Shown here: piece after piece, positions 1 through 64,000 of the stretch
Position numbering within the stretch: the stretch's first letter is position 1
Layout of the letters: the number at the start of each line of letters is the position of its first letter
Origin: Candidatus Omnitrophota bacterium
Lineage (GTDB): Bacteria > Omnitrophota > Gorgyraeia > B26-G9 > JBDRCZ01
Length of the DNA stretch: 64,000 bases
Assembly (NCBI GenBank): GCA_043821285.1
Contig: JBDRCZ010000056.1
Span: 792 to 64,791, forward strand
Direction of reading: 5' to 3'
The notes under the pieces: generated by a model
What the model was told of the DNA's origin: nothing
Database searches by the model: none
The model's input: the letters and a program-made list of their open reading frames with translations, nothing else
Program-made: the position numbers and the translations under genes

Positions 1-305
1 TAACCCCGGGAGAGCCAACAAGTAAAATTAATTTTAATCTTACGGCAGAACAAGCAAAAAGATATTACCGGTTGATAATAAAGGCAATAAGTGTAGATAC
101 AAGTAAAAAAGGCTATGTCAAATTTGCCGTGTTGTTAAACGACAACAAGCTGGCTGAATATAATGCATCGTACTGGCAGGGGCAAAGATTTAATATACCA
201 ATGCATGAACATTTACAAACAGGTAGAAATACAGTTAGTTTAGAGTGGTTAGACGGAGGAGATTGGATCAGCTGGGATTATCTGGAATTTATTCAGGATA
301 ATTAA
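1..305 (+). CDS. hypothetical protein, C-terminal part (gene starts upstream of the window)
   Basis: Frame is open from base 3 to the stop at 303-305. No recognisable family. Confidence 0.4.
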   Translation, partial: TPGEPTSKINFNLTAEQAKRYYRLIIKAISVDTSKKGYVKFAVLLNDNKLAEYNASYWQGQRFNIPMHEHLQTGRNTVSLEWLDGGDWISWDYLEFIQDN

Positions 306-329
306 ACGTAGACGGAATGGGGTTTAGTT

Positions 330-472
330 GGTTGATGTTGAATTTGAGTATTCCCAGTGGGTTGATAGAGGGTGATCTTTTGGAGGGAAAGTTTGAAAAC
401 CTTAGGTTTTCATATGACAAGCTGGATGAACCAAAACATTCCTTTATTATTTTTTTAGTTTTGGTTCATTCA
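330..472. repeat. Composite intergenic repeat with TTGAAAACC-N3-GGTTTTCA palindrome (392-412) and 12-bp inverted repeat TGAACCAAAAC/GTTTTGGTTCA (426-471); family B copy B1
   Basis: Sequence gagtattcccagtgg...gtttgaaaaccttaggttttcatatgacaagctggatgaacc recurs at 9439-9735 and 53844-53893. Confidence 0.6.
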
Positions 473-491
473 GGTTGAAGGAGGTTAACTG

Positions 492-1091
492 ATGCAAGAA
501 AGAGCACAGATTCTTGTTCCAATGGTTGTCGAGCAGACCAGCCGCGGGGAGCGGGCTTATGATATATATTCCCGTCTCCTGAAAGACCGAATTGTGTTTA
601 TCGGTACGGCGATTGATGATAATGTGGCAAATTTAGTTATTGCCCAACTGCTATTTTTACAAATGGAAGATCCGGATAAGAATATTAATGTTTATATCAA
701 TTCACCCGGGGGAATTGTAACCGCCGGGCTGGCAATTTATGATACGATGCAGTTTGTAAAATGTGAGGTTAATACTTATTGTGTTGGCCAGGCCGCGAGC
801 ATGGGAGCGGTGCTGCTTGCCGCAGGCAGGAAAAATAAACGGTATGTCCTTCCGCATGCCCGGGTGATGATCCACCAGCCATGGGGCGGAGTGCAGGGAC
901 AGGCTGCGGATATTAGTATTCAGGCAAAGGAAATCTTAAAGCTGCGTGACCGGATTAATGATATTATTGTCAAACATACCGGCCAGTCGCTGGATAAGGT
1001 GCAAAAAGATACGGATCGTGATTTTTATATGAGTGCAGAAGAGGCAAAAAAATATGGGCTGGTGGATGAAGTGATAACGGTAATGAAGTAG
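492..1091 (+). CDS. clpP: ATP-dependent Clp protease proteolytic subunit
   Basis: Strong ClpP motifs ([16 protein letters not shown], active-site context [16 protein letters not shown]). RBS gaaggagg precedes the ATG. Confidence 0.95.
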
Positions 1092-1110
1092 TTTGTAGTG
1101 AAAAATCGGA

Positions 1111-1189
1111 AAGCAACCACAGATTACGCAGATTGCTCAGATAGTTATAAAGATTTCAGGAAAAAATCTGAGTTAATCTGTGGTTGCTT
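1111..1189. repeat. Family A element: perfect 14-bp inverted repeat AAGCAACCACAGAT/ATCTGTGGTTGCTT enclosing tandem CAGAT 9-mers
   Basis: aaccacagattacgcagattgctcagat motif. Related copies at 3971-4006, 24649-24685, 36581-36620, 40063-40093(-) and 42633-42665. Confidence 0.65.
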
Positions 1190-1218
1190 TAAAAGTACAA
1201 GTAATTTTTGACAGAAGC
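1188..1218 (+). promoter_or_regulatory. Conserved upstream motif TTAAAAGTAC-N10-TTTTGACAGAAGCC (promoter-like)
   Basis: Near-identical motif at 4018-4049 and 40093-40124, each about 20-25 bp upstream of an RBS. Confidence 0.4.
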
Positions 1219-1241
1219 CTGTAATGAAAGAGGAGGATGTA

Positions 1242-2384
1242 ATGCAGAAAAATTATTTAATGACCCCCGGGCCGACACCTGTACCACCGGAAGTTTTAAC
1301 CGCAATGGCTCGTCCGATTATTCATCATCGTACGCCGCAATACGAAAAAATTTTTAAGGAAGTTAATGATAATTTGAAATATGTATTTAGAACGACAAAC
1401 GATATCTTGACGTTTGCCAGTTCCGGGACCGGCGCAATGGAGGCGGCGGTAGTAAATCTTCTAAGCCGCAGTGATAAAGTCTTGGTAATTAGCGGCGGGA
1501 AATTTGGCCAGCGCTGGGCGGAGATTTGTAATACTTATTCGTTAGATGTAAAAATTATTGATGTTCCCTGCGGTGATAGCGTGGACCCCGGTGAAGTGAA
1601 AGCATACCTTGATAAATGTCCAGATATAAAAGTTGTTTTTACCACTTATTGCGAAACATCAACCGGCGCAGTAACCGATATCCAGAGGATTTCCCAGATT
1701 CTCAAGAATACCCAGGCAATTATTGTTGTAGATGCGATAAGTGCGTTCGCCGGTATGGAGCTGTTAACAGACGAGTGGGGAATTGATGTTGTTGTAGTGG
1801 GTTCACAAAAGGGACTGATGATTCCCCCGGGGCTTAGTTTTTGTTCAGTGAGTAAAAAGGCATGGGAGCGGGTAAGTACTTCTAAACTGCCGAAATATTA
1901 CTTTGACTTTAAGCGGGCGAAAAAGGCCCTGGATAAAAATACAACCGCATATACCCCGGCAATAAGTTTAACGGTTGCATTGAATGAGGCCTTAAAAATC
2001 ATAAAAACAGAAGGATTAGAGAATGCATTGTTGCGCCATAAGATGTTAGCGCGTGCCTGCCGCCGGGCAATGAATACTTTAAATCTTCAGATTTTTGCAA
2101 AGAACCCGGCCGATGTCGTTACCTCAGTAAAGGTTCCAGAAGGCATTGATGGTGCAAAATTAGTAAAAACTATGCGGGAAAAATATGGTGTTTCTATTGC
2201 CGGGGGACAAGAAGAATTAAAAGGTAAAATTTTTCGAATTGCCCATATGGGGTATATGGATAAATTTGATTTGGTTGTTGCGGTATCATGTTTGGAAATT
2301 GTTTTATCTGAGCTGGGGTATAAAATAGAGTTTGGCCAGGGCGTGGGGGCGTTAGAGGAAGTTTTTAAGGAGGTTCAAAAGTGA
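1242..2384 (+). CDS. Class V (AGXT/SerC-like) aminotransferase, probably phosphoserine aminotransferase
   Basis: PLP class-V fold motifs. Translationally coupled to serA (GTGA overlap). RBS agaggagg lies before the ATG at 1242; the ORF is open from 1224. Confidence 0.8.
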   Translation: MQKNYLMTPGPTPVPPEVLTAMARPIIHHRTPQYEKIFKEVNDNLKYVFRTTNDILTFASSGTGAMEAAVVNLLSRSDKVLVISGGKFGQRWAEICNTYSLDVKIIDVPCGDSVDPGEVKAYLDKCPDIKVVFTTYCETSTGAVTDIQRISQILKNTQAIIVVDAISAFAGMELLTDEWGIDVVVVGSQKGLMIPPGLSFCSVSKKAWERVSTSKLPKYYFDFKRAKKALDKNTTAYTPAISLTVALNEALKIIKTEGLENALLRHKMLARACRRAMNTLNLQIFAKNPADVVTSVKVPEGIDGAKLVKTMREKYGVSIAGGQEELKGKIFRIAHMGYMDKFDLVVAVSCLEIVLSELGYKIEFGQGVGALEEVFKEVQK

Positions 2385-3961
2385 AAATTTTGGTAACGGA
2401 TCCTATTTCAGAAGAAGGTTTGAATATTTTAAAACAAGAAAAAGATGTGGATGTTGATATAAAATTAAATCCGCCGGCGGAGGAGTTAAAAAAGATTATC
2501 GCTGATTATGATGCTTGGATATTACGCAGCGGCACAAAGGTCACAAAAGATATTATTGACGCCGCGGTAAAACTTCGCGTTATCGGACGTGCCGGTGTCG
2601 GGCTGGATAATGTGGACTCTGAGGCGGCAACTAAACGCGGCATAATTGTGATGAATACCCCAGGTGGCAATACCATCTCTACTGCGGAGCATACCATGAG
2701 TATGATGCTTGCTCTCTCGCGTAATATTCCTCAAGCAGATGCTTCGTTAAGATCCGGCCGCTGGGAGCGGAAAAAATTTACCGGGGTGGAGCTTTTTGGC
2801 AAAACTTTGGGAATTATTGGACTTGGACGTATTGGCCGGGAAGTGGCCAAGCGGGCGCTTTCTTTTAATATGAGAGTCGTTGCTTATGACCCGTTTCTTT
2901 CAAAAGAGCGGACGAGTAAGCTTGAAATAGAATCGATTGATTTAGAAGAATTATTACAAATTTCTGATTATATAACGACTCATACACCACTTACCCAGGA
3001 TACAAAACATCTCATAAGCCAGACAGCGTTTAAAATGATGAAAAAAGGGGTAAAGATTGTAAATTGTGCCCGGGGGGGAATTGTTGATGAAAAAGCGCTT
3101 TATGAGGCAATAAAAGAGGGTATTGTCTCCGGGGCGGCATTAGACGTGTTTGAAAAGGAACCGCCAAATGATAACTGCTTACTTAAACTCGAAAATGTTA
3201 TTGTTACTCCGCATCTTGGTGCTTCAACCGAAGAAGCGCAGATAAATGTTTCTGTCGAGGTCTGCCGTCAGGTGGTTGATGCACTTGTGGGAAGATGTGT
3301 ACGGAATGCAGTTAATTTTCCCTGTCTTGAGCCGGAAGTATTCAAAGTAATCGGGCCATATTTAAATCTTGCGGAAAAATTGGGACTGCTTCAGGCACAG
3401 CTCCTTGCCGGCCGGATAACGCGTGTGGATATAAAATATTGCGGCGATATTATTAACCATGACCTTGCGGTATTGACAATTGCGATCATTAAAGGATTAC
3501 TTGCACCAATATTGCAGGAGACGGTTAATTTTGTGAATGCCCCGGTAATTGCCAAAGAACGCCGGATTGAAATTGTTGAATCAAAAACATCGGAAGTGGA
3601 AGATTTTGCAAATTTAATTTCTATTGATGTATCAACCGATCGCGGAAAAAATTCGGTCGTCGGAACGCTGTTTACAAGAAACGACCCGCGCATTGTTAAA
3701 ATTAATGAGTTCTATATTGATGCCGTACCCAGCGGGTATATGCTGGTTATTGCTAATATCGATAAACCAGGGATTGTTGGTAAGATCGGGACTTTTCTTG
3801 GTGATAACAATATTAATATTGCCGGGATGAATTTTGGCCGTCAAAGTCCAGGCGGTAAGGCGATAACCGTTCTGAATATTGACAGCCCCCTGACGGAAGA
3901 GATGCTGTCTCAGGTAAAATCTATGCCGCATATTCATGATGCGAAAATTGTTAAATTGTAA
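2381..3961 (+). CDS. serA: D-3-phosphoglycerate dehydrogenase with C-terminal ACT domain
   Basis: 2-hydroxyacid dehydrogenase NAD-binding motif GIIGLGRIGREVA and catalytic region. 526-aa long form. Confidence 0.9.
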   Translation: MKILVTDPISEEGLNILKQEKDVDVDIKLNPPAEELKKIIADYDAWILRSGTKVTKDIIDAAVKLRVIGRAGVGLDNVDSEAATKRGIIVMNTPGGNTISTAEHTMSMMLALSRNIPQADASLRSGRWERKKFTGVELFGKTLGIIGLGRIGREVAKRALSFNMRVVAYDPFLSKERTSKLEIESIDLEELLQISDYITTHTPLTQDTKHLISQTAFKMMKKGVKIVNCARGGIVDEKALYEAIKEGIVSGAALDVFEKEPPNDNCLLKLENVIVTPHLGASTEEAQINVSVEVCRQVVDALVGRCVRNAVNFPCLEPEVFKVIGPYLNLAEKLGLLQAQLLAGRITRVDIKYCGDIINHDLAVLTIAIIKGLLAPILQETVNFVNAPVIAKERRIEIVESKTSEVEDFANLISIDVSTDRGKNSVVGTLFTRNDPRIVKINEFYIDAVPSGYMLVIANIDKPGIVGKIGTFLGDNNINIAGMNFGRQSPGGKAITVLNIDSPLTEEMLSQVKSMPHIHDAKIVKL

Positions 3962-3970
3962 AACCTAAAT

Positions 3971-4006
3971 GCAACCACAGATTATACAGATTACGCAGAT
4001 GGTTGT
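3971..4006. repeat. Family A element (aaccacagattatacagattacgcagatggttg)
   Basis: CAACCA...TGGTTG inverted repeat around CAGAT units. Followed by the conserved TTAAAAG...TTTGACAGAACC motif at 4018-4049. Confidence 0.6.
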
Positions 4007-4017
4007 TTTGAAAACAA

Positions 4018-4049
4018 ATTTAAAAGTACCGGTGGTATTTGACAGAACC
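4018..4049 (+). promoter_or_regulatory. Conserved upstream motif TTTAAAAGTACC-N8-TTTGACAGAACC
   Basis: Same motif as 1188-1218 and 40093-40124. RBS gggaggaagg downstream. Confidence 0.4.
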
Positions 4050-4074
4050 TAAAATCAGGGAGGAAGGTTATACG

Positions 4075-5316
4075 ATGGCAAAAAAAAGAAATAAGATATA
4101 CATTGTGGATGTAACTAATCGTGACGGGGTGCAGACTTCCCGCATTTGCCTTTCTAAATTACAAAAGACAATGCTCAATATATTTTTAAATGAAATGGGC
4201 ATATTTCAGAGTGAATTTGGATTTCCCGTAACGAAACACGAAAAAAACTATTTGAATGCAAATTTGAAACTGGCGAAGATCGGGGTGATTAATAAAACAC
4301 GTCTCAGCGGCTGGATACGGGCAACAGTTGAGGATGTATTGGCTGCTTTTAAAAATGCGCCTGATCTCCAACATCTTAATTTATCAATATCTACGTCTGA
4401 TCAGATGATTATTCATAAATTTCGGGGTAAATTAGATCATTTATCGGTAATTACGGGAATGGAACATGCCGTGAAGCATGCGATTAAAATGGGGGCAAAG
4501 AGTGTTGGGGTAAATGCGGAAGATGCCTCGCGTACCGATATTAATTATTTAATAAAATTTGCCAAAGCTGCGGAGGCCGCCGGGGCAGAGAGAATTCGTT
4601 ATTGTGATACATTGGGCTATGAAACTCCTTTTAGCATTTATGAACGAATTAAACAGCTTGTAAATAATGTAAAAATTTCCGTAGAAATACATTGCCATAA
4701 TGATTTAGGAATGGCCGTAGCAAATTCTATTGCCGGGGCAAAGGCGGCTATTGATAACGGGGTGGATGCTTATATAAATACCTGTATAAATGGGGTAGGT
4801 GAGAGAGCCGGTAATGCAGATTTAGTCAGCGTGATTCTGGCATTAAAATATGCCGCTGGTTTTAATGATTATACGTTGGATGAAAGGGTAAATTTGAAGG
4901 TTGCCTGGAGGATTTCCAAGTATGCCTCATACGCCTTTGGCGTACCTATTCCGATAAACCAGCCAGGGGTAGGCGCAAATGCATTTGCTCATGAATCAGG
5001 TATCCACGCCGACGGTGCGCTTAAAGACCGCAGGAATTATGAATTATTTGATTATGAAGAATTAGGAAGGGGAGAGCAGGAAATAATTGAAACCGGCAGA
5101 AAAATAACGGCTGGTGAATATAGCGGGATTAAAGGATTTCGTAATGTTTATGAAAAATTACAGATTTCATTTAAAAATGACAAACAGGCCGCAAAGATTT
5201 TAGACTTAGTGCGTTATGCGAACGTTCATAACCAGAAACCGTTGGTTAAGACCGAATTAATGTTTATTGCCAAATATCCTGATATTGCTCAACAAATTTT
5301 TACGATGACGCCATAA
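4075..5316 (+). CDS. HMGL-like 2-isopropylmalate / homocitrate / citramalate synthase family protein (short form lacking the LeuA regulatory domain)
   Basis: DVTNRDGVQT and HxHNDLGMAVANS motifs, GERAGNA. RBS before the ATG at 4075 (ORF open from 4039). Confidence 0.75.
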   Translation: MAKKRNKIYIVDVTNRDGVQTSRICLSKLQKTMLNIFLNEMGIFQSEFGFPVTKHEKNYLNANLKLAKIGVINKTRLSGWIRATVEDVLAAFKNAPDLQHLNLSISTSDQMIIHKFRGKLDHLSVITGMEHAVKHAIKMGAKSVGVNAEDASRTDINYLIKFAKAAEAAGAERIRYCDTLGYETPFSIYERIKQLVNNVKISVEIHCHNDLGMAVANSIAGAKAAIDNGVDAYINTCINGVGERAGNADLVSVILALKYAAGFNDYTLDERVNLKVAWRISKYASYAFGVPIPINQPGVGANAFAHESGIHADGALKDRRNYELFDYEELGRGEQEIIETGRKITAGEYSGIKGFRNVYEKLQISFKNDKQAAKILDLVRYANVHNQKPLVKTELMFIAKYPDIAQQIFTMTP

Positions 5317-5448
5317 ACGGCAAAAAGTGTTAAAAAGTGACAATTGACGAAAACAGAATGACGTGCCAAACAACACGGCGGGCAGGTGAGAAAATAAAAA
5401 TTAACAATGATAGTCAAGGTGATGGAAATTTTTTAGGAGGGGGTTGAG

Positions 5449-7293
5449 ATGAGAAAGGTAATATATTTTCTTTTGACTTTAGGGTTTATTTTTACAAGCA
5501 GCGTTGTATATGGGCAGTCAACAATTATAAAAGAAGTTAAGTCGGATGATTTAGGCACATCTGTTCGGGTATCATTAGTTACAAACAGCTATACAACGGT
5601 AGAATATTATGATATTGCTACTCCTCCGCAGATTGTGATTGATTTTATTGGAAATGTTTTTACAAATTTGCGCGATGCACAAATAATAGATAATGAACCG
5701 ATAAAACAGATTCGTTTTGTCAAAGGAACGGAGACGGCCGGGGATTTGGATGATTCTTATTATGCCGTTGATTTTATAATTATTGACATGGAACAGCCAA
5801 AACCTTATGAATTTTTTCATGGTCAGAATGTTGTAAGCGTTGAAGTAAAAAAGGCAAAACCGCGCAGTAACATAGAAAGAGTTTCAAAATTGCCGGTGTC
5901 AGAAATAACTACACCTGAGATGAGAAAACCCGTAGAGCCAGAACTACTTTTGCCAGTTGAAGAAGAAGCTGTGGGGGGGGCGCCAGCCTTAAGGCAGGAA
6001 AAGACGGAAAACGAGATAACTCTGCCGCTACTGCCGGCAATCGAAGAGCCGGTAGAGGAGTTGCCCAGAGAAGGAATGATCAAAAAGAGCTGGAGTAGTG
6101 TAAGTAGCGGAACAAAATCTATCGGCAGAAATATATGGAGAGGAGCAGCTTCAATCGGCCGGGGAGTAAAAAAAATATTTGCTTTACCTAAAATGGGAAA
6201 AAAAGTTAAGAAAAGAGAGGTTAAACAGGAGAAGGAAGATGGTCATGGATATAAAAATTCTCAGGCCGGCTTAGCAGCAGCAATAGAGGAAAAAAATAAA
6301 GCAGAAGCGTTACTTAAAAAAGCAGTGGATGATTATATGCTTGCACAGGCAGAACTTGGAGAGGTAACAAAAACTCAACACCAGCCGGATGAAAAATTTG
6401 ACATGGTGGAAAAAGAAGCAATGGATGCACAACAGGAACTGGCGGCTGCGGTAGAAGAAGAAAAAAAAGTAAAAGAGGAAGTAGAAAATATCTCTGAGCA
6501 ATATAAGGCAGCAAAGAAAGAATTAAATCTGGCAATATCCAAACAGCTTGATGTGGAAGAATTAGAGAGATTAAAGACTAAGTACGAAAATAAAAAACAG
6601 GAATTCAATGCTGCGATAGCCCAGGCTAAATTAAGTAATAAAAAAGTAAAAGAAAAAACTAATCTGAATAAACAAAAACAGCAAGCATTAAAGTCACAAA
6701 CTAGAGATGACCAGTCTCGATCTGATGCTTTAAAAAAGGCCCGGACAAATTTGGAATTAGCCAAAGATAAAATGGAACGGATGATCGTTGAAGTAAAGAA
6801 ATCGGAAATAAAAGTATCAACAGCAAAAAGGGAATATGGGGCCTGGCAGTTAAGAAAAAGCAAAAAGTCTTTAGCAAATGAATATGTTGAAAAGCCTCAT
6901 TTACCGGAAAAACCAGAGATAACCTGTGAGTCAGCAAGAAATTTGCGCAATAAAGGGTTTGAGGCACAGAGCCGGGGAGATTTGGATCAAGCAGTCCGTT
7001 ACTATCAAGAGGCAATACTTGCGGATTCCACATATCCTGACCCGCATAATGATTTAGGCATTGTTTACGAACAGAAAGGATGGCGAGATCGAGCAAAAGG
7101 AGAATATTTAACCGTATTAAAGATTGCCCCGGATTACATAAAGGCTTATTCCAATTTAGCTCTTTTGTACGAACAGGAAGGCAATATTGAAAAAGCAATA
7201 TATTATTGGCAGGAACGGGTCAGGCTGGGAAATCCTGGAGACAAGTGGACAGAAGTTGCGAGAAAAAGAATGGAAGAGTTAAAAGAAAGGTAA
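5449..7293 (+). CDS. Secreted AMIN-domain / coiled-coil / TPR-repeat protein
   Basis: Signal peptide. AMIN-like N-domain, long K/E-rich coiled coil and C-terminal TPR repeats. Confidence 0.6.
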   Translation: MRKVIYFLLTLGFIFTSSVVYGQSTIIKEVKSDDLGTSVRVSLVTNSYTTVEYYDIATPPQIVIDFIGNVFTNLRDAQIIDNEPIKQIRFVKGTETAGDLDDSYYAVDFIIIDMEQPKPYEFFHGQNVVSVEVKKAKPRSNIERVSKLPVSEITTPEMRKPVEPELLLPVEEEAVGGAPALRQEKTENEITLPLLPAIEEPVEELPREGMIKKSWSSVSSGTKSIGRNIWRGAASIGRGVKKIFALPKMGKKVKKREVKQEKEDGHGYKNSQAGLAAAIEEKNKAEALLKKAVDDYMLAQAELGEVTKTQHQPDEKFDMVEKEAMDAQQELAAAVEEEKKVKEEVENISEQYKAAKKELNLAISKQLDVEELERLKTKYENKKQEFNAAIAQAKLSNKKVKEKTNLNKQKQQALKSQTRDDQSRSDALKKARTNLELAKDKMERMIVEVKKSEIKVSTAKREYGAWQLRKSKKSLANEYVEKPHLPEKPEITCESARNLRNKGFEAQSRGDLDQAVRYYQEAILADSTYPDPHNDLGIVYEQKGWRDRAKGEYLTVLKIAPDYIKAYSNLALLYEQEGNIEKAIYYWQERVRLGNPGDKWTEVARKRMEELKER

Positions 7294-8589
<1,296 letters not shown>

Positions 8590-8624
8590 AAAAAATTCCT
8601 ATACTTTGACGATCCCTTCTCCAC

Positions 8625-8745
8625 AATGCATTGGCGGATCTTCGATGCAGCAAGACGACAGGGTATTACGCTTAGGTGATGCGGCTGCAGCACCGGAAAT
8701 TTTTTTATATAATGAAAACCTGCGGTTTTCAACCTTTCCCTCCAT
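8625..8745 (-). repeat. Composite repeat (family B palindrome tgaaaacctgcggttttca at 8713-8732 plus family C CGAAGATCCGCC module), minus orientation
   Basis: The reverse complement is about 85 percent identical over roughly 120 bp to 57227-57345. Confidence 0.65.
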
Positions 8746-8799
8746 AATGTTACTTGCTGGTAAGACCACAGGAAGTAAACAGGTTCATGTTGAAAGACA

Positions 8800-9411
8800 A
8801 TGCTTATCTGGCGGTGGACACAGATGAAAAGATACAGATGTAGGATGTTAGATAATAAATATATATACGAGGTCATTTTTTTAGTTTGCTTTTTTCATTT
8901 TTCCAGTTTTTGTTTTTCAGCAAATGGAACGCAAGTGATTATTTTTGATGACAAAGTAGAAGCAGATGTATCTCTTCAGGGAGATGTTCGATGGAGTAAT
9001 GAAAGAAGATTTAGCGGGTTAAAGTCTTTATTTGTATCCGGGGATAGTATAAATAATAGTTTTTGTTTAGAGTTTTTGAAGCCACTGGATATTGGGGAAA
9101 GGGATAAAATTATCTGTCATGTGTATCTTCCCGCGCACAATTCACCCAAAGGAATAATGATTAAATTTGAAACCGACAATGGAGTAATTTCAGGGCTTTA
9201 CTGGGAAGGGATGCATGAGGTATTTAATGTCTCCGAGGGGCAGGCAATATATTATATGCAAAGGCTGCCGCAAATAGCTAGTTGGTCCGCTTTAGAGTTT
9301 AACGCCGATAGAGCAGAGATTAACAGTTCGCGGATTAAAAAGATAGAGTTTATCACTTTTGGCGGCGATGCTTACTGGGATAAGCTGGCGGTAGAGAGAG
9401 CGGTGGAATAA
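8800..9411 (+). CDS. hypothetical secreted protein
   Basis: Hydrophobic N-terminus. No recognisable family. Confidence 0.45.
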   Translation: MLIWRWTQMKRYRCRMLDNKYIYEVIFLVCFFHFSSFCFSANGTQVIIFDDKVEADVSLQGDVRWSNERRFSGLKSLFVSGDSINNSFCLEFLKPLDIGERDKIICHVYLPAHNSPKGIMIKFETDNGVISGLYWEGMHEVFNVSEGQAIYYMQRLPQIASWSALEFNADRAEINSSRIKKIEFITFGGDAYWDKLAVERAVE

Positions 9412-9438
9412 AAGCAGAGAGGTTTTACCGCGATTAAA

Positions 9439-9745
9439 CTTGAGTATTCCCTGTAGCTTGCTACAGGGTGATCTTAGGGATAGTCAAGCTTAAGGAAATT
9501 TTTTAACGTATTAGGAAACAATAAGATTATCAAACTGTGGATAACTTGGGATTTAGGGTATAGTTTGGTATATTTAACTTGGAATTCCCCGCCCCTTGGG
9601 GCGTGGGATGATATAAGAAATTCCTTATCGACGTAGCGAAGCGGAGCTGATCGTGATACCCCGCTGCTTGCGGCGGGGAGAGTTCATTGTTAAGGGAAGG
9701 TTTGAAAACCGTAGGTTTTTAAATGGATAAAAAGATTCCGAAGGA
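9439..9745. repeat. Composite intergenic repeat cluster (hairpin CCCTGTAGCTTGCTACAGGG, GC hairpins, palindrome TTGAAAACCGTAGGTTTTT at 9702-9720)
   Basis: Shares modules with 330-432, 57100-57420 and 63620-63692. Confidence 0.6.
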
Positions 9746-9768
9746 ATTTTTTTATTAACTAAATATTC

Positions 9769-9797
9769 TTGACTTTTATTATCAAGAGTGCTATATT
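9769..9797 (+). promoter_or_regulatory. Sigma-70-like promoter (TTGACT-N17-TATATT)
   Basis: Canonical hexamers and spacing about 15 bp upstream of the 9811 start. Confidence 0.4.
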
Positions 9798-9810
9798 TCA
9801 CAGATAAGGG

Positions 9811-10251
9811 ATGCAGAATATTATTTACCGATTTATCACCATTTTGATAATTTTATTAGTTTTTATTGTGCCGGATAGTATAGTTTTCGCCTGGGGCAGG
9901 CGGCCGCCGGATTTAATCAAAACTGAATCCGAAGGACCTATTCAACCGCGGATAGAAATAATTTTACCACCAAAAGAAACAATTAAAAAAGAAGAACATA
10001 ACTTATCTACGGCCGCACCCCAGCAGACGGATTTACCGCGGAATGTACTTGAAATACAAACCGCTTTAAAAAACGCCGGTTATGACCCCGGACCGCTTGA
10101 TGGGAAAATCGGCCCACAGACAAAAAATGCTACCCGGCAGTTTCAAAAAGAACATGAATTAGAAATTGACGGTAAAGCTGGCAAAAAGACCTGGTATAAA
10201 CTTAGAAATTTTTTAAGCATTGAAAAGGAGGGAATAAATGAAGGTTCATAA
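9811..10251 (+). CDS. Secreted protein with C-terminal peptidoglycan-binding (PG_binding_1) domain
   Basis: Signal peptide. LEIQTALKNAGYDPGPLDGKIGPQT...DGKAGKKTW motif. Paralog of 13228-13671. Confidence 0.6.
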   Translation: MQNIIYRFITILIILLVFIVPDSIVFAWGRRPPDLIKTESEGPIQPRIEIILPPKETIKKEEHNLSTAAPQQTDLPRNVLEIQTALKNAGYDPGPLDGKIGPQTKNATRQFQKEHELEIDGKAGKKTWYKLRNFLSIEKEGINEGS

Positions 10252-10912
10252 GATATTAATTATCTTCGGCATAATCAGCTTGATTAGTTTAAACGGTTGT
10301 TCTGTTATTTTACAGAAGAGACACCCGTCAGATCAAAAACGAATTGAAGAACTGGAACGATTGGCACGGGAAAAAGATCGCCAGGCGCAGGAATTGCTTC
10401 AAGCAAAGAGACAACTTGAGCGGAGCCTAAGAAAAGAAATTGAAAATAAAACACTAAGTTTGGACATGGCTGAGCGCGGGTTGATAATTACCTTTGTTGC
10501 CGAGGTTTTATTTGATTCTGGAAAGGCCGAGATTAAGACCGAGGCAAGGAAGTCCCTTGATGAGGTGGCGAAGGTATTAAACGAAACGGTTGCCGACCGG
10601 GATATTTCAATCGAGGGGCATACGGATAATGTTCCGATTAAGCACTCAGGCTGGAAATCGAATTGGGAGCTTTCTACTGCGCGGGCCGTCAGTGTGTTGC
10701 ATTATTTAGTAGACCAAAAGAATATTTTGCCGCAGCGGGTTTCTGCGACTGGTTATGGAGAACAGAAGCCAATCGCTTCCAATGACACAAAGGAGGGAAA
10801 AGCCAAGAATAGAAGAGTGGAAATTGTTATTTTACCGAAACAAGCAACCAGAATTCAGAAATTAGATGAACCTTCAGACCTTACGGGCAGCAGACCAATA
10901 TATAAAAAATAA
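10238..10912 (+). CDS. OmpA-family peptidoglycan-associated lipoprotein (MotB/Pal-like)
   Basis: Lipobox LNGC. OmpA C-like domain (GHTDNVP...NRRVEIVI). Confidence 0.8.
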   Translation: MKVHKILIIFGIISLISLNGCSVILQKRHPSDQKRIEELERLAREKDRQAQELLQAKRQLERSLRKEIENKTLSLDMAERGLIITFVAEVLFDSGKAEIKTEARKSLDEVAKVLNETVADRDISIEGHTDNVPIKHSGWKSNWELSTARAVSVLHYLVDQKNILPQRVSATGYGEQKPIASNDTKEGKAKNRRVEIVILPKQATRIQKLDEPSDLTGSRPIYKK

Positions 10913-10927
10913 AAAAAGGAGGAAGCG

Positions 10928-11356
10928 GTGGATATAATAAAAAAGAATAATCAAACACTAATCTGGCTGGCAATAGTGGTTATCCTTATTTTTATGATTG
11001 TTAGTGTCAATGCAGCAAAGTCAAGAGAAATAAATAAGCTAAAAGGCACACTTAATCAAAGACAGAATGAGAACTCTATAGTGCAGGGTAGACTAAATAA
11101 GATGATGGATTCGTATCAGAGCCATAAGCAGGCGGTCGATAAACTCGATGCAACGATCAAAGAACTGAAACTTGAGAACCAATCTCTGCTCATCGAACTT
11201 GACGGTTTTACCAAGGTAAAGGAAAAACTTGCCAACGAACTGATCATTAAAAATGATCTGGAAGAAAAAATTGCTCAACTTGAAAAACGGGTTATGGATT
11301 TGACCGAGCAATTAAAACAGTCAAAAGCGCAGATTTTCTCCTTGGAGCGAAAATAA
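10928..11356 (+). CDS. Membrane-anchored coiled-coil protein
   Basis: GTG start with RBS aaggagg. One TM helix followed by a heptad-repeat region. Confidence 0.45.
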   Translation: MDIIKKNNQTLIWLAIVVILIFMIVSVNAAKSREINKLKGTLNQRQNENSIVQGRLNKMMDSYQSHKQAVDKLDATIKELKLENQSLLIELDGFTKVKEKLANELIIKNDLEEKIAQLEKRVMDLTEQLKQSKAQIFSLERK

Positions 11357-11399
11357 TATTAGTAATTTTTTTTTAAAAAAATTCTTCACATTTTTCGTA

Positions 11400-11439
11400 G
11401 ATGAATCTACCCTGCTTCGTATGTCAGGGTAGATTCATT
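11400..11439. terminator. Perfect 12-15 bp inverted repeat hairpin (GATGAATCTACCCTG / CAGGGTAGATTCATT), possible terminator or regulatory hairpin before purC
   Basis: Followed by a TTTTGT run and then the purC RBS about 5 nt later. Confidence 0.4.
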
Positions 11440-11452
11440 TTGTAGAGGAATT

Positions 11453-12352
11453 ATGTCCCAGCCAATAACTGTAACTAATCTTAAAAAAATAAAGCCCTAT
11501 AAAAAGGGTAAAGTAAGAGATATATATGAAGTCGGTGATAATCTTTTAATTGTGGCTACTGACAGAATTTCCGCTTTTGACTGCATTTTACCTACCGGTA
11601 TTCCTTTTAAAGGAAAGGTTTTAACGTTAATTTCAGATTTTTGGTTTAATTTTACAAGCTCGATTGTTAAGAATCACCTAATCAGTACATCGGTTTCAGA
11701 TTTCCCATCTCTGATAAATGAGTATAAGGATATTTTATTCAGCCGTTCAATGCTGGTTGAAAAGACACTCCCCCTGGCGATTGAGTGTGTGGTCAGAGGA
11801 TACCTTGCGGGTTCAGGATGGAAGGAATATAAAGAAAAAGGTGAGATTTGCGGCAATGTGATCCCCATGGGGCTAAAAGAGTCATCTAAACTACCAGAGC
11901 CGATATTCACCCCGGCAACAAAATCGGATGCCGGACACGATATAAATATAACGGAAGATGAAGCAAAAAAGATTATCGGGAATATTTTTGATGAAGTTAA
12001 AAGTATAAGTATCGAGATTTATAATGCCGCTTCGAACTTTGCATCTCAAAAAGGAATAATTATATCGGATACAAAGTTTGAGTTTGGGATAAAAGATGGC
12101 AAACTTCTTTTAATTGATGAAGTATTGACTCCGGACTCGTCACGTTTCTGGCCGCAGGATAAATATGAACCAGGCCGGGCACAGGAGAGTTTTGATAAAC
12201 AGTTTGTCCGGGATTATCTTGAGCATATTGCCTGGAATAAACTTCCCCCTGCGCCACCCCTGCCAGATGATATTGTTAAAAAAACCAGTGAGAAATATAT
12301 TGAGGTTTATAAGAGGATAACTGGCCGAGAATGGAACGATATAAACAGCTGA
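11453..12352 (+). CDS. purC: Phosphoribosylaminoimidazole-succinocarboxamide synthase (SAICAR synthetase)
   Basis: GKVRDIYEV, ATDRISAFD and full-length similarity. Confidence 0.9.
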   Translation: MSQPITVTNLKKIKPYKKGKVRDIYEVGDNLLIVATDRISAFDCILPTGIPFKGKVLTLISDFWFNFTSSIVKNHLISTSVSDFPSLINEYKDILFSRSMLVEKTLPLAIECVVRGYLAGSGWKEYKEKGEICGNVIPMGLKESSKLPEPIFTPATKSDAGHDINITEDEAKKIIGNIFDEVKSISIEIYNAASNFASQKGIIISDTKFEFGIKDGKLLLIDEVLTPDSSRFWPQDKYEPGRAQESFDKQFVRDYLEHIAWNKLPPAPPLPDDIVKKTSEKYIEVYKRITGREWNDINS

Positions 12353-13011
12353 TCATTTTACTATCTTTTATATTTTTGAATGGCTGTGTGTACATAACCT
12401 CTTCAGTTCCGACAAATTTACCTGTTTTGGAACCAATACCACAGGGAATTTATCACACGATTGAAACCGGACAGACATTGTGGCGGATTTCTCAAGCGTA
12501 TAACATACCATTAGCTGAAATTATCCGTGCGAATAACATTACTGACGTTACCCAGATTAAAACCGGGGCAAACATATTTATCCCGGGAAAAGACGAAACG
12601 TTAAAGATTGAACCGTATAAAAGAGAAAAGATGAGGGATAAATTTGAGGCATTTATTTGGCCGGTTAAAGGCCGGATAACTTCGTTTTATGGCCGAAGAG
12701 GACGCCGTCGGCATTATGGGATAGATATTGCCGTACCTATTGGAAAAAATATATCTGCCTCGCGTTCAGGCAAGATTACCCGTGCCGGGCGCTGGGGTAC
12801 ATATGGAAAGATTGTTGAAATTGACCATGGTGATGGCTATACCACACGCTATGCGCATAATTCAAAAATTTTGGTAAAAAGAGGACAATGGATAAAACAA
12901 GGACAGGTGATTGCAAAATCTGGTTCTTCAGGGAAGTCCACCGGGCCGCATTTGCACTATGAGATACGTTATAACAACAAACCGGAGAACCCGGTATATT
13001 TTTTGCCTTAA
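12331..13011 (+). CDS. LysM-domain M23 family peptidase lipoprotein
   Basis: Lipobox LNGC, LysM domain, M23 HxxxD/HLH motifs (GIDIAVP...GPHLHYEI). Confidence 0.8.
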   Translation: MERYKQLIILLSFIFLNGCVYITSSVPTNLPVLEPIPQGIYHTIETGQTLWRISQAYNIPLAEIIRANNITDVTQIKTGANIFIPGKDETLKIEPYKREKMRDKFEAFIWPVKGRITSFYGRRGRRRHYGIDIAVPIGKNISASRSGKITRAGRWGTYGKIVEIDHGDGYTTRYAHNSKILVKRGQWIKQGQVIAKSGSSGKSTGPHLHYEIRYNNKPENPVYFLP

Positions 13012-13227
13012 AAAATCGCACCAGAATTTTCCACGGCTTGCTTCCAAGAATGAATGGCGAAAGATTGGCTGCGGTATATAACGCCTGATCGGCGATTTTT
13101 TAGTGCGAAATTGGATAAAATAAATACGCTTTCGTTCGCCAATGTAAAGAGTCAGATACGCCTTTGGCGTATCCGTGTATGAAGATTTTCCTTTGCTTGC
13201 GAAGGGGGATTTTCATGGAGGGTAATA

Positions 13228-13671
13228 ATGGGGAAGAGTTTTTGTGTAGTTATTCTTGGGTTGATGATATTAGGATTTAATGGTTGTGCGACAACTCGTA
13301 GCAGTGACCGGGAAGAACTGGAAAAAATGCAGAGGCATGTATTCGAGTTAGAGACGGAGCTTAAGAGGCAAAAAGAGAAAAACCAGATGCTGCAAAGAGA
13401 ACTTAGCTGCGATAAAGATCGCACCACAGAAAGTTCTTCCTTGCCCGGCGGTAAATTGACAAAGAATAAAGAAATTTCTAAAGAAGCGGTAAAACAGATC
13501 CAAACCGCACTGCGCAATGCCGGCTATTATACAGGAACGGTAGATGGGATAATCGGTCCGCGGACAAAAAAGGCAATAAAGACTTTCCAGAAAAAACATG
13601 GTTTAATCGCGGATGGCGAAGTCGGTAATAAAACATGGTTTAAGCTTAGCAAGTACCTTTATAAAAAGTAA
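13228..13671 (+). CDS. Lipoprotein with coiled coil and C-terminal peptidoglycan-binding domain
   Basis: Lipobox FNGC. IQTALRNAGYYTGTVDGIIGPRT...DGEVGNKTW. Paralog of 9811-10251. Confidence 0.6.
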   Translation: MGKSFCVVILGLMILGFNGCATTRSSDREELEKMQRHVFELETELKRQKEKNQMLQRELSCDKDRTTESSSLPGGKLTKNKEISKEAVKQIQTALRNAGYYTGTVDGIIGPRTKKAIKTFQKKHGLIADGEVGNKTWFKLSKYLYKK

Positions 13672-13799
13672 CTCAGAGTTTTAATATTAACAAAATATTT
13701 ATATAAAATTAATACCAATGCTGCAGGTGCGGTGTTTACTTTGGTGTTTTTTGAAAATTTTGAAAAAAAACCATTTTTCTTACTGGCCGTGAAAAAATC

Positions 13800-13828
13800 T
13801 TGACAAAACTATTATTTTTTAGTATGTT
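13800..13828 (+). promoter_or_regulatory. Sigma-70-like promoter (TTGACA-N17-TATGTT)
   Basis: Consensus -35 with 17-bp spacer, about 80 bp upstream of the 13909 start. Confidence 0.4.
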
Positions 13829-13908
13829 AGTACCACTGTACAGAATTACCGTTTAGACCTATTATTATTGCTAAAAAATAATCGTTAATATTTTAGAGGA
13901 GAAATATT

Positions 13909-14976
13909 ATGGCAAAAAAAAAGCCTGCCTCTTCAGGAAAAACCGAAATAGTTAAAAAAGCAACAGCTGTCTTCAAGAAAAAAGATAAAATTCAGTCACC
14001 AGAAATAAAAAAACAACCGCAGAAAATTATCCCGCAAATAAAGAAAATCAGAAAATTCAGTTATCCTTTCAGTAAAAATGATTCTTCAACACAGATACAG
14101 GAGAGTAAATTTTATACGGGTGTTCAGCCAGCAGCGGCTGAGGCCGTTGACACCGAAACACCGCCTTATGAGTTAAATGAAGTGCCTGCGGGATACGGCG
14201 ATAATCTTATCGTTTTGCAAGTCCGTGACCCTTACTGGGCGCATGCTTACTGGGAAATAAGTCAGGAAAAAAGAACCGAGATAGAAAAAAAATATTTTTT
14301 GTCGCTGGATTTAGCCAGATGTGCTTTAAGAGTCTATGATGTAACCGGGGTAAGATTTAACGGTACGAATGCGAATTTTTATTTTGATGTTGAAATAAAC
14401 AATGTTGCCGATAACTGGTATATAAATTTAAATAAACCCGGACACAGTTTTTGCGTTGATTTAGGTATTTTTACTGCCAGTGGTGATTTTGTGGTGATTG
14501 CCCGTTCGAATGTAATAAATACTCCGCTGGATGGTCCAAGTAATATTGTTGATGAAGAATGGATGGTAGTGGAAGAAGATTTTAATAAATTGTATGGTAT
14601 GGCCCAGGGGATAGGGATGGGTTTAAGTTCCGCAGAACTTAGAGAGCTGGTTAAGGAAAGAATGAAATTAGAAATATCTTCTGGGGCAGTATCTTCTGGG
14701 GCAGTATCTTCCGGCGGTATTAGTGGTCTTAAAAGAAAACGTAAATTTAGACTCATCGCGGATACCGAGCTTATTGTTTACGGAGCGACGGAACCGGATG
14801 CAAAGTTGACCGTGCAAGATAAACCGATAAAATTAAATCCTGATGGAACCTTTAGTCTGCGGTTTGCCCTTCCTGATGGAAAACAAATAATACCAATAAA
14901 AGCCGCCTCTTCTGACGGCCTTGAGGAACGTGAGATTGTGTTTACGGTTGAAAGAAATAAAAAAGAATTAAGATAA
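13909..14976 (+). CDS. DUF4912-like protein (commonly found next to GH57 glucan enzymes)
   Basis: LVLQVRDPYWAHAYWEIS-type motif. Contains a 15-nt tandem repeat encoding SSGAV-SSGAV. Lies upstream of the GH57 gene. Confidence 0.5.
   Translation: MAKKKPASSGKTEIVKKATAVFKKKDKIQSPEIKKQPQKIIPQIKKIRKFSYPFSKNDSSTQIQESKFYTGVQPAAAEAVDTETPPYELNEVPAGYGDNLIVLQVRDPYWAHAYWEISQEKRTEIEKKYFLSLDLARCALRVYDVTGVRFNGTNANFYFDVEINNVADNWYINLNKPGHSFCVDLGIFTASGDFVVIARSNVINTPLDGPSNIVDEEWMVVEEDFNKLYGMAQGIGMGLSSAELRELVKERMKLEISSGAVSSGAVSSGGISGLKRKRKFRLIADTELIVYGATEPDAKLTVQDKPIKLNPDGTFSLRFALPDGKQIIPIKAASSDGLEEREIVFTVERNKKELR
14677..14718 (+). repeat. 15-bp tandem repeat (tcttctggggcagta x about 2.7) inside a CDS
   Basis: Direct repeat visible in the sequence. 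Encodes the SSGAVSSGAVSSGG stretch. Confidence 0.8.
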
Positions 14977-15000
14977 CCTGTAGTTTACTACAGGTTATCT
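14971..15000. terminator. 13-bp perfect inverted repeat hairpin (AGATAACCTGTAG-ttta-CTACAGGTTATCT) overlapping the stop codon
   Basis: Visible in the sequence. Weak U-tract. Confidence 0.45.
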
Positions 15001-15052
15001 TAATGAACGGAAAATGCAGGTATTTTCCGGGTTGTTAGACTGATTGTTTTTT

Positions 15053-15402
15053 AGCCACGGATAAAACACGGATTTTTAATAAGTAAATTGCTTAAATTCT
15101 ACTGCTCGCCTTCCAAAATTTATTCCTTAGCCTCAGTGGGGATTTTTGTTATTGCTAACACCCACTAAAAATTTACATTAGAAATATTAAATAGTGGTAA
15201 CTTAATGGTTAAAAAAAATAAATGTTTCAAAAAGATATATGCAAGTTTCGGGATATCTCGATAACGAGTCTAAAACCTATATGGGTTTAGATAATAAATC
15301 CTTCGGGCAAATTTTGCATTAGACAAAATTTGGGTTTAATTGATGTTGTATTTACGCCTCATCTTTTTTTCTCCGTGTTCAATCCGTGAAAATCTGTGGC
15401 TT
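15053..15402. mobile_element. MITE-like element (about 350 bp) bounded by family-D inverted termini AGCCACGGATAAAACACGGAT ... ATCCGTGAAAATCTGTGGCT
   Basis: The termini are inverted repeats of each other and match the termini of the 42690-42770 and 60083-60178 elements. Confidence 0.45.
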
Positions 15403-15631
15403 TATATCTTTTATTTGGCGGCTGTAAGGAATTTTTTTATTTTTTGCGCCGCAAAAAATAATTTGGGTTGAATTTATGTATATCTTATGCTATATTAACA
15501 CAATATGTATAATAACCCTCATCTCCATAAAAAGTCTATGCCAGAGCCTGTACCTTTGGGGTACAAAGGGTAACAGGTATCCGGGGTTATGGAGGTACCA
15601 CAGAATCACTGTGGAAAGACGTAAGAGGTAA

Positions 15632-17221
15632 ATGATGAGTGAAAAAGGTTATTTAAGTATTGTTCTTCATGGACATTTGCCGTTTGTGCGCCATCCGGAG
15701 CATGAAGATTTTTTGGAAGAGAACTGGTTGTATGAAGCAATCACCGAGACTTATATTCCTTTGATTGATATTTTTGAGTCGTTAGTTAAAGACAATGTTG
15801 ATTTTCGCATAACCCTGGGACTTACCCCGCCGCTTTTATCCATGCTTACGGATAGTCTCCTGCAGGATAGATATCTTCGCTACTTGGATCGTTTAGTTGA
15901 ACTTGCCAGCCGGGAAGCAGAACGTACACAGTGGCAGCCGGAGTATCATCAACTTGCCTTGCACTACTTGAGTAAAATTAATCATGTGCGCTATCTGTTT
16001 AAAGAAAAATACGAAAAGAATATTATAACGGCATTTAAAAAATTAGCTGTTCTGGGTAAGGTTGAAATAATTACTTCTGCGGCAACACATGGGTATATGC
16101 CACTGATGGATGTTTGTATGGAATCAATACGTGCTCAGATTCGTGCCGGCGTGGTTCAGTATCAAAGAATATTCGGCTGGAAGCCTAAAGGTATCTGGCT
16201 GCCGGAATGTGGATATACGCCGCAGATAGATAATATTCTTAGAGAAAATGGCTTGCGTTATTTTTTTGTTGATGCGCATGGAGTATTACATGGTATTCCG
16301 CGTCCTAAATATGGTGTTTTTGCCCCGGTATATTGCCGCTCGGGGGTGGCGGCTTTTGGACGGGACATGGAGTCATCTAAACAGGTATGGAGCGCAGTTG
16401 AAGGATATCCGGGTGACTATGTATATAGAGAATTTTACCGTGATATTGGTTTTGATTTGGATTTTGAATATATTAAACCCTATATCCATAAAGATGGAAT
16501 AAGGATAAATACCGGGATAAAATATTATCGGATTACTGGCCGGGGAATTGAACATAAAGAGCCGTATGACCCGCACGTGGCCAGAGATCGGGCAGCAGAA
16601 CATGCTGGTAATTTTATGTTCAATCGTGAAAAACAGGTAGAATATCTTTATGACCTAATGAAGAAAAAACCAATTATTGTTTCTCCATATGATGCGGAAC
16701 TTTTTGGACACTGGTGGTATGAAGGCCCGCAGTGGCTCAATTTTCTGTTTCGGAAAATACACCATGACCAGAATATAATTAAAACGATTACGCCATCGGA
16801 ATATCTGGAAAAATTTCCCCGTAATCAGGTCATTACCCCTTCGGTATCAAGCTGGGGATGGAAGGGTTACAGCGAGGTTTGGCTTGAAGGTTCTAATGAT
16901 TGGATATATAGGCACCTACATAAGGCGTCATGGAGAATGACCGAGCTGGTACATGCCTACCCCAATGCCTCTAATTTGTTGAGACGTGCCCTAAATCAGG
17001 CCTTAAGAGAGTTATTACTTGCCCAAAGTTCTGACTGGGCATTTATTATGAAAACGCAGACTCATGTGCCGTATGCGGTGAAACGTACAAAGGACCATAT
17101 TTTACAGTTTACAAAATTATATCATCAGATTAAGCATAACGCGGTTAATGAAGACTGGCTTTCAACTATTGAATATACCGATAATATTTTCCCAAATATT
17201 GACTACCGGATACATAAGTAA
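15632..17221 (+). CDS. Glycoside hydrolase family 57 (1,4-alpha-glucan branching enzyme-like)
   Basis: LSIVLHGHLPFVRHPE, WLPECGY and full-length GH57 pattern. Confidence 0.85.
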   Translation: MMSEKGYLSIVLHGHLPFVRHPEHEDFLEENWLYEAITETYIPLIDIFESLVKDNVDFRITLGLTPPLLSMLTDSLLQDRYLRYLDRLVELASREAERTQWQPEYHQLALHYLSKINHVRYLFKEKYEKNIITAFKKLAVLGKVEIITSAATHGYMPLMDVCMESIRAQIRAGVVQYQRIFGWKPKGIWLPECGYTPQIDNILRENGLRYFFVDAHGVLHGIPRPKYGVFAPVYCRSGVAAFGRDMESSKQVWSAVEGYPGDYVYREFYRDIGFDLDFEYIKPYIHKDGIRINTGIKYYRITGRGIEHKEPYDPHVARDRAAEHAGNFMFNREKQVEYLYDLMKKKPIIVSPYDAELFGHWWYEGPQWLNFLFRKIHHDQNIIKTITPSEYLEKFPRNQVITPSVSSWGWKGYSEVWLEGSNDWIYRHLHKASWRMTELVHAYPNASNLLRRALNQALRELLLAQSSDWAFIMKTQTHVPYAVKRTKDHILQFTKLYHQIKHNAVNEDWLSTIEYTDNIFPNIDYRIHK

Positions 17222-17323
17222 ATGCAAAAATCAAATATCAAAAATCAAAATGGGAAATTTTCTTTTAGTCTCCATTTTTTTTAAAAAATGGAGAGGATAA
17301 ATTAATGCCGAAGGCAGTAATTT

Positions 17324-18037
17324 ATGTTAGACAAAAACAATATCCCCGCACATATTGCGATTATCATGGATGGCAATGGCCGCTGGGCGCATAAAAGGCA
17401 TCTTACGCGGCTTAAAGGACATGAAGCCGGAGTAGCTACGGTAAAAAAAATAGTGCGTGAAGCCGGAGATTTAGGGGTTAAGATATTAACCCTTTATACA
17501 TTTTCACAAGAAAACTGGAAACGTTCACGAAATGAAGTATTTGGCTTAATGAGTATTTTAAAGATTTATCTAAAAAAAGATATAAATCTGCTAAGGGAAA
17601 ATAAGGTTAAATTGAATGTTATCGGCGACTTAAACGGTTTCCCGAAACCGATACAGCAGGTATTAAAATGGGCGATAGATGAAACAAGGCAGGGGACGGG
17701 ACTGTTGCTTAACCTGGCTTTGAATTATGGTGCACGTCTTGAAATTGTTCATGCGATAAAAAAAATCGCGAAAAAAGTTCGAAATAATGAAATGAGATTA
17801 TCGGAGATAAATGAGCAAGTTATCTCGGATAATTTGTATACGGCCGGTTTACCGGATCCGGATTTATTAATCAGGACAAGCGGAGAATTACGGCTGAGTA
17901 ATTTTCTGCTCTGGCAGTGTTCGTATACAGAATTTTATTTTTCCAAAAGATTATGGCCGGAGTTTACCACCGATGATTTTCATGATGCAATATTTTCTTA
18001 TCAAAACCGCCATCGACGCTATGGGGGAAGAGAATGA
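17324..18037 (+). CDS. uppS: Undecaprenyl-diphosphate synthase
   Basis: HIAIIMDGNGRWA and cis-prenyltransferase motifs. Confidence 0.9.
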   Translation: MLDKNNIPAHIAIIMDGNGRWAHKRHLTRLKGHEAGVATVKKIVREAGDLGVKILTLYTFSQENWKRSRNEVFGLMSILKIYLKKDINLLRENKVKLNVIGDLNGFPKPIQQVLKWAIDETRQGTGLLLNLALNYGARLEIVHAIKKIAKKVRNNEMRLSEINEQVISDNLYTAGLPDPDLLIRTSGELRLSNFLLWQCSYTEFYFSKRLWPEFTTDDFHDAIFSYQNRHRRYGGRE

Positions 18038-18852
18038 ATGATGTAATGCTTGGCCGGAGATTTTTTAGTTCGATAGTCTTGACCTTTGTGGTGATCCTGG
18101 CAGTTTTCTTTTTGCCGGGATGGTTTTTTAGTTTGATTGTTACGCTTTTGATTGCCTTTGGATTGCATGAATTTTATACGTTAATTGAAAAAAAAGGCCT
18201 ATTGATTTATAAATATTTTGGTATTTTTATTGGCGTGTTGCTGCCGATAACTATTTTTCTTAGATTTGAACCGACGAAAGGCTGGGAATTATTTTTTATT
18301 ACTTTTGTAACGTTCATGCTCTTTATCGCCCAATTTGCCCGGCGGGACAGTTCGCAGGCAATTGTCGGGATATCCACGACAATGTTTGGCATATTTTATG
18401 TAAGCTGGTTTTTTAGTTTCTTGATAAAAATAAAATATTTGCCTTACGGGGGCGCGCTGGTTAGTTTTTTGCTGCTAGTTACAAAATCCGGTGATATTGG
18501 GGCGTATTTTATCGGCACAAAATTCGGCCGGCATTCTTTAATTCCGAGAATTAGTCCTTCAAAGTCAATCGAAGGTACGATTGGTGGACTGCTCTGCAGT
18601 GTTTTTGCGGCAGCGGTAAGCGGTATATATTTAAATCAAGTACCGTTTGTGCATCTGATGACGATGGGCTTAGGGTTAGGGATAATTGGCCAGATTGGTG
18701 ATCTTTGTGAGTCATTGATTAAACGAGACTGCAATGTAAAAGATTCCGGTACATCCCTGCCTGGCATGGGCGGAGTTTTGGATTTAATTGATAGTCTTTT
18801 ATTTTCTACGCCAATTTTTTATTTTTATATCAGTCACTTTAACCTCTCATGA
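18034..18852 (+). CDS. cdsA: Phosphatidate cytidylyltransferase
   Basis: Multi-TM protein. CdsA signature SxxKRxxGxKDxGxxxPGHGGxxDR-like (KSIEGTIGG...PGMGGVLD). Confidence 0.85.
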   Translation: MNDVMLGRRFFSSIVLTFVVILAVFFLPGWFFSLIVTLLIAFGLHEFYTLIEKKGLLIYKYFGIFIGVLLPITIFLRFEPTKGWELFFITFVTFMLFIAQFARRDSSQAIVGISTTMFGIFYVSWFFSFLIKIKYLPYGGALVSFLLLVTKSGDIGAYFIGTKFGRHSLIPRISPSKSIEGTIGGLLCSVFAAAVSGIYLNQVPFVHLMTMGLGLGIIGQIGDLCESLIKRDCNVKDSGTSLPGMGGVLDLIDSLLFSTPIFYFYISHFNLS

Positions 18853-18876
18853 ATTAATACCGAAAACAATAATTTA

Positions 18877-20043
18877 ATGAAAAATATATCAATTTTAGGC
18901 TCTACCGGTTCAATTGGCGTAAATGCCCTGCGGATTGTCGATTTATATAGAGATAAATTTAACATTGTTGCTCTGAGTGCCTGTACTAATGTTGAGCTTT
19001 TGTCTGAACAGATTAAAAAATATCATCCGCAAATTGTCGCGGTGCGGGATGAAGAGATTGTAAAGAAATTACGCCGGAGAATAAGAGCCAAAAATGTTAA
19101 AATATTATCCGGTATTGAAGGGTTAATTGCGGTTGCTTGCATTAAAAGTTCAGATTTAGTCGTTATTGCCACTGCCGGAAGTTTGAGTTTATTTGCCGTA
19201 CTTGAAGCAATCAAAAGAAAAAAGACGATTGCCTTGGCAAATAAAGAGCCCCTGGTTATGGCCGGTGAAATTATTGTCGGCCTGGCAAAAAAAAACAAAG
19301 TTAAAATCATCCCGATTGATAGTGAACATTCGGCAATATTTCAATGTTTGTCCTTACAACGGACGAATGAATTAAAAAAGATTTATCTAACTGCTTCTGG
19401 AGGTCCGTTCTATAAATTGCCGCAAAAATGTTTTAGGAATATTAGGTTAAAACATGCCCTGCAGCATCCCCGCTGGAAGATGGGGAAAAAAGTCACGATT
19501 GATTCAGCAACAATGATGAATAAGGGGCTGGAAATAATTGAGGCAAAGTGGTTGTTTAACGTTTCCATAGATAACATCGAAATATTAATTCATCCGGAGG
19601 CAATCATTCATTCTATGGTCGAATTTGTCGATGGCTCGATTATTGCCCAACTGGGTATTACGGATATGCGCCTGCCGATACAATATGCTTTGACTTATCC
19701 GAATAGGTTGCCTTCGAGGTTAGATCATGTTGATTTTACCAAGACTAAAAGGCTTTCCTTTGACCGGGCGGATGTGTGTAAGTTTCCCTGCCTTAAAATA
19801 GCTATCCGTGTTGCTTATGAGTTAGGGATAATGCCGGCCGTGTTAAATGCAGCCAATGAAGTTCTCGTCGAGCTGTTTCTTAAAGAAAAAATAAGATTTA
19901 CCCAGATACCGTTATATTTAAATAAAGTGCTTAAAAAATTTAAGAATGTAAAAAATCCTGATTTAGATCAGATATTATCCGCAGACCAAATGGCGCGAAG
20001 AGAGACAGAAAACCTTGTCCACTTCGGGAGTGGACGAGGTTAA
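18877..20043 (+). CDS. dxr: 1-deoxy-D-xylulose-5-phosphate reductoisomerase
   Basis: ILGSTGSIG NADPH motif and full-length similarity. Confidence 0.9.
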   Translation: MKNISILGSTGSIGVNALRIVDLYRDKFNIVALSACTNVELLSEQIKKYHPQIVAVRDEEIVKKLRRRIRAKNVKILSGIEGLIAVACIKSSDLVVIATAGSLSLFAVLEAIKRKKTIALANKEPLVMAGEIIVGLAKKNKVKIIPIDSEHSAIFQCLSLQRTNELKKIYLTASGGPFYKLPQKCFRNIRLKHALQHPRWKMGKKVTIDSATMMNKGLEIIEAKWLFNVSIDNIEILIHPEAIIHSMVEFVDGSIIAQLGITDMRLPIQYALTYPNRLPSRLDHVDFTKTKRLSFDRADVCKFPCLKIAIRVAYELGIMPAVLNAANEVLVELFLKEKIRFTQIPLYLNKVLKKFKNVKNPDLDQILSADQMARRETENLVHFGSGRG

Positions 20044-20145
20044 GGTTATGTACGCAAAGCCGCAAAGTAGTAAAGAACGAGAAATATAAAAGAATTTTGT
20101 ATTATGTAAATTCTGTCAAAAACATTGAAGGACAGATATTAAATT

Positions 20146-21591
20146 ATGCGAATATTTAGGAAAGTATTTTTAACCAGCTCTATTCTGTTAAATATTGCGG
20201 TTTTTTCTTTAGGAATGTCGCCGGAATTTTTCGAAAATTTGACCGGGATTGTGACCTTTATTTTTGTTTTGAGTATTCTTGTCCTCGTGCATGAAGCCGG
20301 GCATTTTTTTATTGCTAAAAAAGCAGGGATAAAGGTAGAGGTCTTTTCTTTAGGATTTGGCCGGAAGATTTTGAAACGGAAAATTGGCGATACCGAGTAT
20401 TGCCTTTCCAGTCTGCCGCTCGGCGGTTATGTAAAAATGGCCGGGGATGAACCGCAGGAAGAACGCGAAGGAACCCCCTGGGAATATTTATCTCAACCAC
20501 CGGGAAAAAGGGCGTTGGTGGTGTTTGCCGGACCATTGATGAATTATATTTTTGCCTTTTTTGTATTTGCCCTGGTGCTTTTTATCGGCAAACCAGAGTC
20601 ATCTACAAAAATTGGCCCGCCAGAGGAGGGTAAACCGGCCCAACTATCAAATCTTTTAATCGGAGATGAGATAATTGCGATAAATAAAATAAATGTACGT
20701 TCGTGGTATGAAATGGTCGAAACAATACGCAATAATAAAAATCCCAGAAAACAGCTTACAATTAAAAGAGGGACGCAGATATTTGATGTGGTAGTTCAGG
20801 CAAACATGGAAGAGAAAAAGGATATTTTAGGCCGGGATATTTATGTGCCGGTCATTGGTGTTGTGCCTTATTTTTCCCGGACCGTAGAAGGATTCACAAA
20901 AGATTCTCCGGCAAAAGATATCGGCTTACAAGTAGGCGATGAAATTGTTTCGGTTGAGGGAGAGGATGTTTTAGATGGGTTGACAATATTGGATCTAATT
21001 TCCCAAAAACAGGACAAGATAAAATTAAGCGTGCTCAGAGATGGTAAAAAGATTGATTTCCAGGTTGTGCCGGATATTATAACGGTTAAAGAAAATGATG
21101 AAAAATTAGCTGATCTTGGAATAATATTTTCACAGGATATCGTTATATTAAAATATGGCATCTGGGGAGCGTTTTCTCATGCCGGGGGTGAAATTTTTAA
21201 ATTAACCCGGCTTACTTATACTGCTTTTGGCCGGTTATTTACCGGTAAGATGTCGCTTAGAAAAGCCGGGACAGGGCCGGTAGGCATTGCGTTTATTTCT
21301 ATTCAAATTGCCGCAAAAGGAATAATTTATGTATTGCTCTTACTGGCATCATTAAGTGTTAGTCTGGCAATTGTTAACCTTCTTCCATTCCCGGTGCTTG
21401 ACGGCGGTCATATCTTATTTTTACTTATTGAAAAAATCAGAGGTAAGGCACTCTCTTTACAAGTGCAGGAAAATATAAATAAAATAGCAGTTGCGCTGTT
21501 GATCTTGCTTTTTTTGTACATTACATGGTCAGATCTTGAAAAATTTAAGATTATTGATAATATAATAAAAAAATTTCCTTTACATAAATGA
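20146..21591 (+). CDS. rseP: RIP metalloprotease RseP (site-2 protease, M50, PDZ domains)
   Basis: HEAGHF zinc motif, PDZ regions, C-terminal LDGG motif. Confidence 0.9.
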   Translation: MRIFRKVFLTSSILLNIAVFSLGMSPEFFENLTGIVTFIFVLSILVLVHEAGHFFIAKKAGIKVEVFSLGFGRKILKRKIGDTEYCLSSLPLGGYVKMAGDEPQEEREGTPWEYLSQPPGKRALVVFAGPLMNYIFAFFVFALVLFIGKPESSTKIGPPEEGKPAQLSNLLIGDEIIAINKINVRSWYEMVETIRNNKNPRKQLTIKRGTQIFDVVVQANMEEKKDILGRDIYVPVIGVVPYFSRTVEGFTKDSPAKDIGLQVGDEIVSVEGEDVLDGLTILDLISQKQDKIKLSVLRDGKKIDFQVVPDIITVKENDEKLADLGIIFSQDIVILKYGIWGAFSHAGGEIFKLTRLTYTAFGRLFTGKMSLRKAGTGPVGIAFISIQIAAKGIIYVLLLLASLSVSLAIVNLLPFPVLDGGHILFLLIEKIRGKALSLQVQENINKIAVALLILLFLYITWSDLEKFKIIDNIIKKFPLHK

Positions 21592-21792
21592 TTGATTGCT
21601 CTATCAAGATTATAGGATATTACAGCCGGGTAATCAGACTTTGCAGTATCGGAAATTTTTTTATCTGCTTGAAAACTGTCGTGTTCAAGCTTTCCCTTTT
21701 GAGATTAGAACATTTAATATTAGAAATTATTTAGGATTTAGTGCTTCGAATTTGGAATTTCAAGGCTTTGCTTGCAATCTCTGATTGCATAT

Positions 21793-21829
21793 TAAAAGGA
21801 TACGTAATTTTGACAAAACGTATTACTTT
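21793..21829 (+). promoter_or_regulatory. Variant of the conserved motif ATTAAAAGGATACGTAATTTTGACAAAACG upstream of ispG
   Basis: Same TTAAAAG-N10-TTTTGACA-AAC architecture as 1188-1218. Confidence 0.35.
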
Positions 21830-21861
21830 ATGATAAAGGAACAGGGAATTATTAAGCTATA

Positions 21862-22923
21862 ATGGTTATAAAACGTCGAAAAACACGGGTAGTTAAAGTT
21901 GGGAATTTAAAGATTGGCGGTAATAATCCGGTTTCTGTCCAATCAATGACCAAGACGAAAACCCATGATATAAAAAAGACCGTTTTAGAGATAAGACGGT
22001 TAGAAAAAGCCGGCTGCGAATTGGTCCGGGTGGCGGTGCCGGATATGGCTGCGGCCGGGTGTATTAGAGAGATAAAAAAACGCATAACCGTACCGATTGT
22101 TGCGGATATCCATTTTAATTATAAATTAGCGATTGCCGCGATAAGTAGTGGCGCGGATAAGATAAGACTTAATCCCGGGAACATCTATGAACGCAAACAA
22201 TTGATTAAAGTGCTAAATATTGCAAAGGAGAAAAACATTGCTATTAGAATTGGCACAAATGCCGGCTCGGTTAAAAGAAAAAGCCAGAGTATTGTTGATT
22301 CTTTAGTTGGAGGTGTCTTAGAACAAGTGCGTTTTTTTGAACGCCATAAATTCTATAATATTGTAATTTCTGTAAAGGCCTCAGATGTTATTACAACAAT
22401 TACGGCCTATCGTAAGATTGCTAAAAGCTGTGATTATCCCTTACATCTCGGGGTTACTGCCAGCGGTACTCTTTTTTCCGGAGGGATAAAGTCCGCAATT
22501 GGTATTGGTGCATTACTTGTTGAGGGAATAGGGGATACGATTAGAGTCTCGTTAAATACCCGTCCGGAAGAGGAGATTGTTACTGGCAGAGAGATTTTGA
22601 GTTCACTGAGAGTTAGGTGTTTTGGTCCGGAAATTATTGCCTGTCCGACTTGCGGACGTTGTGAAGTAGACTTGATAAAAGTCGTACAAAAATTTGAACA
22701 GAAATTAAAGGCGTTGCCTTGGAAAACTAAGTTAGCCGGTATAAAAGTGGCAATAATGGGCTGTGTGGTTAACGGACCGCAGGAAGCAAGAGATGCAGAT
22801 TTTGGTGTGGCCTGTGGACGAAACTGTGGTATAATTTTTAAAAAGGGTAAGATTTTAAAAAAGGTCAAAGAAAATAAATTAGTTTATTCATTATTTCAGG
22901 AGATAAAAGATGCATTTGTCTAA
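21862..22923 (+). CDS. ispG: 4-hydroxy-3-methylbut-2-en-1-yl diphosphate synthase
   Basis: VKVGNLKIGGNNPVSVQSMT and C-terminal CPTCGRC Fe-S motif. Confidence 0.9.
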   Translation: MVIKRRKTRVVKVGNLKIGGNNPVSVQSMTKTKTHDIKKTVLEIRRLEKAGCELVRVAVPDMAAAGCIREIKKRITVPIVADIHFNYKLAIAAISSGADKIRLNPGNIYERKQLIKVLNIAKEKNIAIRIGTNAGSVKRKSQSIVDSLVGGVLEQVRFFERHKFYNIVISVKASDVITTITAYRKIAKSCDYPLHLGVTASGTLFSGGIKSAIGIGALLVEGIGDTIRVSLNTRPEEEIVTGREILSSLRVRCFGPEIIACPTCGRCEVDLIKVVQKFEQKLKALPWKTKLAGIKVAIMGCVVNGPQEARDADFGVACGRNCGIIFKKGKILKKVKENKLVYSLFQEIKDAFV

Positions 22924-24652
22924 AACGTTAATGCCGACATTAAAAGAGAATCCGAGTGATGCCGAAACAATAAGCCATAAGCTGATGCTTAGAGCAGGGC
23001 TTATCCGGAAGCTTTCCAGCGGGGTGTATTCATATCTGCCGCTGGGATTAAAAGTGCTTAAAAAAGTTGAAAAAATCGTGCGGGAAGAAATGGATAAAGC
23101 CGGGGCATTAGAGGTGCTTTTGCCGGCTTTGCAGCCGGTGGAGCTGTGGCAGCAGACCGGCAGATTTGAAACTTTAGGACAGGATTTGATATCGTTTGTT
23201 GACCGCCATGGCAAAAGAATAGTGCTTGGGCCAACCCATGAAGAAGTAATAACCGCTTTGGTAAAAAACGAGGTGAGTTCCTACAAACAGTTGCCGCTTA
23301 TAATTTACCAGATTCAGACAAAATTCCGGGACGAGGTACGGCCAAGATTTGGAGTTATCCGCTGCCGGGAGTTTATGATGAAAGATGCCTATAGTTTTGA
23401 CACTGATGTTCAGGGATTAGATATAAGTTATAAAAAAATGTATGCCGCCTATTGTGCGATCTTAAAAAGATGCGGATTATCATATATTGCGGTTCAGGCT
23501 GATCCGGGGATTATGGGTGGTGATGAATCAAGCGAGTTTATGGCTGCGGCCGAACACGGAGAAGATATAGTCGTGCATTGTACAAATTGCGGCTATGCGG
23601 CAAGCATTGCTAAAGCAGAATGCCGGGATCCAGTTGCGGTTACATATAAGCCTTATGAATTACTGCCCATGGGAGAAATTGAAACGCCGGGAATTACTTC
23701 CGTAGCTGATGTAAGCACCTTTTTAAAAGTCGAGCTGGATAAATTAATGAAAACAATGCTTTATATTACTAAAGATGAAGAAATAGTTGCGGTGCTTGTT
23801 CGAGGTAATTATGATGTAAATGAAGCAAAATTATGCCGTATTTTAAAAACAAATAATCTCAAAATGGCCGACCGCCAGACAATAGAAAAAATAACTAACG
23901 GAGAAATGGGATTTAGCGGACCGGTCGGACTTAAAAATGTTAAGATTATTGCCGATTTTTCAGTCAAAGACGGCAATAATTTTATTACCGGCGCAAATAA
24001 GAAAGACCAGCATTTGACTAATGTAAATCCATGGCGTGATTTTGATGTTCATGTCTGGGCGGATGTACGTTGTTTTACCGCGCAGGATTTATGTCCAGGT
24101 TGTCAAAGTCAGGTAACCGTCCAGCGGGCAATAGAAGTAGGACATGTATTTAAGCTGGGCACAAAATATACCAGAAGTCTTAATGCCTTTTATCTTGACG
24201 AACAGGGCCGGCAAAACCTGATAATTATGGGATGTTACGGGATTGGCGTAAGCAGAATAATTGCCGCGGTCGTAGAGCAAAATAATGATTGTGAAGGGAT
24301 TATTTGGCCGGAAGAGATTGCCCCGTATCAGGTGGTGATTTTACCGTTGAATATTGACAATAAAGCTTTAAACGATACCGCAATTAAAATTTATAACCAA
24401 CTACTTAAGCTGGGGATTGATGTTTTGATTGATGACCGAAATGAACGTGCCGGGGTTAAATTTAAGGACGCAGATTTATCCGGTATTCCGCTGCAAGTTA
24501 TTATCGGAGAAAATTCACTGGCAAAGAAAAATGTTGAAGTAAAGATAAGAAAAATAAAAGAAAAAATTGTTGTGAAACAGGATTTAGTAATTGAAGAGAT
24601 TTGTAAAATCTTAAAACCACATGACAATTCAAAATTAAAAAACAAAAAGTAA
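22910..24652 (+). CDS. proS: Proline--tRNA ligase
   Basis: Class II aaRS motifs across the full length. Overlaps the ispG end by 14 nt. Confidence 0.9.
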   Translation: MHLSKTLMPTLKENPSDAETISHKLMLRAGLIRKLSSGVYSYLPLGLKVLKKVEKIVREEMDKAGALEVLLPALQPVELWQQTGRFETLGQDLISFVDRHGKRIVLGPTHEEVITALVKNEVSSYKQLPLIIYQIQTKFRDEVRPRFGVIRCREFMMKDAYSFDTDVQGLDISYKKMYAAYCAILKRCGLSYIAVQADPGIMGGDESSEFMAAAEHGEDIVVHCTNCGYAASIAKAECRDPVAVTYKPYELLPMGEIETPGITSVADVSTFLKVELDKLMKTMLYITKDEEIVAVLVRGNYDVNEAKLCRILKTNNLKMADRQTIEKITNGEMGFSGPVGLKNVKIIADFSVKDGNNFITGANKKDQHLTNVNPWRDFDVHVWADVRCFTAQDLCPGCQSQVTVQRAIEVGHVFKLGTKYTRSLNAFYLDEQGRQNLIIMGCYGIGVSRIIAAVVEQNNDCEGIIWPEEIAPYQVVILPLNIDNKALNDTAIKIYNQLLKLGIDVLIDDRNERAGVKFKDADLSGIPLQVIIGENSLAKKNVEVKIRKIKEKIVVKQDLVIEEICKILKPHDNSKLKNKK

Positions 24653-24685
24653 CCACAGATTGCTCAGATTGCACAGATAGTTATT
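24649..24685. repeat. Family A element (aaccacagattgctcagattgcacagatag) starting at the proS stop codon
   Basis: CAGAT 9-mer units. Confidence 0.6.
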
Positions 24686-24706
24686 TTAAAAATAAATGAG
24701 ATATCA

Positions 24707-25480
24707 ATGATGAATAGATTTTTGAGAGTAATTAGTTGTATAATGCTATTTTTTATCCTAGGTTGTGCGACCGAATTTAATCTTGCAACAAAACAGGAAG
24801 AGATTATTTCCATTTCTACGGATCGTGAAGTAAATATCGGACGTTCTGCTTCCCAGCAGGTTGAGAAAAGATTTAAGGTTTTGGAAGATATTGAGGTACA
24901 GAATCGTGTTTCTGAAATTGGCCGGCGTATTGTCGCGGTTTGTGACCGGCAAGATATATCGTATTATTTTAAAGTATTAGATGAAGATGAAAAGAATGCC
25001 TTTGCCCTACCGGGGGGATATGTGTATATCTTTTCCGGATTAATGAAAGATATAGAAAATGATTCTGAACTCGCGACAGTTTTAGCGCATGAAGTTGGGC
25101 ATATTGCTGCAAAGCATGCTGTAAAACGTATGCAGGCAGCATTAGGTTACGAACTGCTAATAATAATTGCCTCACAAACAGCAGAGAACAGCACCTCCTT
25201 TGCCAGAATTAATCAAGGGATTAATGAATTATTTCTTGCCTATTCCCGGGAAGATGAGCTCCAGGCCGACCGGCTGGCCGCGCGCTATATAAAAAAAGCG
25301 GGATTTTCTCCCGCGGCCGTAGTTACCTTTCTGGAAAAGTTAAAAAAAACAAAATGGAATGAGCCGCTAAGACAGCAGTATCTACGTACGCATCCTTATA
25401 TTGATGACCGCATCAGAGTAGTAAAAGAGGAGCTTTACGGAAGTTACGATTTCAAAGATTATATTAATATTAGTGAATAG
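24707..25480 (+). CDS. M48 family metallopeptidase lipoprotein
   Basis: Lipobox LGCA. HEVGHIAAKH zinc motif. Confidence 0.8.
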   Translation: MMNRFLRVISCIMLFFILGCATEFNLATKQEEIISISTDREVNIGRSASQQVEKRFKVLEDIEVQNRVSEIGRRIVAVCDRQDISYYFKVLDEDEKNAFALPGGYVYIFSGLMKDIENDSELATVLAHEVGHIAAKHAVKRMQAALGYELLIIIASQTAENSTSFARINQGINELFLAYSREDELQADRLAARYIKKAGFSPAAVVTFLEKLKKTKWNEPLRQQYLRTHPYIDDRIRVVKEELYGSYDFKDYINISE

Positions 25481-25488
25481 GGGGGAAT

Positions 25489-26151
25489 ATGGACGATTTT
25501 ATAAAGGATGATTTTACTACGGAAGAAACCTGGCGGATTTTTAGGATTATGGCGGAGTTTGTTGATGGGTTTGAGACCCTTGCCAAAATAGGACCGGCGG
25601 TGTCTATCTTCGGTTCTGCCAGGATGTCAAAAAACAATCCATATTATCGGTTAGCTCAAGACATTGCGTTTTTTCTCGTAAAAGAGGGTTATGCGATAAT
25701 TACCGGCGGCGGACCGGGCATAATGGAAGCGGCGAATAAAGGGGCAAAAATTGCCAAGGGAAAATCGGTCGGTTTAAATATACACCTCCCCCTGGAGCAG
25801 AAACCAAATCCATACATATCAACCTTACTGGAATTCAGATATTTTTTCTGCCGTAAAGTAATGTTTGTAAAATATGCTAAGGCATTTGTAATTATGCCAG
25901 GCGGTTATGGCACCCTTGATGAGCTTTTTGAATCGATAACCTTAGTCCAAACCAAACGCATTCAACCGTTTCCGATTATCCTGGTCGGCAGTAAATATTG
26001 GCAAGGATTAAAAAAATGGATAGAAAAGGTATTATTAAAACACGGCTATATTACGAAAAAGGATTTAAATATTATTAAAATTGTAGATAAGCCGATGGAT
26101 GTTGTTTGTGAAATAAAAAGATATTATCAGCTGCTTGGGAGTAAGAGTTAG
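25489..26151 (+). CDS. LOG family protein (cytokinin riboside 5'-monophosphate phosphoribohydrolase-like)
   Basis: GGGPGIMEA and PGGYGTLDELFE motifs. Confidence 0.8.
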   Translation: MDDFIKDDFTTEETWRIFRIMAEFVDGFETLAKIGPAVSIFGSARMSKNNPYYRLAQDIAFFLVKEGYAIITGGGPGIMEAANKGAKIAKGKSVGLNIHLPLEQKPNPYISTLLEFRYFFCRKVMFVKYAKAFVIMPGGYGTLDELFESITLVQTKRIQPFPIILVGSKYWQGLKKWIEKVLLKHGYITKKDLNIIKIVDKPMDVVCEIKRYYQLLGSKS

Positions 26152-26156
26152 AATTT

Positions 26157-27884
26157 ATGAACTGGATAAGTGCAACAATTGGAATTAATATTGGGTTTAA
26201 GTTAGGGGTAGTATTAATCCTGATTATTTCTTTTTTAGAAAATAGAAATAAGGTTATTTGTTGGTGGATAATTGGCTGGTTCTTTCTGATCTTACACAGT
26301 ATTTTTAATTTTATTCTTCTGGAAAATGGGAATACGATGACTTTTTTCATCAACGACATGTGTCTGTCCATAGCCGCAGTTGCATTTTTAGAAAGTATCG
26401 GACATATGAAATACAAGATTTACGGTCAGCATCACTGGATTAGCATAAATTTATTTATTTTAAGCGGGTTAATTGTTTATTATTTAACTTTTTTTCGGCG
26501 AGATTATCAGTTAAGTGATAATTTTGTTTCGTTAATTAATGGGATATGCTTAGTGATTTGTTCTATTTATTATTTTAGATCCGAGAAAATTTGCCCTTCA
26601 ACGCAGTTTATTTTTGTCGGGCTTTTGATCGGGGGGATACATTCTTTAATTTATTCCATACTTGAGCCAAGACATTGGCTTACCCATTCGCGGTTTATCT
26701 TATCAGGTCTTTTTTCCCTGATTTTCGGGATTGGCTTGATTATCCGAAGTTTTGAAAATTTACTCCGCAGAAAGATTTTAACCGAGATGATGAGTAAAAA
26801 ACTTTCCTTTATTGACAAAATATCTAAGTCCGTTACCCGTCCGGTTAATTTAGATTTGATTTTAGATGATGTTTTAGGAAAAGTTTTAGAGTTAAGCGGT
26901 ATTGATTGCGGCTGTATCTATGTTTTTGATGAAGTTAAAGAAGAATTGGTTGTCAGGGTAAGCCGTGGATTTTCCTACCGGTATATTCAACATTATGGAC
27001 GTTTGAAAAAAGATGAAGGGATCGCGGGTATGGCGATTATGAAACATCATGCGCAAATCATTGATGATCTACGTGATTTAAAACAACAAAAAGAATTTAA
27101 TATTGCCCGACAGGAAAAAGTGGTTACATTAATCAGCATTCCGTTAATCAGCAAAGAGATAATTGTTGGGGCGCTGGATATTGCCGCGTTTGATAAAAAA
27201 GTATTTGATAAACCGCAGCTTCAACTTTTATCCTCCATTGCCGATGCGATTGCCGTGTCTATTGAAAACACTAAGCTCTACAACAGTATGGAACAGATTT
27301 ATATGCATACGATTACCGCCTTAGCTAAAGCGATTGATGCCAAAGACGCATATACGCGCATGCACTCGGAACAGGTTGCCATGTATGCTGCGTTTATTGC
27401 TGATGAGCTTAATTTATCGGACGAAGAGAAGGAAAAATTAAAATTGGCCTGCTGTTTACATGATATCGGCAAAATTGCGATTGACGATTCCATATTAACA
27501 AAGCCTACCGCACTTAATGATCAGGAGTGGAAAATCATGAAATCACATTCCCAAAAAGGTGCGGATATTTTAGAACCGCTGCAATATTTATACGGCCGGC
27601 CGGATGGCATACTCGACCTGATAAAATACCATCACGAGCGTTGTGATGGCAAAGGCTACCCCCAGGGCTATTTGGATAAAGATATTCCCTTAGGGGCAAA
27701 GATTCTCACGATTGCTGATGCTTATGATGCGATGATTACGGATCGTGCATACCGCAAGGCCCTCACCTCGGAAGAAGCGCGTAAGGAACTATTACGTTGT
27801 TCGGACACGCAATTTGATGCAAAGATTGTCAAGGTTTTTTTAAGAGTATTAGACAGACTGGATGATGAGGGGCATAAAAAATAA
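26157..27884 (+). CDS. Membrane-anchored GAF / HD-GYP domain cyclic-di-GMP phosphodiesterase
   Basis: About 6 N-terminal TM helices, a GAF-like middle region, and HD...HHERCDGKGYPQGY (HD-GYP). Confidence 0.75.
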   Translation: MNWISATIGINIGFKLGVVLILIISFLENRNKVICWWIIGWFFLILHSIFNFILLENGNTMTFFINDMCLSIAAVAFLESIGHMKYKIYGQHHWISINLFILSGLIVYYLTFFRRDYQLSDNFVSLINGICLVICSIYYFRSEKICPSTQFIFVGLLIGGIHSLIYSILEPRHWLTHSRFILSGLFSLIFGIGLIIRSFENLLRRKILTEMMSKKLSFIDKISKSVTRPVNLDLILDDVLGKVLELSGIDCGCIYVFDEVKEELVVRVSRGFSYRYIQHYGRLKKDEGIAGMAIMKHHAQIIDDLRDLKQQKEFNIARQEKVVTLISIPLISKEIIVGALDIAAFDKKVFDKPQLQLLSSIADAIAVSIENTKLYNSMEQIYMHTITALAKAIDAKDAYTRMHSEQVAMYAAFIADELNLSDEEKEKLKLACCLHDIGKIAIDDSILTKPTALNDQEWKIMKSHSQKGADILEPLQYLYGRPDGILDLIKYHHERCDGKGYPQGYLDKDIPLGAKILTIADAYDAMITDRAYRKALTSEEARKELLRCSDTQFDAKIVKVFLRVLDRLDDEGHKK

Positions 27885-27974
27885 TAAAAATAATAAAAAT
27901 AATAAATTTTCCGCAAAGCCGCCAAGCAGGCAAAGAAATATATGGTATGAATAACCAAAAAGGAGAATAAAACT

Positions 27975-28328
27975 ATGGGTGTTACGTATGTTGAAGGTCA
28001 AGTGAAAGGATTATCGGGTAAACAAGAAAACGTGAGATTTCTTGTAGATAGTGGTGCAACATATTCGCTTTTGCCAAAAGCGGTGTGGGAAGCAATAGGC
28101 CTCGTGCCTAAACGAAAACTGTCGTTTACGCTTGCTGATGGTACCATAGTTGAAAGACAGGTGTCGGAAGCATTAGTTAGCTTCCCGCAAGGAGAAGCGC
28201 ATACACCAGTGATTTTAGGTGAAAAAGATGATGAAGCATTGTTAGGAGTAGTCACCTTGGAGATTTTGGGCCTGGTATTTAACCCTTTTAATCGCACACT
28301 TCATCCTATGCGGATGTTATTATATTAA
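27975..28328 (+). CDS. Retropepsin-like (clan AA) aspartyl protease
   Basis: FLVDSGAT active-site motif and about 117-aa size. Paralogs at 62133-62552 and a remnant at 47719-47858. Confidence 0.7.
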   Translation: MGVTYVEGQVKGLSGKQENVRFLVDSGATYSLLPKAVWEAIGLVPKRKLSFTLADGTIVERQVSEALVSFPQGEAHTPVILGEKDDEALLGVVTLEILGLVFNPFNRTLHPMRMLLY

Positions 28329-28422
28329 TGTAAAAAGTTGAATTAAAAATTTAAAATACTTCCTTTGTCAAGACCAAAGTTAAGGGAATTTAAGGTGAGG
28401 AATTTTCTAAAGAAGCCTCACC

Positions 28423-31400
28423 TTGTTTAAGCCCTCCTTTCGTCAAAATTTACTGTACTCTCAAAAAACTTGCCTCTTAAACGCCTCTGCATGCAACGAT
28501 CTCAAAACGAATCAATCCCAGATATGGCGGAAAACTTTGTTTACAAGATTAAAGAACCAAAAATTACCAATGGGCGCGTATATCCTGGAGGCAAATGCTT
28601 CGGGTAAAAAAAGCCGGCAGTTACTTCTGGTAAGTAATGCCGCCTGTGTGTTAAAGACATCACCAAGCCAGGCGCTGGTGTATTTTTGCAATGCTAATGA
28701 CGGAGCGCCGATTGCTGATGCCGTGGTTTGCCTTTGGGAGAGATTTTATTCCAATGGGAATTGGCAGTGGATAGAGCAGAAAAAGAATACGGATAAAAAC
28801 GGCCTTTGTGTGTTTGATTTGAAAAGCGCTGATAACCGCAAAGAAATTTTTGCTGCCGCGGTGCGGGAAAATCAGCAGGCGTTTAGCTTAGGCAGCAGTG
28901 ATAATTACCGCAGGAATGATCTGCTGTGGAAAGTTTACGCGTTTTGCGACCGTCCGGCGTACCGGCCGAATGAAACAGTTCAGTGGAAAATTTTTGCCAG
29001 GGCTTATGACCAAGGGGGATATTCTACGCCGGCAAATAAGAAAATCAAATATCAGATTTATGATCCGCGCAATACAAAGATAAAGGAAGAAATGGTCGGT
29101 TTAAATTCCTTTGGCTCTGCCTGGGGTGAGCTTGAGCTTACAGAAGTCATGCCTTTGGGAGAGTACCGGGTGAATTTTTATAGTGTGGAGACCTTGCCGG
29201 GGGGTAAAAAAGAAGAGTATATTGGCAGTGCCGTGCTATTTCGACTGGAAGAATATAAATTGCCGGAGTTTAAGGTAAGTATCAGTACTCCCCTTGAAAA
29301 CGGCAAAAAGAAGATATTTCAAACCGGCGGCATAGTTGAGGCAAAGATTCAGGCGGACTATTATTTTGGCGGGCCGGTGGCGAATGCTGATGTTGAGGTG
29401 CTTGTTTATCAAAACCCGTTTTATCATTTTTGGTATCCAGAGCGCGATTATCCATGGTATTACAAGGATATGCAGACAAGTTATGAGCAATACCGCAATT
29501 ATCGCGGCGGTCAGATAGTAAAACGCGAGCAGATAAAGACAGATGTTCAGGGCAGGGCAATCGTAAAGTTTCAAAGCCCGCAAAACTCAGGCGGGGATTT
29601 TGAATACCGTATTGAGGCGCGGGTCACGGATTCATCACGCCGGGAGATTATTGCGCAGGACACGGTTAAGGTAACCATGCAGGGATATTATGTGTATCTT
29701 AAAAATAAGCATAATCTGATTAAGCCTCAGGATAAGGTAGAGATAGATATTAAAACCCTGGACGCAAATAACCAGCCGTATTTGGCCCAAGGCACGATAA
29801 AGGTGACCCGGGATTATTGGTTTGAAATCTGGGTTGCACCGGACGGCCGGGAAATAAAGGGCCAGGAGCTGGAACTACTGCGAAAAAAACATGAACTCTT
29901 TCCGCCGCAGACATCCTCCGGCAGTAAAGACTGGCAGTTGAAATTCCGCGGCTATGAGCAGGAGGAGATCTTAACGCGCACAATTAAAACCGACGAGCAG
30001 GGCGAGGCAGAGTTTAGTTTTGTGCCGGAACACGAAGGCTATTACTGTGTTAACTGGTACAGTAAAGATAAGCGAAAAAATCCGATCAATGCTCAGACAA
30101 CTGTCTGGGCCGCGGATAATCAGACAACCGAGCTTGGCTACCGGCATGGAGGTGTTGAGATTATTATAGATAAAGACACATTTAAAAGCGGGCAGACCGC
30201 GCCAATAATGTTAAGTGTGCCGGTAAACGACAGATATGTTTTATTCAGCGTAGAGGCGGATGATTTTTACAGCTATGAGCTTTTGCATTTAAAGGGCACG
30301 GTTAAATTTATTGAACTGCCGATTAAAGAGTCTCATGTGCCGAATATTTTTCTCAGCGCGGTAATGGTCAGTGACCAGCAGATATTTATCGATACAAAGC
30401 AGGTGGTTGTGCCGCCGGTTGAGCATTTTATTGATGTTGCGGTAAACGCGGATAAAGCTCAGTACCAGCCGCAGGAATCCGGCAAGTTTTGGGTAATGAC
30501 AAAAGATCACAAAGGTAATCCTGTATCCTGCGAGTTAGCATTAGGGGTGGTGGATGAGTCTGTATATTATATCCAGTCGGATTACGACCTAGACCCCAGA
30601 GAGTTTTTCTACGGGCAGAAGCGGTCTGCTCATATCCAGACCCAAAGCACATTTAATCAGAAAAGTTATATTTGTCTGGTAAGAGGCGCGAATGAACAGC
30701 TTGTTGACGTGCGGTATAAAGGTAACCGGCAGGATTGGAATGAGGAAGGAGATGTAGGTGGTAAATATTCTGCGGTGTCATTAGATGGTCGTTTAGGTTT
30801 TGATGCCTCTACCCTGAGAGAGGTTTGTAAAAGCGAAGTAGCTGTAGAAGAAATGAGTGGCATTAAAAAATGTATTTCTGCCGGCTCGATGGACTTTTAT
30901 GATGATAAAGCAAAAGAGGATTTTGAGCAAAAACCAGTTATAGACAAAAATGGCATTTTTTCACCTTCACAGGGGGCCTCAGCTGCGGTGCAGGTTAGAA
31001 GTGATTTTCGTTCGACAATATTCTGGCAGCCGGATATAGTTACGGATAAAAACGGCCGCGCAGAGGTTGATGTTAATTTTGCGGATTCTTTAACCGCATG
31101 GAAGGCATGTGCACGGGTCTTAAGCCCGGTTAATCAGTTTGGTATTGCTTACACTTCAGTGCGGACTAAAAAACCTTTGATTGTCCGGCTGCAGGCGCCG
31201 CGCTTTTTTGTTGTTGGGGACATGGCAGCAGTATCCGGTGTGATTAATAATAATACGGATGAGAATCTTACGGTCACGCCGGTTTTAAAGGTTAAGGGTC
31301 TGGTTATCAGCGGGCTCTATTCCGGCGGCAGGGTCGTAAAGGGTGAGCAGGGTCCGGTTAAGGTAAAGGCTAATAGCCAAGAGCGGGTTGACTGGGCAAT

Positions 31401-33036
31401 ATCCGTGCAGGAAGTTGGAACGGCAAAAATACAGGTAACTGCACAAGCTGACAAATACGCAGATGTCATGGAAAGGACATATCCTGTATATGAACACGGC
31501 ATGGAAAAATTTATTGCCAGAGCCGGTAAACTGCGCGCGGATGAGGCTGTCTTAACCCTTGATCTGCCTAAAGAGCGCGGTAAGGGGTCAACGATAATGC
31601 AGGTGCAGCTTAGCCCGAGCATGGCAGTTACCATGCTCGATAGCCTGCCGTATTTGATTGATTATCCTTACGGGTGCGTGGAGCAGACCATGAGCCGGTT
31701 TTTGCCGGCAGCAATTTGTTTAAATACGCTTAAAGATTTAGGACTGGATCCGGATACGGTTATGCGTAAAATTTTCGGCGGTATTGAGCCGGCATATACG
31801 GAAAAGACACACAGTAAAGGAAAACAGGATTTAAATAAATTAAATGACATGATTAAAAAAGGCATGGAGCGTTTATATGATTTTCAGCATTCAGACGGCA
31901 GCTGGGGCTGGTGGAAAGAAGGAGAGAGTGATCATTTTATGAGCGCTTATGTTCTCTGGGGGCTTTCGTTAGCGCATCAGGCGCGGGTGGAGGTAAAAAG
32001 AAATATTATTGAGCGCGGAGCCGCTTATTTAGAAAAAGAGATCGTAGAGGAAGAGGACAATTATGATCTTCAGGCATGGATACTGCACGCATTATCTAAT
32101 TACCGCGCGGTCTTTGATAAAGGCCGGGCTAAGGAATTTGAGCAAAAGGCATTGGATAATCTTTGGAAAAACCGGGACAAGTTAAACGCTTATACCCGGG
32201 CACTGCTGTCCTTGTCCGCGCATAATTTCAAAGACGAAGAAAAGGCACGAATTCTGGTACGCAATCTGGAAAACGGGGTAAAGACAGATGATACCCCGGA
32301 CACTTCAGCGATCCAGCGCGGCAGCCAAAAGTCAGAGGAGGCAGTTATTGGTACCGCACATTGGGGAGAGGATGGTATCTACTGGCGCTGGTCAGACGGC
32401 GGGGTTGAGGCAACCGCGTTTGCTTTAAAGGCGCTGGTGACAATAGACCCTGAGAATAAGCTGATTGAGCCGGTAAGTAACTGGCTGTTAAAAAACCGGC
32501 GCGGCAGTCAGTGGAAAAGTACCCGGGATACAGCGATTGTAATCATGGCCTTTAATGATTATTTAAAACAAAGCGGCGAAAGGATTGAGACGGTAATCAC
32601 GATTGAGGCAAAGAATAATTATGAATACCTTGTGTTTGAGGATTTAAAGCCAGCGGGTTTTGAAGCAGTACAGGTAAAAAGCGGGGAGCCGATGTATGCA
32701 AAAGAGCTAAAATCTGCGGCAGTTGAACGGAGTTTTGGCAATACAGTGAAGAAAAAATCCGCGGTTTTAGAATCTAATTCCTTAACCGGTGTACCGTTAT
32801 CTGGTCAGGAGGATACGGAATATACCGGCCGGACCCGCTGGGTATACCAGGAACTACGCGACCGCAAGACAGCCTTATTTATCGATAAACTGCCGGAAGG
32901 GGTTTGGGAAATACGCTATGAATTAAGGGCAGAGGTTCCGGGCAGGTTTCATGTCCTGCCAATAACCGGGTACGCGATGTATGTGCCGGAAATCCGGGCA
33001 AACGGCCAGGAGATTAGGGTTGAGGTGAGTGAATAA
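28423..33036 (+). CDS. Alpha-2-macroglobulin family protein with intact thioester (CVEQ)
   Basis: MG domains, YPYGCVEQTMSRF thioester motif, C-terminal receptor-binding-like domain. TTG start. No signal peptide detected. Confidence 0.85.
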   Translation: MFKPSFRQNLLYSQKTCLLNASACNDLKTNQSQIWRKTLFTRLKNQKLPMGAYILEANASGKKSRQLLLVSNAACVLKTSPSQALVYFCNANDGAPIADAVVCLWERFYSNGNWQWIEQKKNTDKNGLCVFDLKSADNRKEIFAAAVRENQQAFSLGSSDNYRRNDLLWKVYAFCDRPAYRPNETVQWKIFARAYDQGGYSTPANKKIKYQIYDPRNTKIKEEMVGLNSFGSAWGELELTEVMPLGEYRVNFYSVETLPGGKKEEYIGSAVLFRLEEYKLPEFKVSISTPLENGKKKIFQTGGIVEAKIQADYYFGGPVANADVEVLVYQNPFYHFWYPERDYPWYYKDMQTSYEQYRNYRGGQIVKREQIKTDVQGRAIVKFQSPQNSGGDFEYRIEARVTDSSRREIIAQDTVKVTMQGYYVYLKNKHNLIKPQDKVEIDIKTLDANNQPYLAQGTIKVTRDYWFEIWVAPDGREIKGQELELLRKKHELFPPQTSSGSKDWQLKFRGYEQEEILTRTIKTDEQGEAEFSFVPEHEGYYCVNWYSKDKRKNPINAQTTVWAADNQTTELGYRHGGVEIIIDKDTFKSGQTAPIMLSVPVNDRYVLFSVEADDFYSYELLHLKGTVKFIELPIKESHVPNIFLSAVMVSDQQIFIDTKQVVVPPVEHFIDVAVNADKAQYQPQESGKFWVMTKDHKGNPVSCELALGVVDESVYYIQSDYDLDPREFFYGQKRSAHIQTQSTFNQKSYICLVRGANEQLVDVRYKGNRQDWNEEGDVGGKYSAVSLDGRLGFDASTLREVCKSEVAVEEMSGIKKCISAGSMDFYDDKAKEDFEQKPVIDKNGIFSPSQGASAAVQVRSDFRSTIFWQPDIVTDKNGRAEVDVNFADSLTAWKACARVLSPVNQFGIAYTSVRTKKPLIVRLQAPRFFVVGDMAAVSGVINNNTDENLTVTPVLKVKGLVISGLYSGGRVVKGEQGPVKVKANSQERVDWAISVQEVGTAKIQVTAQADKYADVMERTYPVYEHGMEKFIARAGKLRADEAVLTLDLPKERGKGSTIMQVQLSPSMAVTMLDSLPYLIDYPYGCVEQTMSRFLPAAICLNTLKDLGLDPDTVMRKIFGGIEPAYTEKTHSKGKQDLNKLNDMIKKGMERLYDFQHSDGSWGWWKEGESDHFMSAYVLWGLSLAHQARVEVKRNIIERGAAYLEKEIVEEEDNYDLQAWILHALSNYRAVFDKGRAKEFEQKALDNLWKNRDKLNAYTRALLSLSAHNFKDEEKARILVRNLENGVKTDDTPDTSAIQRGSQKSEEAVIGTAHWGEDGIYWRWSDGGVEATAFALKALVTIDPENKLIEPVSNWLLKNRRGSQWKSTRDTAIVIMAFNDYLKQSGERIETVITIEAKNNYEYLVFEDLKPAGFEAVQVKSGEPMYAKELKSAAVERSFGNTVKKKSAVLESNSLTGVPLSGQEDTEYTGRTRWVYQELRDRKTALFIDKLPEGVWEIRYELRAEVPGRFHVLPITGYAMYVPEIRANGQEIRVEVSE

Positions 33037-33349
33037 AAATTTATCCGCGGAAGCTTTAGCAAAGGGGAATAAATTTTTTGTGCGAAGCAAAAAAAATATG
33101 GGTCAAAACAAAACACGGGGGTCAGCTATTTAGATTTTTATCAACCCCGCATGTGCGGGATTTCGCTTAATGCATATATTAAGATTCTCAAGAAAAAACA
33201 TCCTAACAATTAGATGATGCCTTATAAAAATTTGTCAAATCACCCATAGCTGATTAAAAAGAAAGCATAATGCCTAATTTTAAGATAAAAAGGAAAAAAG
33301 AGTTTTAAAAAGCAAGGATTATGCGGTATAATTGTTGTAGGGAGATTAA

Positions 33350-33490
33350 AATGAATGACGATACCAACACATTACTTGAATCATTGTTGAGAGTATCTCG
33401 TTTAAAGTCGGTGGGAAATGTTTTCACCAAATTGCTGGAGAAAAATAGTATTACAAAACGATGTTTTGCTACGAGAGGTGAATATGCATG
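33350..33490 (+). CDS. small hypothetical ORF (46 aa) overlapping the start of the hypA-like gene
   Basis: Its stop overlaps the ATG of the next gene (ATGCATGA). No recognisable family. Confidence 0.25.
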
Positions 33491-33726
33491 AATCACATTT
33501 GATTGAACCGATAATCAAGGGAATCGCGGAACACGCAGAAAAAGAAGGAGCGCGTGTCGTATCTAGGGTAAGGTTAAAAGTCGGAGAGTTTACCGGGGTG
33601 CGTGAGGAATCATTCCGCGAGACATTTGCTGTTTTGGCAAAAGGGACGGTGCTTGAAAATGCCGAGCTTGAAGTTACCTTTTTTCCTGGGTCAAGGATAG
33701 AGGTGGTATCATTCGACATAGAATAG
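33484..33726 (+). CDS. HypA-like hydrogenase nickel-incorporation protein lacking the zinc-finger domain
   Basis: Begins MHE (the nickel-binding N-terminus of HypA) and follows HypA spacing (RVRLKVGEFTGV). It ends without any CxxC pairs. Confidence 0.55.
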   Translation: MHESHLIEPIIKGIAEHAEKEGARVVSRVRLKVGEFTGVREESFRETFAVLAKGTVLENAELEVTFFPGSRIEVVSFDIE

Positions 33727-33811
33727 CCAAGGTCAGCGATAAGAATGAGTAATGAAATAACAAGGGGTCGATTCGATAATAGTAATGAAGAGAAAGTCTG
33801 TAGACCTTAAA

Positions 33812-33936
33812 TCCAAATGACAAATCCCAAATGACAAATGGAAAAACTTAAATGTTTTTCTTTTTAAAGATTGAAATATTTAAAGATTCATTTGCCTGTC
33901 TGTCGCAGGCAGGGATTTTGTCATTTGGAATTTGAC
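33812..33936. promoter_or_regulatory. Inverted-repeat / palindromic operator-like region (TCCAAATGACAAATCCC ... GGGATTTTGTCATTTGGA; TGTCA-N9-TGACA) upstream of the hypC-hydE fusion
   Basis: Visible in the sequence, 90-210 bp upstream of 34026. Confidence 0.35.
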
Positions 33937-34025
33937 ATTGCCGGTATATTGCCTTATCAGGCAGTATGCATGTTAATTATAATGAGTTATTAGATGTTGA
34001 TTATATGTTATGGAGCATGAATGCC

Positions 34026-35327
34026 ATGTGTTACGCGATTCCGGGAAAAGTGGAGGAAATATACGAGAAAATAGTTATCGTTGATTATTTTGGCGAGAAA
34101 AAAAAGGCGATTAATGAATTTTACGATATCCGTAAAGGTGATTATATTTCTGCTCAGGGCGGATATGTGATAAAAAAGGTGGACCCGGTTGAGGCAGAAG
34201 GTATTTTAGCTGCATGGCATGAGCTTTTTTTTGAGCTTCAGGATATTGACTTACGTCTTTCGCGATTGGATCTTAAAGAGAAAGGTATAGATAGGAAACT
34301 CGCGGTTATTCTGGACCATGCCTTAGAAAATATACCGCTCTCAAAAGAAGAGCTCGTGTATTTGTTTAACTTAAGCGAGCGCGGGGGAATTGAGATTGTT
34401 TGTAAAACTGCCAATTTTCTCCGCCAGAAATATTTAAAAAATTCCTGTTGCGTGCACGGGATAATAGAAATTTCGAATTATTGTACACAGGGTTGTATGT
34501 ATTGCGGCATTTCTTACCATAACCGCCATCTTTTACGCTACCGCATGAGCCCGGAGGAAATAGTCGAAACCGCAATTGAGGCAATAGATGGATTTGGGTT
34601 TAAGGCACTGGTGTTACAAAGCGGGGAAGATGTAGATTACCCGGTAGATAAACTGGCAGATATTATAAGAAAAATAAAGGAAAAAGGCGGGGTCCTTATT
34701 TGTATAAGTTTTGGCGAAGTCGGAATAGCTGGACTTGAACAATTATACGATGCCGGGGCACGGGCGCTGTTACTGCGCTTTGAAACATCAAATCCAGATA
34801 TTTATAAGAAACTGCATCCAAAGCGAAGTTTGGATACACGGCTTGGGCATCTTCATCAGGCCGCAAATATGGGGTATCTGATTATGACCGGCTCGCTTAT
34901 TGGTTTACCGGATCAGACAAAAGAAGATATTATTGAGGATATATATAAGGTTAAGGAGTTGGGGGCAGAAATGTATTCTTTTGGTCCGTTTTTGCCGCAT
35001 CCACAGACCCCCTTATCTAATAATCAGCCCCCAACCGAAGATGAGATGCTGAAAACTCTATCTATTGCCAGGCTCGTTGACCCGGCCAATGCCAAGATTT
35101 TAGTAACTACGGCCTTTGAGACTTTAAGCGCTAATGCGCGTAGAATGGGGCTTCTTTCCGGAGCTAATTCCCTAATGCTCAATCTGACCCCGCTTAAATA
35201 CAGAAAACAATATTCTATTTATCCAAACCGGGCATATTGCCGTGAAACAATTGGCAATCAGGTTGAAAAAACTATTGACCTGCTTAAATCTCTGGGGCGG
35301 GCACCTACGGATTTGGGAGTTAGTTAA
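34026..35327 (+). CDS. hydE: HypC/HupF-domain fused to [FeFe]-hydrogenase maturase HydE (radical SAM)
   Basis: N-terminal MCYAIPGKV (HypC signature with Cys2) through EAEGILAAW, then continuous in frame with a HydE-like radical SAM region (CTQGCMYCG, RYRMSPEEIV, LVLQSGED, GPFLPHPQTPL). GGAG RBS lies 12 nt upstream of the ATG at 34026. Confidence 0.75.
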   Translation: MCYAIPGKVEEIYEKIVIVDYFGEKKKAINEFYDIRKGDYISAQGGYVIKKVDPVEAEGILAAWHELFFELQDIDLRLSRLDLKEKGIDRKLAVILDHALENIPLSKEELVYLFNLSERGGIEIVCKTANFLRQKYLKNSCCVHGIIEISNYCTQGCMYCGISYHNRHLLRYRMSPEEIVETAIEAIDGFGFKALVLQSGEDVDYPVDKLADIIRKIKEKGGVLICISFGEVGIAGLEQLYDAGARALLLRFETSNPDIYKKLHPKRSLDTRLGHLHQAANMGYLIMTGSLIGLPDQTKEDIIEDIYKVKELGAEMYSFGPFLPHPQTPLSNNQPPTEDEMLKTLSIARLVDPANAKILVTTAFETLSANARRMGLLSGANSLMLNLTPLKYRKQYSIYPNRAYCRETIGNQVEKTIDLLKSLGRAPTDLGVS

Positions 35328-35337
35328 GGTTAATTTT

Positions 35338-35994
35338 ATGAAAGAAAGCGGTAAGAAAAGAGACAAGTTTTCTTTAGAGACGATTAAGCGTTTGGGTCTA
35401 TATCTGCGTAATTTAAAAAAGCTTAAAGCACAAGATATAGACATTATCTCTTCTGATAAATTAACACAATTGCTTAATGTTGCCCCTACGCAGTTTCGAA
35501 AGGATCTGTCCTGCTTTGGCGGGTTTGGGAAGCGGGGAGTGGGATATAATGTAGAAAGATTGATTGAAGAGATAGAAAATATTTTAGGGGTAAATAAAGA
35601 ATGGAAAATTATCATTGTTGGTGCAGGAAGGCTGGGCAGTGCCCTTTTGGGATATGATGGATTTTCTAAGTTTAATATAAAAATAGCCTATGCTTTTGAT
35701 GTCAGCGAGAAGAAGGCGGGGAAGCACAGAAAAGGAATCAAGATTTATAATTTAAAACACATAAAAGAGGTTATAAAAAATAATAATATTAAGATTGCAA
35801 TAATCACTACTCCTGCGGAAGCAGCACAGGATATAGCAGACAAATTAACGTCTACCGGGATAAAGGGCATTTTAAACTTTACCCCGATAATTTTGCAGGT
35901 GCCTAAAGATGTGCTGGTATCTAATGTGGATATGGCTTGCGAGCTTGAGAGTTTAATATTCTTTGCCAAGCAAAGATATATTGGAGATGAATAA
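35338..35994 (+). CDS. rex: Redox-sensing transcriptional repressor Rex
   Basis: Winged-helix N-domain (TIKRLGLYLRNL...QFRKDLSCFGGFGKRGVGYNV) and Rossmann motif IIVGAGRLG. Confidence 0.85.
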   Translation: MKESGKKRDKFSLETIKRLGLYLRNLKKLKAQDIDIISSDKLTQLLNVAPTQFRKDLSCFGGFGKRGVGYNVERLIEEIENILGVNKEWKIIIVGAGRLGSALLGYDGFSKFNIKIAYAFDVSEKKAGKHRKGIKIYNLKHIKEVIKNNNIKIAIITTPAEAAQDIADKLTSTGIKGILNFTPIILQVPKDVLVSNVDMACELESLIFFAKQRYIGDE

Positions 35995-36575
35995 TGGATG
36001 AGGTTACCGGGATAATTCTTGCCGGCGGCAAAAGCACAAGAATGGGCAAAGATAAATCTTTTATCCCGGTGTATGGACGGCCGATTATCGAAATAGTTAT
36101 AGATAAAATATCGTCTTTAACTAGTCAATTATTGATTATAACCAATAAACCGTGTCTTTACCGTAAATATGGCATAAAAACAAAAAAGGACATACTTCAC
36201 GAACACGGCTCTTTAGGCGGGATATATACGAGTTTAGTTTTCTCAAAAACAGTGTATAATCTTATTACCGCCTGTGACATGCCTTTTATAAACATGGAGG
36301 TTGCGCGTTATATGATTAGGATTATGCCGGGGTATGATTGCGTAGTTTTACGATGGCGAAGGAGATTAGAACCTTTATTTGCGATATATTCTAAACATTG
36401 TATCCGGACAATAGAAGACCAGCTAAAAAAGAAAAATTTAAAGATTAGTGATATATTTTCGAACTTAAAGACAAAAATAATCATGGGAAAAGAGATTAGG
36501 CGGTTTGATCCATGTGGCCGTTCTTTTGTAAATATAAATACACGGCAAGATGCCTTGCCATTTTCTGATAGCTGA
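35994..36575 (+). CDS. mobA: Molybdenum cofactor guanylyltransferase
   Basis: GIILAGGKSTRMGKDK nucleotidyltransferase motif and about 190-aa size. Confidence 0.75.
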   Translation: MDEVTGIILAGGKSTRMGKDKSFIPVYGRPIIEIVIDKISSLTSQLLIITNKPCLYRKYGIKTKKDILHEHGSLGGIYTSLVFSKTVYNLITACDMPFINMEVARYMIRIMPGYDCVVLRWRRRLEPLFAIYSKHCIRTIEDQLKKKNLKISDIFSNLKTKIIMGKEIRRFDPCGRSFVNINTRQDALPFSDS

Positions 36576-36580
36576 AGAAA

Positions 36581-36620
36581 ACACGCAGATTATTTAGATA
36601 GTTGTTTTGAAAATAAATAA
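36581..36620. repeat. Degenerate family A element (aaaacacgcagattatttagatagttgttttgaaaataaat)
   Basis: Shares the CAGAT units and the gttgttttgaaaa tail with 3991-4010. Confidence 0.5.
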
Positions 36621-36632
36621 GTTATTAATACA

Positions 36633-36821
36633 CGTATTGCGTATTGAGTATCGAGTATTGAGCATAAAAACTAAAAGGATGACAACAAGAAAATTGCCTC
36701 CGGTGATAACCTTCTGCGATTTTCAGCGGTTAGGAAAGTGTTTTACTTATGCCCGCAAGGGTATAAGGGTATACTTTCCTATACCATAAAAACGCAATAC
36801 TCACGACACAATACACAATAC
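36633..36821. mobile_element. MITE-like element bounded by imperfect inverted termini (GTATTGCGTATTGAGTATCGAGTATTGAGC ... GCAATACTCACGACACAATACACAATAC)
   Basis: The termini are reverse complements of each other. A solo terminus copy (GGGTATTGCGTATTGAG) lies at 45445-45464. Confidence 0.4.
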
Positions 36822-36836
36822 AAAAACTATGATAAT

Positions 36837-37319
36837 ATGTATAAAGTTGCTGTGCTTACAATAAGTGACAGGTGCTCAAAAGGGGAGCAAGAGGATAAAA
36901 GCGGTAAAGTTCTCCATGAGATTGCTGTAGGAATGCCCGCGCAGGTTATAAAATACGAAATTGTTCCGGATGAGCCGGAACAAATTAAAGAGAAACTTAT
37001 CGCCTATTGCGACGAGTTGAAAGTGGATTTAGTGCTTACTACCGGAGGCACGGGTTTAGGTTGTCGGGACTTTACTCCTGAGGCAACGGAAGAAGTTATC
37101 GAAAGAAAAGTCCCCGGCATACCTGAGGCAATGCGTGTTATTTATATAAATATCACAAAACATGCAATGCTATCCAGGGGAATTGCCGGGATCAGAGGAA
37201 AGACTTTGATTGTTAATTTACCGGGCAGCGCTAAAGGCGCCAGGGAGTCTTTGGAAGCAGTGTTCGAAGGTTTACGGCATGGTTTAGAAATGATCGAGGG
37301 AAAAGAACATCATGGCTAA
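36837..37319 (+). CDS. mogA: Molybdopterin adenylyltransferase MogA/MoaB family
   Basis: VLTISDR, LVLTTGGTG motifs and about 160-aa size. Confidence 0.8.
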   Translation: MYKVAVLTISDRCSKGEQEDKSGKVLHEIAVGMPAQVIKYEIVPDEPEQIKEKLIAYCDELKVDLVLTTGGTGLGCRDFTPEATEEVIERKVPGIPEAMRVIYINITKHAMLSRGIAGIRGKTLIVNLPGSAKGARESLEAVFEGLRHGLEMIEGKEHHG

Positions 37320-38682
37320 AGTGATTGATCAGGAACAGATTGGGGATATATTAAAAGAGACAAAAAATCCATCTTTTTCTGAAACCTATGCGGTTATTAC
37401 AAAAGCCGAAGAAAAAAAAGGTCTGAGCCAAAAAGATACCGCGGTTTTATTAAATTGTCAGGATGAAAAAATAATCAAAAATATATTTGATCTGGCAAAA
37501 AAGATAAAGAATGACATATATGGGGAAAGACTGGTGTTATTTGCGCCTTTGTATGTCAGCAATGCCTGCAACAATAACTGCCTTTATTGCGGTTTTCGCC
37601 AGGATAATAAAAATTTTAAAAGAACGACTTTAAACTTTGAGGAAATAGAGCAAGAGGTTAGAATGCTTGAGTCGAGAGGGCATAAGCGCGTTCTTTTAGT
37701 TTCCGGAGAAGCCGTAGGTTTTGATTATTTGCAGAAGGCAATAAAAACAGTTTACCAGACGAAAAACGGGACTGGCGAAATAAGACGGGTTAACGTTAAT
37801 TGCGCCCCCCTTACGGCTGATGAGTTTAAAGAATTAAAAAAATGCGGTATTGGAACTTATCAGCTTTTTCAGGAGACATACCACCGGCCGACTTATACGA
37901 AAATGCATCCTTCCGGACCAAAGGCCGATTATAATAATAGAATTTCTGCGATTGACCGGGCAATTGCCGCGGGGATTGATGATGTGGGAATTGGTGTCTT
38001 ATTTGGTTTATATGATTATCGGTTCGAGATTCTGGGGTTACTTTCGCACATTGCTCATTTAGAAAAAAATTTTGGCATTGGCCCGCATACAATTTCCGTA
38101 CCGCGTCTTGAGCCGGCAGCAGGTTCGGTTGTTTCCGTAAAGCCGCCGTATCCGGTAAGCGACCAGGAACTAAAAAAGATTGTTGCGATTTTGCGTTTAG
38201 CGGTTCCTTATACCGGTATTATTTTATCAACCAGAGAGAATAAAGAGTTAAGGAATGAACTTTTTTCTTTTGGCGTTTCTCAAATCAGTGCGGGTTCTTC
38301 TACCCAGCCGGGCGGATACTCCAAAGAAAAAGGCCTGGAACAATTTTCTTTATCGGATAAGCGTTCAATGTCAGAGGTTATTATTGACGTTTTAAAATTG
38401 GGCTATCTGCCAAGTTTTTGTACAGCCTGTTACCGTCTTGGCCGCACCGGTGAAGATTTTATGGCATTTGCGAAAAAAGGTGAAATACATAAATTTTGCC
38501 TGCCGAATTGTCTGCTTACATTCAGTGAGTATCTTACGGATTACGCAACTAAAGAGGAAAAGATATTAGGAGATAAGGTTATTCGTGAACAGATGGAGTT
38601 TATTCCGCTAACTTCTCTACGCAGAAAAATAGAACACAAATTAGATCTGGTACAATCCGGCAAACGCGACTTATATTTTTAA
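37312..38682 (+). CDS. hydG: [FeFe]-hydrogenase maturase HydG (radical SAM tyrosine lyase)
   Basis: N-terminal radical SAM CNNNCLYCGF. C-terminal CTAC-x22-C (C-x2-C-x22-C) auxiliary-cluster motif that distinguishes HydG from ThiH. Confidence 0.85.
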   Translation: MAKVIDQEQIGDILKETKNPSFSETYAVITKAEEKKGLSQKDTAVLLNCQDEKIIKNIFDLAKKIKNDIYGERLVLFAPLYVSNACNNNCLYCGFRQDNKNFKRTTLNFEEIEQEVRMLESRGHKRVLLVSGEAVGFDYLQKAIKTVYQTKNGTGEIRRVNVNCAPLTADEFKELKKCGIGTYQLFQETYHRPTYTKMHPSGPKADYNNRISAIDRAIAAGIDDVGIGVLFGLYDYRFEILGLLSHIAHLEKNFGIGPHTISVPRLEPAAGSVVSVKPPYPVSDQELKKIVAILRLAVPYTGIILSTRENKELRNELFSFGVSQISAGSSTQPGGYSKEKGLEQFSLSDKRSMSEVIIDVLKLGYLPSFCTACYRLGRTGEDFMAFAKKGEIHKFCLPNCLLTFSEYLTDYATKEEKILGDKVIREQMEFIPLTSLRRKIEHKLDLVQSGKRDLYF

Positions 38683-38862
38683 ATAAAAAGATGTGCCATG
38701 AAGGCGCATCTTTTTATCCGAGAAATTCCGCAACATAACGGAATTTCTTAACGTATGAAAATGCCCCTCTGTTTGCGGAGAAGGAGATTCAGCTGTGTAT
38801 GAGTTTACTTTTCTTTTCTAAAGAAAAGGTAAGTGCTAAATTAGTGCCGAAGGCAATAATTT

Positions 38863-39138
38863 ATGTTAGTTACTGTTAAACTATCTGCACCACTTCAGAA
38901 ATTTACAAAAGGCCGGGCGGAGGTCCGGGCATCCGGGAAAAGTATCCGGGAATTGATAAATAATCTTGAAGAAAAAATCCCGGGGATAAAAGAGAAAATA
39001 TGCGATGAGACGGACCGGCTGCATAAGTTCATCAATATTTATGTTAATGAACAAGACATTAGATTCTTAGAACATGCAGAAACAGTGCTGAAAGATGGGG
39101 ATGAGGTATTAATCATTCCGGCGATTGCCGGCGGATGA
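38863..39138 (+). CDS. MoaD/ThiS-family sulfur carrier protein (C-terminal GG)
   Basis: 91 aa, beta-grasp pattern, ends in GG. Confidence 0.7.
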   Translation: MLVTVKLSAPLQKFTKGRAEVRASGKSIRELINNLEEKIPGIKEKICDETDRLHKFINIYVNEQDIRFLEHAETVLKDGDEVLIIPAIAGG

Positions 39139-39154
39139 TGAAATAAAGGGCTAA

Positions 39155-39214
39155 GATGTAAGTAGTAAGGTGTAAGAAAAACTTATCGCGTACAACTTAC
39201 AACTTACTACTTAC
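39155..39214. other. Long imperfect inverted repeat hairpin between the moaD-like and moeB-like genes
   Basis: GATGTAAGTAGTAAGGTGTAAG ... CTTACAACTTACTACTTAC. Confidence 0.4.
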
Positions 39215-39237
39215 GGCTGAAAAGAGGGTGGTTTTTA

Positions 39238-40053
39238 GTGGGATTAGATCAGGCGCAAATCGAGCGGTATTCAAGGCAGATTATCTTGCCAAATGTTGGC
39301 CGGCGGGGACAGGAAAAAATATTTAAATCAAAAGTGCTGATTATTGGTGCCGGAGGTCTGGGTTCACCTTCTGCCTTGTACCTTGCCTCAGCCGGCGTGG
39401 GGAGTCTGGGTATTGTTGACTCAGACGAGGTAGAGCTTAATAACCTGCATAGACAAGTTTTACATTCCACAAAAACTATCGGCATCGCAAAAGTAAAATC
39501 TGCTAAGCATAGACTTATGTCACTAAATCCTGATGTAAAAACTGTTACTTACAATACCAGAGTTACCGCAGATAATATTTCTAATCTGATTAAGGGTTAT
39601 GATATAATCGTAGATGCATCTGATAATTTCCCCACGCGATATTTAGCAAATGATGTTTGTGTTCTCTCAAAGAAACCATTTTCGCACGGCAGTGTATGCG
39701 AATTTGGCGGGCAGGTAATGACAATTGTCCCGGGGAAAAGTGCCTGTTACCGGTGTTTATTCCCTGAACCCCCGCCACCCGGACGCATGCCCAATAGTCA
39801 GGAAACAGGTATACTTGGTGTGGTTCCGGGTATAATTGGTACAATTCAGGCAAATGAAGTATTAAAATATATTTTAGGTATCGGCAATCTTCTAATTGGC
39901 AGACTGCTGGTGTTTGATGCGCTTAATTCTTCTTTTCGAGAGGTGAAAGTCAAAAGAGATAAAAATTGCATGGTGTGTAGTGAAAAATATCATGATAAGA
40001 AAAAAAAGATAATGCCACGGATTTACACGGATTGGACACGGATAAAAAAATAG
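39238..40053 (+). CDS. moeB: MoeB/ThiF-family E1-like adenylyltransferase
   Basis: GTG start. Rossmann motif IIGAGGLGS and CxxC pair (CYRC). The 3' end of the ORF reads through a family-D repeat (codons MPRIYTDWTRIKK). Confidence 0.8.
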   Translation: MGLDQAQIERYSRQIILPNVGRRGQEKIFKSKVLIIGAGGLGSPSALYLASAGVGSLGIVDSDEVELNNLHRQVLHSTKTIGIAKVKSAKHRLMSLNPDVKTVTYNTRVTADNISNLIKGYDIIVDASDNFPTRYLANDVCVLSKKPFSHGSVCEFGGQVMTIVPGKSACYRCLFPEPPPPGRMPNSQETGILGVVPGIIGTIQANEVLKYILGIGNLLIGRLLVFDALNSSFREVKVKRDKNCMVCSEKYHDKKKKIMPRIYTDWTRIKK

Positions 40054-40093
40054 TATGTAAAAATCTGTGGTTGCTTGTAATCTATGGTTGCTT
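40012..40093. repeat. Family D half-element (gccacggatttacacggattggacacggat) joined to a minus-orientation family A element (atctgtggttgc...atctatggttgc)
   Basis: Direct match to the repeat units at 42690-42710 and 1176-1189. Confidence 0.55.
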
Positions 40094-40124
40094 ATTAAAA
40101 GTGTAGATAGTTTTTGACAGAACC
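40093..40124 (+). promoter_or_regulatory. Conserved upstream motif ATTAAAAGTGTAGATAGTTTTTGACAGAACC
   Basis: Third copy of the motif. RBS aaggagga follows. Confidence 0.4.
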
Positions 40125-40148
40125 ATATAGATAAGGAGGAGGCAAGAA

Positions 40149-40625
40149 ATGAAGGTGTATCGTTGTCGTATTTGTGGGGAGGTTTATATTGGGGAAGAAA
40201 AACCAAAAAGCTGCCCGTTTTGCGGGGAGCATGAGGCTTATTTTGTTTTAGCAAAGGAGTGGGCGTTATTACATAGTCGCGAGCTGTCAGATATCAGCCG
40301 GAACAATTTAAGAAAGGCATTGGATCTGGAAATAAATAATACGAATTTTTATAAGGCCGCCTCGGGAAAAAGTAAAGATGTCTATTTTTCCAGTATGTTT
40401 AAGGGACTGTCAAAGGTGGAGCGGGAACACGCCTCGACTATTTGCAAGTATTTAAACATTCAAAAACCAGACTCAAACATCAGCTCGGATAAGACAGTTG
40501 ATTTAGGCGCAGATAATGTCAAAGAAGCGAACCGGCGGGAAAGGAGCGCGGTTAAATTCTATGGCGAAGCAATGCAGCAGGCTCCGGAAAAAGAAATAAA
40601 AGATTTCTTCAATATTGGGATATAG
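40149..40625 (+). pseudogene. Rubredoxin-domain plus ferritin-like (reverse-rubrerythrin-like) gene, apparently truncated at the 3' end
   Basis: N-terminal CRIC...CPFC rubredoxin knuckles. Only one ExxH diiron half-site (VEREH) before the stop. The ORF runs straight into the 5'-truncated DUF1016 reading frame. Confidence 0.5.
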
Positions 40626-41517
40626 GTAAACAGATTGTAGAGAAGCAGAGAAAGCTCGGTTGGGGAAAAGCCGTGGTTGAGAATCTGGCAGTTGATTTAC
40701 AAAAAGAATTTCCAGGTATACAGGGGTTTTCCGCGCAAAACCTCTGGCGTATGAAACAATTTTATCAGACTTATAAAAATAATGAAAAACTCTCACCAAT
40801 GGTGAGAGAAATAGGCTGGACGCATAATATGGTAATTATGATGAAGTGTAAAAATGATAACACGCGACAGTTTTATATCGGCATGACTAAAAAGTTCGGT
40901 TGGACTAAAAATATTCTTATTCATCAGATCGAAAATCAATCTTACGAGAAAACGTTTCTTAACCAAACTAATTTTGAAAAGACTGTTCCTATTAAAATAC
41001 GTAATCAGGCGAAACTAGCTGTTAAGGATGAATACACCTTTGATTTTCTTGAATTGGGCGATGAACATCTTGAAAACGAGCTTGAGCGGGCGCTCACGGC
41101 GAATGTGCGGAGATTTTTGCTGAGATGGGCGGCTATTTTTGTTTTGTTGGCAATCAGCATAGAATAGAAATAGACGGTAGAGAATATTTTGTAGATATTC
41201 TCTTGTATCATCGAAAATTACGGTGTCTGGTGGCAGTTGAGCTCAAGATTGGTGATTTTAAGCCTGAGTATGCAGGCAAAATACAATTTTATCTTTCCGC
41301 GCTTAATGATAGGAGTACGTTGAAAGAAGAAAATCCGGCTATTGGGATTATTATTTGTAAAAGCAAAAGCCGGACAGTAGTTGAATACGCCCTGAAAGAT
41401 GTTAATAAACCGATAGGTGTTTCAACCTATACGATCAAAAAATCTTTACCTAAGACGTTAAAGAAATATTTACCTTCATCAAAGGAATTGGCGGCAAGCG
41501 TAACGGTGGTGAAATGA
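40580..41517 (+). pseudogene. DUF1016/YhcG PD-(D/E)XK nuclease family gene, 5'-truncated and with a frameshift near 41140
   Basis: Frame 2 reads YWDIGKQIVEKQRKLGWGKA...FLL. A 1-nt shift is then needed to continue EMGGYFCFVGNQHRIEIDG...IGVSTY (the YhcG-like core). Confidence 0.6.
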
Positions 41518-41622
41518 AATTAAAAATTGGCCCCAACTTACAGTTCCAGATTGACGCGGTAAACACAGTGACTGATGTATTTGACGGGCAGCCTTTATCA
41601 GAAAGTGATCTGGAAAGTTGAC
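41514..41622 (+). pseudogene. N-terminal stub of a restriction-enzyme Res/helicase-type gene
   Basis: MKLKIGPNLQFQIDAVNTVTDVFDGQP resembles the start of type III Res / DEAD-like helicases and then stops. Confidence 0.3.
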
Positions 41623-41712
41623 TTTAAGACTGTGGTTGAAGAAAGTGAGATATAAGTAGTTAGTTTTTGACAAAACGAAGTATAAAGGAATAAGCTTAAT
41701 ATCTACTTAACA

Positions 41713-41850
41713 AATCGAAGATCCGCCGGTATTGTGGTGGACTGGTGCCCGCCACAAAGTCGAAGATCCGCCAGTATTTTGGTGGAATTGGCGGACAGGG
41801 ATTAAATTCCCTGCCAAAAAACATGGCGGGTCATTTAAGGAAATAGGCAT
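41713..41850. repeat. Family C element (two direct copies of TCGAAGATCCGCCNGTATTNTGGTGG, then TTGGCGGACAGGGATTAAATTCCCTGCC...ATGGCGGGTCATTTAAGG)
   Basis: Matches 53745-53840. Partial matches at 57295-57400 and 8625-8665(-). Confidence 0.6.
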
Positions 41851-41986
41851 AATGTCTCACCTCGCAGACCGTGAGGAAATTCTTCAACAAGAATTCCCTC
41901 TACGCTCGGTGGGATAAATTCGCACATATCACTTAGCTTCACTACGTTTACTAAGTGATATGTGCTCATTTAAGGAGGGGAGAAAA

Positions 41987-42562
41987 ATGGCAAGTGTAAA
42001 AGGGACAGAGACGGAAAAAAATCTTTTAGCTTCGTTTGCCGGAGAGTCGCAGGCCAGGAACCGGTATACATATTTTGCCGGTGCGGCAAAAAAAGAAGGG
42101 TATGAACAGATTGCCGCGATATTTATCGAAACCGCGGATAATGAAAAGGAACACGCGAAGAGGTTTTTTAAACTTTTAGAAGGCGGCGAGGTGGAGATTA
42201 CCGCCAGTTACCCCGCCGGCGTTATTGGTAATACTGCGGCTAATTTAGCAGAGGCAGCAGCCGGCGAACATCTCGAGTGGACAAAGCTTTACAAAGAGGC
42301 AGAAGCAACTGCGCGAAAAGAGGGTTTTGAAGAGGTCGCGGTTCAGTTTAAAGAAATTGCGGAAGTGGAAGAGGAGCATGAAAAGCGGTACCGGAAACTG
42401 TTAAAAAATGTAAAAGAGGGAAAGGTATTCAAAAAAGATACCGTGGTGAAATGGAAATGCCGCAATTGCGGTTATGTTCATGAGGGTAAAGTAGCACCAG
42501 AAGAGTGCCCGGCTTGTAAACATCCACAAGCTTATTATGAGGTATTGGCAGAGAATTATTGA
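41987..42562 (+). CDS. rbr: Rubrerythrin
   Basis: Ferritin-like diiron domain followed by a C-terminal rubredoxin-like CRNC...CPAC. Confidence 0.85.
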   Translation: MASVKGTETEKNLLASFAGESQARNRYTYFAGAAKKEGYEQIAAIFIETADNEKEHAKRFFKLLEGGEVEITASYPAGVIGNTAANLAEAAAGEHLEWTKLYKEAEATARKEGFEEVAVQFKEIAEVEEEHEKRYRKLLKNVKEGKVFKKDTVVKWKCRNCGYVHEGKVAPEECPACKHPQAYYEVLAENY

Positions 42563-42632
42563 ATATAGCAAGGGAGATTATAGATATTGATTAATTTTGG
42601 ATAGTGTCAAGGCGTTATTACAAAATTAAAAG

Positions 42633-42665
42633 TAACCACAGATTGCACAGATTACGCAGATAGAA
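42633..42665. repeat. Family A element (aaccacagattgcacagattacgcagatag)
   Basis: CAGAT units. Preceded by TTAAAAGT. Confidence 0.6.
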
Positions 42666-42689
42666 CGCTTTAAAACAGAAAAAAGATAT

Positions 42690-42854
42690 AGCCACGGATT
42701 AACACGGATAAAAAAAGGTTAAACGATTTTATTATTAAAATCCGGGTTACATCCGTGTGAATCCGTGGCTGAAAAAAAATACTTACACCACGAATAGCAC
42801 AGATTAACACGAATGGAAAAAAGGTTTATTCGTGACAATTCGTGCAATTGGTGG
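42690..42854. repeat. Family D element with inverted termini AGCCACGGATTAACACGGAT ... ATCCGTGTGAATCCGTGGCT (42690-42770) plus a degenerate tandem copy (42787-42854)
   Basis: Near-identical element at 60083-60178. Confidence 0.65.
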
Positions 42855-43088
42855 TAGCAGTTCAGGTTTGAAAAAGAAGAAAAAATAAACAAAACAATAA
42901 AAAAAATTATCAACCACAGAGGACACAGAGAAAATATGAAAGGAGAGACAGGATTAACAAGATATTGAGGATAAAAAATAACGAATCTTGTTAATCCCAT
43001 AAATCCTGCTAAAAAATAAAAATTTGAACATGTAGAGACTGTAGATAAAAATAAAAAAAAGAAAAAGCACTAATAGATATTTTCTATA

Positions 43089-43118
43089 AGTTCTACATGT
43101 TCTATATGTTCTACATGG
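43089..43118. repeat. 9-bp tandem repeat (ATGTTCTAC/T x3) in an AT-rich intergenic spacer
   Basis: Visible in the sequence. Confidence 0.6.
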
Positions 43119-43405
43119 TTGAAAATTCGTATAATTTGTGGTGGGAAGATTATATATTTTAAACACGGAACTGTTACGGGAATTCTTATTTTGCTAGAAT
43201 TACCATATTATACGAAATTCACATTTTCTGCTATTATAATATAATTGCGAAAGTAAATAAATTTAATTTTCAGTCTTAACTGCTTATTAATTAGTATATT
43301 AGCACATAAGTAAAATAGCTATACAATTGGACAGAACAAGAAAGTATTTATCAGAAAACCCACAAATTAGGAACTTCGTATATTAATTATTATAAATAAA
43401 AAATA

Positions 43406-43933
43406 ATGAAAAAAATAATTCAACTCATAATTTCAATTTTATTAATATCTATACTTGCAATTAATAATGTTCAAGCTGGGCAAAAATCAACAAGAAACAT
43501 AAACGATATAAATGAACTTCTCGAAGATATTCAATTTACTTTCTCAATAGATGAAACTTTAAATAAAGATAAAAAATTACCAATAATAACTATTTATATG
43601 CAATATAATGGTGATGGTTCCCGAACTATTCTTTGGGATGAAAGATTTTATTTTTTATTGTGGGATAAAACATTCTTATTGGAAATAAAATCAGAAGAAG
43701 AAAAAAGTGATACAAGTAAACTTCATAATATGACCGGAGGACTTTATTATCCAAATTCGAAATATTATTTATATAAAGGCATTATACTTACGTCTATTTT
43801 AGATTTCAATGATCCAGGACCATGCATGTTTTGCGGACCAAGAAAAGGGAAAAATATTCTAAATTTTTATATTCAAGATAAAGATGGAAATTTAAAAAAA
43901 ATCGGGAACGAATTAATTGTAAATATAGAATAA
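43406..43933 (+). CDS. hypothetical secreted protein
   Basis: Signal peptide. AT-rich codon usage. No recognisable family. Confidence 0.45.
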   Translation: MKKIIQLIISILLISILAINNVQAGQKSTRNINDINELLEDIQFTFSIDETLNKDKKLPIITIYMQYNGDGSRTILWDERFYFLLWDKTFLLEIKSEEEKSDTSKLHNMTGGLYYPNSKYYLYKGIILTSILDFNDPGPCMFCGPRKGKNILNFYIQDKDGNLKKIGNELIVNIE

Positions 43934-44052
43934 ATTTATAACAACTGTCTTCAACTAACTGCTGGGAGTACGCAAAATAGCCTACCCCAGCAGGTGAGTT
44001 CGAATGATGAATATGGATTAATAGAAAACTTATAACAAAGTAATGAACCGAA

Positions 44053-44075
44053 CTTGAAAACCTAACGGTTTTCAA
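44053..44075. repeat. Family B palindrome (TTGAAAACCTAACGGTTTTCAA)
   Basis: Perfect 9-bp arms. Confidence 0.6.
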
Positions 44076-44113
44076 ATCGGTTATTTTCACGTTATAGGAA
44101 AATAAATATAAAA

Positions 44114-45127
44114 ATGGAATTAAGAAAATATAATTTCGACGAATTAAATGAAGCAGATGTAAGAGAAGAAATCATAGCGCCTCTTCTTCGGGAATTAAAC
44201 TATAGTTCAGGGACAGAAAATAATATAATACGTGAACAACCACTAAAATATCCCTACTCGCAACTGGGGCGGAAAAAACCGAATAAAGATCCCCTGCTCA
44301 GAGGTAAAGCAGATTATATATGTGAAATAGTTAATGGTCCTAGATGGACTATCGAAGCCAAAGCCCCCTCCGTAGATATTTCACCTGACGATATAGACCA
44401 GGCTTATTCGTATGCAATACACCCCGAAATTAGAGCAACGTATTTCTGTGTTGCCAATGGGAAAAAATTTATATTTTTTCAAACAGATCAGGGACCAAAT
44501 GCAAAGCCCAGTATAGAAACTTCCTACGAGAAATTAAATGAAGATTTTGAAACAATCAACAATTTAATTGGTCCAGAAGCGTTGATCTGCAATCATGGCA
44601 AAATTAAAATAGATGTTGGGAAGCCTCTAGGTAAAGGGTTGCGCTCCATTGGTAGAATTACAAATGGCTTCATTAAATATACCAATACAAATATTCCTAT
44701 CCCTGCGTTGCTTGAAATGATTACGCCAATTAAATATGGCTCCATTGAAAGAGACAAGGATAACAACCTTTTAGCCTATATAGAAGTAATAAGCCCTTTC
44801 CAATCATTACAAGAATTAAATGAAAAACTTGGTTTAGACAAAATGGAATTGCTAAGCACGGCCTCCGTTCTTTCAATAGATGCACGAAGGCCAACACAGT
44901 TTGAATCAACGCAAAATATAATACTACCTCAAGGGTTGTATATATTGGATCTTAATTCATGGAAAAAGAATCCTTTGCCCATGAATATACACTGTGAGGC
45001 AAAAACAATAGCCAAGGGATACTTAAGAAACAATATGTTCTCTGGCGAATTCCAAGCTAATCTTATTTATAAAAACATTAACCAAACGATAAACCTAAAA
45101 GGTAAATTTGAAATATTTATAAATTAA
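44114..45127 (+). CDS. HsdR_N-like (type I restriction enzyme R N-terminal, PD-(D/E)XK) nuclease-domain protein
   Basis: EADVREEIIAPLLRELNY...GKADYICEI...TIEAKAP pattern typical of the HsdR_N domain. C-terminal 200 aa of unknown family. Confidence 0.55.
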   Translation: MELRKYNFDELNEADVREEIIAPLLRELNYSSGTENNIIREQPLKYPYSQLGRKKPNKDPLLRGKADYICEIVNGPRWTIEAKAPSVDISPDDIDQAYSYAIHPEIRATYFCVANGKKFIFFQTDQGPNAKPSIETSYEKLNEDFETINNLIGPEALICNHGKIKIDVGKPLGKGLRSIGRITNGFIKYTNTNIPIPALLEMITPIKYGSIERDKDNNLLAYIEVISPFQSLQELNEKLGLDKMELLSTASVLSIDARRPTQFESTQNIILPQGLYILDLNSWKKNPLPMNIHCEAKTIAKGYLRNNMFSGEFQANLIYKNINQTINLKGKFEIFIN

Positions 45128-45494
45128 CCCTATAACGAATAAAGCGTTTAATTCGATTGAACGAACGGAGTGAGCGAACATCGATTTAAACGCTGGTTGA
45201 ACAAGCCTGCTTCGCTACCGATGATGAGTAATTGCGTATTAAATGAAGCGACTGTTAAGCGCGATTACAGATAAAGCTTGTAGAAAGAGGAAGAAATTCA
45301 GTTGTCGAGAAGGGAACGCTGATGAAAGTTTTACTTTAGTAAAGTGCAGGTTTTGGAAATATAAATTATAAAGTTTTTTCATTAATTACAGCAAAAAAAT
45401 AATTTTTTTTGGAACAACAAATTACGCAAATAAATACTCATGATGGGTATTGCGTATTGAGAATAAAAAATTTATAGATGGTCAAGAATAGATC

Positions 45495-46151
45495 GTGAGG
45501 AAATTTTGCGGAGGCATTTTGAAGAAGAATAAAGTATTTTGGGTAGTTGTTTTTATTGGGTTTTTTATCAGCCACATCTTAGCTTTTGCTCAGGACAAAA
45601 AGAGTGAGCCTCTTATCAAATCGGCATTGGAAAATGTTATGAACGATGTAAGAGGAGCGATCATTGCAAATAACTATACGTTATTAACGAATTCTATTGA
45701 CCCGACACAAAGGCTTACTCAGGAGGAATTAGAAAAGATATCAAAAGATGAGAAAAGCAGAAACTTTTGTCTAGATCAAATGTTTCCTGACTTGAAAAAC
45801 AGTACAAAATTTATTCACCTAAAAATAAAAGGTGAATGGGCAGGATACTATGCGGAAACAGATTTAGATGATCCTGATTGGCTCACAGTTAGTGTCTTTG
45901 TATTTCACAGGATACAAGGAAAATGGTATGTATATGCCATGGGTTATGGTCTTTGTAAAGCAAGACCTAATGGTAAATATGCCAACACACCAATGAGTGC
46001 TTGGGAAGGGACAGACGACATCATGAATACAATTAATAGCGATCCTGAATTCCAAATAGAAAACATAATCAAGGAGAAAGAAGAAGGGCAGAAAAATAAG
46101 GGGGAAGATGGGGGAGACGTAGTGGGGGACTTTGATGCAAACATGCATTAA
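45495..46151 (+). CDS. hypothetical secreted protein
   Basis: Signal peptide. No recognisable family. Confidence 0.4.
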   Translation: MRKFCGGILKKNKVFWVVVFIGFFISHILAFAQDKKSEPLIKSALENVMNDVRGAIIANNYTLLTNSIDPTQRLTQEELEKISKDEKSRNFCLDQMFPDLKNSTKFIHLKIKGEWAGYYAETDLDDPDWLTVSVFVFHRIQGKWYVYAMGYGLCKARPNGKYANTPMSAWEGTDDIMNTINSDPEFQIENIIKEKEEGQKNKGEDGGDVVGDFDANMH

Positions 46152-46174
46152 ATCTACGAAAAATAATAAATGAA

Positions 46175-46636
46175 ATGGAGATTTTACAAGCGACAATTCT
46201 CGATGCAGAAGAAATTTTGAAACTGCAGAAACTGGCTTATCAAATTGAAGCTGAACGCTACAATGATTACAATATACCACCTCTCAAACAGACAATCGCT
46301 GAAATAAGAGAACAATTCAAAACAAATATATTCTTAAAAGCTGTCTCTGAAGGACAAATTATTGGTACAGTAAGGGCGCATGAAGAAAATGGAACGTGTT
46401 ATGTTAGTAAGTTAGCAGTTTTTCCTGATAAACAAAATCAAGGGATTGGAACCGCTTTAATAAAAGAAATCGAAAAGCGTTTTACCCCAAAACGATTTGA
46501 ACTTTTTGTTGGTTCGAAAAGCGATAATAATATACATCTTTACCAAAAATTAGGATATAATATCTATAAAATCGGTGACTATGAGTGTGGACATATAAAA
46601 ATTCTATATATGGAAAAAATTAATAAAAACAGATAA
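46175..46636 (+). CDS. GNAT family N-acetyltransferase
   Basis: Acetyl-CoA motif QNQGIGTALI. Confidence 0.75.
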   Translation: MEILQATILDAEEILKLQKLAYQIEAERYNDYNIPPLKQTIAEIREQFKTNIFLKAVSEGQIIGTVRAHEENGTCYVSKLAVFPDKQNQGIGTALIKEIEKRFTPKRFELFVGSKSDNNIHLYQKLGYNIYKIGDYECGHIKILYMEKINKNR

Positions 46637-46847
46637 CCACTCTATGTTATAAATAAAAAAACAAATAATCGCACGGCGACGCAGAGACACAGGGGTAAAC
46701 CGCAAAAATTCATCAACCGCGAAATACACTAAAGACACGAAATAGTTAAAAATACTTTGAAGATGAAGAAATTGTTTAAATAAAAACATTTTTCGTGTGT
46801 TTTGTAACTTTCGTGTTAAAAGATAAAAAACAGATAACCAAATGCTG

Positions 46848-46893
46848 CAGTGAATTTGTACTGCTATCGCAGTCCGAATCATTGAGCTTTGCC
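46848..46893 (+). repeat. 48-bp direct repeat, copy 1 (CAGTGAATTTGTACTGCTATCGCAGTCCGAATCATTGAGCTTTGCC)
   Basis: Copy 2 at 47592-47637 differs at 2-3 positions. The two copies flank the 46913-47506 lipoprotein gene. Confidence 0.8.
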
Positions 46894-46912
46894 TTATGTA
46901 GAGTTTATAATT

Positions 46913-47506
46913 GTGAAAAAAATAATTTTATTTTTACCTTTATGTTTGATTTTATCAGGATGCCTTACATATCAGGAATATTCATTTAGATTTGATTATA
47001 ATACTGGAAAGACAGAAAAAGTTTATCATGATTTTCGATCTCAAAAAGGCTTTGATGAAAAAGATTATAGTATCGAAAACGACTGGAATACATTAAAAGA
47101 AAGTGTAAGCAAAGAATTTGGCAAAGATATCGACAAAGACGTGATTGAACCTATTAAAGCTGAACTCTTTCAGGAAGGCGAGGTATTATCGGGAAAAGAA
47201 ATATTTGTGGTACAGTTACCCAAGGCATTTCCATCAAAAATAGCAATACTAGAAAGACTTCATGCCGAGGGGGATTTAAATGAGAATTTAGAGTTTCAAA
47301 TATTAAATGGTGAGATATTTTTATTTACTCATGATAAAAAAATCAAATCAACCAACGGAAAGATCGTTAAAACTAATAAGAATAATATCATTGTTTGGCC
47401 GGAAGATCAAATCGTATTTGAATTTAGTATTAGTAATAATCAGGGTGGCAAATCTCTTTTGCCTTTCTATCTTAAAGAAAAAGAGCGTAAAGAAAAAAAA
47501 GAATAA
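46913..47506 (+). CDS. hypothetical lipoprotein
   Basis: GTG start. MKKIILFLPLCLILSGC lipobox. Confidence 0.5.
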   Translation: MKKIILFLPLCLILSGCLTYQEYSFRFDYNTGKTEKVYHDFRSQKGFDEKDYSIENDWNTLKESVSKEFGKDIDKDVIEPIKAELFQEGEVLSGKEIFVVQLPKAFPSKIAILERLHAEGDLNENLEFQILNGEIFLFTHDKKIKSTNGKIVKTNKNNIIVWPEDQIVFEFSISNNQGGKSLLPFYLKEKERKEKKE

Positions 47507-47591
47507 TATAAAAACACATAACAAATCGTTAAAAAACTCTGTGATCTTTGCGGCTCTGTGTGAGAATAAAAAAAATTATAACAAATCGCTT

Positions 47592-47637
47592 CAGTGAATT
47601 TGTACTGCTATCGCAGTCCGAATCGCTGAGCTTTGCG
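47592..47637 (+). repeat. 48-bp direct repeat, copy 2
   Basis: See copy 1 at 46848-46893. Confidence 0.8.
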
Positions 47638-47718
47638 TCATCGAAAAATAAAAAATGAATAGACGATTAGAAAGCTTAAAAGCTTCACTGTCTAAAGGTT
47701 AAGAAGATTGAATTTTTA

Positions 47719-47858
47719 GGAAGGGACATTGAAGATTTTCCAATACTATGTCATACGCTTCCTCCCAGCGCTGCAGTAGATGGTTTGTTGGGTCTGGATT
47801 TTCTTCGTGGGGTACGTCTGATTATAGACTTACGAGCAGGTATCGTCATTTTTGATTA
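47719..47858 (+). pseudogene. Relic of a retropepsin-like aspartyl protease gene (C-terminal part only)
   Basis: Translation ...DFPILCHTLPPSAAVDGLLGLDFLRGVRLIIDLRAGIVIFD* matches the C-terminal half of clan AA bacterial aspartyl proteases. There is no N-terminal DSG region or start codon. Confidence 0.5.
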
Positions 47859-48129
47859 GAACACGCAAGAAGATTTGTGCGAAGAGACACCCGACATCAG
47901 CTAACACAGAAAAAAAGAGAAGGTCAGAGATCGCTTGTCCTGTGGATGGAAAGTAGCCTTGCCCTCCCTTCCCTGTTTTAACATTTCTATCGACAAACAG
48001 ACCTAACGATAATACCTTAAAGGGCAGCCCTGCAGATTTTACTTGTGAAACATGTAAAAACTGGGGTAAAATAGATGCGAATGAACCAATTTTTACGAGT
48101 TATTAGTGGAGAATTATTAAATATATTAT

Positions 48130-50757
48130 GTGGCATTAAAAATATTAATCAATTTTGATATGAGCAGAAAAATAGTAAACCAAAGACACAAAGCAAAGCG
48201 GATTAAAAAATCGAAAATGATTAAAAAGATTTCTCATTTACGTAAGCCGGATGAATTATCATTAGAACAATGGCAGATAGTTTTAAGAAAACAAATTGCT
48301 TGTGCACAAAAAATGCGTATAAAAAACGTGGGTGAGAATGCAGTATTTTCGACATTTACAGTAACTAATCCTGTTTCACAAAAGACCTACCGTGTCGTTA
48401 TCTGCGGAGAGGAATTAGGGATTAATTATTGTTCTTGTCCTGATTTTTCGATTAATACTCTTGGTACTTGTAAACATATTGAAAATGTGTTACGGAAAGT
48501 TCGAAAAATGAAAGGCGGCAGACAACTGCTTAAGCAGGGGTTCCAGCCGGATTATTCTGCGGTAACTTTACGCTATGGTCTTAAAAGACGTGCGGCCTTT
48601 TTACTTGGGAAAAATGATAGTCGAAAACTAGTAAATTTAATTTTAGAATTTTTTGACGATGATTTATTCATTAAAGAAAAGGGTATCCGTCATTTTGCTG
48701 AATTTCAGAGACGCGCAGCTAAGTTAGATGGTCAGATTCAGTATCATGACGATGCGATTGAATATATTGCGCAAATTCGTGATCGAATTGCAAGAAAAGA
48801 AAAAATTGAGAAGGAATTTTCAAAGGGGGTTAATTCTCCACAATGGGGAACTTTACTTAAAACAGAATTATATCCATATCAAAAAGAAGGTGTACTTTTT
48901 GCGGTTTTAGCAGAGCGTAGTTTAATTGCCGATGAAATGGGTTTGGGAAAAACTATTCAAGCGATTGCGGCAAGTGAGATTATGGCGAGGTATTTCGGTA
49001 TTGAAAAGGTTCTGGTCATATGTCCGACAACTTTAAAATATCAGTGGAAAAATGAAATTAATCATTTTTCTCATTGTAAGGCACAGGTAATTCATGGGAT
49101 GTTGCTCGATCGGCATCGTCAATACGATGATTGTGCTAATGCCTTTTTCAAAATAACAAATTACGATGTTATCCATAGGGATATCGGGGCAATTATGAAA
49201 TGGGGGCCGGATTTGATTATATTGGATGAAGCGCAGCGAATTAAAAATTGGAAAACACGTCGCGCACAATCCGTAAAGCATTTAAAATCCACTTTTGCGA
49301 TTGTTCTTACCGGCACTCCAATAGAAAATCGTTTGGAAGAACTACATTCCATTGTTGAATTCATTGATCGGTATCATTTAGGGCCTCTTTTTCGATTCTT
49401 GCATAATCATCAGATTGTAAGCATAGAGGGAAAGATTACCGGATATAAAGATTTAAATAAAATAGGGAAGACTTTAGAAACCATAATGATCCGCCGAAAA
49501 AGTGAACAGGTATTAAAACAACTGCCAGAACGCATAGATAAAAATTTTTTTATCCCCTTGACGCGTCAACAAGAAGAAATTCATGAAGAATATAGGGTTA
49601 TGGTTGCCCGTCTTGTGACCAAATGGCAGAGATATCATTTTCTCTCGGAAGAGGACCGACAGCGTTTGATGATGGCGTTACAGAAGATGCGGATGGTATG
49701 TGATGATACATATTTGTTGGACCCAAGCACAAACTATGGGTATAAAATCGATGAATTGGAACTGCAGTTACGGGAAATTCTTGAAAATCCTAATGTAAAA
49801 GTAGTTATTTTTTCTCAGTGGTTGCGCATGATGGAATTAATTATAAACATGCTTAATGCCAATAAATGGGAATATGCCTTTTTGCATGGCGGAGTTCCTT
49901 CTGCAAAAAGAGGATGTTTAATTGAAAATTTTCATAATGATTTAACCTGTAGAATATTTTTATCAACAGAAGCAGGTAGCGTAGGACTTAATCTCCAAAA
50001 TGCAACATTTGTCGTAAATGTTGATTTACCATGGAATCCAGCAGTGTTAGAACAGCGGATTAGCCGGGTTTATCGATTAGGACAAGAATACCCTGTTCAT
50101 GTAATAAATTTAATTGCGGAAAGAAGTATTGAGCATGGTATCCTGGGATTGATTGGTTTTAAGAAATCGATGTTTTATGGAGTATTAGATAAAGGTGAGA
50201 ATGAAGTATTTATGGGAACAACCCGATTTAATAGATTTATCAAAACTGTGGAACAGGCTTCAAAGGCTATGGATGAACAAAAGAAAAATATTGAGAAGGA
50301 AGATGAGGATGAGGCATTGAGAGATAAGGAGTTGGCAAATCAAGTTGTCAACGACAATGAGAATGATATCTTACAGCAACAAGTATCTCCCAAAAGTTCT
50401 TCTACTCCGGCGGATTTTTCTGTGGCTCAAGAACATCTAGACTCTTCTAAAGTTAGTAATGATCCCCGTGGCGGTAGTGTTTCTGAAGCGGAAACCGTGT
50501 TAAAATCTATTTTTCAGCTTGGAGCGTCTTTTTTAGAGATATTAAGTAAATCTTTTGGTGAAGAGAAAATATCAGAAGCAAAAAATCAAGCGCGAATGAC
50601 GGGGCATCCCAAAAAACCTTTAGATATTAATTTATCAAAGGATAAAGAAACCGGCAGGCAAATTCTTCAAGTATTGCTGCCGGAAGACAAAACGATGAAA
50701 TTATTAACAAAGACTATTGGAAGAATGTATGAGGCTTTTAAAAAACATGTTGAGTGA
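48130..50757 (+). CDS. SWIM zinc-finger SNF2-family helicase
   Basis: CxCx(n)CxH SWIM (CSCPDFSINTLGTCKHIENV). SNF2 motifs LADEMGLGKT, DEAQRIKN, helicase C (QRISRVYRLGQ). True start may be an internal Met. Confidence 0.8.
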   Translation: MALKILINFDMSRKIVNQRHKAKRIKKSKMIKKISHLRKPDELSLEQWQIVLRKQIACAQKMRIKNVGENAVFSTFTVTNPVSQKTYRVVICGEELGINYCSCPDFSINTLGTCKHIENVLRKVRKMKGGRQLLKQGFQPDYSAVTLRYGLKRRAAFLLGKNDSRKLVNLILEFFDDDLFIKEKGIRHFAEFQRRAAKLDGQIQYHDDAIEYIAQIRDRIARKEKIEKEFSKGVNSPQWGTLLKTELYPYQKEGVLFAVLAERSLIADEMGLGKTIQAIAASEIMARYFGIEKVLVICPTTLKYQWKNEINHFSHCKAQVIHGMLLDRHRQYDDCANAFFKITNYDVIHRDIGAIMKWGPDLIILDEAQRIKNWKTRRAQSVKHLKSTFAIVLTGTPIENRLEELHSIVEFIDRYHLGPLFRFLHNHQIVSIEGKITGYKDLNKIGKTLETIMIRRKSEQVLKQLPERIDKNFFIPLTRQQEEIHEEYRVMVARLVTKWQRYHFLSEEDRQRLMMALQKMRMVCDDTYLLDPSTNYGYKIDELELQLREILENPNVKVVIFSQWLRMMELIINMLNANKWEYAFLHGGVPSAKRGCLIENFHNDLTCRIFLSTEAGSVGLNLQNATFVVNVDLPWNPAVLEQRISRVYRLGQEYPVHVINLIAERSIEHGILGLIGFKKSMFYGVLDKGENEVFMGTTRFNRFIKTVEQASKAMDEQKKNIEKEDEDEALRDKELANQVVNDNENDILQQQVSPKSSSTPADFSVAQEHLDSSKVSNDPRGGSVSEAETVLKSIFQLGASFLEILSKSFGEEKISEAKNQARMTGHPKKPLDINLSKDKETGRQILQVLLPEDKTMKLLTKTIGRMYEAFKKHVE

Positions 50758-50858
50758 ACTTGCTTATTCCCTACGGTTTTGCCATATGGATAGACGGTGG
50801 TAAGGAATTTTTTAGAATAATTTAAAAGTATTACGGAGCTTGTATTCTGTAATTTATT

Positions 50859-52148
50859 ATGCGGCGTAAAAAGTTGTTTTTCTTAATATTGATATTGATA
50901 ATAATTCCGGTTGCTTTTATCATTTTCTGCGGTTATTATTTGATTTTTACAACAAAAGGCGCCGGGGTTATTTCGAAATTTCTCTTAGCTAAATATGTTG
51001 AAGGAGATAAGATTGGCTTTAAAGAAATTGAAGGCAGCCTTGCCGAAAAACTGGTATATCACAATGTCGAGGTCAAAAATTTAAAAGGACTGCCACCAGA
51101 GGCGGTGCTTAAAATTCAGGAACTTAAAATTTATTTTACTACCCTTAATTTTTCCGGCCTAAATTTAGAGATACAAAACGGCCGGCTGATGATGCCGGAT
51201 TCTGACGCCATACTTTTTTATGGTAACTATCAGCGATCCGCTTTTGACGTTAAGGTTTATTGTAAGGAAATCAATCTTCGGGATACGTTGGATCTCTTTG
51301 TTGAAGCGGGTTCTTTGAAAGATTTATCTGGAGATATTTATGATTTAGATATAGTTATAAAAGGAGATTTTTTAGACCCTGATATTACCGGCAATTTTCA
51401 ACTTAAGAGCCTCTCCTATGGCGGGTTTACAATGAGAGGCTGCACGATTGCTTTTTCCCTGCAGCTTAAAGATGTAAAGAATAATTTAAAATTATATGGT
51501 GAAATTTTGATGGAGACTGGAGAGTTAACCGGTCCCCGTACCGCCGTTGTGAAATTAGAAAAGAGTAAGATTATTTTTAACGGCGATTATGCAAAACCGA
51601 CGTTTGATTTAAAAGGAAAATCGATTATTGAAGGGACAAAGATTAAGATTACTTTAAAAGGAACAATCGAGTCTCCGGAGTTAAGGTTAACGTCTACTCC
51701 CCCGGTACCGGAAGGCTGGTTATTGGTAATGCTGGCTACCGGCCGCAGCTGGCGCAGTTCAGGAAGCGCTTTAAAGCAAGGAAATATAACCCCGGATTTA
51801 GCCAAGGATTTTATCGATTATTTTGTCTTTGCCGGCTCAGGGAGCAAAATTATCCAAAAATTTGGCCTAAGCGATATCTCTATAACATACAATGAAGAAA
51901 AAAAAGGTATCGGCGTAAAAAAGGACATAACCGATAAAGCAGAAGTAACTTATTCTATTGAGCAACCGCGCGAGTTTAGTAAAGAATCAGTTACGACCCA
52001 TAAAATAGGCGGTGAATATAATATTACCGAACATATATCTGTTGGCGCAGAAAAAGAGATAAAACAACCCACAGAAAAGTCAGATGCAGTGCCAGATAAG
52101 CTGAAGACCGATGATCGGGTATATTTGAAATATAAGAAAGAATTCTAG
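50859..52148 (+). CDS. Membrane-anchored TamB/DUF490-like protein
   Basis: N-terminal TM helix. LRLTSTPPVPEGWLLVMLATG resembles the TamB C-terminal motif. Confidence 0.45.
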   Translation: MRRKKLFFLILILIIIPVAFIIFCGYYLIFTTKGAGVISKFLLAKYVEGDKIGFKEIEGSLAEKLVYHNVEVKNLKGLPPEAVLKIQELKIYFTTLNFSGLNLEIQNGRLMMPDSDAILFYGNYQRSAFDVKVYCKEINLRDTLDLFVEAGSLKDLSGDIYDLDIVIKGDFLDPDITGNFQLKSLSYGGFTMRGCTIAFSLQLKDVKNNLKLYGEILMETGELTGPRTAVVKLEKSKIIFNGDYAKPTFDLKGKSIIEGTKIKITLKGTIESPELRLTSTPPVPEGWLLVMLATGRSWRSSGSALKQGNITPDLAKDFIDYFVFAGSGSKIIQKFGLSDISITYNEEKKGIGVKKDITDKAEVTYSIEQPREFSKESVTTHKIGGEYNITEHISVGAEKEIKQPTEKSDAVPDKLKTDDRVYLKYKKEF

Positions 52149-52178
52149 AACGCAGATGATCCTGAATTATGCGTAAAG

Positions 52179-53645
52179 ATGAAGATCGTAATAGCAAATT
52201 CCATTGGTATTGATAAAAAAGGGTATTATATTATCCATTCTCCCAGCCGCTGGACACAGGGAGTGCATAGTAAATATCAGTGGTTTGCCTATTATCCATG
52301 GGAATTAGCATATCTCAGTACATTACTAAAAAAACATACTGCTCATAAAATTAAGCTAATTGATGGATGTCTGGAAAAACTGGATTACGATTTATATTTA
52401 CAACGGCTTATTGATGCGCAGCCGGATGTATTAATCATAGAGAGCGCAACGCGGGTCATTGGGGATAATTTAAAATTGGCGCTTGAGCTAAAACAGCGGC
52501 TGAAAACAAAACTGATCTTTGTTGGAGCACATGCAACTGCTTACCCTCAGGAATTGATAGACTCTGGCGTTAATGATGTTTGTCAGGGTGAGTATGAATA
52601 TACAGTATTGGATATAATTTCAGGTAGACCACAGGATAAAATATTAGGGCTTTATCCTAATCCGCGTAGAGAGTTATTAGATATTAACAGCTTGCCTTGG
52701 CCCGAAGATACTGATATACGCAGATTTTCTTATGCTTCACCTGGTGAGCCAAGTTCGGAATATAAAGAAATACAAATGTATGCATCCAGGGGGTGTCCGG
52801 GAGGCTGCAATTTTTGTGCTGCCCGACACCTCTACTATAAGCAGTCAAACTGGCGCAAAAGAAACGCTGAAGATATTATTTCAGAAATAAAATATTTAAA
52901 ACAAAAATATCCCCGCTTGGAAGGTATATTTTTTGATGAAGAAGTGCATAATGGAACCAAGGATTTTATCATGGAATTAACAAAGGCAATTAAAGGTGCT
53001 CGGTTAGATAATCTGCATTATGAAGCAATGTGTGATATTAGGTTTTTGGATGAGGAACAAATGCAGGCAATGAAAGATGCCGGGTATTATAAAATCCGAT
53101 TAGGTATTGAGTCTGCAAGCAAAAATATTTTGAAAATGATGAATAAATTTTTGGATATTTCAGAAGTGCAGAAGAAGTTATTACAGGCAAAAAAGATTGG
53201 ACTTAAAACATACGGTACATTTATGTTTGGCGCATTAGGGGCGAGAGAACAAGAAGATAAAAAGACAATTGAGTTAATCAGAGAACTACTTTTAAAGGAC
53301 CTGCTTAATAATTTGCAGATTTCAATCTGTACTCCACAGCCAGGTACGCCTTTTTATGTGCAGGCAGAAAAGCGTGGTTATTTAAAAGAGAAAAATTTTT
53401 CAAGATATGACGGGGGTAATTTTTCTGTTGTTAGCTACCCAGAGTACACTGCAAAACAGATAATGAATATGACAAACAGGGCATATTTAACCCGGGATTA
53501 TTATTATTTACGCCGTAAATTAGGTAATAATGAATTTTGGCAGTGGATTAAGTCAATTTATAAAAAATATAGATTTTGGGGATTGGTTAACAAGGCATTT
53601 GTGAGGATTTTGCGGACAATAAAACATGTAATAATAAATGTCTAA
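52179..53645 (+). CDS. B12-binding radical SAM domain protein
   Basis: N-terminal B12-binding-like domain. Radical SAM CPGGCNFC. Confidence 0.75.
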   Translation: MKIVIANSIGIDKKGYYIIHSPSRWTQGVHSKYQWFAYYPWELAYLSTLLKKHTAHKIKLIDGCLEKLDYDLYLQRLIDAQPDVLIIESATRVIGDNLKLALELKQRLKTKLIFVGAHATAYPQELIDSGVNDVCQGEYEYTVLDIISGRPQDKILGLYPNPRRELLDINSLPWPEDTDIRRFSYASPGEPSSEYKEIQMYASRGCPGGCNFCAARHLYYKQSNWRKRNAEDIISEIKYLKQKYPRLEGIFFDEEVHNGTKDFIMELTKAIKGARLDNLHYEAMCDIRFLDEEQMQAMKDAGYYKIRLGIESASKNILKMMNKFLDISEVQKKLLQAKKIGLKTYGTFMFGALGAREQEDKKTIELIRELLLKDLLNNLQISICTPQPGTPFYVQAEKRGYLKEKNFSRYDGGNFSVVSYPEYTAKQIMNMTNRAYLTRDYYYLRRKLGNNEFWQWIKSIYKKYRFWGLVNKAFVRILRTIKHVIINV

Positions 53646-53744
53646 TGACGAATGCTGTTATACACAGGATTATTGCAGATGAGAAAATACACCTGCCGGC
53701 AGGGATGAAGAATCGTACGTAAAAAAAGAGAAATAATTTTAGTA

Positions 53745-53893
53745 CCCGCCACAAAGATTGGCGGACAGGGATTAAACTCCCCGCAAAAATATCGCGCAGG
53801 TCCACTAACGTATTCGTGGTGGACATGGTGGGTCATTTAAAGATTGAAAACCGCAGATTTTCATATGACAAGCTGGTTGAGTCATAATATTCC
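53745..53893. repeat. Family C element fused to family B palindrome (TTGAAAACCGCAGATTTTCATATGACAAGCTGG)
   Basis: CCCGCCACAAAG...TTGGCGGACAGGGATTAAACTCC...GGTCATTTAAAG matches 41740-41850. The tail matches 392-428. Confidence 0.65.
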
Positions 53894-53940
53894 TGCGCAT
53901 GTTTAGTTCTGGCTTGCTCAGCTCTTGGGAGGGATGAAAA

Positions 53941-55464
53941 ATGTATCAAAAGATAAGGGAATATCTTAATGAGAGTTGTTTTAGCGGAGTGATATTAGAT
54001 TCTATCCCCCAGCCAAAAATAGCCTCTTTGATGAGCAGGTTAAATATTGAATATATAGGGGTGAGAATAACTTCAATACCGGCGGAAGATTTAGCTAATG
54101 ATTTAGCCAAAGAGGCATTCATAAATAGAGAGGTTATGGATACTCTTATAAAGATTCTGGATAAGGCGAATTTTGATAGTATTCAAAGGATATCACAAAT
54201 GCCTGAACGTCAGGTTCGGGCGTTGGTTACCGATCCAAACAAGCTTTGTTTAGATCAAAACATAGGCCAGACAATTTGGGGGTTACTATCTGATACGCGT
54301 AAGGGTATAAATGAACTTATCCCCAGATTTTTTCAGACACTAAAACTGGCAATGAGAAGAAAGGCAGATTTTACAAGAGAGATGGAAAAAGAAGTTAAAA
54401 GCATAGATTCAGTTTTATCTTCCAAAAAAGGACTTAAAAAGATCGAGAAGTCTATTGCTTTATTTAAAAACGAAATTGCCAAAGAGAAAAAGATTTCCGA
54501 GGATTTTATGCGGGAGAATCGCCGTCTAAATGAGAAATATATAAAACAGCAAGAATTAATTCATCAGCTACGTAAATCCCATGGGGAACTAATCCATGAA
54601 AAAGGCTTATTGCATAAACAGATTATGCGAAAGGATGCTGAAATAGGGAATCTTTCCCAGCAGATTAAGGTATTAAAGGATAAATTAGCAGTTGGCCCAA
54701 AGATACGTCTTAAATCAGAAATACATCGATTAGAAAAAGAAAATAGCAAACTTAATTATATTTTCGGAAAGGAAGGACAGGAGAATAGGACTAAGATTAG
54801 TGAATTAGAAAAGGAATTATTGCAGCTAAAGGATAATTTCAATAACCTACAACAAACAAATCTTGAGATGCAGCAGCAATTAGAAAGCGAACAGCAAAAG
54901 TTTAATGATTTAGAAAAGGAATATCAATTGATTTCTGTTAAAAACGAGCCGCTTATCCCGACAATTCCCAAAGGAAAAGGCAAGCGCTTAGGTATTTTTA
55001 TTGACAATCAGAATGTATATTATTCCGCAAAGATGCAGTATGGCAAAAAGCTTGATTTCCGAAGATTATTGGATGTTTTGATAAAAGATCGGCATTTAGT
55101 TAAGGCAATATGTTATCTTGTCCAACAGCCTGAGGTGAGCCAAGAGAGATTTATGAATATGTTAAAAAATAATGGCTATATGGTGAGGGTGCGTGACTTA
55201 ATCCGCCGGGCAGATGGTTCAGCAAAGGGTAACTGGGATATTGGTATTGCTACGGATGTGATTACAATGGTAGAGAAAAATAATCTAGATATTGTTATTT
55301 TAGTTACCTGTGATGGGGACTTTGTTGACTTGATTAAGTTACTTTCTGTAAATGGAACAAAGGTAGAGGTTGTTGGGTTTTCAATAAACATGGCCATGGA
55401 TTTAAAAAAGGTCGCGGATGAGTATTATTTTATCACTGAGGATTTGATGATTACTGACACTTAA
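53941..55464 (+). CDS. Coiled-coil protein with C-terminal NYN/LabA-like (PIN-related) domain
   Basis: LGIFIDNQNVYYSA ... DIGIATDVI ... ILVTCDGDF motifs. Confidence 0.65.
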   Translation: MYQKIREYLNESCFSGVILDSIPQPKIASLMSRLNIEYIGVRITSIPAEDLANDLAKEAFINREVMDTLIKILDKANFDSIQRISQMPERQVRALVTDPNKLCLDQNIGQTIWGLLSDTRKGINELIPRFFQTLKLAMRRKADFTREMEKEVKSIDSVLSSKKGLKKIEKSIALFKNEIAKEKKISEDFMRENRRLNEKYIKQQELIHQLRKSHGELIHEKGLLHKQIMRKDAEIGNLSQQIKVLKDKLAVGPKIRLKSEIHRLEKENSKLNYIFGKEGQENRTKISELEKELLQLKDNFNNLQQTNLEMQQQLESEQQKFNDLEKEYQLISVKNEPLIPTIPKGKGKRLGIFIDNQNVYYSAKMQYGKKLDFRRLLDVLIKDRHLVKAICYLVQQPEVSQERFMNMLKNNGYMVRVRDLIRRADGSAKGNWDIGIATDVITMVEKNNLDIVILVTCDGDFVDLIKLLSVNGTKVEVVGFSINMAMDLKKVADEYYFITEDLMITDT

Positions 55465-55643
55465 TTATTTTTGCTACGCAAAAATAATCATTTATCTGCT
55501 AAGGCGAATGGTTAGAAAGCAAGAAGTATTTTTCGATTAACAAATATATATAAATGCAGTATATTATTCTTATAATATAAGAGAGGATGTGGAAGGTGCA
55601 AATTAAGACTTAAAAGAATATGCGGAATTATTGGAGGTATGGG

Positions 55644-55838
55644 ATGAAGGTACGAGATATTATAAAATTGATAAAATCAGATGGTTGGTACATAGTGACA
55701 ACAAAAGGTAGTCATCAGCAATACAAGCATCTAACAAAATCAGGCATGGTAACAATTGCTGGCCATTCCAATGATGATTTGGCTCTAGGTACCCTAAATA
55801 GCATCTTGAAACAAGCAAAATTGAAGGAGGTAAGGTAA
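55644..55838 (+). CDS. hicA: HicA family toxin (mRNA interferase)
   Basis: MKVRDIIKLIKSDGWYIVTTKGSHQQYKH pattern and 64-aa size. RBS ggaggt. Confidence 0.8.
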   Translation: MKVRDIIKLIKSDGWYIVTTKGSHQQYKHLTKSGMVTIAGHSNDDLALGTLNSILKQAKLKEVR

Positions 55839-55839
55839 A

Positions 55840-56052
55840 ATGTATCGTTTTCTAATTGTGATTGAAAAAGCAGACAATAATTACTCAGCATACTCACCTG
55901 ACTTACCAGGTTGTGTAGCCACTGGCGCGACGCGTGAAGAAGTAGAAAAAAATATGCATGAAGCTATTGAAATGCATGTACAGGGACTATTAAAAGATAA
56001 TTTATCTATCCCTAACTCTAATTCTTTTGCGGAGTATATAGCTGTTCAATAA
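55840..56052 (+). CDS. hicB: HicB family antitoxin
   Basis: YRFLIVIEKADNNYSAYSPDLPGCVATGATREE pattern. Adjacent to hicA. Confidence 0.75.
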   Translation: MYRFLIVIEKADNNYSAYSPDLPGCVATGATREEVEKNMHEAIEMHVQGLLKDNLSIPNSNSFAEYIAVQ

Positions 56053-56072
56053 CTTATGTTGTTATTTAACGT

Positions 56073-57095
56073 ATGGTTATGCGGTTTTTTAAGCGCGAAA
56101 CAGGCAAAACCTGTTTCGCTTCTATCCATCAGGGTAGGTGGTCGGAAAATGGAGAGCATTTTCCGTATATGAATATCCCCCCTTGCTTACAGCGGGGGAT
56201 ATTCATTTCTATTGTTATCGTAACTTTAAACACAGAAAGGTTTATTAAAAAATGCTTAGAAAGTATCTATTGCCAAAGTTACAGAGAGTTTGAAGTTATT
56301 GTTGTTGATAATGGTTCAAGGGATGAAACTGTTAGAATTATAATTTCAGATTTTCCGCAGGTGAGACTTATTAGAAATAAAGAAAATATTGGGTTTTGCC
56401 GGGCGAATAACTTAGGGATTAAGACAGCAATTGGTGAGGCAATACTTACTTTAAACAGTGATATTGTATTAGAGAAAGATTTTCTAGAAAATTTAATTAA
56501 AACGTATCAGAATGCAAAAAAAGATATAGGCATGTTTGCCACAAGGATTTTAAACTGGAATGGTAAAACCATAGATTCTACAGGATTAATATTAACCCGG
56601 GCCCGCCGCTTTTATGACCGTGGTTATGGCAAGGCGATAGAGTATAAAGATAATTCAGAGATTATTGGACCTTGTGCTGCTGCGGCATTATATAAGAGAG
56701 AAATGCTTGAAGATATAAAAATAAACGATGAATATTTTGATGAGAAATTTTTCTTTTTGGTTGAAGATGTAGATATTGCCTGGCGGGCAAAAAACCGCAG
56801 TTGGAGAGTAGAATATGTACCAGAGGCAAAATGTTTTCACTATCGAAACAGCACAAATTTCAACCGAAATTTCCGGCAATACCTATCTTTTCGTAACCGG
56901 TATTACCTGATTTTAAAAAATGAATCAAAATCCGGCTTAATAAAATTTCTGCCATTTTTCTGCATATATGATATTCCCAGATTTCTCTATCTACTTTTAA
57001 CCAATAAACATCATACAATTTTAGCATTAAAAGAACTGTTTAAGAATAGCCCGGCAATGTTAAATAACCGTAAAAGAAGGATTATTGAATCATAA
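56073..57095 (+). CDS. Glycosyltransferase family 2
   Basis: SIVIVTLN...DNGSRDET...DxD context. The likely true start is the ATG at 56169. Confidence 0.75.
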   Translation: MVMRFFKRETGKTCFASIHQGRWSENGEHFPYMNIPPCLQRGIFISIVIVTLNTERFIKKCLESIYCQSYREFEVIVVDNGSRDETVRIIISDFPQVRLIRNKENIGFCRANNLGIKTAIGEAILTLNSDIVLEKDFLENLIKTYQNAKKDIGMFATRILNWNGKTIDSTGLILTRARRFYDRGYGKAIEYKDNSEIIGPCAAAALYKREMLEDIKINDEYFDEKFFFLVEDVDIAWRAKNRSWRVEYVPEAKCFHYRNSTNFNRNFRQYLSFRNRYYLILKNESKSGLIKFLPFFCIYDIPRFLYLLLTNKHHTILALKELFKNSPAMLNNRKRRIIES

Positions 57096-57099
57096 GGGT

Positions 57100-57420
57100 T
57101 TCATTTCATTCCCCGCAGCTTGCTGCGATGATATGATTGGAGTTTGGTTTTTTGATACCCGTAGCTTGTTGCGGGGTTACGAAACTTACCAATTCCTTGC
57201 GGTCTTGCCGCAGGGTGAGGGTTTGAGGGAAAGTATGAAAACCGTAGGTTTTCAAACGGATAAAAAATTTCCGGTGCTGCGAAGCAGCATCAGCTTAGTA
57301 TAAAACCCTGTAGTCTTGCTACATCGAAGATCCGCCAATGCCCGCCACTAATACGATGGCGGATCTACGACATTGTGGAGGGGGGATAGTTACGCTTAAG
57401 GAAATTTTTTATAGCAGTAG
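57100..57420. repeat. Composite intergenic repeat cluster (hairpins CCCCGCAGCTTGCTGCG, CCCGTAGCTTGTTGCGGGG, CCTTGCGGTCTTGCCGCAGGG; family B palindrome at 57235-57255; family C module CATCGAAGATCCGCC...GGCGGATCT)
   Basis: Strong similarity to 8625-8745(-), 9439-9735 and 63645-63692. Confidence 0.65.
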
Positions 57421-57504
57421 GCCTTTTTGGCTATTTTCTATGCCATGTTATGTAACGTTTATAGAATTACATGTGTCTAAAAAGGTCGAAGGATATTCAA
57501 GAAG

Positions 57505-58983
57505 ATGAATAGTAAGGCAACGATTTCATTAATTCTACTTAGAGTAACCTTAGTTTTTCTATTTATATGTAATATTTTTTTCTCCAGCACGGAAGTATGT
57601 GCAATATTGATTCTTGACGAAATACTTGAATTAAACAATAAGGCAATTACTAATATTACGTTTAAGCTAAATGAGGAGCAGCATTATTTAGGAGGGTGGC
57701 ATCAAAAGCTAATTTTGAAAGGTAGCGATGGCAACTTATGGTTATTCAAGTTTACGGGCAAAGAAGGAGCAGATAGAGCTGGTGTGGTTTCTTCATGGGC
57801 GAAGCTTTTTGGAGTAAACTTTAATGAAGTTTATTACATTTCCTTGCCGATTAATGGTGAAATGGTCGATGGTTCCGTACAGAGATTTTTTTCTTCTTCG
57901 ACAACTTTGTGTAATATATCGCCACAAAGTTTATCTGATCAACAGATAGAGCAATTGCAGAAACAGCAGGTATTAGATTGGCTTATATATAATTTTGACA
58001 CGAAGTGTAATAATTTTATAGTTCTTTCTAACACTGGGGAAATAATCGGGGTAGATAAAGAAAGTTGTTTTGAATATCCTGATGAAAAAATTGATTTATC
58101 TAGAAAAAGCACAGTATATTATAGAAAATATTCTTATTATAATAAATTTTGGCAAGCTTATATAAGAGGAACAATCAAGGTCGATCTTAAAAAGACATTT
58201 GAGTTAATAGACCATATCCAAAGTTTTAACGATGATATCTTAACAGAAATATTTTTGTCAGTAGTTATGAAGACAGATAATAGCGATCCAGATGTTTATT
58301 GTTTAAAGGGAATCTATAGGGTTATGGATGCAGTACTTTTGCAGAAGAAAAATTTGCGGCATGATTTTGAAGAGTTTTACCAAATGTTAAATAGAGAAAG
58401 AGGAGAGAAGTTTCGGCTTCCATACAAGAAGATAAATAACAATTTCTCAAAAAATGTGTTACAGAATCTCAAGAGTGATATTTTTGTAAAAAATTGTGGT
58501 TTAAAAGAAGTAACCTCTAAGGAAAACAAGAAACAGCTAAATATTGAAGCAGTTTGTTCAGCTAAAGCTTGGAGGATGGTTCATTCTGAAATTTGCCTAC
58601 CAGACGAAGATCCTAATCGCATAATAGAAAAGTTGGAAGCTGCAAGAAATGGGATAACAAGTATTCATGAGAAATTAGCCATTAGTCTTTACATTGCAAC
58701 ACTCCGTCGTATAAATAAGAATGCACGTACATGGAAAAATTTACAGCTTATTACTAAGCATCCGAAAGCAATATCATGTTCCGAAATAGTTTGTTATCTT
58801 ACTCAAAAAAAAATGATACAATATAATTCTAATGACAGCGAGGACGTTACTCTTGATAGCGAAGATCATTATCTTTTAGGATTAGCTTATATAGTAAAAG
58901 ATCAATACAAAAATGCCAGATTTCATTTTGATAGAGCGAAAGAATTAGGATGTGATATTGAAAAGTTGATCAAAGAAGAGTAG
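57505..58983 (+). CDS. hypothetical secreted protein, possibly an atypical PI3/PI4-kinase-like fold
   Basis: Signal peptide. DWLIYNFDTKCNNFIV and IIGVDKE resemble the GDRHxxN catalytic-loop and DFG-like motifs. Very AT-rich. Confidence 0.35.
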   Translation: MNSKATISLILLRVTLVFLFICNIFFSSTEVCAILILDEILELNNKAITNITFKLNEEQHYLGGWHQKLILKGSDGNLWLFKFTGKEGADRAGVVSSWAKLFGVNFNEVYYISLPINGEMVDGSVQRFFSSSTTLCNISPQSLSDQQIEQLQKQQVLDWLIYNFDTKCNNFIVLSNTGEIIGVDKESCFEYPDEKIDLSRKSTVYYRKYSYYNKFWQAYIRGTIKVDLKKTFELIDHIQSFNDDILTEIFLSVVMKTDNSDPDVYCLKGIYRVMDAVLLQKKNLRHDFEEFYQMLNRERGEKFRLPYKKINNNFSKNVLQNLKSDIFVKNCGLKEVTSKENKKQLNIEAVCSAKAWRMVHSEICLPDEDPNRIIEKLEAARNGITSIHEKLAISLYIATLRRINKNARTWKNLQLITKHPKAISCSEIVCYLTQKKMIQYNSNDSEDVTLDSEDHYLLGLAYIVKDQYKNARFHFDRAKELGCDIEKLIKEE

Positions 58984-59116
58984 ATGATTTAAAGAACTAT
59001 TAGTTTTATTTGTAATGAAATGGATAAAAAAACAGATGATATAAAATATCATATGATAGAAGCAATACTGTGTAGTCTTACGTACTGAAACGGTCATTTG
59101 TAAGGAATTTTTTATT

Positions 59117-59995
59117 ATGAGCTTTGCCGTAATATTAGCATTTTTAATGACGTTGATCACTGCTAGTTCGAATGTAATTTTAAAAAAGGGATTTTCTAAG
59201 ATTTCTCCTTTTGCTGCAGTATATATATCTGTTATAATAAGTACAATATTTCTTTGGTGTGCGACATTTCTATTTGTTCCGAGAAACTATTTTTGTAACT
59301 ATAAAGGGATCATGATCTTTGTGCTCATTGGCAGTTTTGCCCCTACGATTGTCAGAACTTTAACATATTACGGTATTCATAAGCTTGGCGCAGGACGGGC
59401 GGCGCCACTTCGGGCAATGACCCCATTTTTTGCGACGATTATTGCGATAGTTTTTTTAAAAGAGTCACCAAAGCCAAGTATATTTGTGGGGATTTTTTTG
59501 ATTATCTTAGGTATAATTGTTCTTTCAAAAAAGAATGAAGATAATATCACACAATGGCGGCTTAATTATTTTTTTTATCCATTAGGAGCGGCGATATTAG
59601 CGGGACTTGCGGCAAATCTGCGTAAATTCGGCTTAAATCTGATGCCCCAACCTGTTTTTGCTTCCACAATAGCCGCGACCAGTTCTTTAATATTTTTAAC
59701 CGGTTATATTTTTTTTAAGTACAAAAAAATAGAGATTACACAGTTACGTCACTCAAAGGCAATAAAGCTGATTATTATTGCCGCCTTTTTGACCTCTTGC
59801 GGCGAGATTGTAGATTTATCAGCATTACTCTATGGAAAAGTGAGTCTGGTGGTGCCTATTTTTGCGACAACTCCGTTAATAATCATTTTCTTAAGCCGGA
59901 TTTTTTTAAAAAAACAAGAAACAATAACCAAGTATTTAATATTATCAACAATTCTGATTATCTTAGGAGTTTATTTTACAGTTATCAGCGCGTAG
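59117..59995 (+). CDS. EamA/DMT-family transporter
   Basis: About 10 TM helices in two duplicated halves. Confidence 0.7.
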   Translation: MSFAVILAFLMTLITASSNVILKKGFSKISPFAAVYISVIISTIFLWCATFLFVPRNYFCNYKGIMIFVLIGSFAPTIVRTLTYYGIHKLGAGRAAPLRAMTPFFATIIAIVFLKESPKPSIFVGIFLIILGIIVLSKKNEDNITQWRLNYFFYPLGAAILAGLAANLRKFGLNLMPQPVFASTIAATSSLIFLTGYIFFKYKKIEITQLRHSKAIKLIIIAAFLTSCGEIVDLSALLYGKVSLVVPIFATTPLIIIFLSRIFLKKQETITKYLILSTILIILGVYFTVISA

Positions 59996-60082
59996 TCTGG
60001 TGGCTCTGTGTGAGAAAAATTTATATCAAAGCGCTGCAGCGAATAAATGGACTTTATGTTAACCTTATAAGCAAAAATATAA

Positions 60083-60178
60083 AGCCACGGATTAACACTG
60101 ATGGAACACAGATAAGAAAATAAGGTTAAACGATTTGATTATTAAAAATCCGTGTTTCATCTCGGTAAATCCGTGGCT
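60083..60178. repeat. Family D element (AAGCCACGGATTAACACTGAT ... AAATCCGTGGCT)
   Basis: About 85 percent identical to 42690-42770, including the internal AAGGTTAAACGATTT motif. Confidence 0.65.
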
Positions 60179-60480
60179 AAAAAATAATAATCAAACGAAC
60201 AAATTGTCATCCCTGACCTTGTTCCGTCACGAAAGCGGCTTATAAGGCAGGTGAGCGCAAAGGTTAAAAATAAAAAAATCAATAATCACACAGAGCCACA
60301 GAGGCGCAGAGAATGACGAAAAAGAAAATTAGTGCAATTTTTTGAATTTTCTTGTAGTGTGTTAGGAAAAGTAGAATATATTCGGAATGGTTTAAGAAGA
60401 AAATCAGTTCGGCTATTTTTGAAGAAGTTTATAATAAAAGTAACTACCTGAAAAGAATAGGATTTCGAGGAGATACCTTA

Positions 60481-61551
60481 ATGAGTGATGCAAAAATACA
60501 AACACTTTGCGGGTTTAGTCGTACTCAAGGCTGTGCATCCAAGATGCGCCGGGCTTTGCTTAAAAAATTAGTTAGTGTTTTGCCCGGAACGATAAAGAAA
60601 AATAAAGACAAAATAATATCTGATTATGATTCATTTGATGATGCGGCTATTTATAAACTAACTGATGAAATTTCCATAGTTTTTACGGTTGATTTTATGA
60701 CACCGGTTACCAATGATCCGGAAAGGTTTGGCCACATTGCCATAGCTAATGCGCTAAGTGACATTTATGCAAAAGGAGCCGCGCCATGTCTTGGCTTAAA
60801 TGTACTTGGCTTTCCTCAAGAAAAAATGGATTTAACAATTGTTGAACGAATTCTAAAAGCTGGCTTTGCTAAGGCTGAAGAAGCAAATGCACATATAGTT
60901 GGCGGACATACGCTAAATATATCTGAATTTATTTATGGTTTGGCGGCAATAGGTTTTGTTAAAAACAATGAGATTATTCTTAACTCTGGAGCATATAAAG
61001 GGGATGTATTGTTACTTACAAAACCACTGGGGACGAACGTAGTATTAACATTAGCAAATAGAGCAGGCGTTGATGTAGGTTCGGATATTCTTGAAGAATG
61101 TCTTGATTCAATGTGCCAGCTAAATATTATACCAGACATGTTAATGAAAGAAGCCAAGATCAGTGCGTGCACGGATATTAGCGGATATGGATTTATCGGC
61201 CATTTAGCACAGATGTTAGAAGCGAGTAAACAGAAAGCAATAATTTATTCTGCCCAAATCCCTGTAATTAAGAAATCTTTAGATTTTTATAATATGGCCT
61301 ATCGTGCTTGTTCGGTAGAAGCAAATAAAGCGGATTATTCAGATTATGTTCAGTTTACTAATTCAGTGTCACCATCTTTAAGAGATTTATTATTCGATGC
61401 CCATACTTCAGGAGGATTACTAATGTCAGTTCCGGAAAAAAATAGCAAAGTACTTTTAGAAAAACTTCAGCAAAATAAATTTATACATGCTGCTATTGTT
61501 GGCAGGGTTATAGGACTTGATGAACAGGAAAGTTTAATCAAAATAGAATAG
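60481..61551 (+). CDS. selD: Selenide, water dikinase (selenophosphate synthetase), Cys-type
   Basis: N-terminal GFSRTQGCASK (Cys at the Sec/Cys position) and AIR-synthase-like fold motifs across the full length. Confidence 0.85.
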   Translation: MSDAKIQTLCGFSRTQGCASKMRRALLKKLVSVLPGTIKKNKDKIISDYDSFDDAAIYKLTDEISIVFTVDFMTPVTNDPERFGHIAIANALSDIYAKGAAPCLGLNVLGFPQEKMDLTIVERILKAGFAKAEEANAHIVGGHTLNISEFIYGLAAIGFVKNNEIILNSGAYKGDVLLLTKPLGTNVVLTLANRAGVDVGSDILEECLDSMCQLNIIPDMLMKEAKISACTDISGYGFIGHLAQMLEASKQKAIIYSAQIPVIKKSLDFYNMAYRACSVEANKADYSDYVQFTNSVSPSLRDLLFDAHTSGGLLMSVPEKNSKVLLEKLQQNKFIHAAIVGRVIGLDEQESLIKIE

Positions 61552-61941
61552 GCTAATTGTTGTATTTGTTTAAAGTTATAAATGAAAAAGCAGATAATCA
61601 CGACAGACGCAGAAACACAGAGAAAAAGAAAGAATAAAAATTAACTAGATTACACAGTTCACGAAGAAATATTATAGAATGAACCCTTCTATACTATTTT
61701 TAACAACTTAACATTATTCACTTTGTGTTTTCTGGTTGATAAAAATTTTTATTTGCTTGCGGATTTTTTATCAAAGTTAAAACATGGCTTTTTTGCTTAC
61801 AAAAATTTTTTTGGGCAAAAAATCTGCGATTGTCCGTAAATATCTGTGATCGAGAAAAATAGATAATATCTTCACTAATCATTATATTGATAGAATTATA
61901 CAAATATGTTATACTAAATAAGGAGATAAAGGGGGTAGTTT

Positions 61942-62136
61942 ATGATGAAGAAAAAAAAACAATATAAGTTCGAACTAATAGATATGAATAAATATAGAGG
62001 TGAATGGATAGCCTTTATAGATGGGAAAATATTTTCCCATGGCAAGGTGCTTAGAAATGTGCTTGAACGAGCTAAAAAAACCGGGAAAGAGCCAATTATA
62101 GATAAAGTTCCACAACAGAATACATTAATAGTATGA
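61942..62136 (+). CDS. small hypothetical protein (64 aa) coupled to the downstream aspartyl protease
   Basis: ATGA overlap with the next gene. RBS aaggaga. Confidence 0.4.
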   Translation: MMKKKKQYKFELIDMNKYRGEWIAFIDGKIFSHGKVLRNVLERAKKTGKEPIIDKVPQQNTLIV

Positions 62137-62552
62137 TAGAATTTGATTATAAAGGATTTGTAAAGACAGACGAGAGTGGAAAGATATTAGGCGTATATTA
62201 TCGCCCGAATGCGATAGTTAAACTAGTTAATGGTGATAATTATATTGTTTCTAATATGCTTATAGACTCAGGAGCAGATGTTAGTGTGATACCAAAAGCT
62301 GAAGGTGAAGCTTTGGGATTCCGAATTGAAAAGGACGAAAAAATCGAAGATGTCAATGGCATAGGCGGACAGATTCCAGTCGTACATCGGGCCATAGAAT
62401 TTAATATAGGCATAGCGGGCATAAAAATAAATATAGCCTGGGCACTGATAAATGATCTTCCCCCAATTATGGGGAGAGAAGGTGTATTTGATACATTCAT
62501 TATAGAATTTCGGCAGAAAGAGAAGAAAGTTAGATTCCATCGTATCAAATAG
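62133..62552 (+). CDS. Retropepsin-like (clan AA) aspartyl protease
   Basis: MLIDSGADVSVIP active-site motif. Paralog of 27975-28328. Confidence 0.7.
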   Translation: MIEFDYKGFVKTDESGKILGVYYRPNAIVKLVNGDNYIVSNMLIDSGADVSVIPKAEGEALGFRIEKDEKIEDVNGIGGQIPVVHRAIEFNIGIAGIKINIAWALINDLPPIMGREGVFDTFIIEFRQKEKKVRFHRIK

Positions 62553-62689
62553 AGAAGTGTTCATGATTAAATAATATTTTCCTTCCTAAAAAATCCTATC
62601 ATAAATTTCCAGGGAGATATAGAAATGAACCTATAATGTGTAAAGTTTCCCTTTTGCCAAGATAGACATTTTATTAGACAAAGACTCTA

Positions 62690-63140
62690 ACTATAACCGA
62701 GGAGGGAAAGGAAAGAGAGGGATACAGACAGTCGGATGGGGTTGACAAGTGGGGAAGTCAAGATATGATAAACTTGACAAAGCGAGAACCCCTGGGTCCA
62801 GACGGGGAGAGGATAAGTTTCCTACCATTCGCAGAACTGGGTAATAGAATAATGGACACTCAAACCTAAGCATGAATCAAACTGAGGTAATGGAGACAGA
62901 TAGTTAAGGTTAGATGTAGTCTGTATCGGGAACTGAGGGAAGGATTCATGTAAACTTGTTGGTATCTGAACTTGAAGCCGTACTGTGGAAAAACCCGACG
63001 TACGGAATTTTAGCGGGGACTTTGGAAACGTAGATAATGGTGAAATTAGGAACCCACCGCACAATCGAAAGGGTGCGTGATTTGGAAGCTCTTCACTTAA
63101 TATGCTGTGCGCCAGAGTTCTACCCGACAAGAACACAGAG
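62690..63140 (+). ncRNA. Candidate structured non-coding RNA (GC-rich, ORF-free). Contains a group-II-intron domain-V-like hairpin at 62974-63010
   Basis: No plus-strand ORF. Local GC is well above the surroundings. Multiple stem-loops, e.g. GAAGCCGTAC...GTACGG. Only low-complexity spurious ORFs on the minus strand. Confidence 0.35.
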
Positions 63141-63217
63141 CAGGAATAAAGCTATTCAGAGATTTTTTCTGTGAACTTTGTGTTCTCTGTGGTTAAAATC
63201 TATTTGATTATTGTTAA

Positions 63218-63445
63218 TTACGACACAGCCTGAAAGCGATATCCTTTCAAATCAATGATCGGTTATTCAAAGAGGCTAAGGAACTTATTCACAAGACGCA
63301 TGTTCCTAAAAACTCCTATATCAATGATGCCCTTAAGTATTACAATCGACTGATTAGAAGAAAGCTCCTAAAACAGCGTTACCAGAAAGAATCAGCATTA
63401 GTAGTTGAACATTCGTTGCAGATTAATCGGGAATTCCAATGTTAA
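63218..63445 (+). pseudogene. VapB/ribbon-helix-helix-like antitoxin remnant lacking a canonical start codon
   Basis: Translation SFQINDRLFKEAKELIHKTHVPKNSYINDALKYYNRLIRRKLLKQ matches the RHH antitoxin pattern. No ATG/GTG/TTG in frame after the upstream stop. No toxin partner. Confidence 0.3.
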
Positions 63446-63644
63446 AAAACTAAAGAAGTGTTTAAATTTAATTCTGGATTGATTAAAAAAGGGAGAACTG
63501 GAAAAGGGGTTTATTATATATTAGATCCTGTTTATAGGGGACATAAGGGGACATTCTACTATATACAAATTGAGCCATAATTTTTCTTTAGGTTATTTTG
63601 AACTTGATTATTCTCTTTATCTTGCTAAAGGGTGAATTTTAGAA

Positions 63645-63692
63645 GGAAAGCTTGAAAACCTACGGTTTTCAAATGGATAAAAAATTTCCGGT
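63645..63692. repeat. Family B module (GGAAAGCTTGAAAACCTACGGTTTTCAAATGGATAAAAAATTTCCGG)
   Basis: Near-identical to 57227-57274 and 9695-9734. Confidence 0.7.
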
Positions 63693-63707
63693 AAGGAAAG
63701 TTTTTAT

Positions 63708-64000
63708 ATGAAATCTAATAATCGTCACAATCTATGCATACTTATAATCATTATCGGAATTTTTCTTTTCGTTCCTAATGCTATTTTTGCACAAGAATGG
63801 CAGTTTGTAAAAAGTGGTAAGGAATTTGGCATTAGTGGGATGGCATTGATTGAACAAAATGACGATCACCTTTCTTTTCTGGTCAACCACGACAGTAAGA
63901 AAGAAAATGATATTCGTTTGGCTATTGTTACGATTGATACTAATAACAAGATTCAGTATATTCCTTTAAACTGGCCCGAAGGTATAGATTTACCAGAGGA
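63708..64000 (+). CDS. hypothetical secreted protein, N-terminal part (runs off the window end)
   Basis: ATG with RBS aaggaaag. Signal peptide LCILIIIIGIFLFVPNAIFA. Confidence 0.45.
   Translation, partial: MKSNNRHNLCILIIIIGIFLFVPNAIFAQEWQFVKSGKEFGISGMALIEQNDDHLSFLVNHDSKKENDIRLAIVTIDTNNKIQYIPLNWPEGIDLPE

Follow-up and report, generated by a model that had tools for sequence, protein, structure and literature searches.

The gene that starts at position 34026 of the window (the whole stretch of 64,000 nucleotides that we analysed) encodes a HypC domain joined to a HydE-fold radical SAM enzyme, and the comparison with its relatives confirmed that this is a genuine and conserved fusion, shared by hundreds of bacteria that are uncultured. 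We lean slightly towards the view that the protein is a two-domain maturase for [NiFe]-hydrogenase, and that it is distinct from the HydE that serves the [FeFe] pathway. The active sites of [NiFe]- and [FeFe]-hydrogenases are both iron centres with CO and CN, and the HypA-F and HydE/F/G machineries are believed to be unrelated. One conserved protein that unites a part of each machinery, and whose gene stands next to [NiFe] genes and HydG, points to a crossing of the two pathways in nature. The earlier note on this DNA knew of no described fusion of HypC with HydE, and our full-text literature search likewise found no account of it, nor of HydE or HydG acting on [NiFe] enzymes. The database names of the fusion proteins are inconsistent (HypC, HydE, biotin synthase, 'radical SAM protein'); counted as HydE, these proteins would wrongly imply a capacity for [FeFe] maturation.

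Reading frame, conservation and the HypC domain

The reading frame is unbroken from the ATG at 34026 to the stop codon at 35325-35327, as the earlier note had claimed, and the encoded protein of 433 aa has the N-terminus MCYAIPGKV (Table 1). The program-made ORF and the NCBI protein (P0001, 453 aa) begin 20 codons earlier, at 33966. The start used in the earlier note, 34026, is likely the true one, since the homologues are mostly 431-438 aa long, Met-Cys are the first residues of every sequence displayed from our alignment of 42 sequences, and a GGAG is located 10 nt upstream.

Table 1. Positions in the window of the fusion gene, its parts and the neighbouring genes discussed in the text
Feature	Positions	Strand	Description
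Short HypA	33484-33726	+	80 aa, starts MHE; N-terminal Ni-binding half only, no Zn-finger domain
Fusion gene	34026-35327	+	433 aa + stop; HypC domain, linker, HydE-like radical SAM domain
HypC/HupF domain	34026-34226	+	aa 1-67; Met-Cys start (C2), five-strand beta-barrel, C-terminal helix
Linker	34227-34322	+	aa 68-99; conserved FFELQ..DLRLS stretch
HydE-fold radical SAM (beta/alpha)8 barrel, 'C-x-H-G' clade	34323-35324	+	aa 100-433
Clade signature C142-V143-H144	34449-34457	+	stands in place of T. maritima HydE H52-I53-R54
Radical SAM cluster motif C153-X3-C157-X2-C160	34482-34505	+	reads CTQGCMYC
Rex redox-sensing repressor	35338-35994	+	NCBIfam Rex 263 bits
HydG, tyrosine-cleaving radical SAM enzyme	37312-38682	+	TIGR03955 520 bits vs 312 cut-off

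Relatives of the fusion are encoded in 483 stretches of a one-genome-per-species collection (Omnitrophota, Margulisiibacteriota, Atribacterota and others). Of the 120 best protein clusters, formed at 90% identity, at least 115 contain both Pfam domains, and the same architecture was seen in 82 of 83 loci. An artefact of sequencing or assembly, which we considered, is ruled out by this shared architecture. We also found two HypC-HydE-HydG triple fusions, P0122 and P0130.

The N-terminal part of the protein matches the Pfam family HupF_HypC (PF01455) over aa 1-64 with 46.3 bits against a gathering score of 28.5 (E 4.8e-12), and aa 1-67 align end to end with residues 1-68 of the T. kodakarensis HypC (PDB 2z1c, E 1e-9). 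The score against the NCBIfam HypC model TIGR00074 is 39.4 bits, under its cut-off of 48. Residues M1-C2-Y3-A4-I5-P6-G7 are invariant in the alignment of 42 sequences, which bears out the HypC/HupF signature recognised in the earlier note, in which the initiator Met is followed at once by Cys. The fusion follows the HypC motif M-C-[LIV]-[GA]-[LIV]-P and reads MCYAIPG, with Tyr instead of an aliphatic residue at position 3. In the AF2 model, strands at residues 2-52 and a helix at residues 54-67 match the OB-like barrel and the C-terminal helix of HypC. The domain has in common with the HypC/HybG/HupF proteins (E. coli HypC, T. kodakarensis HypC 2z1c) the sequence MC-x-[AG]-[IVL]-P with Cys2, the end-to-end alignment, and the beta-barrel followed by a C-terminal helix. 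It differs from them in being covalently bound to a radical SAM enzyme, in scoring under the TIGR00074 cut-off, and at the position of a conserved His (H51 in E. coli, 'VHTG' in T. kodakarensis), which in HypC helps to hold the Fe unit. This position is occupied by Gln44 (opposite the His of 'VIVHTGFAI' in 2z1c), which is invariant in the alignment of 42 sequences, and by T, Y or A in more distant fused members.

The AlphaFold model of the whole fusion protein has a pLDDT of 87.5 and a pTM of 0.84. The linker between the domains contains the residues F68, F69, D75 and S79, which are invariant in the 42-sequence alignment. Across aa 61-90 the pLDDT of the model is about 54-65, a confidence too low for the prediction to establish a fixed contact of Cys2 with the barrel.

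The HydE-like barrel and its rebuilt lower site

In the C-terminal part, Pfam identified Radical_SAM (aa 147-305, 67.7 bits) and BATS (23.4 bits). Residues 100-427 match the whole T. maritima HydE (TmHydE) with E 1e-67 and about 38% identity, and the barrel of the AlphaFold model superposes on TmHydE (3iiz) with TM 0.92 and rmsd 1.5 Å. The cysteines C153, C157 and C160 are invariant in the family and align to C63, C67 and C70 of TmHydE. The best NCBIfam match is the HydE model TIGR03956 (aa 101-408), with 241.2 bits, below the cut-off of 254.6; other members of the clade to which the fusion belongs reached 219.9, 235.2 and 244.7 bits, all under the same cut-off, whereas canonical HydEs from two related loci (L048 and L030) scored 330.7 and 359.6 bits, respectively. 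In a simple neighbour-joining tree of 129 HydE-like representatives, the 30 C-x-H-G sequences are set apart by a single split with a bootstrap value of 70/100, which is moderate support for this clade.

Three residues of HydE, R54, T134 and R155, have been assigned to the lining of its proposed Fe(I) dimerisation site (PMC11826987, PMC10114646), where R54 of TmHydE contacts the CN ligands (PMC11826987). In all 30 clade members the position of R54 is occupied by His, although this column is no independent test because the canonical group was defined by an Arg there, and H52 is replaced by Cys (30/30). The residue corresponding to T134 is Phe in 24 of 30 members and never Thr, while Thr is found in 90 of 94 canonical sequences; R155, present in 87 of 94 canonical sequences, is Gly or Ala in 30/30. 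In the upper pocket, by comparison, M316, M384, T361/T362 and R251 of the fusion correspond to M224, M291, T268/T269 and R159 of TmHydE and are kept in 23-29 of the 30 members. Together with the radical SAM cysteines, the residues kept by the clade are Q107, S136, R159, E161, M224, T268/T269 and M291 (TmHydE numbering). The clade has kept the upper substrate/SAM pocket; its lower dimerisation site has been rebuilt, with all three polar residues exchanged and an invariant Cys gained.

Taken as a relative of HydE (T. maritima; PDB 3cix, 7o1o; TIGR03956), the fusion has the same fold, the CX3CX2C motif and the residues of the complex-B/SAM pocket, and like HydE it is partnered with HydG. It departs from HydE in the sub-cut-off scores of its clade, in the four changes listed above (R54 to H, H52 to C, T134 to F, R155 to G/A), in the lack of auxiliary-cluster cysteines, in the N-terminal HypC domain, and in being encoded with [NiFe] genes instead of HydA and HydF. 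The earlier note had described this part as a full HydE-type radical SAM enzyme. This holds for the complete HydE fold, but not for an identity with the canonical [FeFe] HydE, given the score, the separate clade and the altered lower site. Small Cys-containing N-terminal domains of other kinds occur on some canonical HydEs.

Gene neighbourhoods in the window and in related loci

In the window, the fusion is preceded by a short HypA, which matches PF01155 with 55.9 bits over profile positions 1-68 of 112, scores below the NCBIfam HypA cut-offs, and shares 76% identity with the 80-aa gene preceding the fusion in relatives. An alpha-2-macroglobulin gene is located upstream of it. The fusion is followed by Rex; the Rex cluster (c7) is present in 37 loci, mostly right after the fusion, between the fusion and HydG. 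The HydG of the window lies 2 kb downstream and carries at its C-terminus the CX2CX22C motif, which reads CTACYRLGRTGEDFMAFAKKGEIHKFC. A tblastn search of the window with 20 gene families from related loci revealed no hydrogenase, and only the short HypA was matched, so the window's own link to [NiFe] comes from its relatives only. A gene of the AIR-synthase family at 60481-61551 was considered as a hidden HypE, and was identified as SelD (TIGR00476, 289.6 bits, vs 54 bits for HypE).

Among the 69 non-redundant related loci with at least 2.5 kb of upstream sequence, a [NiFe] large subunit and/or HycI was found upstream on the same strand in 63, and in 2 more the large subunit was present elsewhere in the locus. 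Like HypC, the fusion has its place in the gene order immediately behind the [NiFe] structural genes, HycI and HypA. A four-subunit 3b-like layout was seen in 44 loci and a Mrp-linked membrane-bound layout, resembling the group 4g enzymes reported for Omnitrophota, in 21. The large subunit retains both metal-ligand motifs, RICGICSCGH and DPCISCSAH, as well as the C-terminal extension. This [NiFe] linkage extends to distant clade members: the triple fusion P0122 sits after 3b genes and HycI, the triple fusion P0130 lies inside a [NiFe] cluster, the gene order around P0141 is HycI-HypA-HypB-fusion-HydG, and P0136 has a separate HypC gene before it and HydG after it, with 3b genes convergent on the opposite strand. 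Even P0140, an unfused member of the clade, comes after the C-terminus of a large subunit. In Omnitrophota from Ace Lake, one identifiable hydrogenase type per genome was reported, either a 3b, 3d or 4g [NiFe] or an A3 [FeFe] enzyme (PMC8542988).

Of the 61 informative loci, 44 contain HydG, and in 35 of the 61 the distance from the fusion downstream to HydG is at most 3 kb; in P0122 and P0130 HydG is covalently attached. Most loci have their own HydG and neither an [FeFe] gene nor HydF within 10 kb. HydA was found within 10 kb in 8 of 92 loci, and in 7-8 loci [FeFe] genes are placed between the fusion and HydG. Three of the [FeFe] HydABC loci (L028, L042, L048) contain, besides the fusion, HydG and a separate canonical HydE next to the HydABC genes, and one further locus (L030) has the order HydF-HydG-HydE. 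Within 10 kb in the 92 loci, HydF left traces only, namely a partial gene in L030 and, in L039, a remnant of 85 aa. We also considered that HydG beside the fusion and HydG beside [FeFe] genes could be separate lineages; the identities, 52% between and 55-68% within the two sets, gave no clear split, the [FeFe] set consisting of only 4 sequences.

The genes for HypD, HypE and HypF were not detected within 10 kb of the fusion by tblastn with the E. coli proteins (1.57 Mb, 92 loci and the window), and motif scans of the loci for them were likewise negative. In the same kind of search, E. coli HycI, HypA, HypB and HypC, used as positive controls, had matches in 59, 33, 3 and 67 loci, respectively. 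HypC works in a complex with HypD, and for the fusion no gene for such a partner was detected within 10 kb in the 92 loci. HypD/E/F, and likewise HydF or an [FeFe]-hydrogenase, may be encoded in other parts of these genomes. No stand-alone HypC was seen among 89 loci scanned; a 76-aa stand-alone HypC adjoins the fusion in L092, which is outside those 89. Beside the 3b cluster of L092 there is a further radical SAM gene, which by eye looks like an RlmN-type rRNA methyltransferase and was judged unrelated.

A candidate route to the [NiFe] site and its alternatives

On the reading that we prefer, HydG would cleave tyrosine and make the mononuclear Fe(CO)2(CN)(cysteinate), as in H-cluster synthesis. 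The HydE-like barrel would bind this unit in the conserved upper pocket, and chemistry of the SAM-derived 5'-deoxyadenosyl radical may free the Fe-CO/CN fragment from cysteine. In canonical HydE, the lower pocket is the presumed place where two Fe units are paired. In the fusion clade the Arg/Thr/Arg lining of this pocket is gone and an invariant Cys and His have appeared, so that the fragment would stay mononuclear. The tethered HypC domain would then take the fragment on Cys2 and insert it into the apo large subunit, after which the short HypA would add nickel and the HycI protease would trim the C-terminus. The direction from HydG through the HydE-like domain and Cys2 of HypC to the [NiFe] large subunit is the likely one because the radical SAM clade is non-canonical, the neighbours are [NiFe], HycI and HypA genes, and [FeFe] loci have a separate HydE; HypC feeding HydE for H-cluster synthesis is less likely.

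The known product of HydG carries 2 CO and 1 CN, and the [NiFe] site needs 1 CO and 2 CN. A change from (CO)2(CN) to (CN)2(CO) would thus have to take place, and no step for this conversion is evident in the proposed pathway. HydG and the fusion may supplement HypD/E/F, for example as a source of CO, or replace them. The widest version, in which the two proteins would form a complete tyrosine-derived radical-SAM route to the Fe(CN)2(CO) of [NiFe] enzymes and would dispense with HypD, HypE and HypF altogether, we put forward as a tentative and rather doubtful possibility. If it were true, both maturation systems would share an iron-carbonyl-cyanide synthon, and [FeFe] chemistry would have been reused in a cut-down form for [NiFe] enzymes.

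Alternatively, the two domains could have independent jobs, the HypC domain serving HypD/E/F encoded elsewhere and the radical SAM domain being the HydE of an [FeFe]-hydrogenase elsewhere, so that the fusion would ensure co-expression only. It would agree with this that each domain can be recognised as belonging to its superfamily, that the residues of the upper HydE pocket are intact, that hyp genes are often scattered in genomes, and that an [FeFe] HydABC cluster lies downstream of the fusion in 7-8 loci. However, we find this explanation unlikely. The [FeFe] loci already have a separate canonical HydE (two were scored, at 331-360 bits), so the radical SAM domain of the fusion would be redundant there. 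R54, T134 and R155 of the dimerisation site are lost in the fusion clade, and in most loci there is a dedicated HydG and no [FeFe] gene or HydF within 10 kb. HypC-HydE-HydG triple fusions occur inside [NiFe] clusters, and the fusion persists across several phyla. It was also conceivable, and this was the model of the earlier note, that the radical SAM part belongs to H-cluster maturation and that HypC is a built-in carrier handing the HydG synthon to HydE, or, in another form, a substitute for the HydF scaffold. The triple fusions, which physically join HypC, HydE and HydG, the absence of HydF from nearly all loci (with the traces in L030 and L039), the [FeFe] genes between the fusion and HydG in 7-8 loci, and the other small Cys-containing N-terminal domains on some canonical HydEs are consistent with such a role. 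The conserved neighbours, however, are the [NiFe] large subunit, HycI and HypA, and not HydA or HydF, which argues against the assignment to the [FeFe] pathway; the HydA loci also have a canonical unfused HydE, and the putative di-iron-building site is dismantled in the fusion clade. We therefore regard a carrier for the H-cluster as highly improbable. From the earlier proposal we retain the idea that HypC could carry a HydG-derived iron unit, with which the triple fusions agree, and not the hand-over to HydE.

A third explanation has the same [NiFe] gene linkage in its favour as the two-domain [NiFe] maturase, namely that HydG and the fusion contribute nothing but the CO ligand, or free CO/CN, to a HypCDEF pathway that is otherwise ordinary, and would thus be the equivalent of HypX in anaerobes. 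For anaerobic [NiFe] maturation no CO source has been established, and in L092 a separate HypC is found beside the fusion. According to work cited in PMC9431212, HydG can release free CO and CN. We consider this explanation quite improbable, as HypD/E/F were not detected within 10 kb in the 92 loci although HycI, HypA, HypB and the fused HypC were, and as the covalent joining of HypC to the barrel suggests that an iron fragment, and not a free gas, is passed on. HypX itself is the aerobic synthase of the CO ligand of [NiFe]-hydrogenases, derives CO from formyl-THF and works with HypCDEF. As a dedicated supplier of a diatomic ligand to the [NiFe] iron it may be a functional parallel to the fusion, its fold and chemistry being unrelated.

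For the two-domain [NiFe] maturase, the closest working analogy may be NifB, a radical SAM metallocofactor enzyme with a fused NifX-like domain that is thought to hold the metal-cluster product before hand-over (PMC10114646). Both would pair a radical SAM enzyme with a small holding domain; the two systems have neither protein families nor cofactor nor the position of the fused domain in common, and the likeness is one of analogy only. The joining of consecutive H-cluster maturases has a precedent in the HydEF fusion of Chlamydomonas. Our set also contained a HydE-HydG fusion, P0145 (803 aa), with the canonical H-L-R-G signature. Both join canonical [FeFe] maturases and, unlike the HypC-HydE-like fusion, have no domain of the [NiFe] pathway.

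The origin of CO in strict anaerobes is a long-standing question, and if the two-domain [NiFe] maturase were real, CO, and perhaps CN, for the [NiFe] enzymes of such organisms would be derived from tyrosine. The fusion would also provide a natural 'half-reaction' variant for the study of HydE before iron dimerisation, and a much smaller gene set for the heterologous production of [NiFe]-hydrogenase. One carrier of the fusion is Caldatribacterium inferamans SIUC1, which is in pure culture, has a closed genome and makes H2 (PMC13408713), so that the idea is directly testable.

The fusion gene, its domains and its spread

The gene is a single unbroken frame starting with MCYAIPGKV, as the earlier note had described. 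In Pfam, the window protein matched HupF_HypC at residues 1-64 (46.3 bits, threshold 28.5) and Radical_SAM at residues 147-305 (67.7 bits), with a weak BATS match. Among the NCBIfam models, TIGR03956 HydE came top (residues 101-408, 241.2 bits), slightly below its cut-off of 254.6, and TIGR00074 HypC scored 39.4 bits against a cut-off of 48. In a search against solved structures, residues 100-427 matched the entire Thermotoga maritima HydE (TmHydE; E 1e-67) and residues 1-67 matched Thermococcus kodakarensis HypC end to end. The AlphaFold model, for which 42 homologues were supplied (pLDDT 87.5, pTM 0.84), comprised a five-strand barrel with a helix (residues 2-67), a linker of low confidence (residues ~61-90) and a (beta/alpha)8 barrel modelled with confidence, which superposed on TmHydE with a TM score of 0.92 and an rmsd of 1.5 A. 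Both domains proposed earlier were recovered by Pfam profile and by predicted fold; the HydE-type assignment stands as to overall match and fold, but not as to the HydE model cut-off.

A mechanical ORF call and the publicly annotated protein (P0001, 453 aa, Candidatus Omnitrophota) both start at 33966, 20 codons before 34026. Since the homologues are mostly of 431-438 aa, with Met-Cys as the first residues in every sequence displayed from the alignment, and GGAG is located 10 nt 5' of 34026, the latter is the probable start and the annotated one is probably too early. A start at 33966 would bury the HypC N-terminal Cys. In comparison to HypC of E. coli and T. kodakarensis, Cys2, barrel and helix are retained in the N-terminal domain, but an invariant Gln stands in place of the conserved His (H51 in E. 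coli, VHTG in T. kodakarensis).

The fusion is genuine and widespread. The search of related genomes that the earlier note had suggested bore it out: both Pfam domains were present in at least 115 of the best 120 clusters from 5.8 billion proteins, and a relative was encoded in 483 stretches when one genome per species was scanned. The carriers are mainly Omnitrophota, together with Margulisiibacteriota/Saganbacteria/WOR-1, Brevinematales, Caldatribacterium (Atribacterota), Auribacterota, Elusimicrobia and WOR-3; the database names of the proteins are inconsistent. An alignment of 42 sequences showed M1-C2-Y3-A4-I5-P6-G7 to be invariant, as were the cysteines of CX3CX2C and, at the C-terminus, the motif LGRAPTDL. 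When 1.84 billion representatives were searched exhaustively, more distant fused members (35-56% identity) and two triple fusions, HypC-HydE-HydG, were found. Another protein, P0145 (803 aa), joins a canonical HydE to HydG without HypC. In one related locus (L044), a short out-of-context copy of the first 14 codons of the fusion (MCYAIPGKVEKIEW, then stops) precedes the intact gene by ~1.5 kb and may be a duplication remnant.

Coordinates of the fusion, its window neighbours and selected genes of related loci (L numbers)
Feature	Location	Coordinates	Remarks
Alpha-2-macroglobulin gene	window	28423-33036	bacterial, 1537 aa
Short HypA	window	33484-33726	80 aa; upstream of fusion; N-terminal half only, MHE start
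Inverted repeat	window	33816-33838 / 33917-33939	23 nt; 91% complementary, 78 nt apart
Fusion	window	34026 (ATG) to 35325-35327 (stop)	433 aa
Rex	window	35338-35994	downstream of fusion
MobA	window	35994-36575	after Rex
MogA/MoaB	window	36738-37319	after MobA
HydG	window	37312-38682	520 bits; CX2CX22C present
MoaD-like protein	window	38863-39138	after HydG
MoeB	window	39238-40053	after MoaD-like protein
YhcG-type PDDEXK nuclease (DUF1016)	window	40673-41167, 41125-41517	two overlapping ORFs
SelD	window	60481-61551	AIR-synthase family; 289.6 bits
HydG variant	L001	11981-13480	~499 aa
Short HypA	L015	4977-5219	cluster c3
HydG variant	L030	597-2114	
HydF-like ORF	L039	12757-13014	85 aa; after HydG
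Fusion start copy	L044	~8528	
[FeFe] HydA	L048	16036-17814	
Triple fusion P0122	L084	10001-12721	906 aa; HypC + HydE-like + HydG, one polypeptide
Triple fusion P0130	L087	10001-12646	881 aa; HypC + HydE-like + HydG, one polypeptide

Gene neighbourhoods and hydrogenase linkage

The ORFs of 83 related loci were clustered, with representatives confirmed in Pfam, and two main layouts were found. Type A (21 loci) has a [NiFe]-hydrogenase that is membrane-bound and Mrp-linked and resembles enzymes of group 4g, which have been reported for Omnitrophota; type B (44 loci) has a 3b-like [NiFe]-hydrogenase of four subunits (Fer4_22, FAD/NAD, small and large). In both, the hydrogenase is followed by the HycI protease, then short HypA, then the fusion; HydG comes last, preceded by Rex in type A and sometimes in type B. 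Both metal-binding motifs and a C-terminal extension are present in the large subunit. Among 69 non-redundant loci in which the upstream sequence extended for 2.5 kb or more, 63 had a large subunit, HycI or both before the fusion on its strand; in a further two a large subunit was located elsewhere in the locus, and only three loci and the window had none. The linkage holds for distant clade members: P0122 comes after 3b genes and HycI, P0130 lies within a [NiFe] cluster containing short HypA, P0141 has the order HycI-HypA-HypB-fusion-HydG, P0136 is preceded by a separate HypC and followed by HydG, with a 3b cluster convergent on the opposite strand, and P0140, an unfused member, stands directly after the large-subunit C-terminus and before HydG.

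Short HypA, usually the gene immediately 5' of the fusion, matches profile positions 1-68 of 112 and lacks the whole Zn-finger domain; this half protein is conserved as a ~80-aa gene in 52 related loci. No stand-alone HypC gene was present in 89 loci; one occurs in L092, a locus added afterwards. In tblastn with E. coli queries (1.57 Mb, 92 loci and the window), HypD, HypE and HypF gave no match at E <=1e-3, while HycI, HypA, HypB and HypC matched 59, 33, 3 and 67 loci. An AIR-synthase-family gene of the window, considered as HypE, proved to be SelD.

No hydrogenase structural gene or remnant was found within the 64-kb window, where an alpha-2-macroglobulin gene fills the site of the relatives' hydrogenase operon. 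The molybdenum-cofactor genes among Rex and HydG are peculiar to this genome; in relatives HydG comes directly after Rex. The HypA-fusion spacer is ~300 bp, versus ~40 bp in relatives, and contains an inverted repeat accompanied by tandem CCAAATGACAAAT, possibly an operator or a small element that was inserted. The split YhcG-type nuclease is probably frameshifted. A HydG variant (463 bits on the HydG model), in which four Cys (C-terminal SFCTAGYRCGRTGKC-(14)-C, i.e. CX5CX5CX14C) replace the canonical CX2CX22C, occurs in L001 and ~23 other loci, mostly Mrp-linked but with L030 among them.

The HydE-like clade

In canonical HydE the xxE[FI]SN.C strand is directly preceded by [H/Y/F]-x-R-[G/A]; the HypC-fused proteins all carry C-x-H-G at this place. 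With TIGR03956 (cut-off 254.6), the clade scored 219.9-244.7 bits, all under the cut-off, and the stand-alone HydEs of L048 and L030 scored 330.7 and 359.6. When a neighbour-joining tree was built from 129 HydE-like representatives, all 30 C-x-H-G sequences formed one split (bootstrap 70/100): 23 were HypC-fused, three N-terminally truncated, one a fragment and three truly unfused (P0140, P0143, P0204). The radical SAM domain of the fusion is probably not the cell's HydE.

Mapped to TmHydE numbering, the clade and canonical sequences share the radical SAM cysteines and Q107, S136, R159, E161, M224, T268/T269 and M291, residues located around the methionine relay and the pocket for SAM and complex-B (PMC10114646). 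The clade has His for R54, Cys for H52 and Gly/Ala for R155 (each 30/30), and at T134 Phe in 24/30 and Thr in none; canonical sequences keep T134 in 90/94 and R155 in 87/94, two positions that played no part in defining the groups. In TmHydE, R54, T134, R155 and T269 touch the cyanides of two Fe(I) units at the proposed dimerisation site (PMC11826987). The clade therefore retains the first half of the HydE active site, the second half being rebuilt with potential metal ligands.

N-terminal extensions of other kinds, ~100 aa in length, are present in some HydEs with the canonical signature (P0166, P0175, P0192, P0240; P0147, P0168, P0194); one type, in which the Cys of G-x-x-C-[TA] is conserved, is possibly a further small carrier domain.

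Proposed function and its alternatives

Taken together, the domain, neighbourhood, clade and residue evidence is most simply explained if the fusion and HydG serve the adjacent [NiFe]-hydrogenase; the anatomy and associations are observed, and the chemistry we infer. HydG would produce an Fe(CO)2(CN)(cysteinate) unit, from which a radical step by the HydE-like barrel would release an Fe-CO/CN fragment; this could be held mononuclear by the rebuilt lower site and passed to the large subunit by HypC Cys2, with short HypA and HycI finishing the process. The scheme leaves the change from 2 CO/1 CN to 1 CO/2 CN without explanation. NifB, with its fused NifX-like carrier domain, is the nearest analogy for how the protein would work. 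The report of one hydrogenase type per Ace Lake Omnitrophota genome (PMC8542988) would fit if those genomes carry the fusion.

Three main rivals were considered. The earlier note had suggested that the HypC domain could be a carrier of the iron synthon from HydG to HydE, in H-cluster maturation; the fusion it recognised stands, but the H-cluster role is opposed by the [NiFe] and HycI neighbours and by the separate HydE where HydABC occurs. An [FeFe]-hydrogenase HydABC cluster is also present in 7-8 loci; in L028, L042 and L048 the genes after it are HydG and a HydE that is separate and unfused, and in L030 a partial HydF, HydG and HydE, in this order, lie upstream of the [NiFe] genes. Among the loci, HydF is represented only by that partial gene and by the L039 ORF, which resembles the extreme HydF C-terminus (48% identity to L030 HydF), has SC for the HC motif and looks like a decayed remnant. 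According to the other two rivals, HydG and the fusion give only CO, to a normal HypCDEF pathway, or two independent functions were fused by accident.

The textbook H-cluster motif is TSCCPxW; all seven [FeFe] HydA (L028, L040, L042, L048, L052, L054, L068) have TSCSPGW or TSCSSAW, and each gene has a Cache-HAMP histidine kinase and a gene for a receiver domain as its flanking neighbours.

Neither a HypC-HydE fusion, of which the earlier note knew no description, nor HydE/HydG acting with [NiFe] enzymes was found in the full-text literature searched, subscription-only papers being outside its scope. The maturases are of known kinds, and their wiring in the serving of a [NiFe]-hydrogenase would be new and testable. 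One of the fusion carriers, Caldatribacterium inferamans SIUC1 (locus L060), makes H2 and is available in pure culture (PMC13408713), and thus offers an experimental system.

Follow-up and report, generated by a model that had tools for sequence, protein, structure and literature searches.

The 33.5-38.7 kb segment of the window (the whole 64-kb stretch of Candidatus Omnitrophota DNA analysed here) probably holds, in a displaced copy, a cassette for [NiFe] hydrogenase maturation that is non-canonical yet conserved and that would offer a radical-SAM pathway, linked to Rex, for making the Fe-CO/CN unit. The proposed members of this cassette are (i) a short HypA, (ii) a fusion of HypC with a HydE-like radical SAM protein, (iii) Rex and (iv) HydG. 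The gene order hypA, hypC::hydE, (rex), hydG recurs in dozens of species, far beyond chance, whereas the molybdenum cofactor (Moco) part of the gene order shows no such recurrence.

Gene content and organization

Inspection of the window located eight genes in the order proposed in the original prediction, all on the + strand (Table 1). Translation starts were revised for hypA (33484, protein beginning with MHE), the fusion gene (34026, MCYAIPG), rex (35338) and mogA (36837). The identities assigned earlier to the HypC::HydE fusion, rex and the Moco-type genes proved right, as did the 8-nt overlap of mogA (ending at 37319) with hydG (starting at 37312). The window also lacks a hydrogenase structural gene and HydF, as had been stated: no Pfam match to either was present among all ORFs of at least 120 aa in the 64 kb, and tblastn searches with NiFe large and small subunits, HydA, HydB and the C-terminus of HydF gave no window match beyond the cassette.

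Table 1. Features of the cassette region and its downstream genes.
Feature	Position	Strand	Basis
hypA (short, 80 aa)	33484..33726	+	Pfam, alignment
hypA-fusion spacer, 299 nt	33727..34025	+	two stable hairpins, promoter-like site
HypC::HydE-like radical SAM fusion, 433 aa	34026..35327	+	Pfam, TIGRFAM, PDB matches, AF2
rex, 218 aa	35338..35994	+	NF003995, NF003993
mobA-like, 193 aa	35994..36575	+	MobA models below cutoff, PF12804
mogA/moaB-type, 160 aa	36837..37319	+	TIGR00177, PF00994
hydG, 456 aa	37312..38682	+	TIGR03955, PDB match
intrinsic terminator, 15-bp stem and U run	38683..38717	+	folding energy vs shuffles
moaD/thiS-family sulfur carrier, 91 aa, C-terminal GG	38863..39138	+	TIGR01687, PF02597
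moeB/thiF-family adenylyltransferase, 271 aa	39238..40053	+	NF004281, PF00899

The genes had further been described as closely spaced members of a single transcription unit, which the junctions do not bear out. Only three of these are tight: (i) fusion/rex, with 10 nt between stop and start, (ii) rex/mobA, whose stop and start codons share one nucleotide (TAATG), and (iii) mogA/hydG. The other gaps measure 299 nt (hypA-fusion), 261 nt (mobA-mogA), 180 nt (hydG-moaD) and 99 nt (moaD-moeB, a spacer containing a long hairpin), and a strong terminator lies 3′ of hydG (-20.3 kcal/mol, versus a shuffle mean of -4.9; z = -6.98). It is therefore unlikely that all eight genes form one operon, and moaD, being downstream of the terminator, probably belongs to a separate transcription unit. 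The hypA-fusion spacer contains two stable hairpins (-32.4 kcal/mol, z = -3.5), the first of which, followed by a T run (33891-33913), is terminator-like, as well as a promoter-like site (33954-33983); the equivalent spacer in the related locus L001 comprises 36 nt.

Rex, an NADH/NAD+-sensing repressor, was recognized by both NF003995 (263 bits; cutoff 126) and NF003993 (241 bits; cutoff 217), and shares 71% identity with the Rex encoded at the same position in L001. Rex control of a single unit, also part of the original prediction, was not borne out: besides the terminator and the long gaps, a search of the 33-40.7 kb region found no Rex operator with up to three mismatches. In relatives, canonical TTGTGAA-N4-TTCACAA boxes are located upstream of NiFe operons and of rex, and many group-3b operons have near-perfect boxes ahead of their first gene.

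The HypC::HydE-like fusion protein

In the fusion, a long helix links a HypC beta-barrel to a HydE-type TIM barrel carrying the motif CTQGCMYC. Its HypC part matches PF01455 (46.2 bits; gathering score 28.5) and, below the cutoff of 48, TIGR00074 (39.3 bits). The protein also matches PF04055 (67.6 bits) and TIGR03956 (HydE; 241 bits), falling short of the equivalog cutoff of the latter (254.6). PDB matches include TmHydE (232 bits) and the HypC structure 2Z1C (37 bits). The AF2 model of the two-domain protein (pLDDT 89.5, pTM 0.90) predicts five strands within the HypC domain (residues 7-52), and the barrel superimposes on TmHydE with an rmsd of 1.5 Å and a TMt of 0.93 (Foldseek). Residues M316 and M384 align with the Fe-binding M224 and M291 of TmHydE, and R402 occupies the position of K309.

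The N-terminal HypC domain is present in 62 of the 62 aligned fusion homologues, in all of which the MCYAIPG motif, with Met-Cys2, is invariant; NSCCVHG constitutes a family-specific motif. Unlike HydE, the fusion lacks the auxiliary CX7CX2C motif, contains an invariant CCxHG in place of (V/I)HxRA, ends with LGRAPTDLG and bears the HypC domain. It is also not a stand-alone HydE of ~350 aa with HydF, HydG and HydA as partners, HydF being encoded near just one of 80 related loci. Since a separate canonical HydE, complete with CX7CX2C, shares the locus with the fusion in L033 and L051, the latter is not simply the HydE of the cell. Its HydE-like part is a distinct, HypC-fused paralogue.

HmdB, a HydE/BioB-like protein connected with the FeGP cofactor of [Fe]-hydrogenase (Hmd), provides a precedent for a HydE-like enzyme that serves a non-[FeFe] class. 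The fusion matches the HmdB model weakly (60 bits, far below its HydE score) and, unlike in the Hmd system, hcg and Hmd are absent and the hosts are bacteria with NiFe enzymes.

Short HypA and HydG

The predicted HypA retains the N-terminal Ni-binding site (MHESH). Its PF01155 match (56.9 bits) covers only positions 1-68 of the 112 positions of the profile, and the TIGR00100 score (56.5 bits) is under the cutoff of 88. When aligned with the HypA of E. coli and with full-length relatives, the protein shows a clean deletion of the Zn-finger module (CxxC...CxxC), visible as a ~39-aa gap at the four Cys residues, so that both CxxC pairs of the structural Zn site are gone. Orthologues of 80 aa occur in L001, L004, L005 and L006, and the window is one of the 46 loci, out of 78, that lack the module.

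The hydG product scores 520 bits against TIGR03955 (cutoff 312), compared with 318 bits against the ThiH model TIGR02351 (cutoff 380), and its match to T. italicus HydG (4WCX; 530 bits, ~60% identity) far exceeds that to ThiH (205 bits). It contains the radical SAM motif CNNNCLYC and the C-terminal auxiliary cluster motif CTACYR-x22-C, i.e. the C-x2-C-x22-C tail, which was read directly and then aligned; its putative dangler-Fe His aligns with the "LYH" of TiHydG. The earlier preference for HydG over ThiH was thus upheld by family scores and tail, and the protein, which groups in clade II alongside the PDB HydGs, is by these comparisons a true, canonical-type HydG. The partner HydG of some relatives belongs to clade I (~499 aa), in which the second Cys of CX2C has been lost and two others gained.

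HypA, the fusion and Rex of the window share 68-72% identity with their L001 counterparts; for its HydG the value is 45% with that of L001 and 68% with that of L088. The four nearest relatives of this HydG that were examined are encoded beside a fusion (L088, L091, L090) or in a hydG-hycI-hypA operon (L089). These data are best read as indicating a mosaic origin of the window cassette, whose HydG would have been swapped for a canonical-type copy.

The cassette in related genomes

A genome scan identified the fusion in at least 406 species genomes, and the neighbourhoods of 80 species loci (10-kb flanks) were sampled. In relatives, the fusion is situated at the 3′ end of [NiFe] operons, where it follows HycI and HypA. 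The gene for the HycI protease immediately precedes it in 68 of 78 loci from several phyla, and a NiFe large subunit is encoded upstream in 57 of 66 (41 group-3b-like and 16 Mrp-linked group-4). RxCGxCxxxH is conserved in 60 of 61 large subunits, and DPCxxC with a C-terminal extension in 59 of 61. HydG lies downstream within 3.5 kb in 36/62 loci and within 10 kb in 34/45 (not within 10 kb in 11/45); Rex adjoins the fusion in 29/71. The closest relatives (62-72% identity) display the order Mrp-Mbh-type or group-3b-like NiFe genes, HycI, 80-aa HypA, fusion, (Rex), HydG. Three Saganbacteria/WOR-1 loci (L039, L046, L074) contain the series NiFe-HycI-HypA-fusion-HydG, and two more (L038, L072) the same series up to the fusion, HydG not being detected.

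No HypD, HypE, HypF or second HypC was found in the ~1.4 Mb of flanks of the 80 neighbourhoods, and neither the window nor the 86 related loci searched gave a HypD match. The same method did recover HypB from two loci, as well as hypC from the E. coli control. HypB and a full-length HypA accompany the fusion in L083 and L022.

The [FeFe] maturation reading, in which HydG and the HydE domain would be ordinary maturases for a distant HydA, the HypC part would work with distant HypDEF, and clustering would reflect co-regulation by Rex, appears unlikely. It is consistent with the window HydG, which is indistinguishable from canonical HydG in all motifs, with the catalytic Met residues retained by the fusion, and with the occurrence of HydA near seven loci, in which an [FeFe] hydrogenase operon separates rex from hydG or is found close by. 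L033 has hydF-hydG-hydE adjoining the NiFe operon, and L051 shows the order Rex, [FeFe] operon, hydG, hydE. Because of the seven HydA loci and L033, some of the HydG adjacency may reflect two clustered hydrogenase systems. Against this reading, the fusion scores below the HydE cutoff, ends [NiFe] operons after HycI/HypA in several phyla, and coexists with a canonical HydE in both L033 and L051; HydF is all but absent from the neighbourhoods, a hydG-hycI-hypA operon exists, and no HypD adjoins any fused HypC. Moreover, Saganbacteria, which carry both the fusion and HydG, have been reported to lack [FeFe] hydrogenases (PMC6349859). Ace Lake Omnitrophota MAGs were each reported to encode one hydrogenase, either a 3b, 3d or 4g NiFe enzyme or an A3 FeFe enzyme (PMC8542988).

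Proposed maturation route

Because the window contains no hydrogenase, HycI or Rex box, the function of the non-canonical [NiFe] cassette there rests on orthology. Cleavage of tyrosine by HydG to yield an Fe-CO/CN synthon is established chemistry of the family. In the route that we propose, (i) the window HydG, assumed to act likewise, would form this synthon on its auxiliary cluster, (ii) the HydE-like barrel of the fusion would accept it and strip off the cysteine scaffold in a radical reaction, (iii) the Fe(CO)(CN) unit would pass to Cys2 of the attached HypC domain, perhaps via the fusion-specific Cys-Cys-x-His, (iv) HypC, which is known to insert such units into the large subunit, would place it in the apo form of a group-3b-like or Mrp-linked group-4 [NiFe] hydrogenase, and (v) HypA would deliver Ni and a HycI-type protease would complete maturation, the genes for both being adjacent in relatives. 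Such a route would take over the job of HypD, HypE and HypF. Judged from the operators upstream of the hydrogenase operons of relatives, Rex would tie expression of the cassette to NADH/NAD+. In this genome, the cassette would have become separated from its hydrogenase, its HydG exchanged, and mobA and mogA inserted between rex and hydG, with moaD and moeB merely lying beyond the terminator.

That HydG and the HydE-like/HypC fusion supply tyrosine-derived Fe(CN)2(CO) to [NiFe] hydrogenases wholly independently of HypD, HypE and HypF is possible, and we propose it tentatively. The HydG product is Fe(CO)2(CN) and the [NiFe] site contains Fe(CO)(CN)2, a mismatch of ligand stoichiometry with the proposed route. 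In HydE, both Met residues have been suggested to position two Fe units so that these can dimerise; the fusion retains the pair, which is equally compatible with an [FeFe]-type 2Fe product.

The stoichiometry problem disappears if the fusion, with or without HydG, provides only part of the NiFe cofactor, e.g. CO, while distant HypD, HypE and HypF provide the cyanides and the scaffold. We know of no established anaerobic source of the [NiFe] CO ligand. This partial supply would explain the linkage to NiFe operons equally well, and the presence of HypB and full-length HypA in L083 and L022 shows that the fusion can occur together with canonical Hyp parts. Nevertheless, we regard it as quite improbable: the 80 neighbourhoods lack HypD, HypE and HypF despite the presence of HycI and HypA, and HypC, which normally acts in a HypC-HypD complex, is here covalently bound to a radical SAM barrel.

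Molybdenum cofactor genes

Among the Moco-type products, the MobA-like protein has its best matches to MobA models, all under the equivalog cutoffs (132 vs 164; 92 vs 152), and only the general NTP_transf_3 domain passes (PF12804, 109 bits). The MogA-type domain (TIGR00177, 122.8 bits, cutoff 85; PF00994, 114 bits), the MoaD-like protein (TIGR01687, 51.8 bits, cutoff 49.5; PF02597, 64 bits) and the MoeB-like protein (NF004281, 273.8 bits, cutoff 266; PF00899, 282 bits) exceed their thresholds. The 64-kb window contains no molybdoenzyme, moaA, moaC, moaE or moeA, and a search for a Moco riboswitch or any other Rfam family found none.

The original prediction coupled the hydrogenase with a Mo/W enzyme, for example a formate dehydrogenase. 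One form of such coupling would be a formate hydrogenlyase-type arrangement of a Mo/W formate dehydrogenase and the group-4 hydrogenase. Translational coupling of rex/mobA and mogA/hydG in the window would agree with this, as would the Moco clusters flanking the cassette in L006/L050, L023 and L013, and moeB in L030. The idea nonetheless seems very improbable and could not be sustained. Moco genes lie near the cassette in only 4/80 species loci, about as many as expected if a few Moco clusters were placed at random in a genome of 1-2 Mb; their position and content vary by lineage, there are none beside the four nearest HydG relatives examined, no related locus has mobA between rex and hydG, the window offers neither a molybdoenzyme nor a Moco riboswitch, and moaD and moeB lie past the strong terminator. 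The best reading is that mobA represents a lineage-specific insertion and that the Moco genes are local, outside the hydrogenase system.

A thiamine thiazole module (ThiH, ThiS, ThiF) made up of the 37312-38682 product and the downstream ThiS- and ThiF-family genes can be dismissed, since ThiH, although the second-best model, stays under its cutoff where HydG is far over its own, the protein has the ~90-aa C-terminal domain with CX2CX22C that ThiH lacks, no thiG is present in the 64-kb window, and the terminator separates hydG from the ThiS-like gene; family scores and C-terminal domain refute a ThiH identity for practical purposes.

Relationship to known maturation systems

The non-canonical cassette shares several features with canonical [NiFe] maturation (HypA/B, C, D, E, F and endopeptidase, as in E. 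coli hyp/hyc): HypA, a HypC that retains the essential N-terminal Cys and, at the operon end in relatives, a protease of the HycI type. The large subunits encoded in those operons have the usual CxxC motifs and a C-terminal extension that can be cleaved off. The cassette differs in that HypD/HypE/HypF are missing from the neighbourhoods and HypB is rarely nearby, in the fusion of HypC to a HydE-like barrel, usually followed by HydG, and in the frequent loss of the HypA Zn-finger module. With [FeFe] maturation (HydE, HydF, HydG) it has in common a full member of HydG and a barrel with the HydE fold and Met224/Met291 equivalents; unlike that system, it lacks the HydF scaffold and usually HydA nearby. 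It resembles the hydrogenase-containing Rex regulons of anaerobic bacteria in the embedded rex and the canonical boxes of relatives, from which the window differs by having no operator. Our literature search found no paper on radical-SAM (HypC::HydE-like/HydG) maturation of [NiFe] hydrogenase.

The position of the cassette at the end of [NiFe] operons in hundreds of uncultured species suggests an undescribed way to build the [NiFe] metal centre. If the proposed route is true, at least ~400 species would use it, among them members of Omnitrophota, Margulisiibacteriota/Saganbacteria, Spirochaetota and Elusimicrobiota, and it would connect the maturation machinery of one main hydrogenase class with that of the other.

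Organization of the gene region

The original prediction was of a Rex-associated operon combining [FeFe]-hydrogenase maturation with molybdenum-cofactor (Moco) genes. Its observations were largely right, and the object of interest is a conserved [NiFe]-linked HypC::HydE/HydG cassette (a short HypA, a HypC::HydE-like radical SAM fusion, Rex and HydG), of which the window carries a rearranged copy. The window is a contig from a Candidatus Omnitrophota MAG, and NCBI lists identical proteins under this name.

Genes of the maturase region of the window
Product	Position	Strand	Basis
Short HypA, 80 aa	33484-33726	+	HMM scans, reading of start regions
HypC::HydE-like radical SAM fusion, 433 aa	34026-35327	+	HMM scans, reading of start regions
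Rex	35338-35994	+	HMM scans, reading of start regions
MobA-like	35994-36575	+	HMM scans, reading of start regions
MogA/MoaB	36837-37319	+	HMM scans, reading of start regions
HydG	37312-38682	+	HMM scans, reading of start regions
MoaD-family carrier	38863-39138	+	HMM scans, reading of start regions
MoeB/ThiF-family enzyme	39238-40053	+	HMM scans, reading of start regions

Only three junctions of this co-oriented region are tight: those between the fusion gene and rex (10 nt), rex and mobA (1-nt overlap), and mogA and hydG, where the predicted 8-nt overlap (37312-37319) was confirmed. The remaining spacers are 299, 261, 180 and 99 nt long, hypA is followed by a hairpin and then a T run, and a strong intrinsic terminator (38683-38717; -20.3 kcal/mol, z = -7) is located directly 3′ of hydG. 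This terminator places moaD and moeB outside the hydG transcript. The gene set probably does not constitute one operon, contrary to the single transcription unit proposed.

An Rfam search of the long spacers revealed no Moco riboswitch or other RNA at the gathering score; sub-threshold matches to MALAT1 and let-7 were rejected as spurious. The source of the let-7 match is a near-perfect hairpin of about 20 bp with GTAAG/CTTAC-type repeats in the moaD-moeB spacer (39152-39225; -25 kcal/mol, z = -3.3). The spacer between hypA and the fusion gene, which measures 36 nt in the closest relative, is unusually long; two stable hairpins and a short direct repeat (CCAAATGACAAAT / CCAAATGACAAAT) occur in it at 33800-33975.

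As predicted, neither a hydrogenase structural gene nor hydF is present within the 64-kb window, and the same is true of genes for HycI, HypB, HypD, HypE and HypF. The sole AIR-synthase-family gene (60481-61551), considered as a HypE candidate, encodes SelD (290 bits, versus 54 bits for HypE). This selenide, water dikinase implies the use of selenocysteine or selenouridine in the organism. Directly 5′ of the cassette, where relatives carry the hydrogenase operon, there is a 1537-aa ORF (28423-33036), whose product contains a GCVEQ thioester-type motif (alpha-2-macroglobulin-like). Shortly 3′ of the region lie two rubrerythrin-family genes (40149-40625 and 41960-42562), the first of reversed domain order, with the rubredoxin-like domain N-terminal; the pair suggests an oxidative-stress module beside oxygen-sensitive maturases. 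A YhcG/DUF1016 PD-(D/E)xK nuclease gene (40673-41517) is broken into a pair of ORFs that overlap (40673-41167 and 41125-41517), probably because it is a pseudogene with a frameshift or was misassembled. The remainder of the window contains housekeeping genes. Positions 1-64000 have all their credible genes on the + strand and show a positive GC skew (0.10-0.27) in 32/32 2-kb bins; the contig as a whole appears to belong to a single replichore, with extreme gene co-orientation.

Genomic context of the fusion gene

Homologs of the fusion number in the thousands, and the best 120 all combine HypC with a radical SAM domain, are about 433 aa long and share an invariant MCYAIPG N-terminus. When one genome was scanned for each GTDB species, 406 species proved to carry the fusion, mostly Omnitrophota, with further carriers among Margulisiibacteriota/Saganbacteria/WOR-1, Brevinematales/Spirochaetota, Auribacterota, Elusimicrobia, WOR-3 and more. 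The closest relatives have the order Mrp-Mbh-type group-4 [NiFe] hydrogenase, HycI, 80-aa HypA, fusion, Rex, HydG, while a relative from Margulisiibacteriota has a group-3b-like [NiFe] hydrogenase, HycI, HypA, fusion and HydG. A fusion-HydG pair was also found (L090:6710-9383) on a contig of a MAG that bears the label Candidatus Undinarchaeota (DPANN archaea), which means either that the cassette extends to archaea or that this contig is mis-binned.

The neighborhoods of the 80 best loci were analyzed by tblastn, with denominators that vary by feature. HycI is encoded directly upstream of the fusion gene in 68/78 loci, and a [NiFe] large subunit upstream in 57/66 (41 group-3b-like and 16 group-4). 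Downstream, Rex follows directly in 29/71 loci, and HydG lies within 3.5 kb in 36/62 and within 10 kb in 34/45. The large subunits are ordinary: RxCGxCxxxH is present in 60/61, and DPCxxC together with a C-terminal extension for the protease in 59/61. Across approximately 1.4 Mb of DNA flanking the fusion loci we found no HypD, HypE, HypF or second HypC; the same approach did detect HypB (two loci) and hypC (an E. coli control locus). HydF occurs near one fusion locus, HydA near seven and a stand-alone HydE near two. Published gene-neighborhood counts (PMC12727194) are unusable as a baseline for hypD adjacency, because the queries there included hyp genes.

Many group-3b loci contain a perfect or 1-mismatch Rex operator (TTGTGAA-N4-TTCACAA) just 5′ of their leading hydrogenase gene; rex too is often preceded by one. 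These boxes make it plausible that, in the relatives, the [NiFe] operon and the genes for its maturation are under redox control. In the window cassette no Rex box appeared, even with up to three mismatches; elsewhere in the window there are 12 matches with 3 mismatches, versus 6.25 +/- 2.4 expected by chance.

Comparison of the fusion with HydE

The fusion is a paralog and not the cell's own HydE. In the related locus L051 the fusion follows NiFe and HycI, and after it come Rex, an [FeFe] HydABC-type operon, HydG and, last, a stand-alone HydE. L033 has hydF-hydG-hydE upstream of a [NiFe] operon whose last gene is the fusion. The HydE of Thermotoga maritima and the stand-alone HydEs of these two loci contain an auxiliary CX7CX2C motif and a (V/I)HxRA segment; in contrast, the auxiliary motif is missing from all fusions, including the divergent ones (42-50% identity). 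The fusions have marks of their own, namely N(S/A/C)CC(V/I)HG immediately ahead of the radical SAM loop and a C-terminal end LGRAPTDLG. They share with T. maritima HydE the equivalents of Met224 and Met291, and K309 is replaced by R; in the T. maritima enzyme, these three residues hold or relay Fe(I)(CO)2(CN) species (PMC11826987). The AlphaFold2 model of the fusion is one compact protein (pLDDT 89.5, pTM 0.90), in which a long helix is predicted to link the HypC barrel to a TIM barrel; the latter superposes on T. maritima HydE at 1.5 A.

Identity and origin of HydG

The original assignment of the hydG product to HydG and not ThiH was upheld: it scores 520 bits with the HydG model (cutoff 312) and 318 with the ThiH model (cutoff 380). 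Against solved structures it gives 530 bits with T. italicus HydG, at about 60% full-length identity, and 205 with ThiH. The radical SAM motif, the C-terminal cluster motif (the CX2CX22C tail noted originally) and the dangler-iron His are all present. A ThiH/thiamine reading is ruled out by the family scores and the C-terminal domain, and the question is settled.

The HydGs of fusion loci form two clades. Clade II is canonical and includes the PDB enzymes, the window HydG, copies beside [FeFe] operons and many copies directly 3′ of the fusion. Clade I (L001:11981-13480 and about 25 other related loci) comprises proteins of about 499 aa with an N-terminal extension of about 35 aa, encoded after fusion-Rex in Omnitrophota group-4 [NiFe] loci and within hydF-hydG-hydE in L033. 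Their C-terminal motif is CTAGYRCGRTGxC...FC, versus CTACYR-x22-C, so that the second Cys of CX2C is gone and there are two new Cys; clade I may differ in how it holds its auxiliary cluster or in the synthon that it produces.

The HypA, fusion and Rex of the window are 68-72% identical to their counterparts in L001, whereas its HydG shares 45% identity with the clade I HydG of L001 and 68% with that of L088. Judged from these identities, the window cassette is a mosaic. The four nearest relatives of the window HydG that we looked up are all in [NiFe]-maturation contexts: (i) NiFe-HycI-fusion-HydG in L088 and L091, (ii) fusion-HydG in L090 and (iii) a hydG-hycI-hypA operon (L089:10001-12161), in which hydG and hycI overlap and HypA is full-length (111 aa). 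The last, where the 14 kb examined contain neither a hydrogenase nor a fusion, is a further arrangement tying HydG to [NiFe] maturation factors.

The Moco genes

The linkage of [FeFe] maturation with Moco synthesis was not supported: the fusion loci are [NiFe]-linked, and only 4/80 species loci have Moco genes less than 10 kb from the cassette, at differing positions. None were found beside HydG in L088, L089, L090 or L091, and the window contains no molybdoenzyme, moaA, moaC, moaE or moeA. In our reading, mobA and mogA reached their place by a lineage-specific insertion or rearrangement accompanying the HydG exchange, and moaD and moeB are neighbors past the terminator.

A candidate route to the [NiFe] cofactor

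The maturation machineries of [NiFe] and [FeFe] hydrogenases are regarded as unrelated, and no anaerobic source of the [NiFe]-site CO ligand is, to our knowledge, established. The formation of an Fe-CO/CN synthon from tyrosine is the established chemistry of the HydG family. The widespread cassette, placed directly behind [NiFe] structural genes with no HypD/E/F nearby, is a candidate for a radical-SAM route that derives the [NiFe] cofactor from tyrosine. In this route, which would stand in for HypD/E/F, (i) HydG would generate the synthon from tyrosine, (ii) the HydE-like barrel of the fusion would process it, (iii) the attached HypC domain would receive the Fe unit on its Cys2, possibly via the CCxH motif, (iv) HypC would deliver it to the apo large subunit and (v) HypA and the HycI protease would complete maturation.

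The proposed route has its weaknesses. The CO:CN ratio of the known HydG product is wrong for the [NiFe] site, the Met pair kept by the fusion would equally suit an [FeFe]-type product, and part of the HydG adjacency may derive from neighboring [FeFe] operons. Three Saganbacteria/WOR-1 loci (L039, L046 and L074) have the order NiFe-HycI-HypA-fusion-HydG, and two others (L038 and L072) the same order up to the fusion. [FeFe] hydrogenases were not found in Saganbacteria (PMC6349859), and Omnitrophota MAGs from Ace Lake have one hydrogenase each, NiFe 3b, 3d or 4g, or FeFe A3 (PMC8542988); these statements, made on genomes other than those of our loci, lend the proposed route indirect support.

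A literature search retrieved no account of HypC fused to HydE, nor of HydG taking part in [NiFe] maturation, and the cassette genes are currently annotated as 'HydE', 'biotin synthase', 'radical SAM protein' or 'HypC'. The cassette could represent a smaller gene set for the heterologous production of such [NiFe] enzymes, and the use of HydG as a marker of [FeFe] hydrogenases can mislead metabolic reconstructions of candidate phyla.

Follow-up and report, generated by a model that had tools for sequence, protein, structure and literature searches.

A probable 5′-truncated relic of an ORF-less group II intron in a variable region of a Candidatus Omnitrophota genome

Genomic setting of the element

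The stretch of DNA analysed here (64,000 nucleotides, hereafter the window) comes from a metagenome-assembled genome (MAG) of Candidatus Omnitrophota, and the element considered below lies close to its end, surrounded by the following genes and features:

60481-61551: selD, whose product SelD is identical to NCBI MFH1777236.1
61942-62552, + strand: overlapping two-gene cassette of a DUF5678 protein (64 aa) and a retropepsin-like aspartyl protease (139 aa; 62133-62552, identical to NCBI MFH1777238.1), upstream of the element
62628-62664: degenerate copy, with 72-75% similarity, of an intergenic repeat module
about 63215-63442, + strand: RHH/CopG-like reading frame (KAISFQINDRLFKEAKELIHK...), 87 nt downstream of the intron fragment
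63708: start of a secreted-protein gene, downstream of the RHH-like frame

The RHH/CopG-like frame has no ATG, GTG or TTG start (CTG or ATA occupies the expected start position) and no Pfam match, so that it is either a pseudogene or a gene with an unusual start. In the SelD relatives L002-L010 (62-64% identity) the region of the element is absent, and in the closest of them (L002-L005) the homolog of the gene starting at 63708 is found between EamA and SelD, whereas here it lies downstream of SelD and the intervening island. Since the downstream neighbourhood differs in this way, the region from 61.6 to 63.7 kb is a rearranged, variable island. In addition, the DUF5678 and aspartyl-protease cassette recurs in other metagenomes (L011-L017, 68-81% protein identity) in unrelated contexts and therefore behaves like a mobile toxin-antitoxin-like pair; these copies lack the region of the element, and their DNA homology to the window ends at 62528. 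Because the cassette homology stops there and the backbone of the relatives differs, the region belongs neither to the backbone nor to the cassette. The gap that holds the element, between selD and a rearranged neighbour gene, is thus variable and rich in mobile elements. A SelD search of genome contigs returned a distant FCPU426 sequence as its sole match, and blastn of this part of the window against phages and plasmids returned none. The element is single-copy within the window and has no convincing terminal inverted repeats or target duplications around it; searches for tRNA, tmRNA, tandem repeats and CRISPR-like arrays gave nothing relevant to it. Note that the window as a whole is free of tRNA genes and matches no Rfam family at gathering score, that nearly all of its long ORFs are on the + strand, and that an ORF of 1537 aa occupies 28423-33036.

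Composition and coding capacity

A preliminary description, made from the sequence of the window, had singled out positions 62690-63140 as a GC-rich, ORF-free segment with many stem-loops, one of them resembling domain V (D5) of group II introns, and had read it as either an ORF-less intron relic or an unrelated large ncRNA. The rise in GC content is real though modest, with 45.5% GC (and 62% purine) in the interval against 38% GC in the whole window, and with 200-nt windows across 62600-63200 giving 41-47% where those of the flanking intergenic DNA give 25-33%. All + strand ORFs of the interval have 45 aa or less, and the two minus-strand ORFs (104 and 60 aa, rich in Ser, Pro, Leu and Phe) are indeed artefacts of a pyrimidine-rich strand.

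A pseudogene or a patch that is GC-rich by chance, instead of an RNA element, would agree with the thermodynamic folding of 62680-63180, which was uninformative (MFE z-scores of -0.01 on the + strand and +0.05 on the - strand), and with the lack of an Rfam match. However, all six reading frames are broken, a concatenated six-frame pseudo-protein query found no homolog among 5.8 billion proteins at E<=10, and the 104-aa ORF has no Pfam match, so that a pseudogene was ruled out; given also that the interval is significantly homologous to group II introns in both nucleotide sequence and structure, as set out below, the chance that the interval is not an RNA element is close to nil. As for the many stem-loops, they find no support in folding energy, but the comparative data do reveal conserved helices.

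Relatives of the element include full-length ORF-less introns

A pattern taken from the D5-like hairpin (GCCGTACNNNGGAAAAACCNNNNGTACGG, with 22 specified bases) was scanned against JGI metagenome contigs and retrieved 10 loci (L018-L027) from soil, peat and permafrost, with 53-62% GC, while viral contigs scanned with D5 and D5-D6 patterns gave 0 matches. In all 10 loci the homology extends beyond the pattern, through the core UGAAGCCGUACUGGGGAAAAACCCGCCGUACGGAAUUUUAGAGGGGG...GGAAAC to a common end CUAC(C/U)CGAC, which carries one or two substitutions in some copies; the homology stops at this terminus, and the sequences downstream of it are unrelated among the relatives.

Five of the copies are full-length (820-860 nt), one each in L022, L026 and L027 and a pair in L024. 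This pair represents a single insertion inside a 1.2-kb tandem duplication (96.9% identity, including 88 nt of flank), so the five copies were counted as four independent insertion sites. All of them begin with GUGCAG, in agreement with the consensus GUGYG at 4 of its 5 positions, and their first 170-300 nt match the Rfam families group-II-D1D4-4 and -6 (RF02003, RF02005) with 66.5, 66.1, 60.7 and 56.9 bits in L022, L024 and L027 and with 47 bits in L026, for a gathering score of 49. No protein domain was found by Pfam in their stop-free stretches. Recognition of the target by group II introns is defined by the EBS1-IBS1 interaction, and here the six nucleotides preceding GUGCAG pair at 6 of 6 positions with a loop located at the same alignment position, although the four insertion sites have different sequences (site/loop: AUCCUA/UAGGAU, GCGGGC/GUCCGC, UUUAGC/GCUAAA and GUAUCG/CGGUAC). 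At the other end, the full-length copies carry a D5-like hairpin and a long domain VI (D6) in which only one A is bulged, at -7, and they finish with ...GAC. [quoted passage not shown]

The full-length relatives adjoin other introns, including an RT-encoding one in L024. This locus (motif-oriented coordinates 293-2430 and 4190-5884) holds, downstream of the duplication, a separate canonical group II intron with an RT ORF, a GUGCG start and a D1D4-6 match of 142.7 bits. Introns cluster here, and the locus might supply a trans-acting intron-encoded protein (IEP). Partial copies also exist: L025 is 5′-truncated and begins at profile position 251, L019 is cut by an IS-like element, and a 5′-truncated, unannotated copy spanning profile 448-818 is carried by four conjugative plasmids of Bradyrhizobium (L028, NZ_CP094524.1 81771-82149, and three sister plasmids), with 87% identity to L024.

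Homology and architecture of the window copy

An nhmmer profile built from the five full-length relatives matched the window at 62968-63128 (profile 709-815, E 1.3e-15) and, marginally, at 62731-62802 (profile 473-548). Both matches are collinear and their spacing is similar, with 166 nt in the window against 161 profile positions, and nothing else in the 64 kb matches the profile. A covariance model (CM) of the upstream hairpin, built from eight relatives with the window left out, returned a single match in the 64 kb on both strands, at 62722-62802 (35.6 bits, E 5.5e-6), in which every pair is standard, without any non-canonical one. When aligned by MAFFT with the eight relatives, window positions 62676-63129 correspond to the last ~395 profile positions. 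This homology supports the reading of the interval as an ORF-less intron relic and excludes an unrelated large ncRNA, and the element that it delimits nearly coincides with the interval first singled out. The parts of the element are as follows, in RNA letters:

62680-63128, + strand: whole element, ~450 nt, most probably a 5′-truncated ORF-less group II intron, corresponding to profile ~425-818 of ~820; its 5′ limit is approximate (62665-62692)
62680-62737, + strand: putative remnant of the 3′ end of domain I, with 6 of 10 relative-invariant positions kept (MAFFT alignment columns 1-76)
62738-62792, + strand: long hairpin, probably domain II, within the CM match, with outer helix GGGGUU/AACCCC and inner helix GUCAAG/CUUGAC
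62793-62973, + strand: stretch collinear with J2/3, domain III and domain IV, with spacing as in the relatives and poor alignment
62976-63007, + strand: domain V, with 24 of 25 relative-invariant positions kept
63013-63125, + strand: domain VI, long form of 113 nt, with 12 of 13 basal pairs kept
63120-63128, + strand: conserved 3′ terminus CUACCCGAC, placing the 3′ boundary between 63128 and 63129

The assignment of 62680-62737 to domain I is suggested by the full-length alignment. This part contains a UAUAAC motif (62692-62698) and CGGAUG (62732-62737), which in the relatives is the 3′ strand pairing with AUYC near the 5′ end of the intron. For 62793-62973 (domains III-IV), alignment and folding gave no reliable consensus; a D4-like stem-loop (62940-62973, AAG..UUCA/UGAA..CUU) abuts D5, and domain IV encodes no RT or maturase.

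The architecture attributed to the D5-like hairpin (AGC triad, helix of ~6 bp, 2-nt bulge of the 3′ strand and upper helix) is present at 62976-63007, so that the hairpin initially placed at 62974-63010 stands with a corrected end, at 62974-63007. Indeed, AGC is at 62976-62978, the lower helix pairs CCGUAC (62978-62983) with GUACGG (63000-63005), the bulge is AC (62998-62999), the upper helix joins U, G, a bulged U, G and G to CCCG under an AAAAA loop (62989-62993), and the triad's AG stands opposite AA (63006-63007). Each of the 10 D5 pairs is standard throughout the 9 sequences, the one at alignment columns 401:414 being U-G, U-A or C-G. In D6, the branch-point-like A63122 is bulged at -7 and the element finishes with the ...GAC terminus. 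Across the family 6 of the 13 basal pairs of D6 show double changes, its sole mismatch in the window is C63014 x C63124, and the inner part of D6 resembles the subgroup formed by L022, L023 and L025.

Structural conservation in an AT-rich genome

Across the family alignment, a manual structure of 39 pairs (domain-II-like hairpin, D5 and base of D6) has 96% of its cells paired, and 15 of the 39 pairs changed on both sides; in the control, where the 3′ partners were slid by 1-3 columns, 33-50% of the cells remained paired. The window keeps 36 of the 39 conserved pairs, and among the three lost ones two are alignment gaps at a shorter helix tip, the D6 mismatch noted above being the only real one. 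Likewise, 43 of 44 invariant positions of D5, J5/6 and D6 are kept, and D5, D6 and the domain-II-like hairpin are preserved in the window as well as in the full-length relatives. In a genome with 38% GC, a fragment long dead would not be expected to be so intact, which allows for some constraint.

The helices are preserved with a different base composition, since, of the 39 scored pairs, the relatives have 26-29 as G-C and the window only 21. As an example, both helices of the domain-II-like hairpin differ from the relatives through compensatory changes (GGGGUU/AACCCC in place of GGGGCC/GGCCCC and GUCAAG/CUUGAC in place of ACCGGG/CCCGGU), and another helix has ACUUUGG/CCAGAGU in place of GGAUGAUGG/CCAUCGUCC. 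These compensatory replacements of G-C by A-U or G-U suggest that the lineage has been under structural selection in AT-rich hosts, and the parent of the window copy would thus belong to an active intron lineage that has long resided in such hosts.

Atypical domains V and VI and detection by Rfam

The Rfam search that had been proposed alongside the intron reading did not bring the expected result, as no Intron_gpII or D1D4 match was obtained in the window. At E<=10, the searches of 62300-63500, 62950-63140 and 61400-62720 yielded only chance matches of snoRNA, miRNA and preQ1 type. RF00029 (Intron_gpII, gathering score 40 bits) had no match at E<=10 on window 62950-63140 or on L026 1120-1260, in searches of D5-D6 on 141-191 nt, and none at E<=1 on any relative; the D1D4-4 and -6 models (gathering score 49 bits) gave no window match either at gathering score or at E<=10. 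This outcome is due to the atypical D5-D6 of the lineage and not to an error of the intron reading. Indeed, the D5 of the lineage shares AGCCGUA...CGUACGG with the canonical D5 of RF00029 and departs from it in that the AG of the triad faces AA (CA in L020 and L027), with no alternative pairing for this AG that is consistent across subgroups, and in that the loop is AAAAA and not GNRA. The upper helix has 4 bp and a 1-nt bulge with U-G, U-A or C-G as closing pair, the bulge (AC in the window) is CC, CG or CU in the relatives, and D6 measures 70-130 nt. As regards RF02003 and RF02005, the relatives match above or near gathering score through their 5′ domain I, the very D1D4 region that is absent from the window.

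A published census of ORF-less introns finds D5-D6 by means of Rfam Intron_gpII, a model recovering 98% of the introns of a reference database (PMC8919778). Since the present lineage escapes this model, ORF-less introns of such a kind would be under-counted in censuses. The string of its D5 was absent from the searched literature, which also contained no study of group II introns in Omnitrophota, both terms occurring together in passing mentions only.

Loss of the 5′ half and its possible explanations

Everything located 5′ of profile position ~425 is gone from the window copy. The loss takes in the 5′ splice site (GUGCAG in the relatives), the EBS1 loop (profile ~290) and the D1D4-type region, with ~420 nt of domain I missing. 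So long a part would not fit upstream, where the protease gene runs to 62552 and a degenerate host repeat occupies 62628-62664, and no 5′ half was detected elsewhere, neither by nhmmer nor by Rfam at gathering score over the 64 kb, nor by Rfam at E<=10 over 61400-63500. With its 5′ end gone the copy has no GUGYG boundary, and with the corresponding part absent it has no EBS1. Lacking its 5′ splice site, EBS1 and the bulk of domain I, the window copy cannot recognise exons or self-splice, and would be expected from its sequence to be inactive in self-splicing and branching. On the 3′ side, no exon ORF follows 63128, since the three frames reach stops after 6, 14 and 21 codons, and no exon ORF therefore depends on splicing; the idea of a trans-spliced exon was rejected on this ground. 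Altogether, we consider it highly probable that 62680-63128 (with the approximate 5′ limit given above) is a 5′-truncated, non-autonomous, splicing-incompetent relic of an ORF-less group II intron.

Could the 3′ half nevertheless be functional, either as the D2-D6 piece of a trans-splicing intron or as a domesticated D5-D6 module acting in trans? The preserved helices and invariant core positions would fit such a role, and so would the second solitary 3′ half, on the Bradyrhizobium plasmids, whose start at profile 448 falls within ~25 nt of that of the window copy (~425) and could hint at a discrete 3′ module (n=2). A match of 11 out of 12 to a sigma-70-type promoter (TTGACA-16-TATGAT, 62742-62769, + strand) might also be invoked; however, its hexamers are inside the conserved domain-II-like hairpin, which a promoter would cut, and the match is probably a by-product of the AT-adapted sequence of the helix. 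Moreover, the missing exon and the missing 5′ half within 64 kb do not suit a trans-splicing piece, the truncation points differ in other copies, and natural trans-splicing group II introns are essentially organellar (PMC4424553). A functional 3′ half is consequently held to be unlikely.

The truncation could also have been produced by the assembler, which would have joined the 3′ half of a full-length intron to unrelated sequence at a repeat. The source is indeed a MAG contig, and the degenerate copy of a genome-wide repeat just upstream (62628-62664) is the type of sequence prone to mis-joins, but its 72-75% similarity makes it poor material for this purpose. In addition, the flanking genes are intact, the upstream cassette ends normally, and bacterial introns occur most often as truncated copies (PMC4424553), all of which makes an assembly artefact very improbable.

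A complete miniaturised intron of ~490 nt, beginning at a GUGUA pentamer (62637) found 337 nt upstream of D5 and having a drastically reduced domain I, would recall the very small, degenerate group II/III introns known in Euglena plastids (PMC4424553). Yet the collinear alignment to profile ~425-818 leaves less than 60 nt for the whole of domain I, nothing resembling an EBS1 loop or a D1 signal was found, and 62628-62664, where the pentamer lies, belongs to the host repeat family. We regard such a miniature intron as extremely unlikely.

Origin of the relic and comparison with known introns

Target-primed reverse transcription begins at the 3′ end, so that a retained 3′ end is what would be expected from it. 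The 5′-truncated relic could then stem from a retromobility event in trans whose reverse transcription, primed at the 3′ end, stopped short, or from a later deletion or rearrangement in the island. The identity of the D5-D6 core is 72-81% between the window and the relatives, and 78-82% between two pairs of relatives across subgroups. Because the divergence of the window copy from the relatives is no greater than that between their subgroups, the truncation would be recent. With intact D5 and D6 and a recent truncation, a full-length parent may be present in this or a related genome.

Truncated or inactivated copies form the majority of bacterial introns, and ORF-less bacterial introns are considered rare (PMC4424553). 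Compared with the truncated bacterial group II copies compiled by Dai & Zimmerly 2002 (PMC4424553), the window copy is likewise partial, located outside housekeeping genes and among mobile DNA, and likewise lacks splicing parts with its 3′ end retained; it differs in that its parent lineage is ORF-less and has atypical D5 and D6. The window element itself is thus an ordinary genomic fossil of a known kind of mobile ribozyme.

ORF-less introns can be mobilised or spliced in trans by the IEPs of related introns, as in Thermosynechococcus elongatus (PMC2882425) and for C.te.I1 of Clostridium tetani (PMC3919590). The full-length relatives (~820-860 nt) are similar to these in the lack of an ORF, in the retargeted EBS1 and in the presence of adjoining introns. 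Unlike them, they have a D5 without A-U or G-U triad partners and without a GNRA loop, a D6 of 70-130 nt, a 5′ GUGCA instead of GUGYG, and are invisible to Rfam Intron_gpII. Another point of comparison is given by the HYER ribozymes (Liu et al. Science 2024, via PMC12990946), which are presented there as ORF-less group IIC derivatives with hydrolytic endonuclease activity and a 6-nt target recognition site, HYER1 having 637 nt. On this account HYERs and the present relatives are alike as protein-less group II derivatives and stand-alone bacterial RNAs. By description only, the relatives differ from HYERs in being larger, in matching D1D4-4/-6 and in keeping the branch-point A of D6, and the window copy in lacking the entire target-recognition part.

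From sequence comparison, there is a limited possibility, put forward tentatively, that the window copy and its soil and Bradyrhizobium relatives represent an undescribed protein-less lineage with a remodelled D5 and an enlarged D6, still active and mobile, which would have spread from Alphaproteobacteria-like hosts to AT-rich Omnitrophota and been missed by pipelines based on RF00029. That this lineage is new as a class is plausible, though less likely than not. Such a lineage could serve to test which features of D5 are truly needed for catalysis and docking, and it adds to the protein-free intron ribozymes, a kind now exploited as HYER nucleases. At the sequence level, the window copy is a first pointer to group II introns in Omnitrophota, and suggests a full-length, AT-adapted copy in this or a related genome.

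Other repeats of the window

The intergenic repeat module of which 62628-62664 is a degenerate copy occurs in the window at 338-443, 8628-8747, 9434-9752, 21642-21701, 44023-44095, 53839-53894, 57203-57341 and 63598-63692. A perfect hairpin (TTGAAAACC-NNN-GGTTTTCAA) forms its core, flanked by conserved GGGAAAG... and ...GGATAAAAAATTTCCGG. The module is genome-specific and has no Rfam match. Its intergenic copies point either way and lie upstream as well as downstream of genes, and it may act as a terminator or be a REP-like element.

Intergenic clusters of direct heptamer-like repeats (CACAGAT, CACGGAT, CACAGAG, GCAGAT) were also observed at 1095-1161, 3953-4019, 24631-24697, 36586-36618, 40000-40045, 42614-42788, 46646-46692, 60070-60196 and 60263-60309. 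These repeats sometimes form inverted pairs (60083-60113 and 60148-60178), and the clusters look like arrays of putative protein-binding sites.
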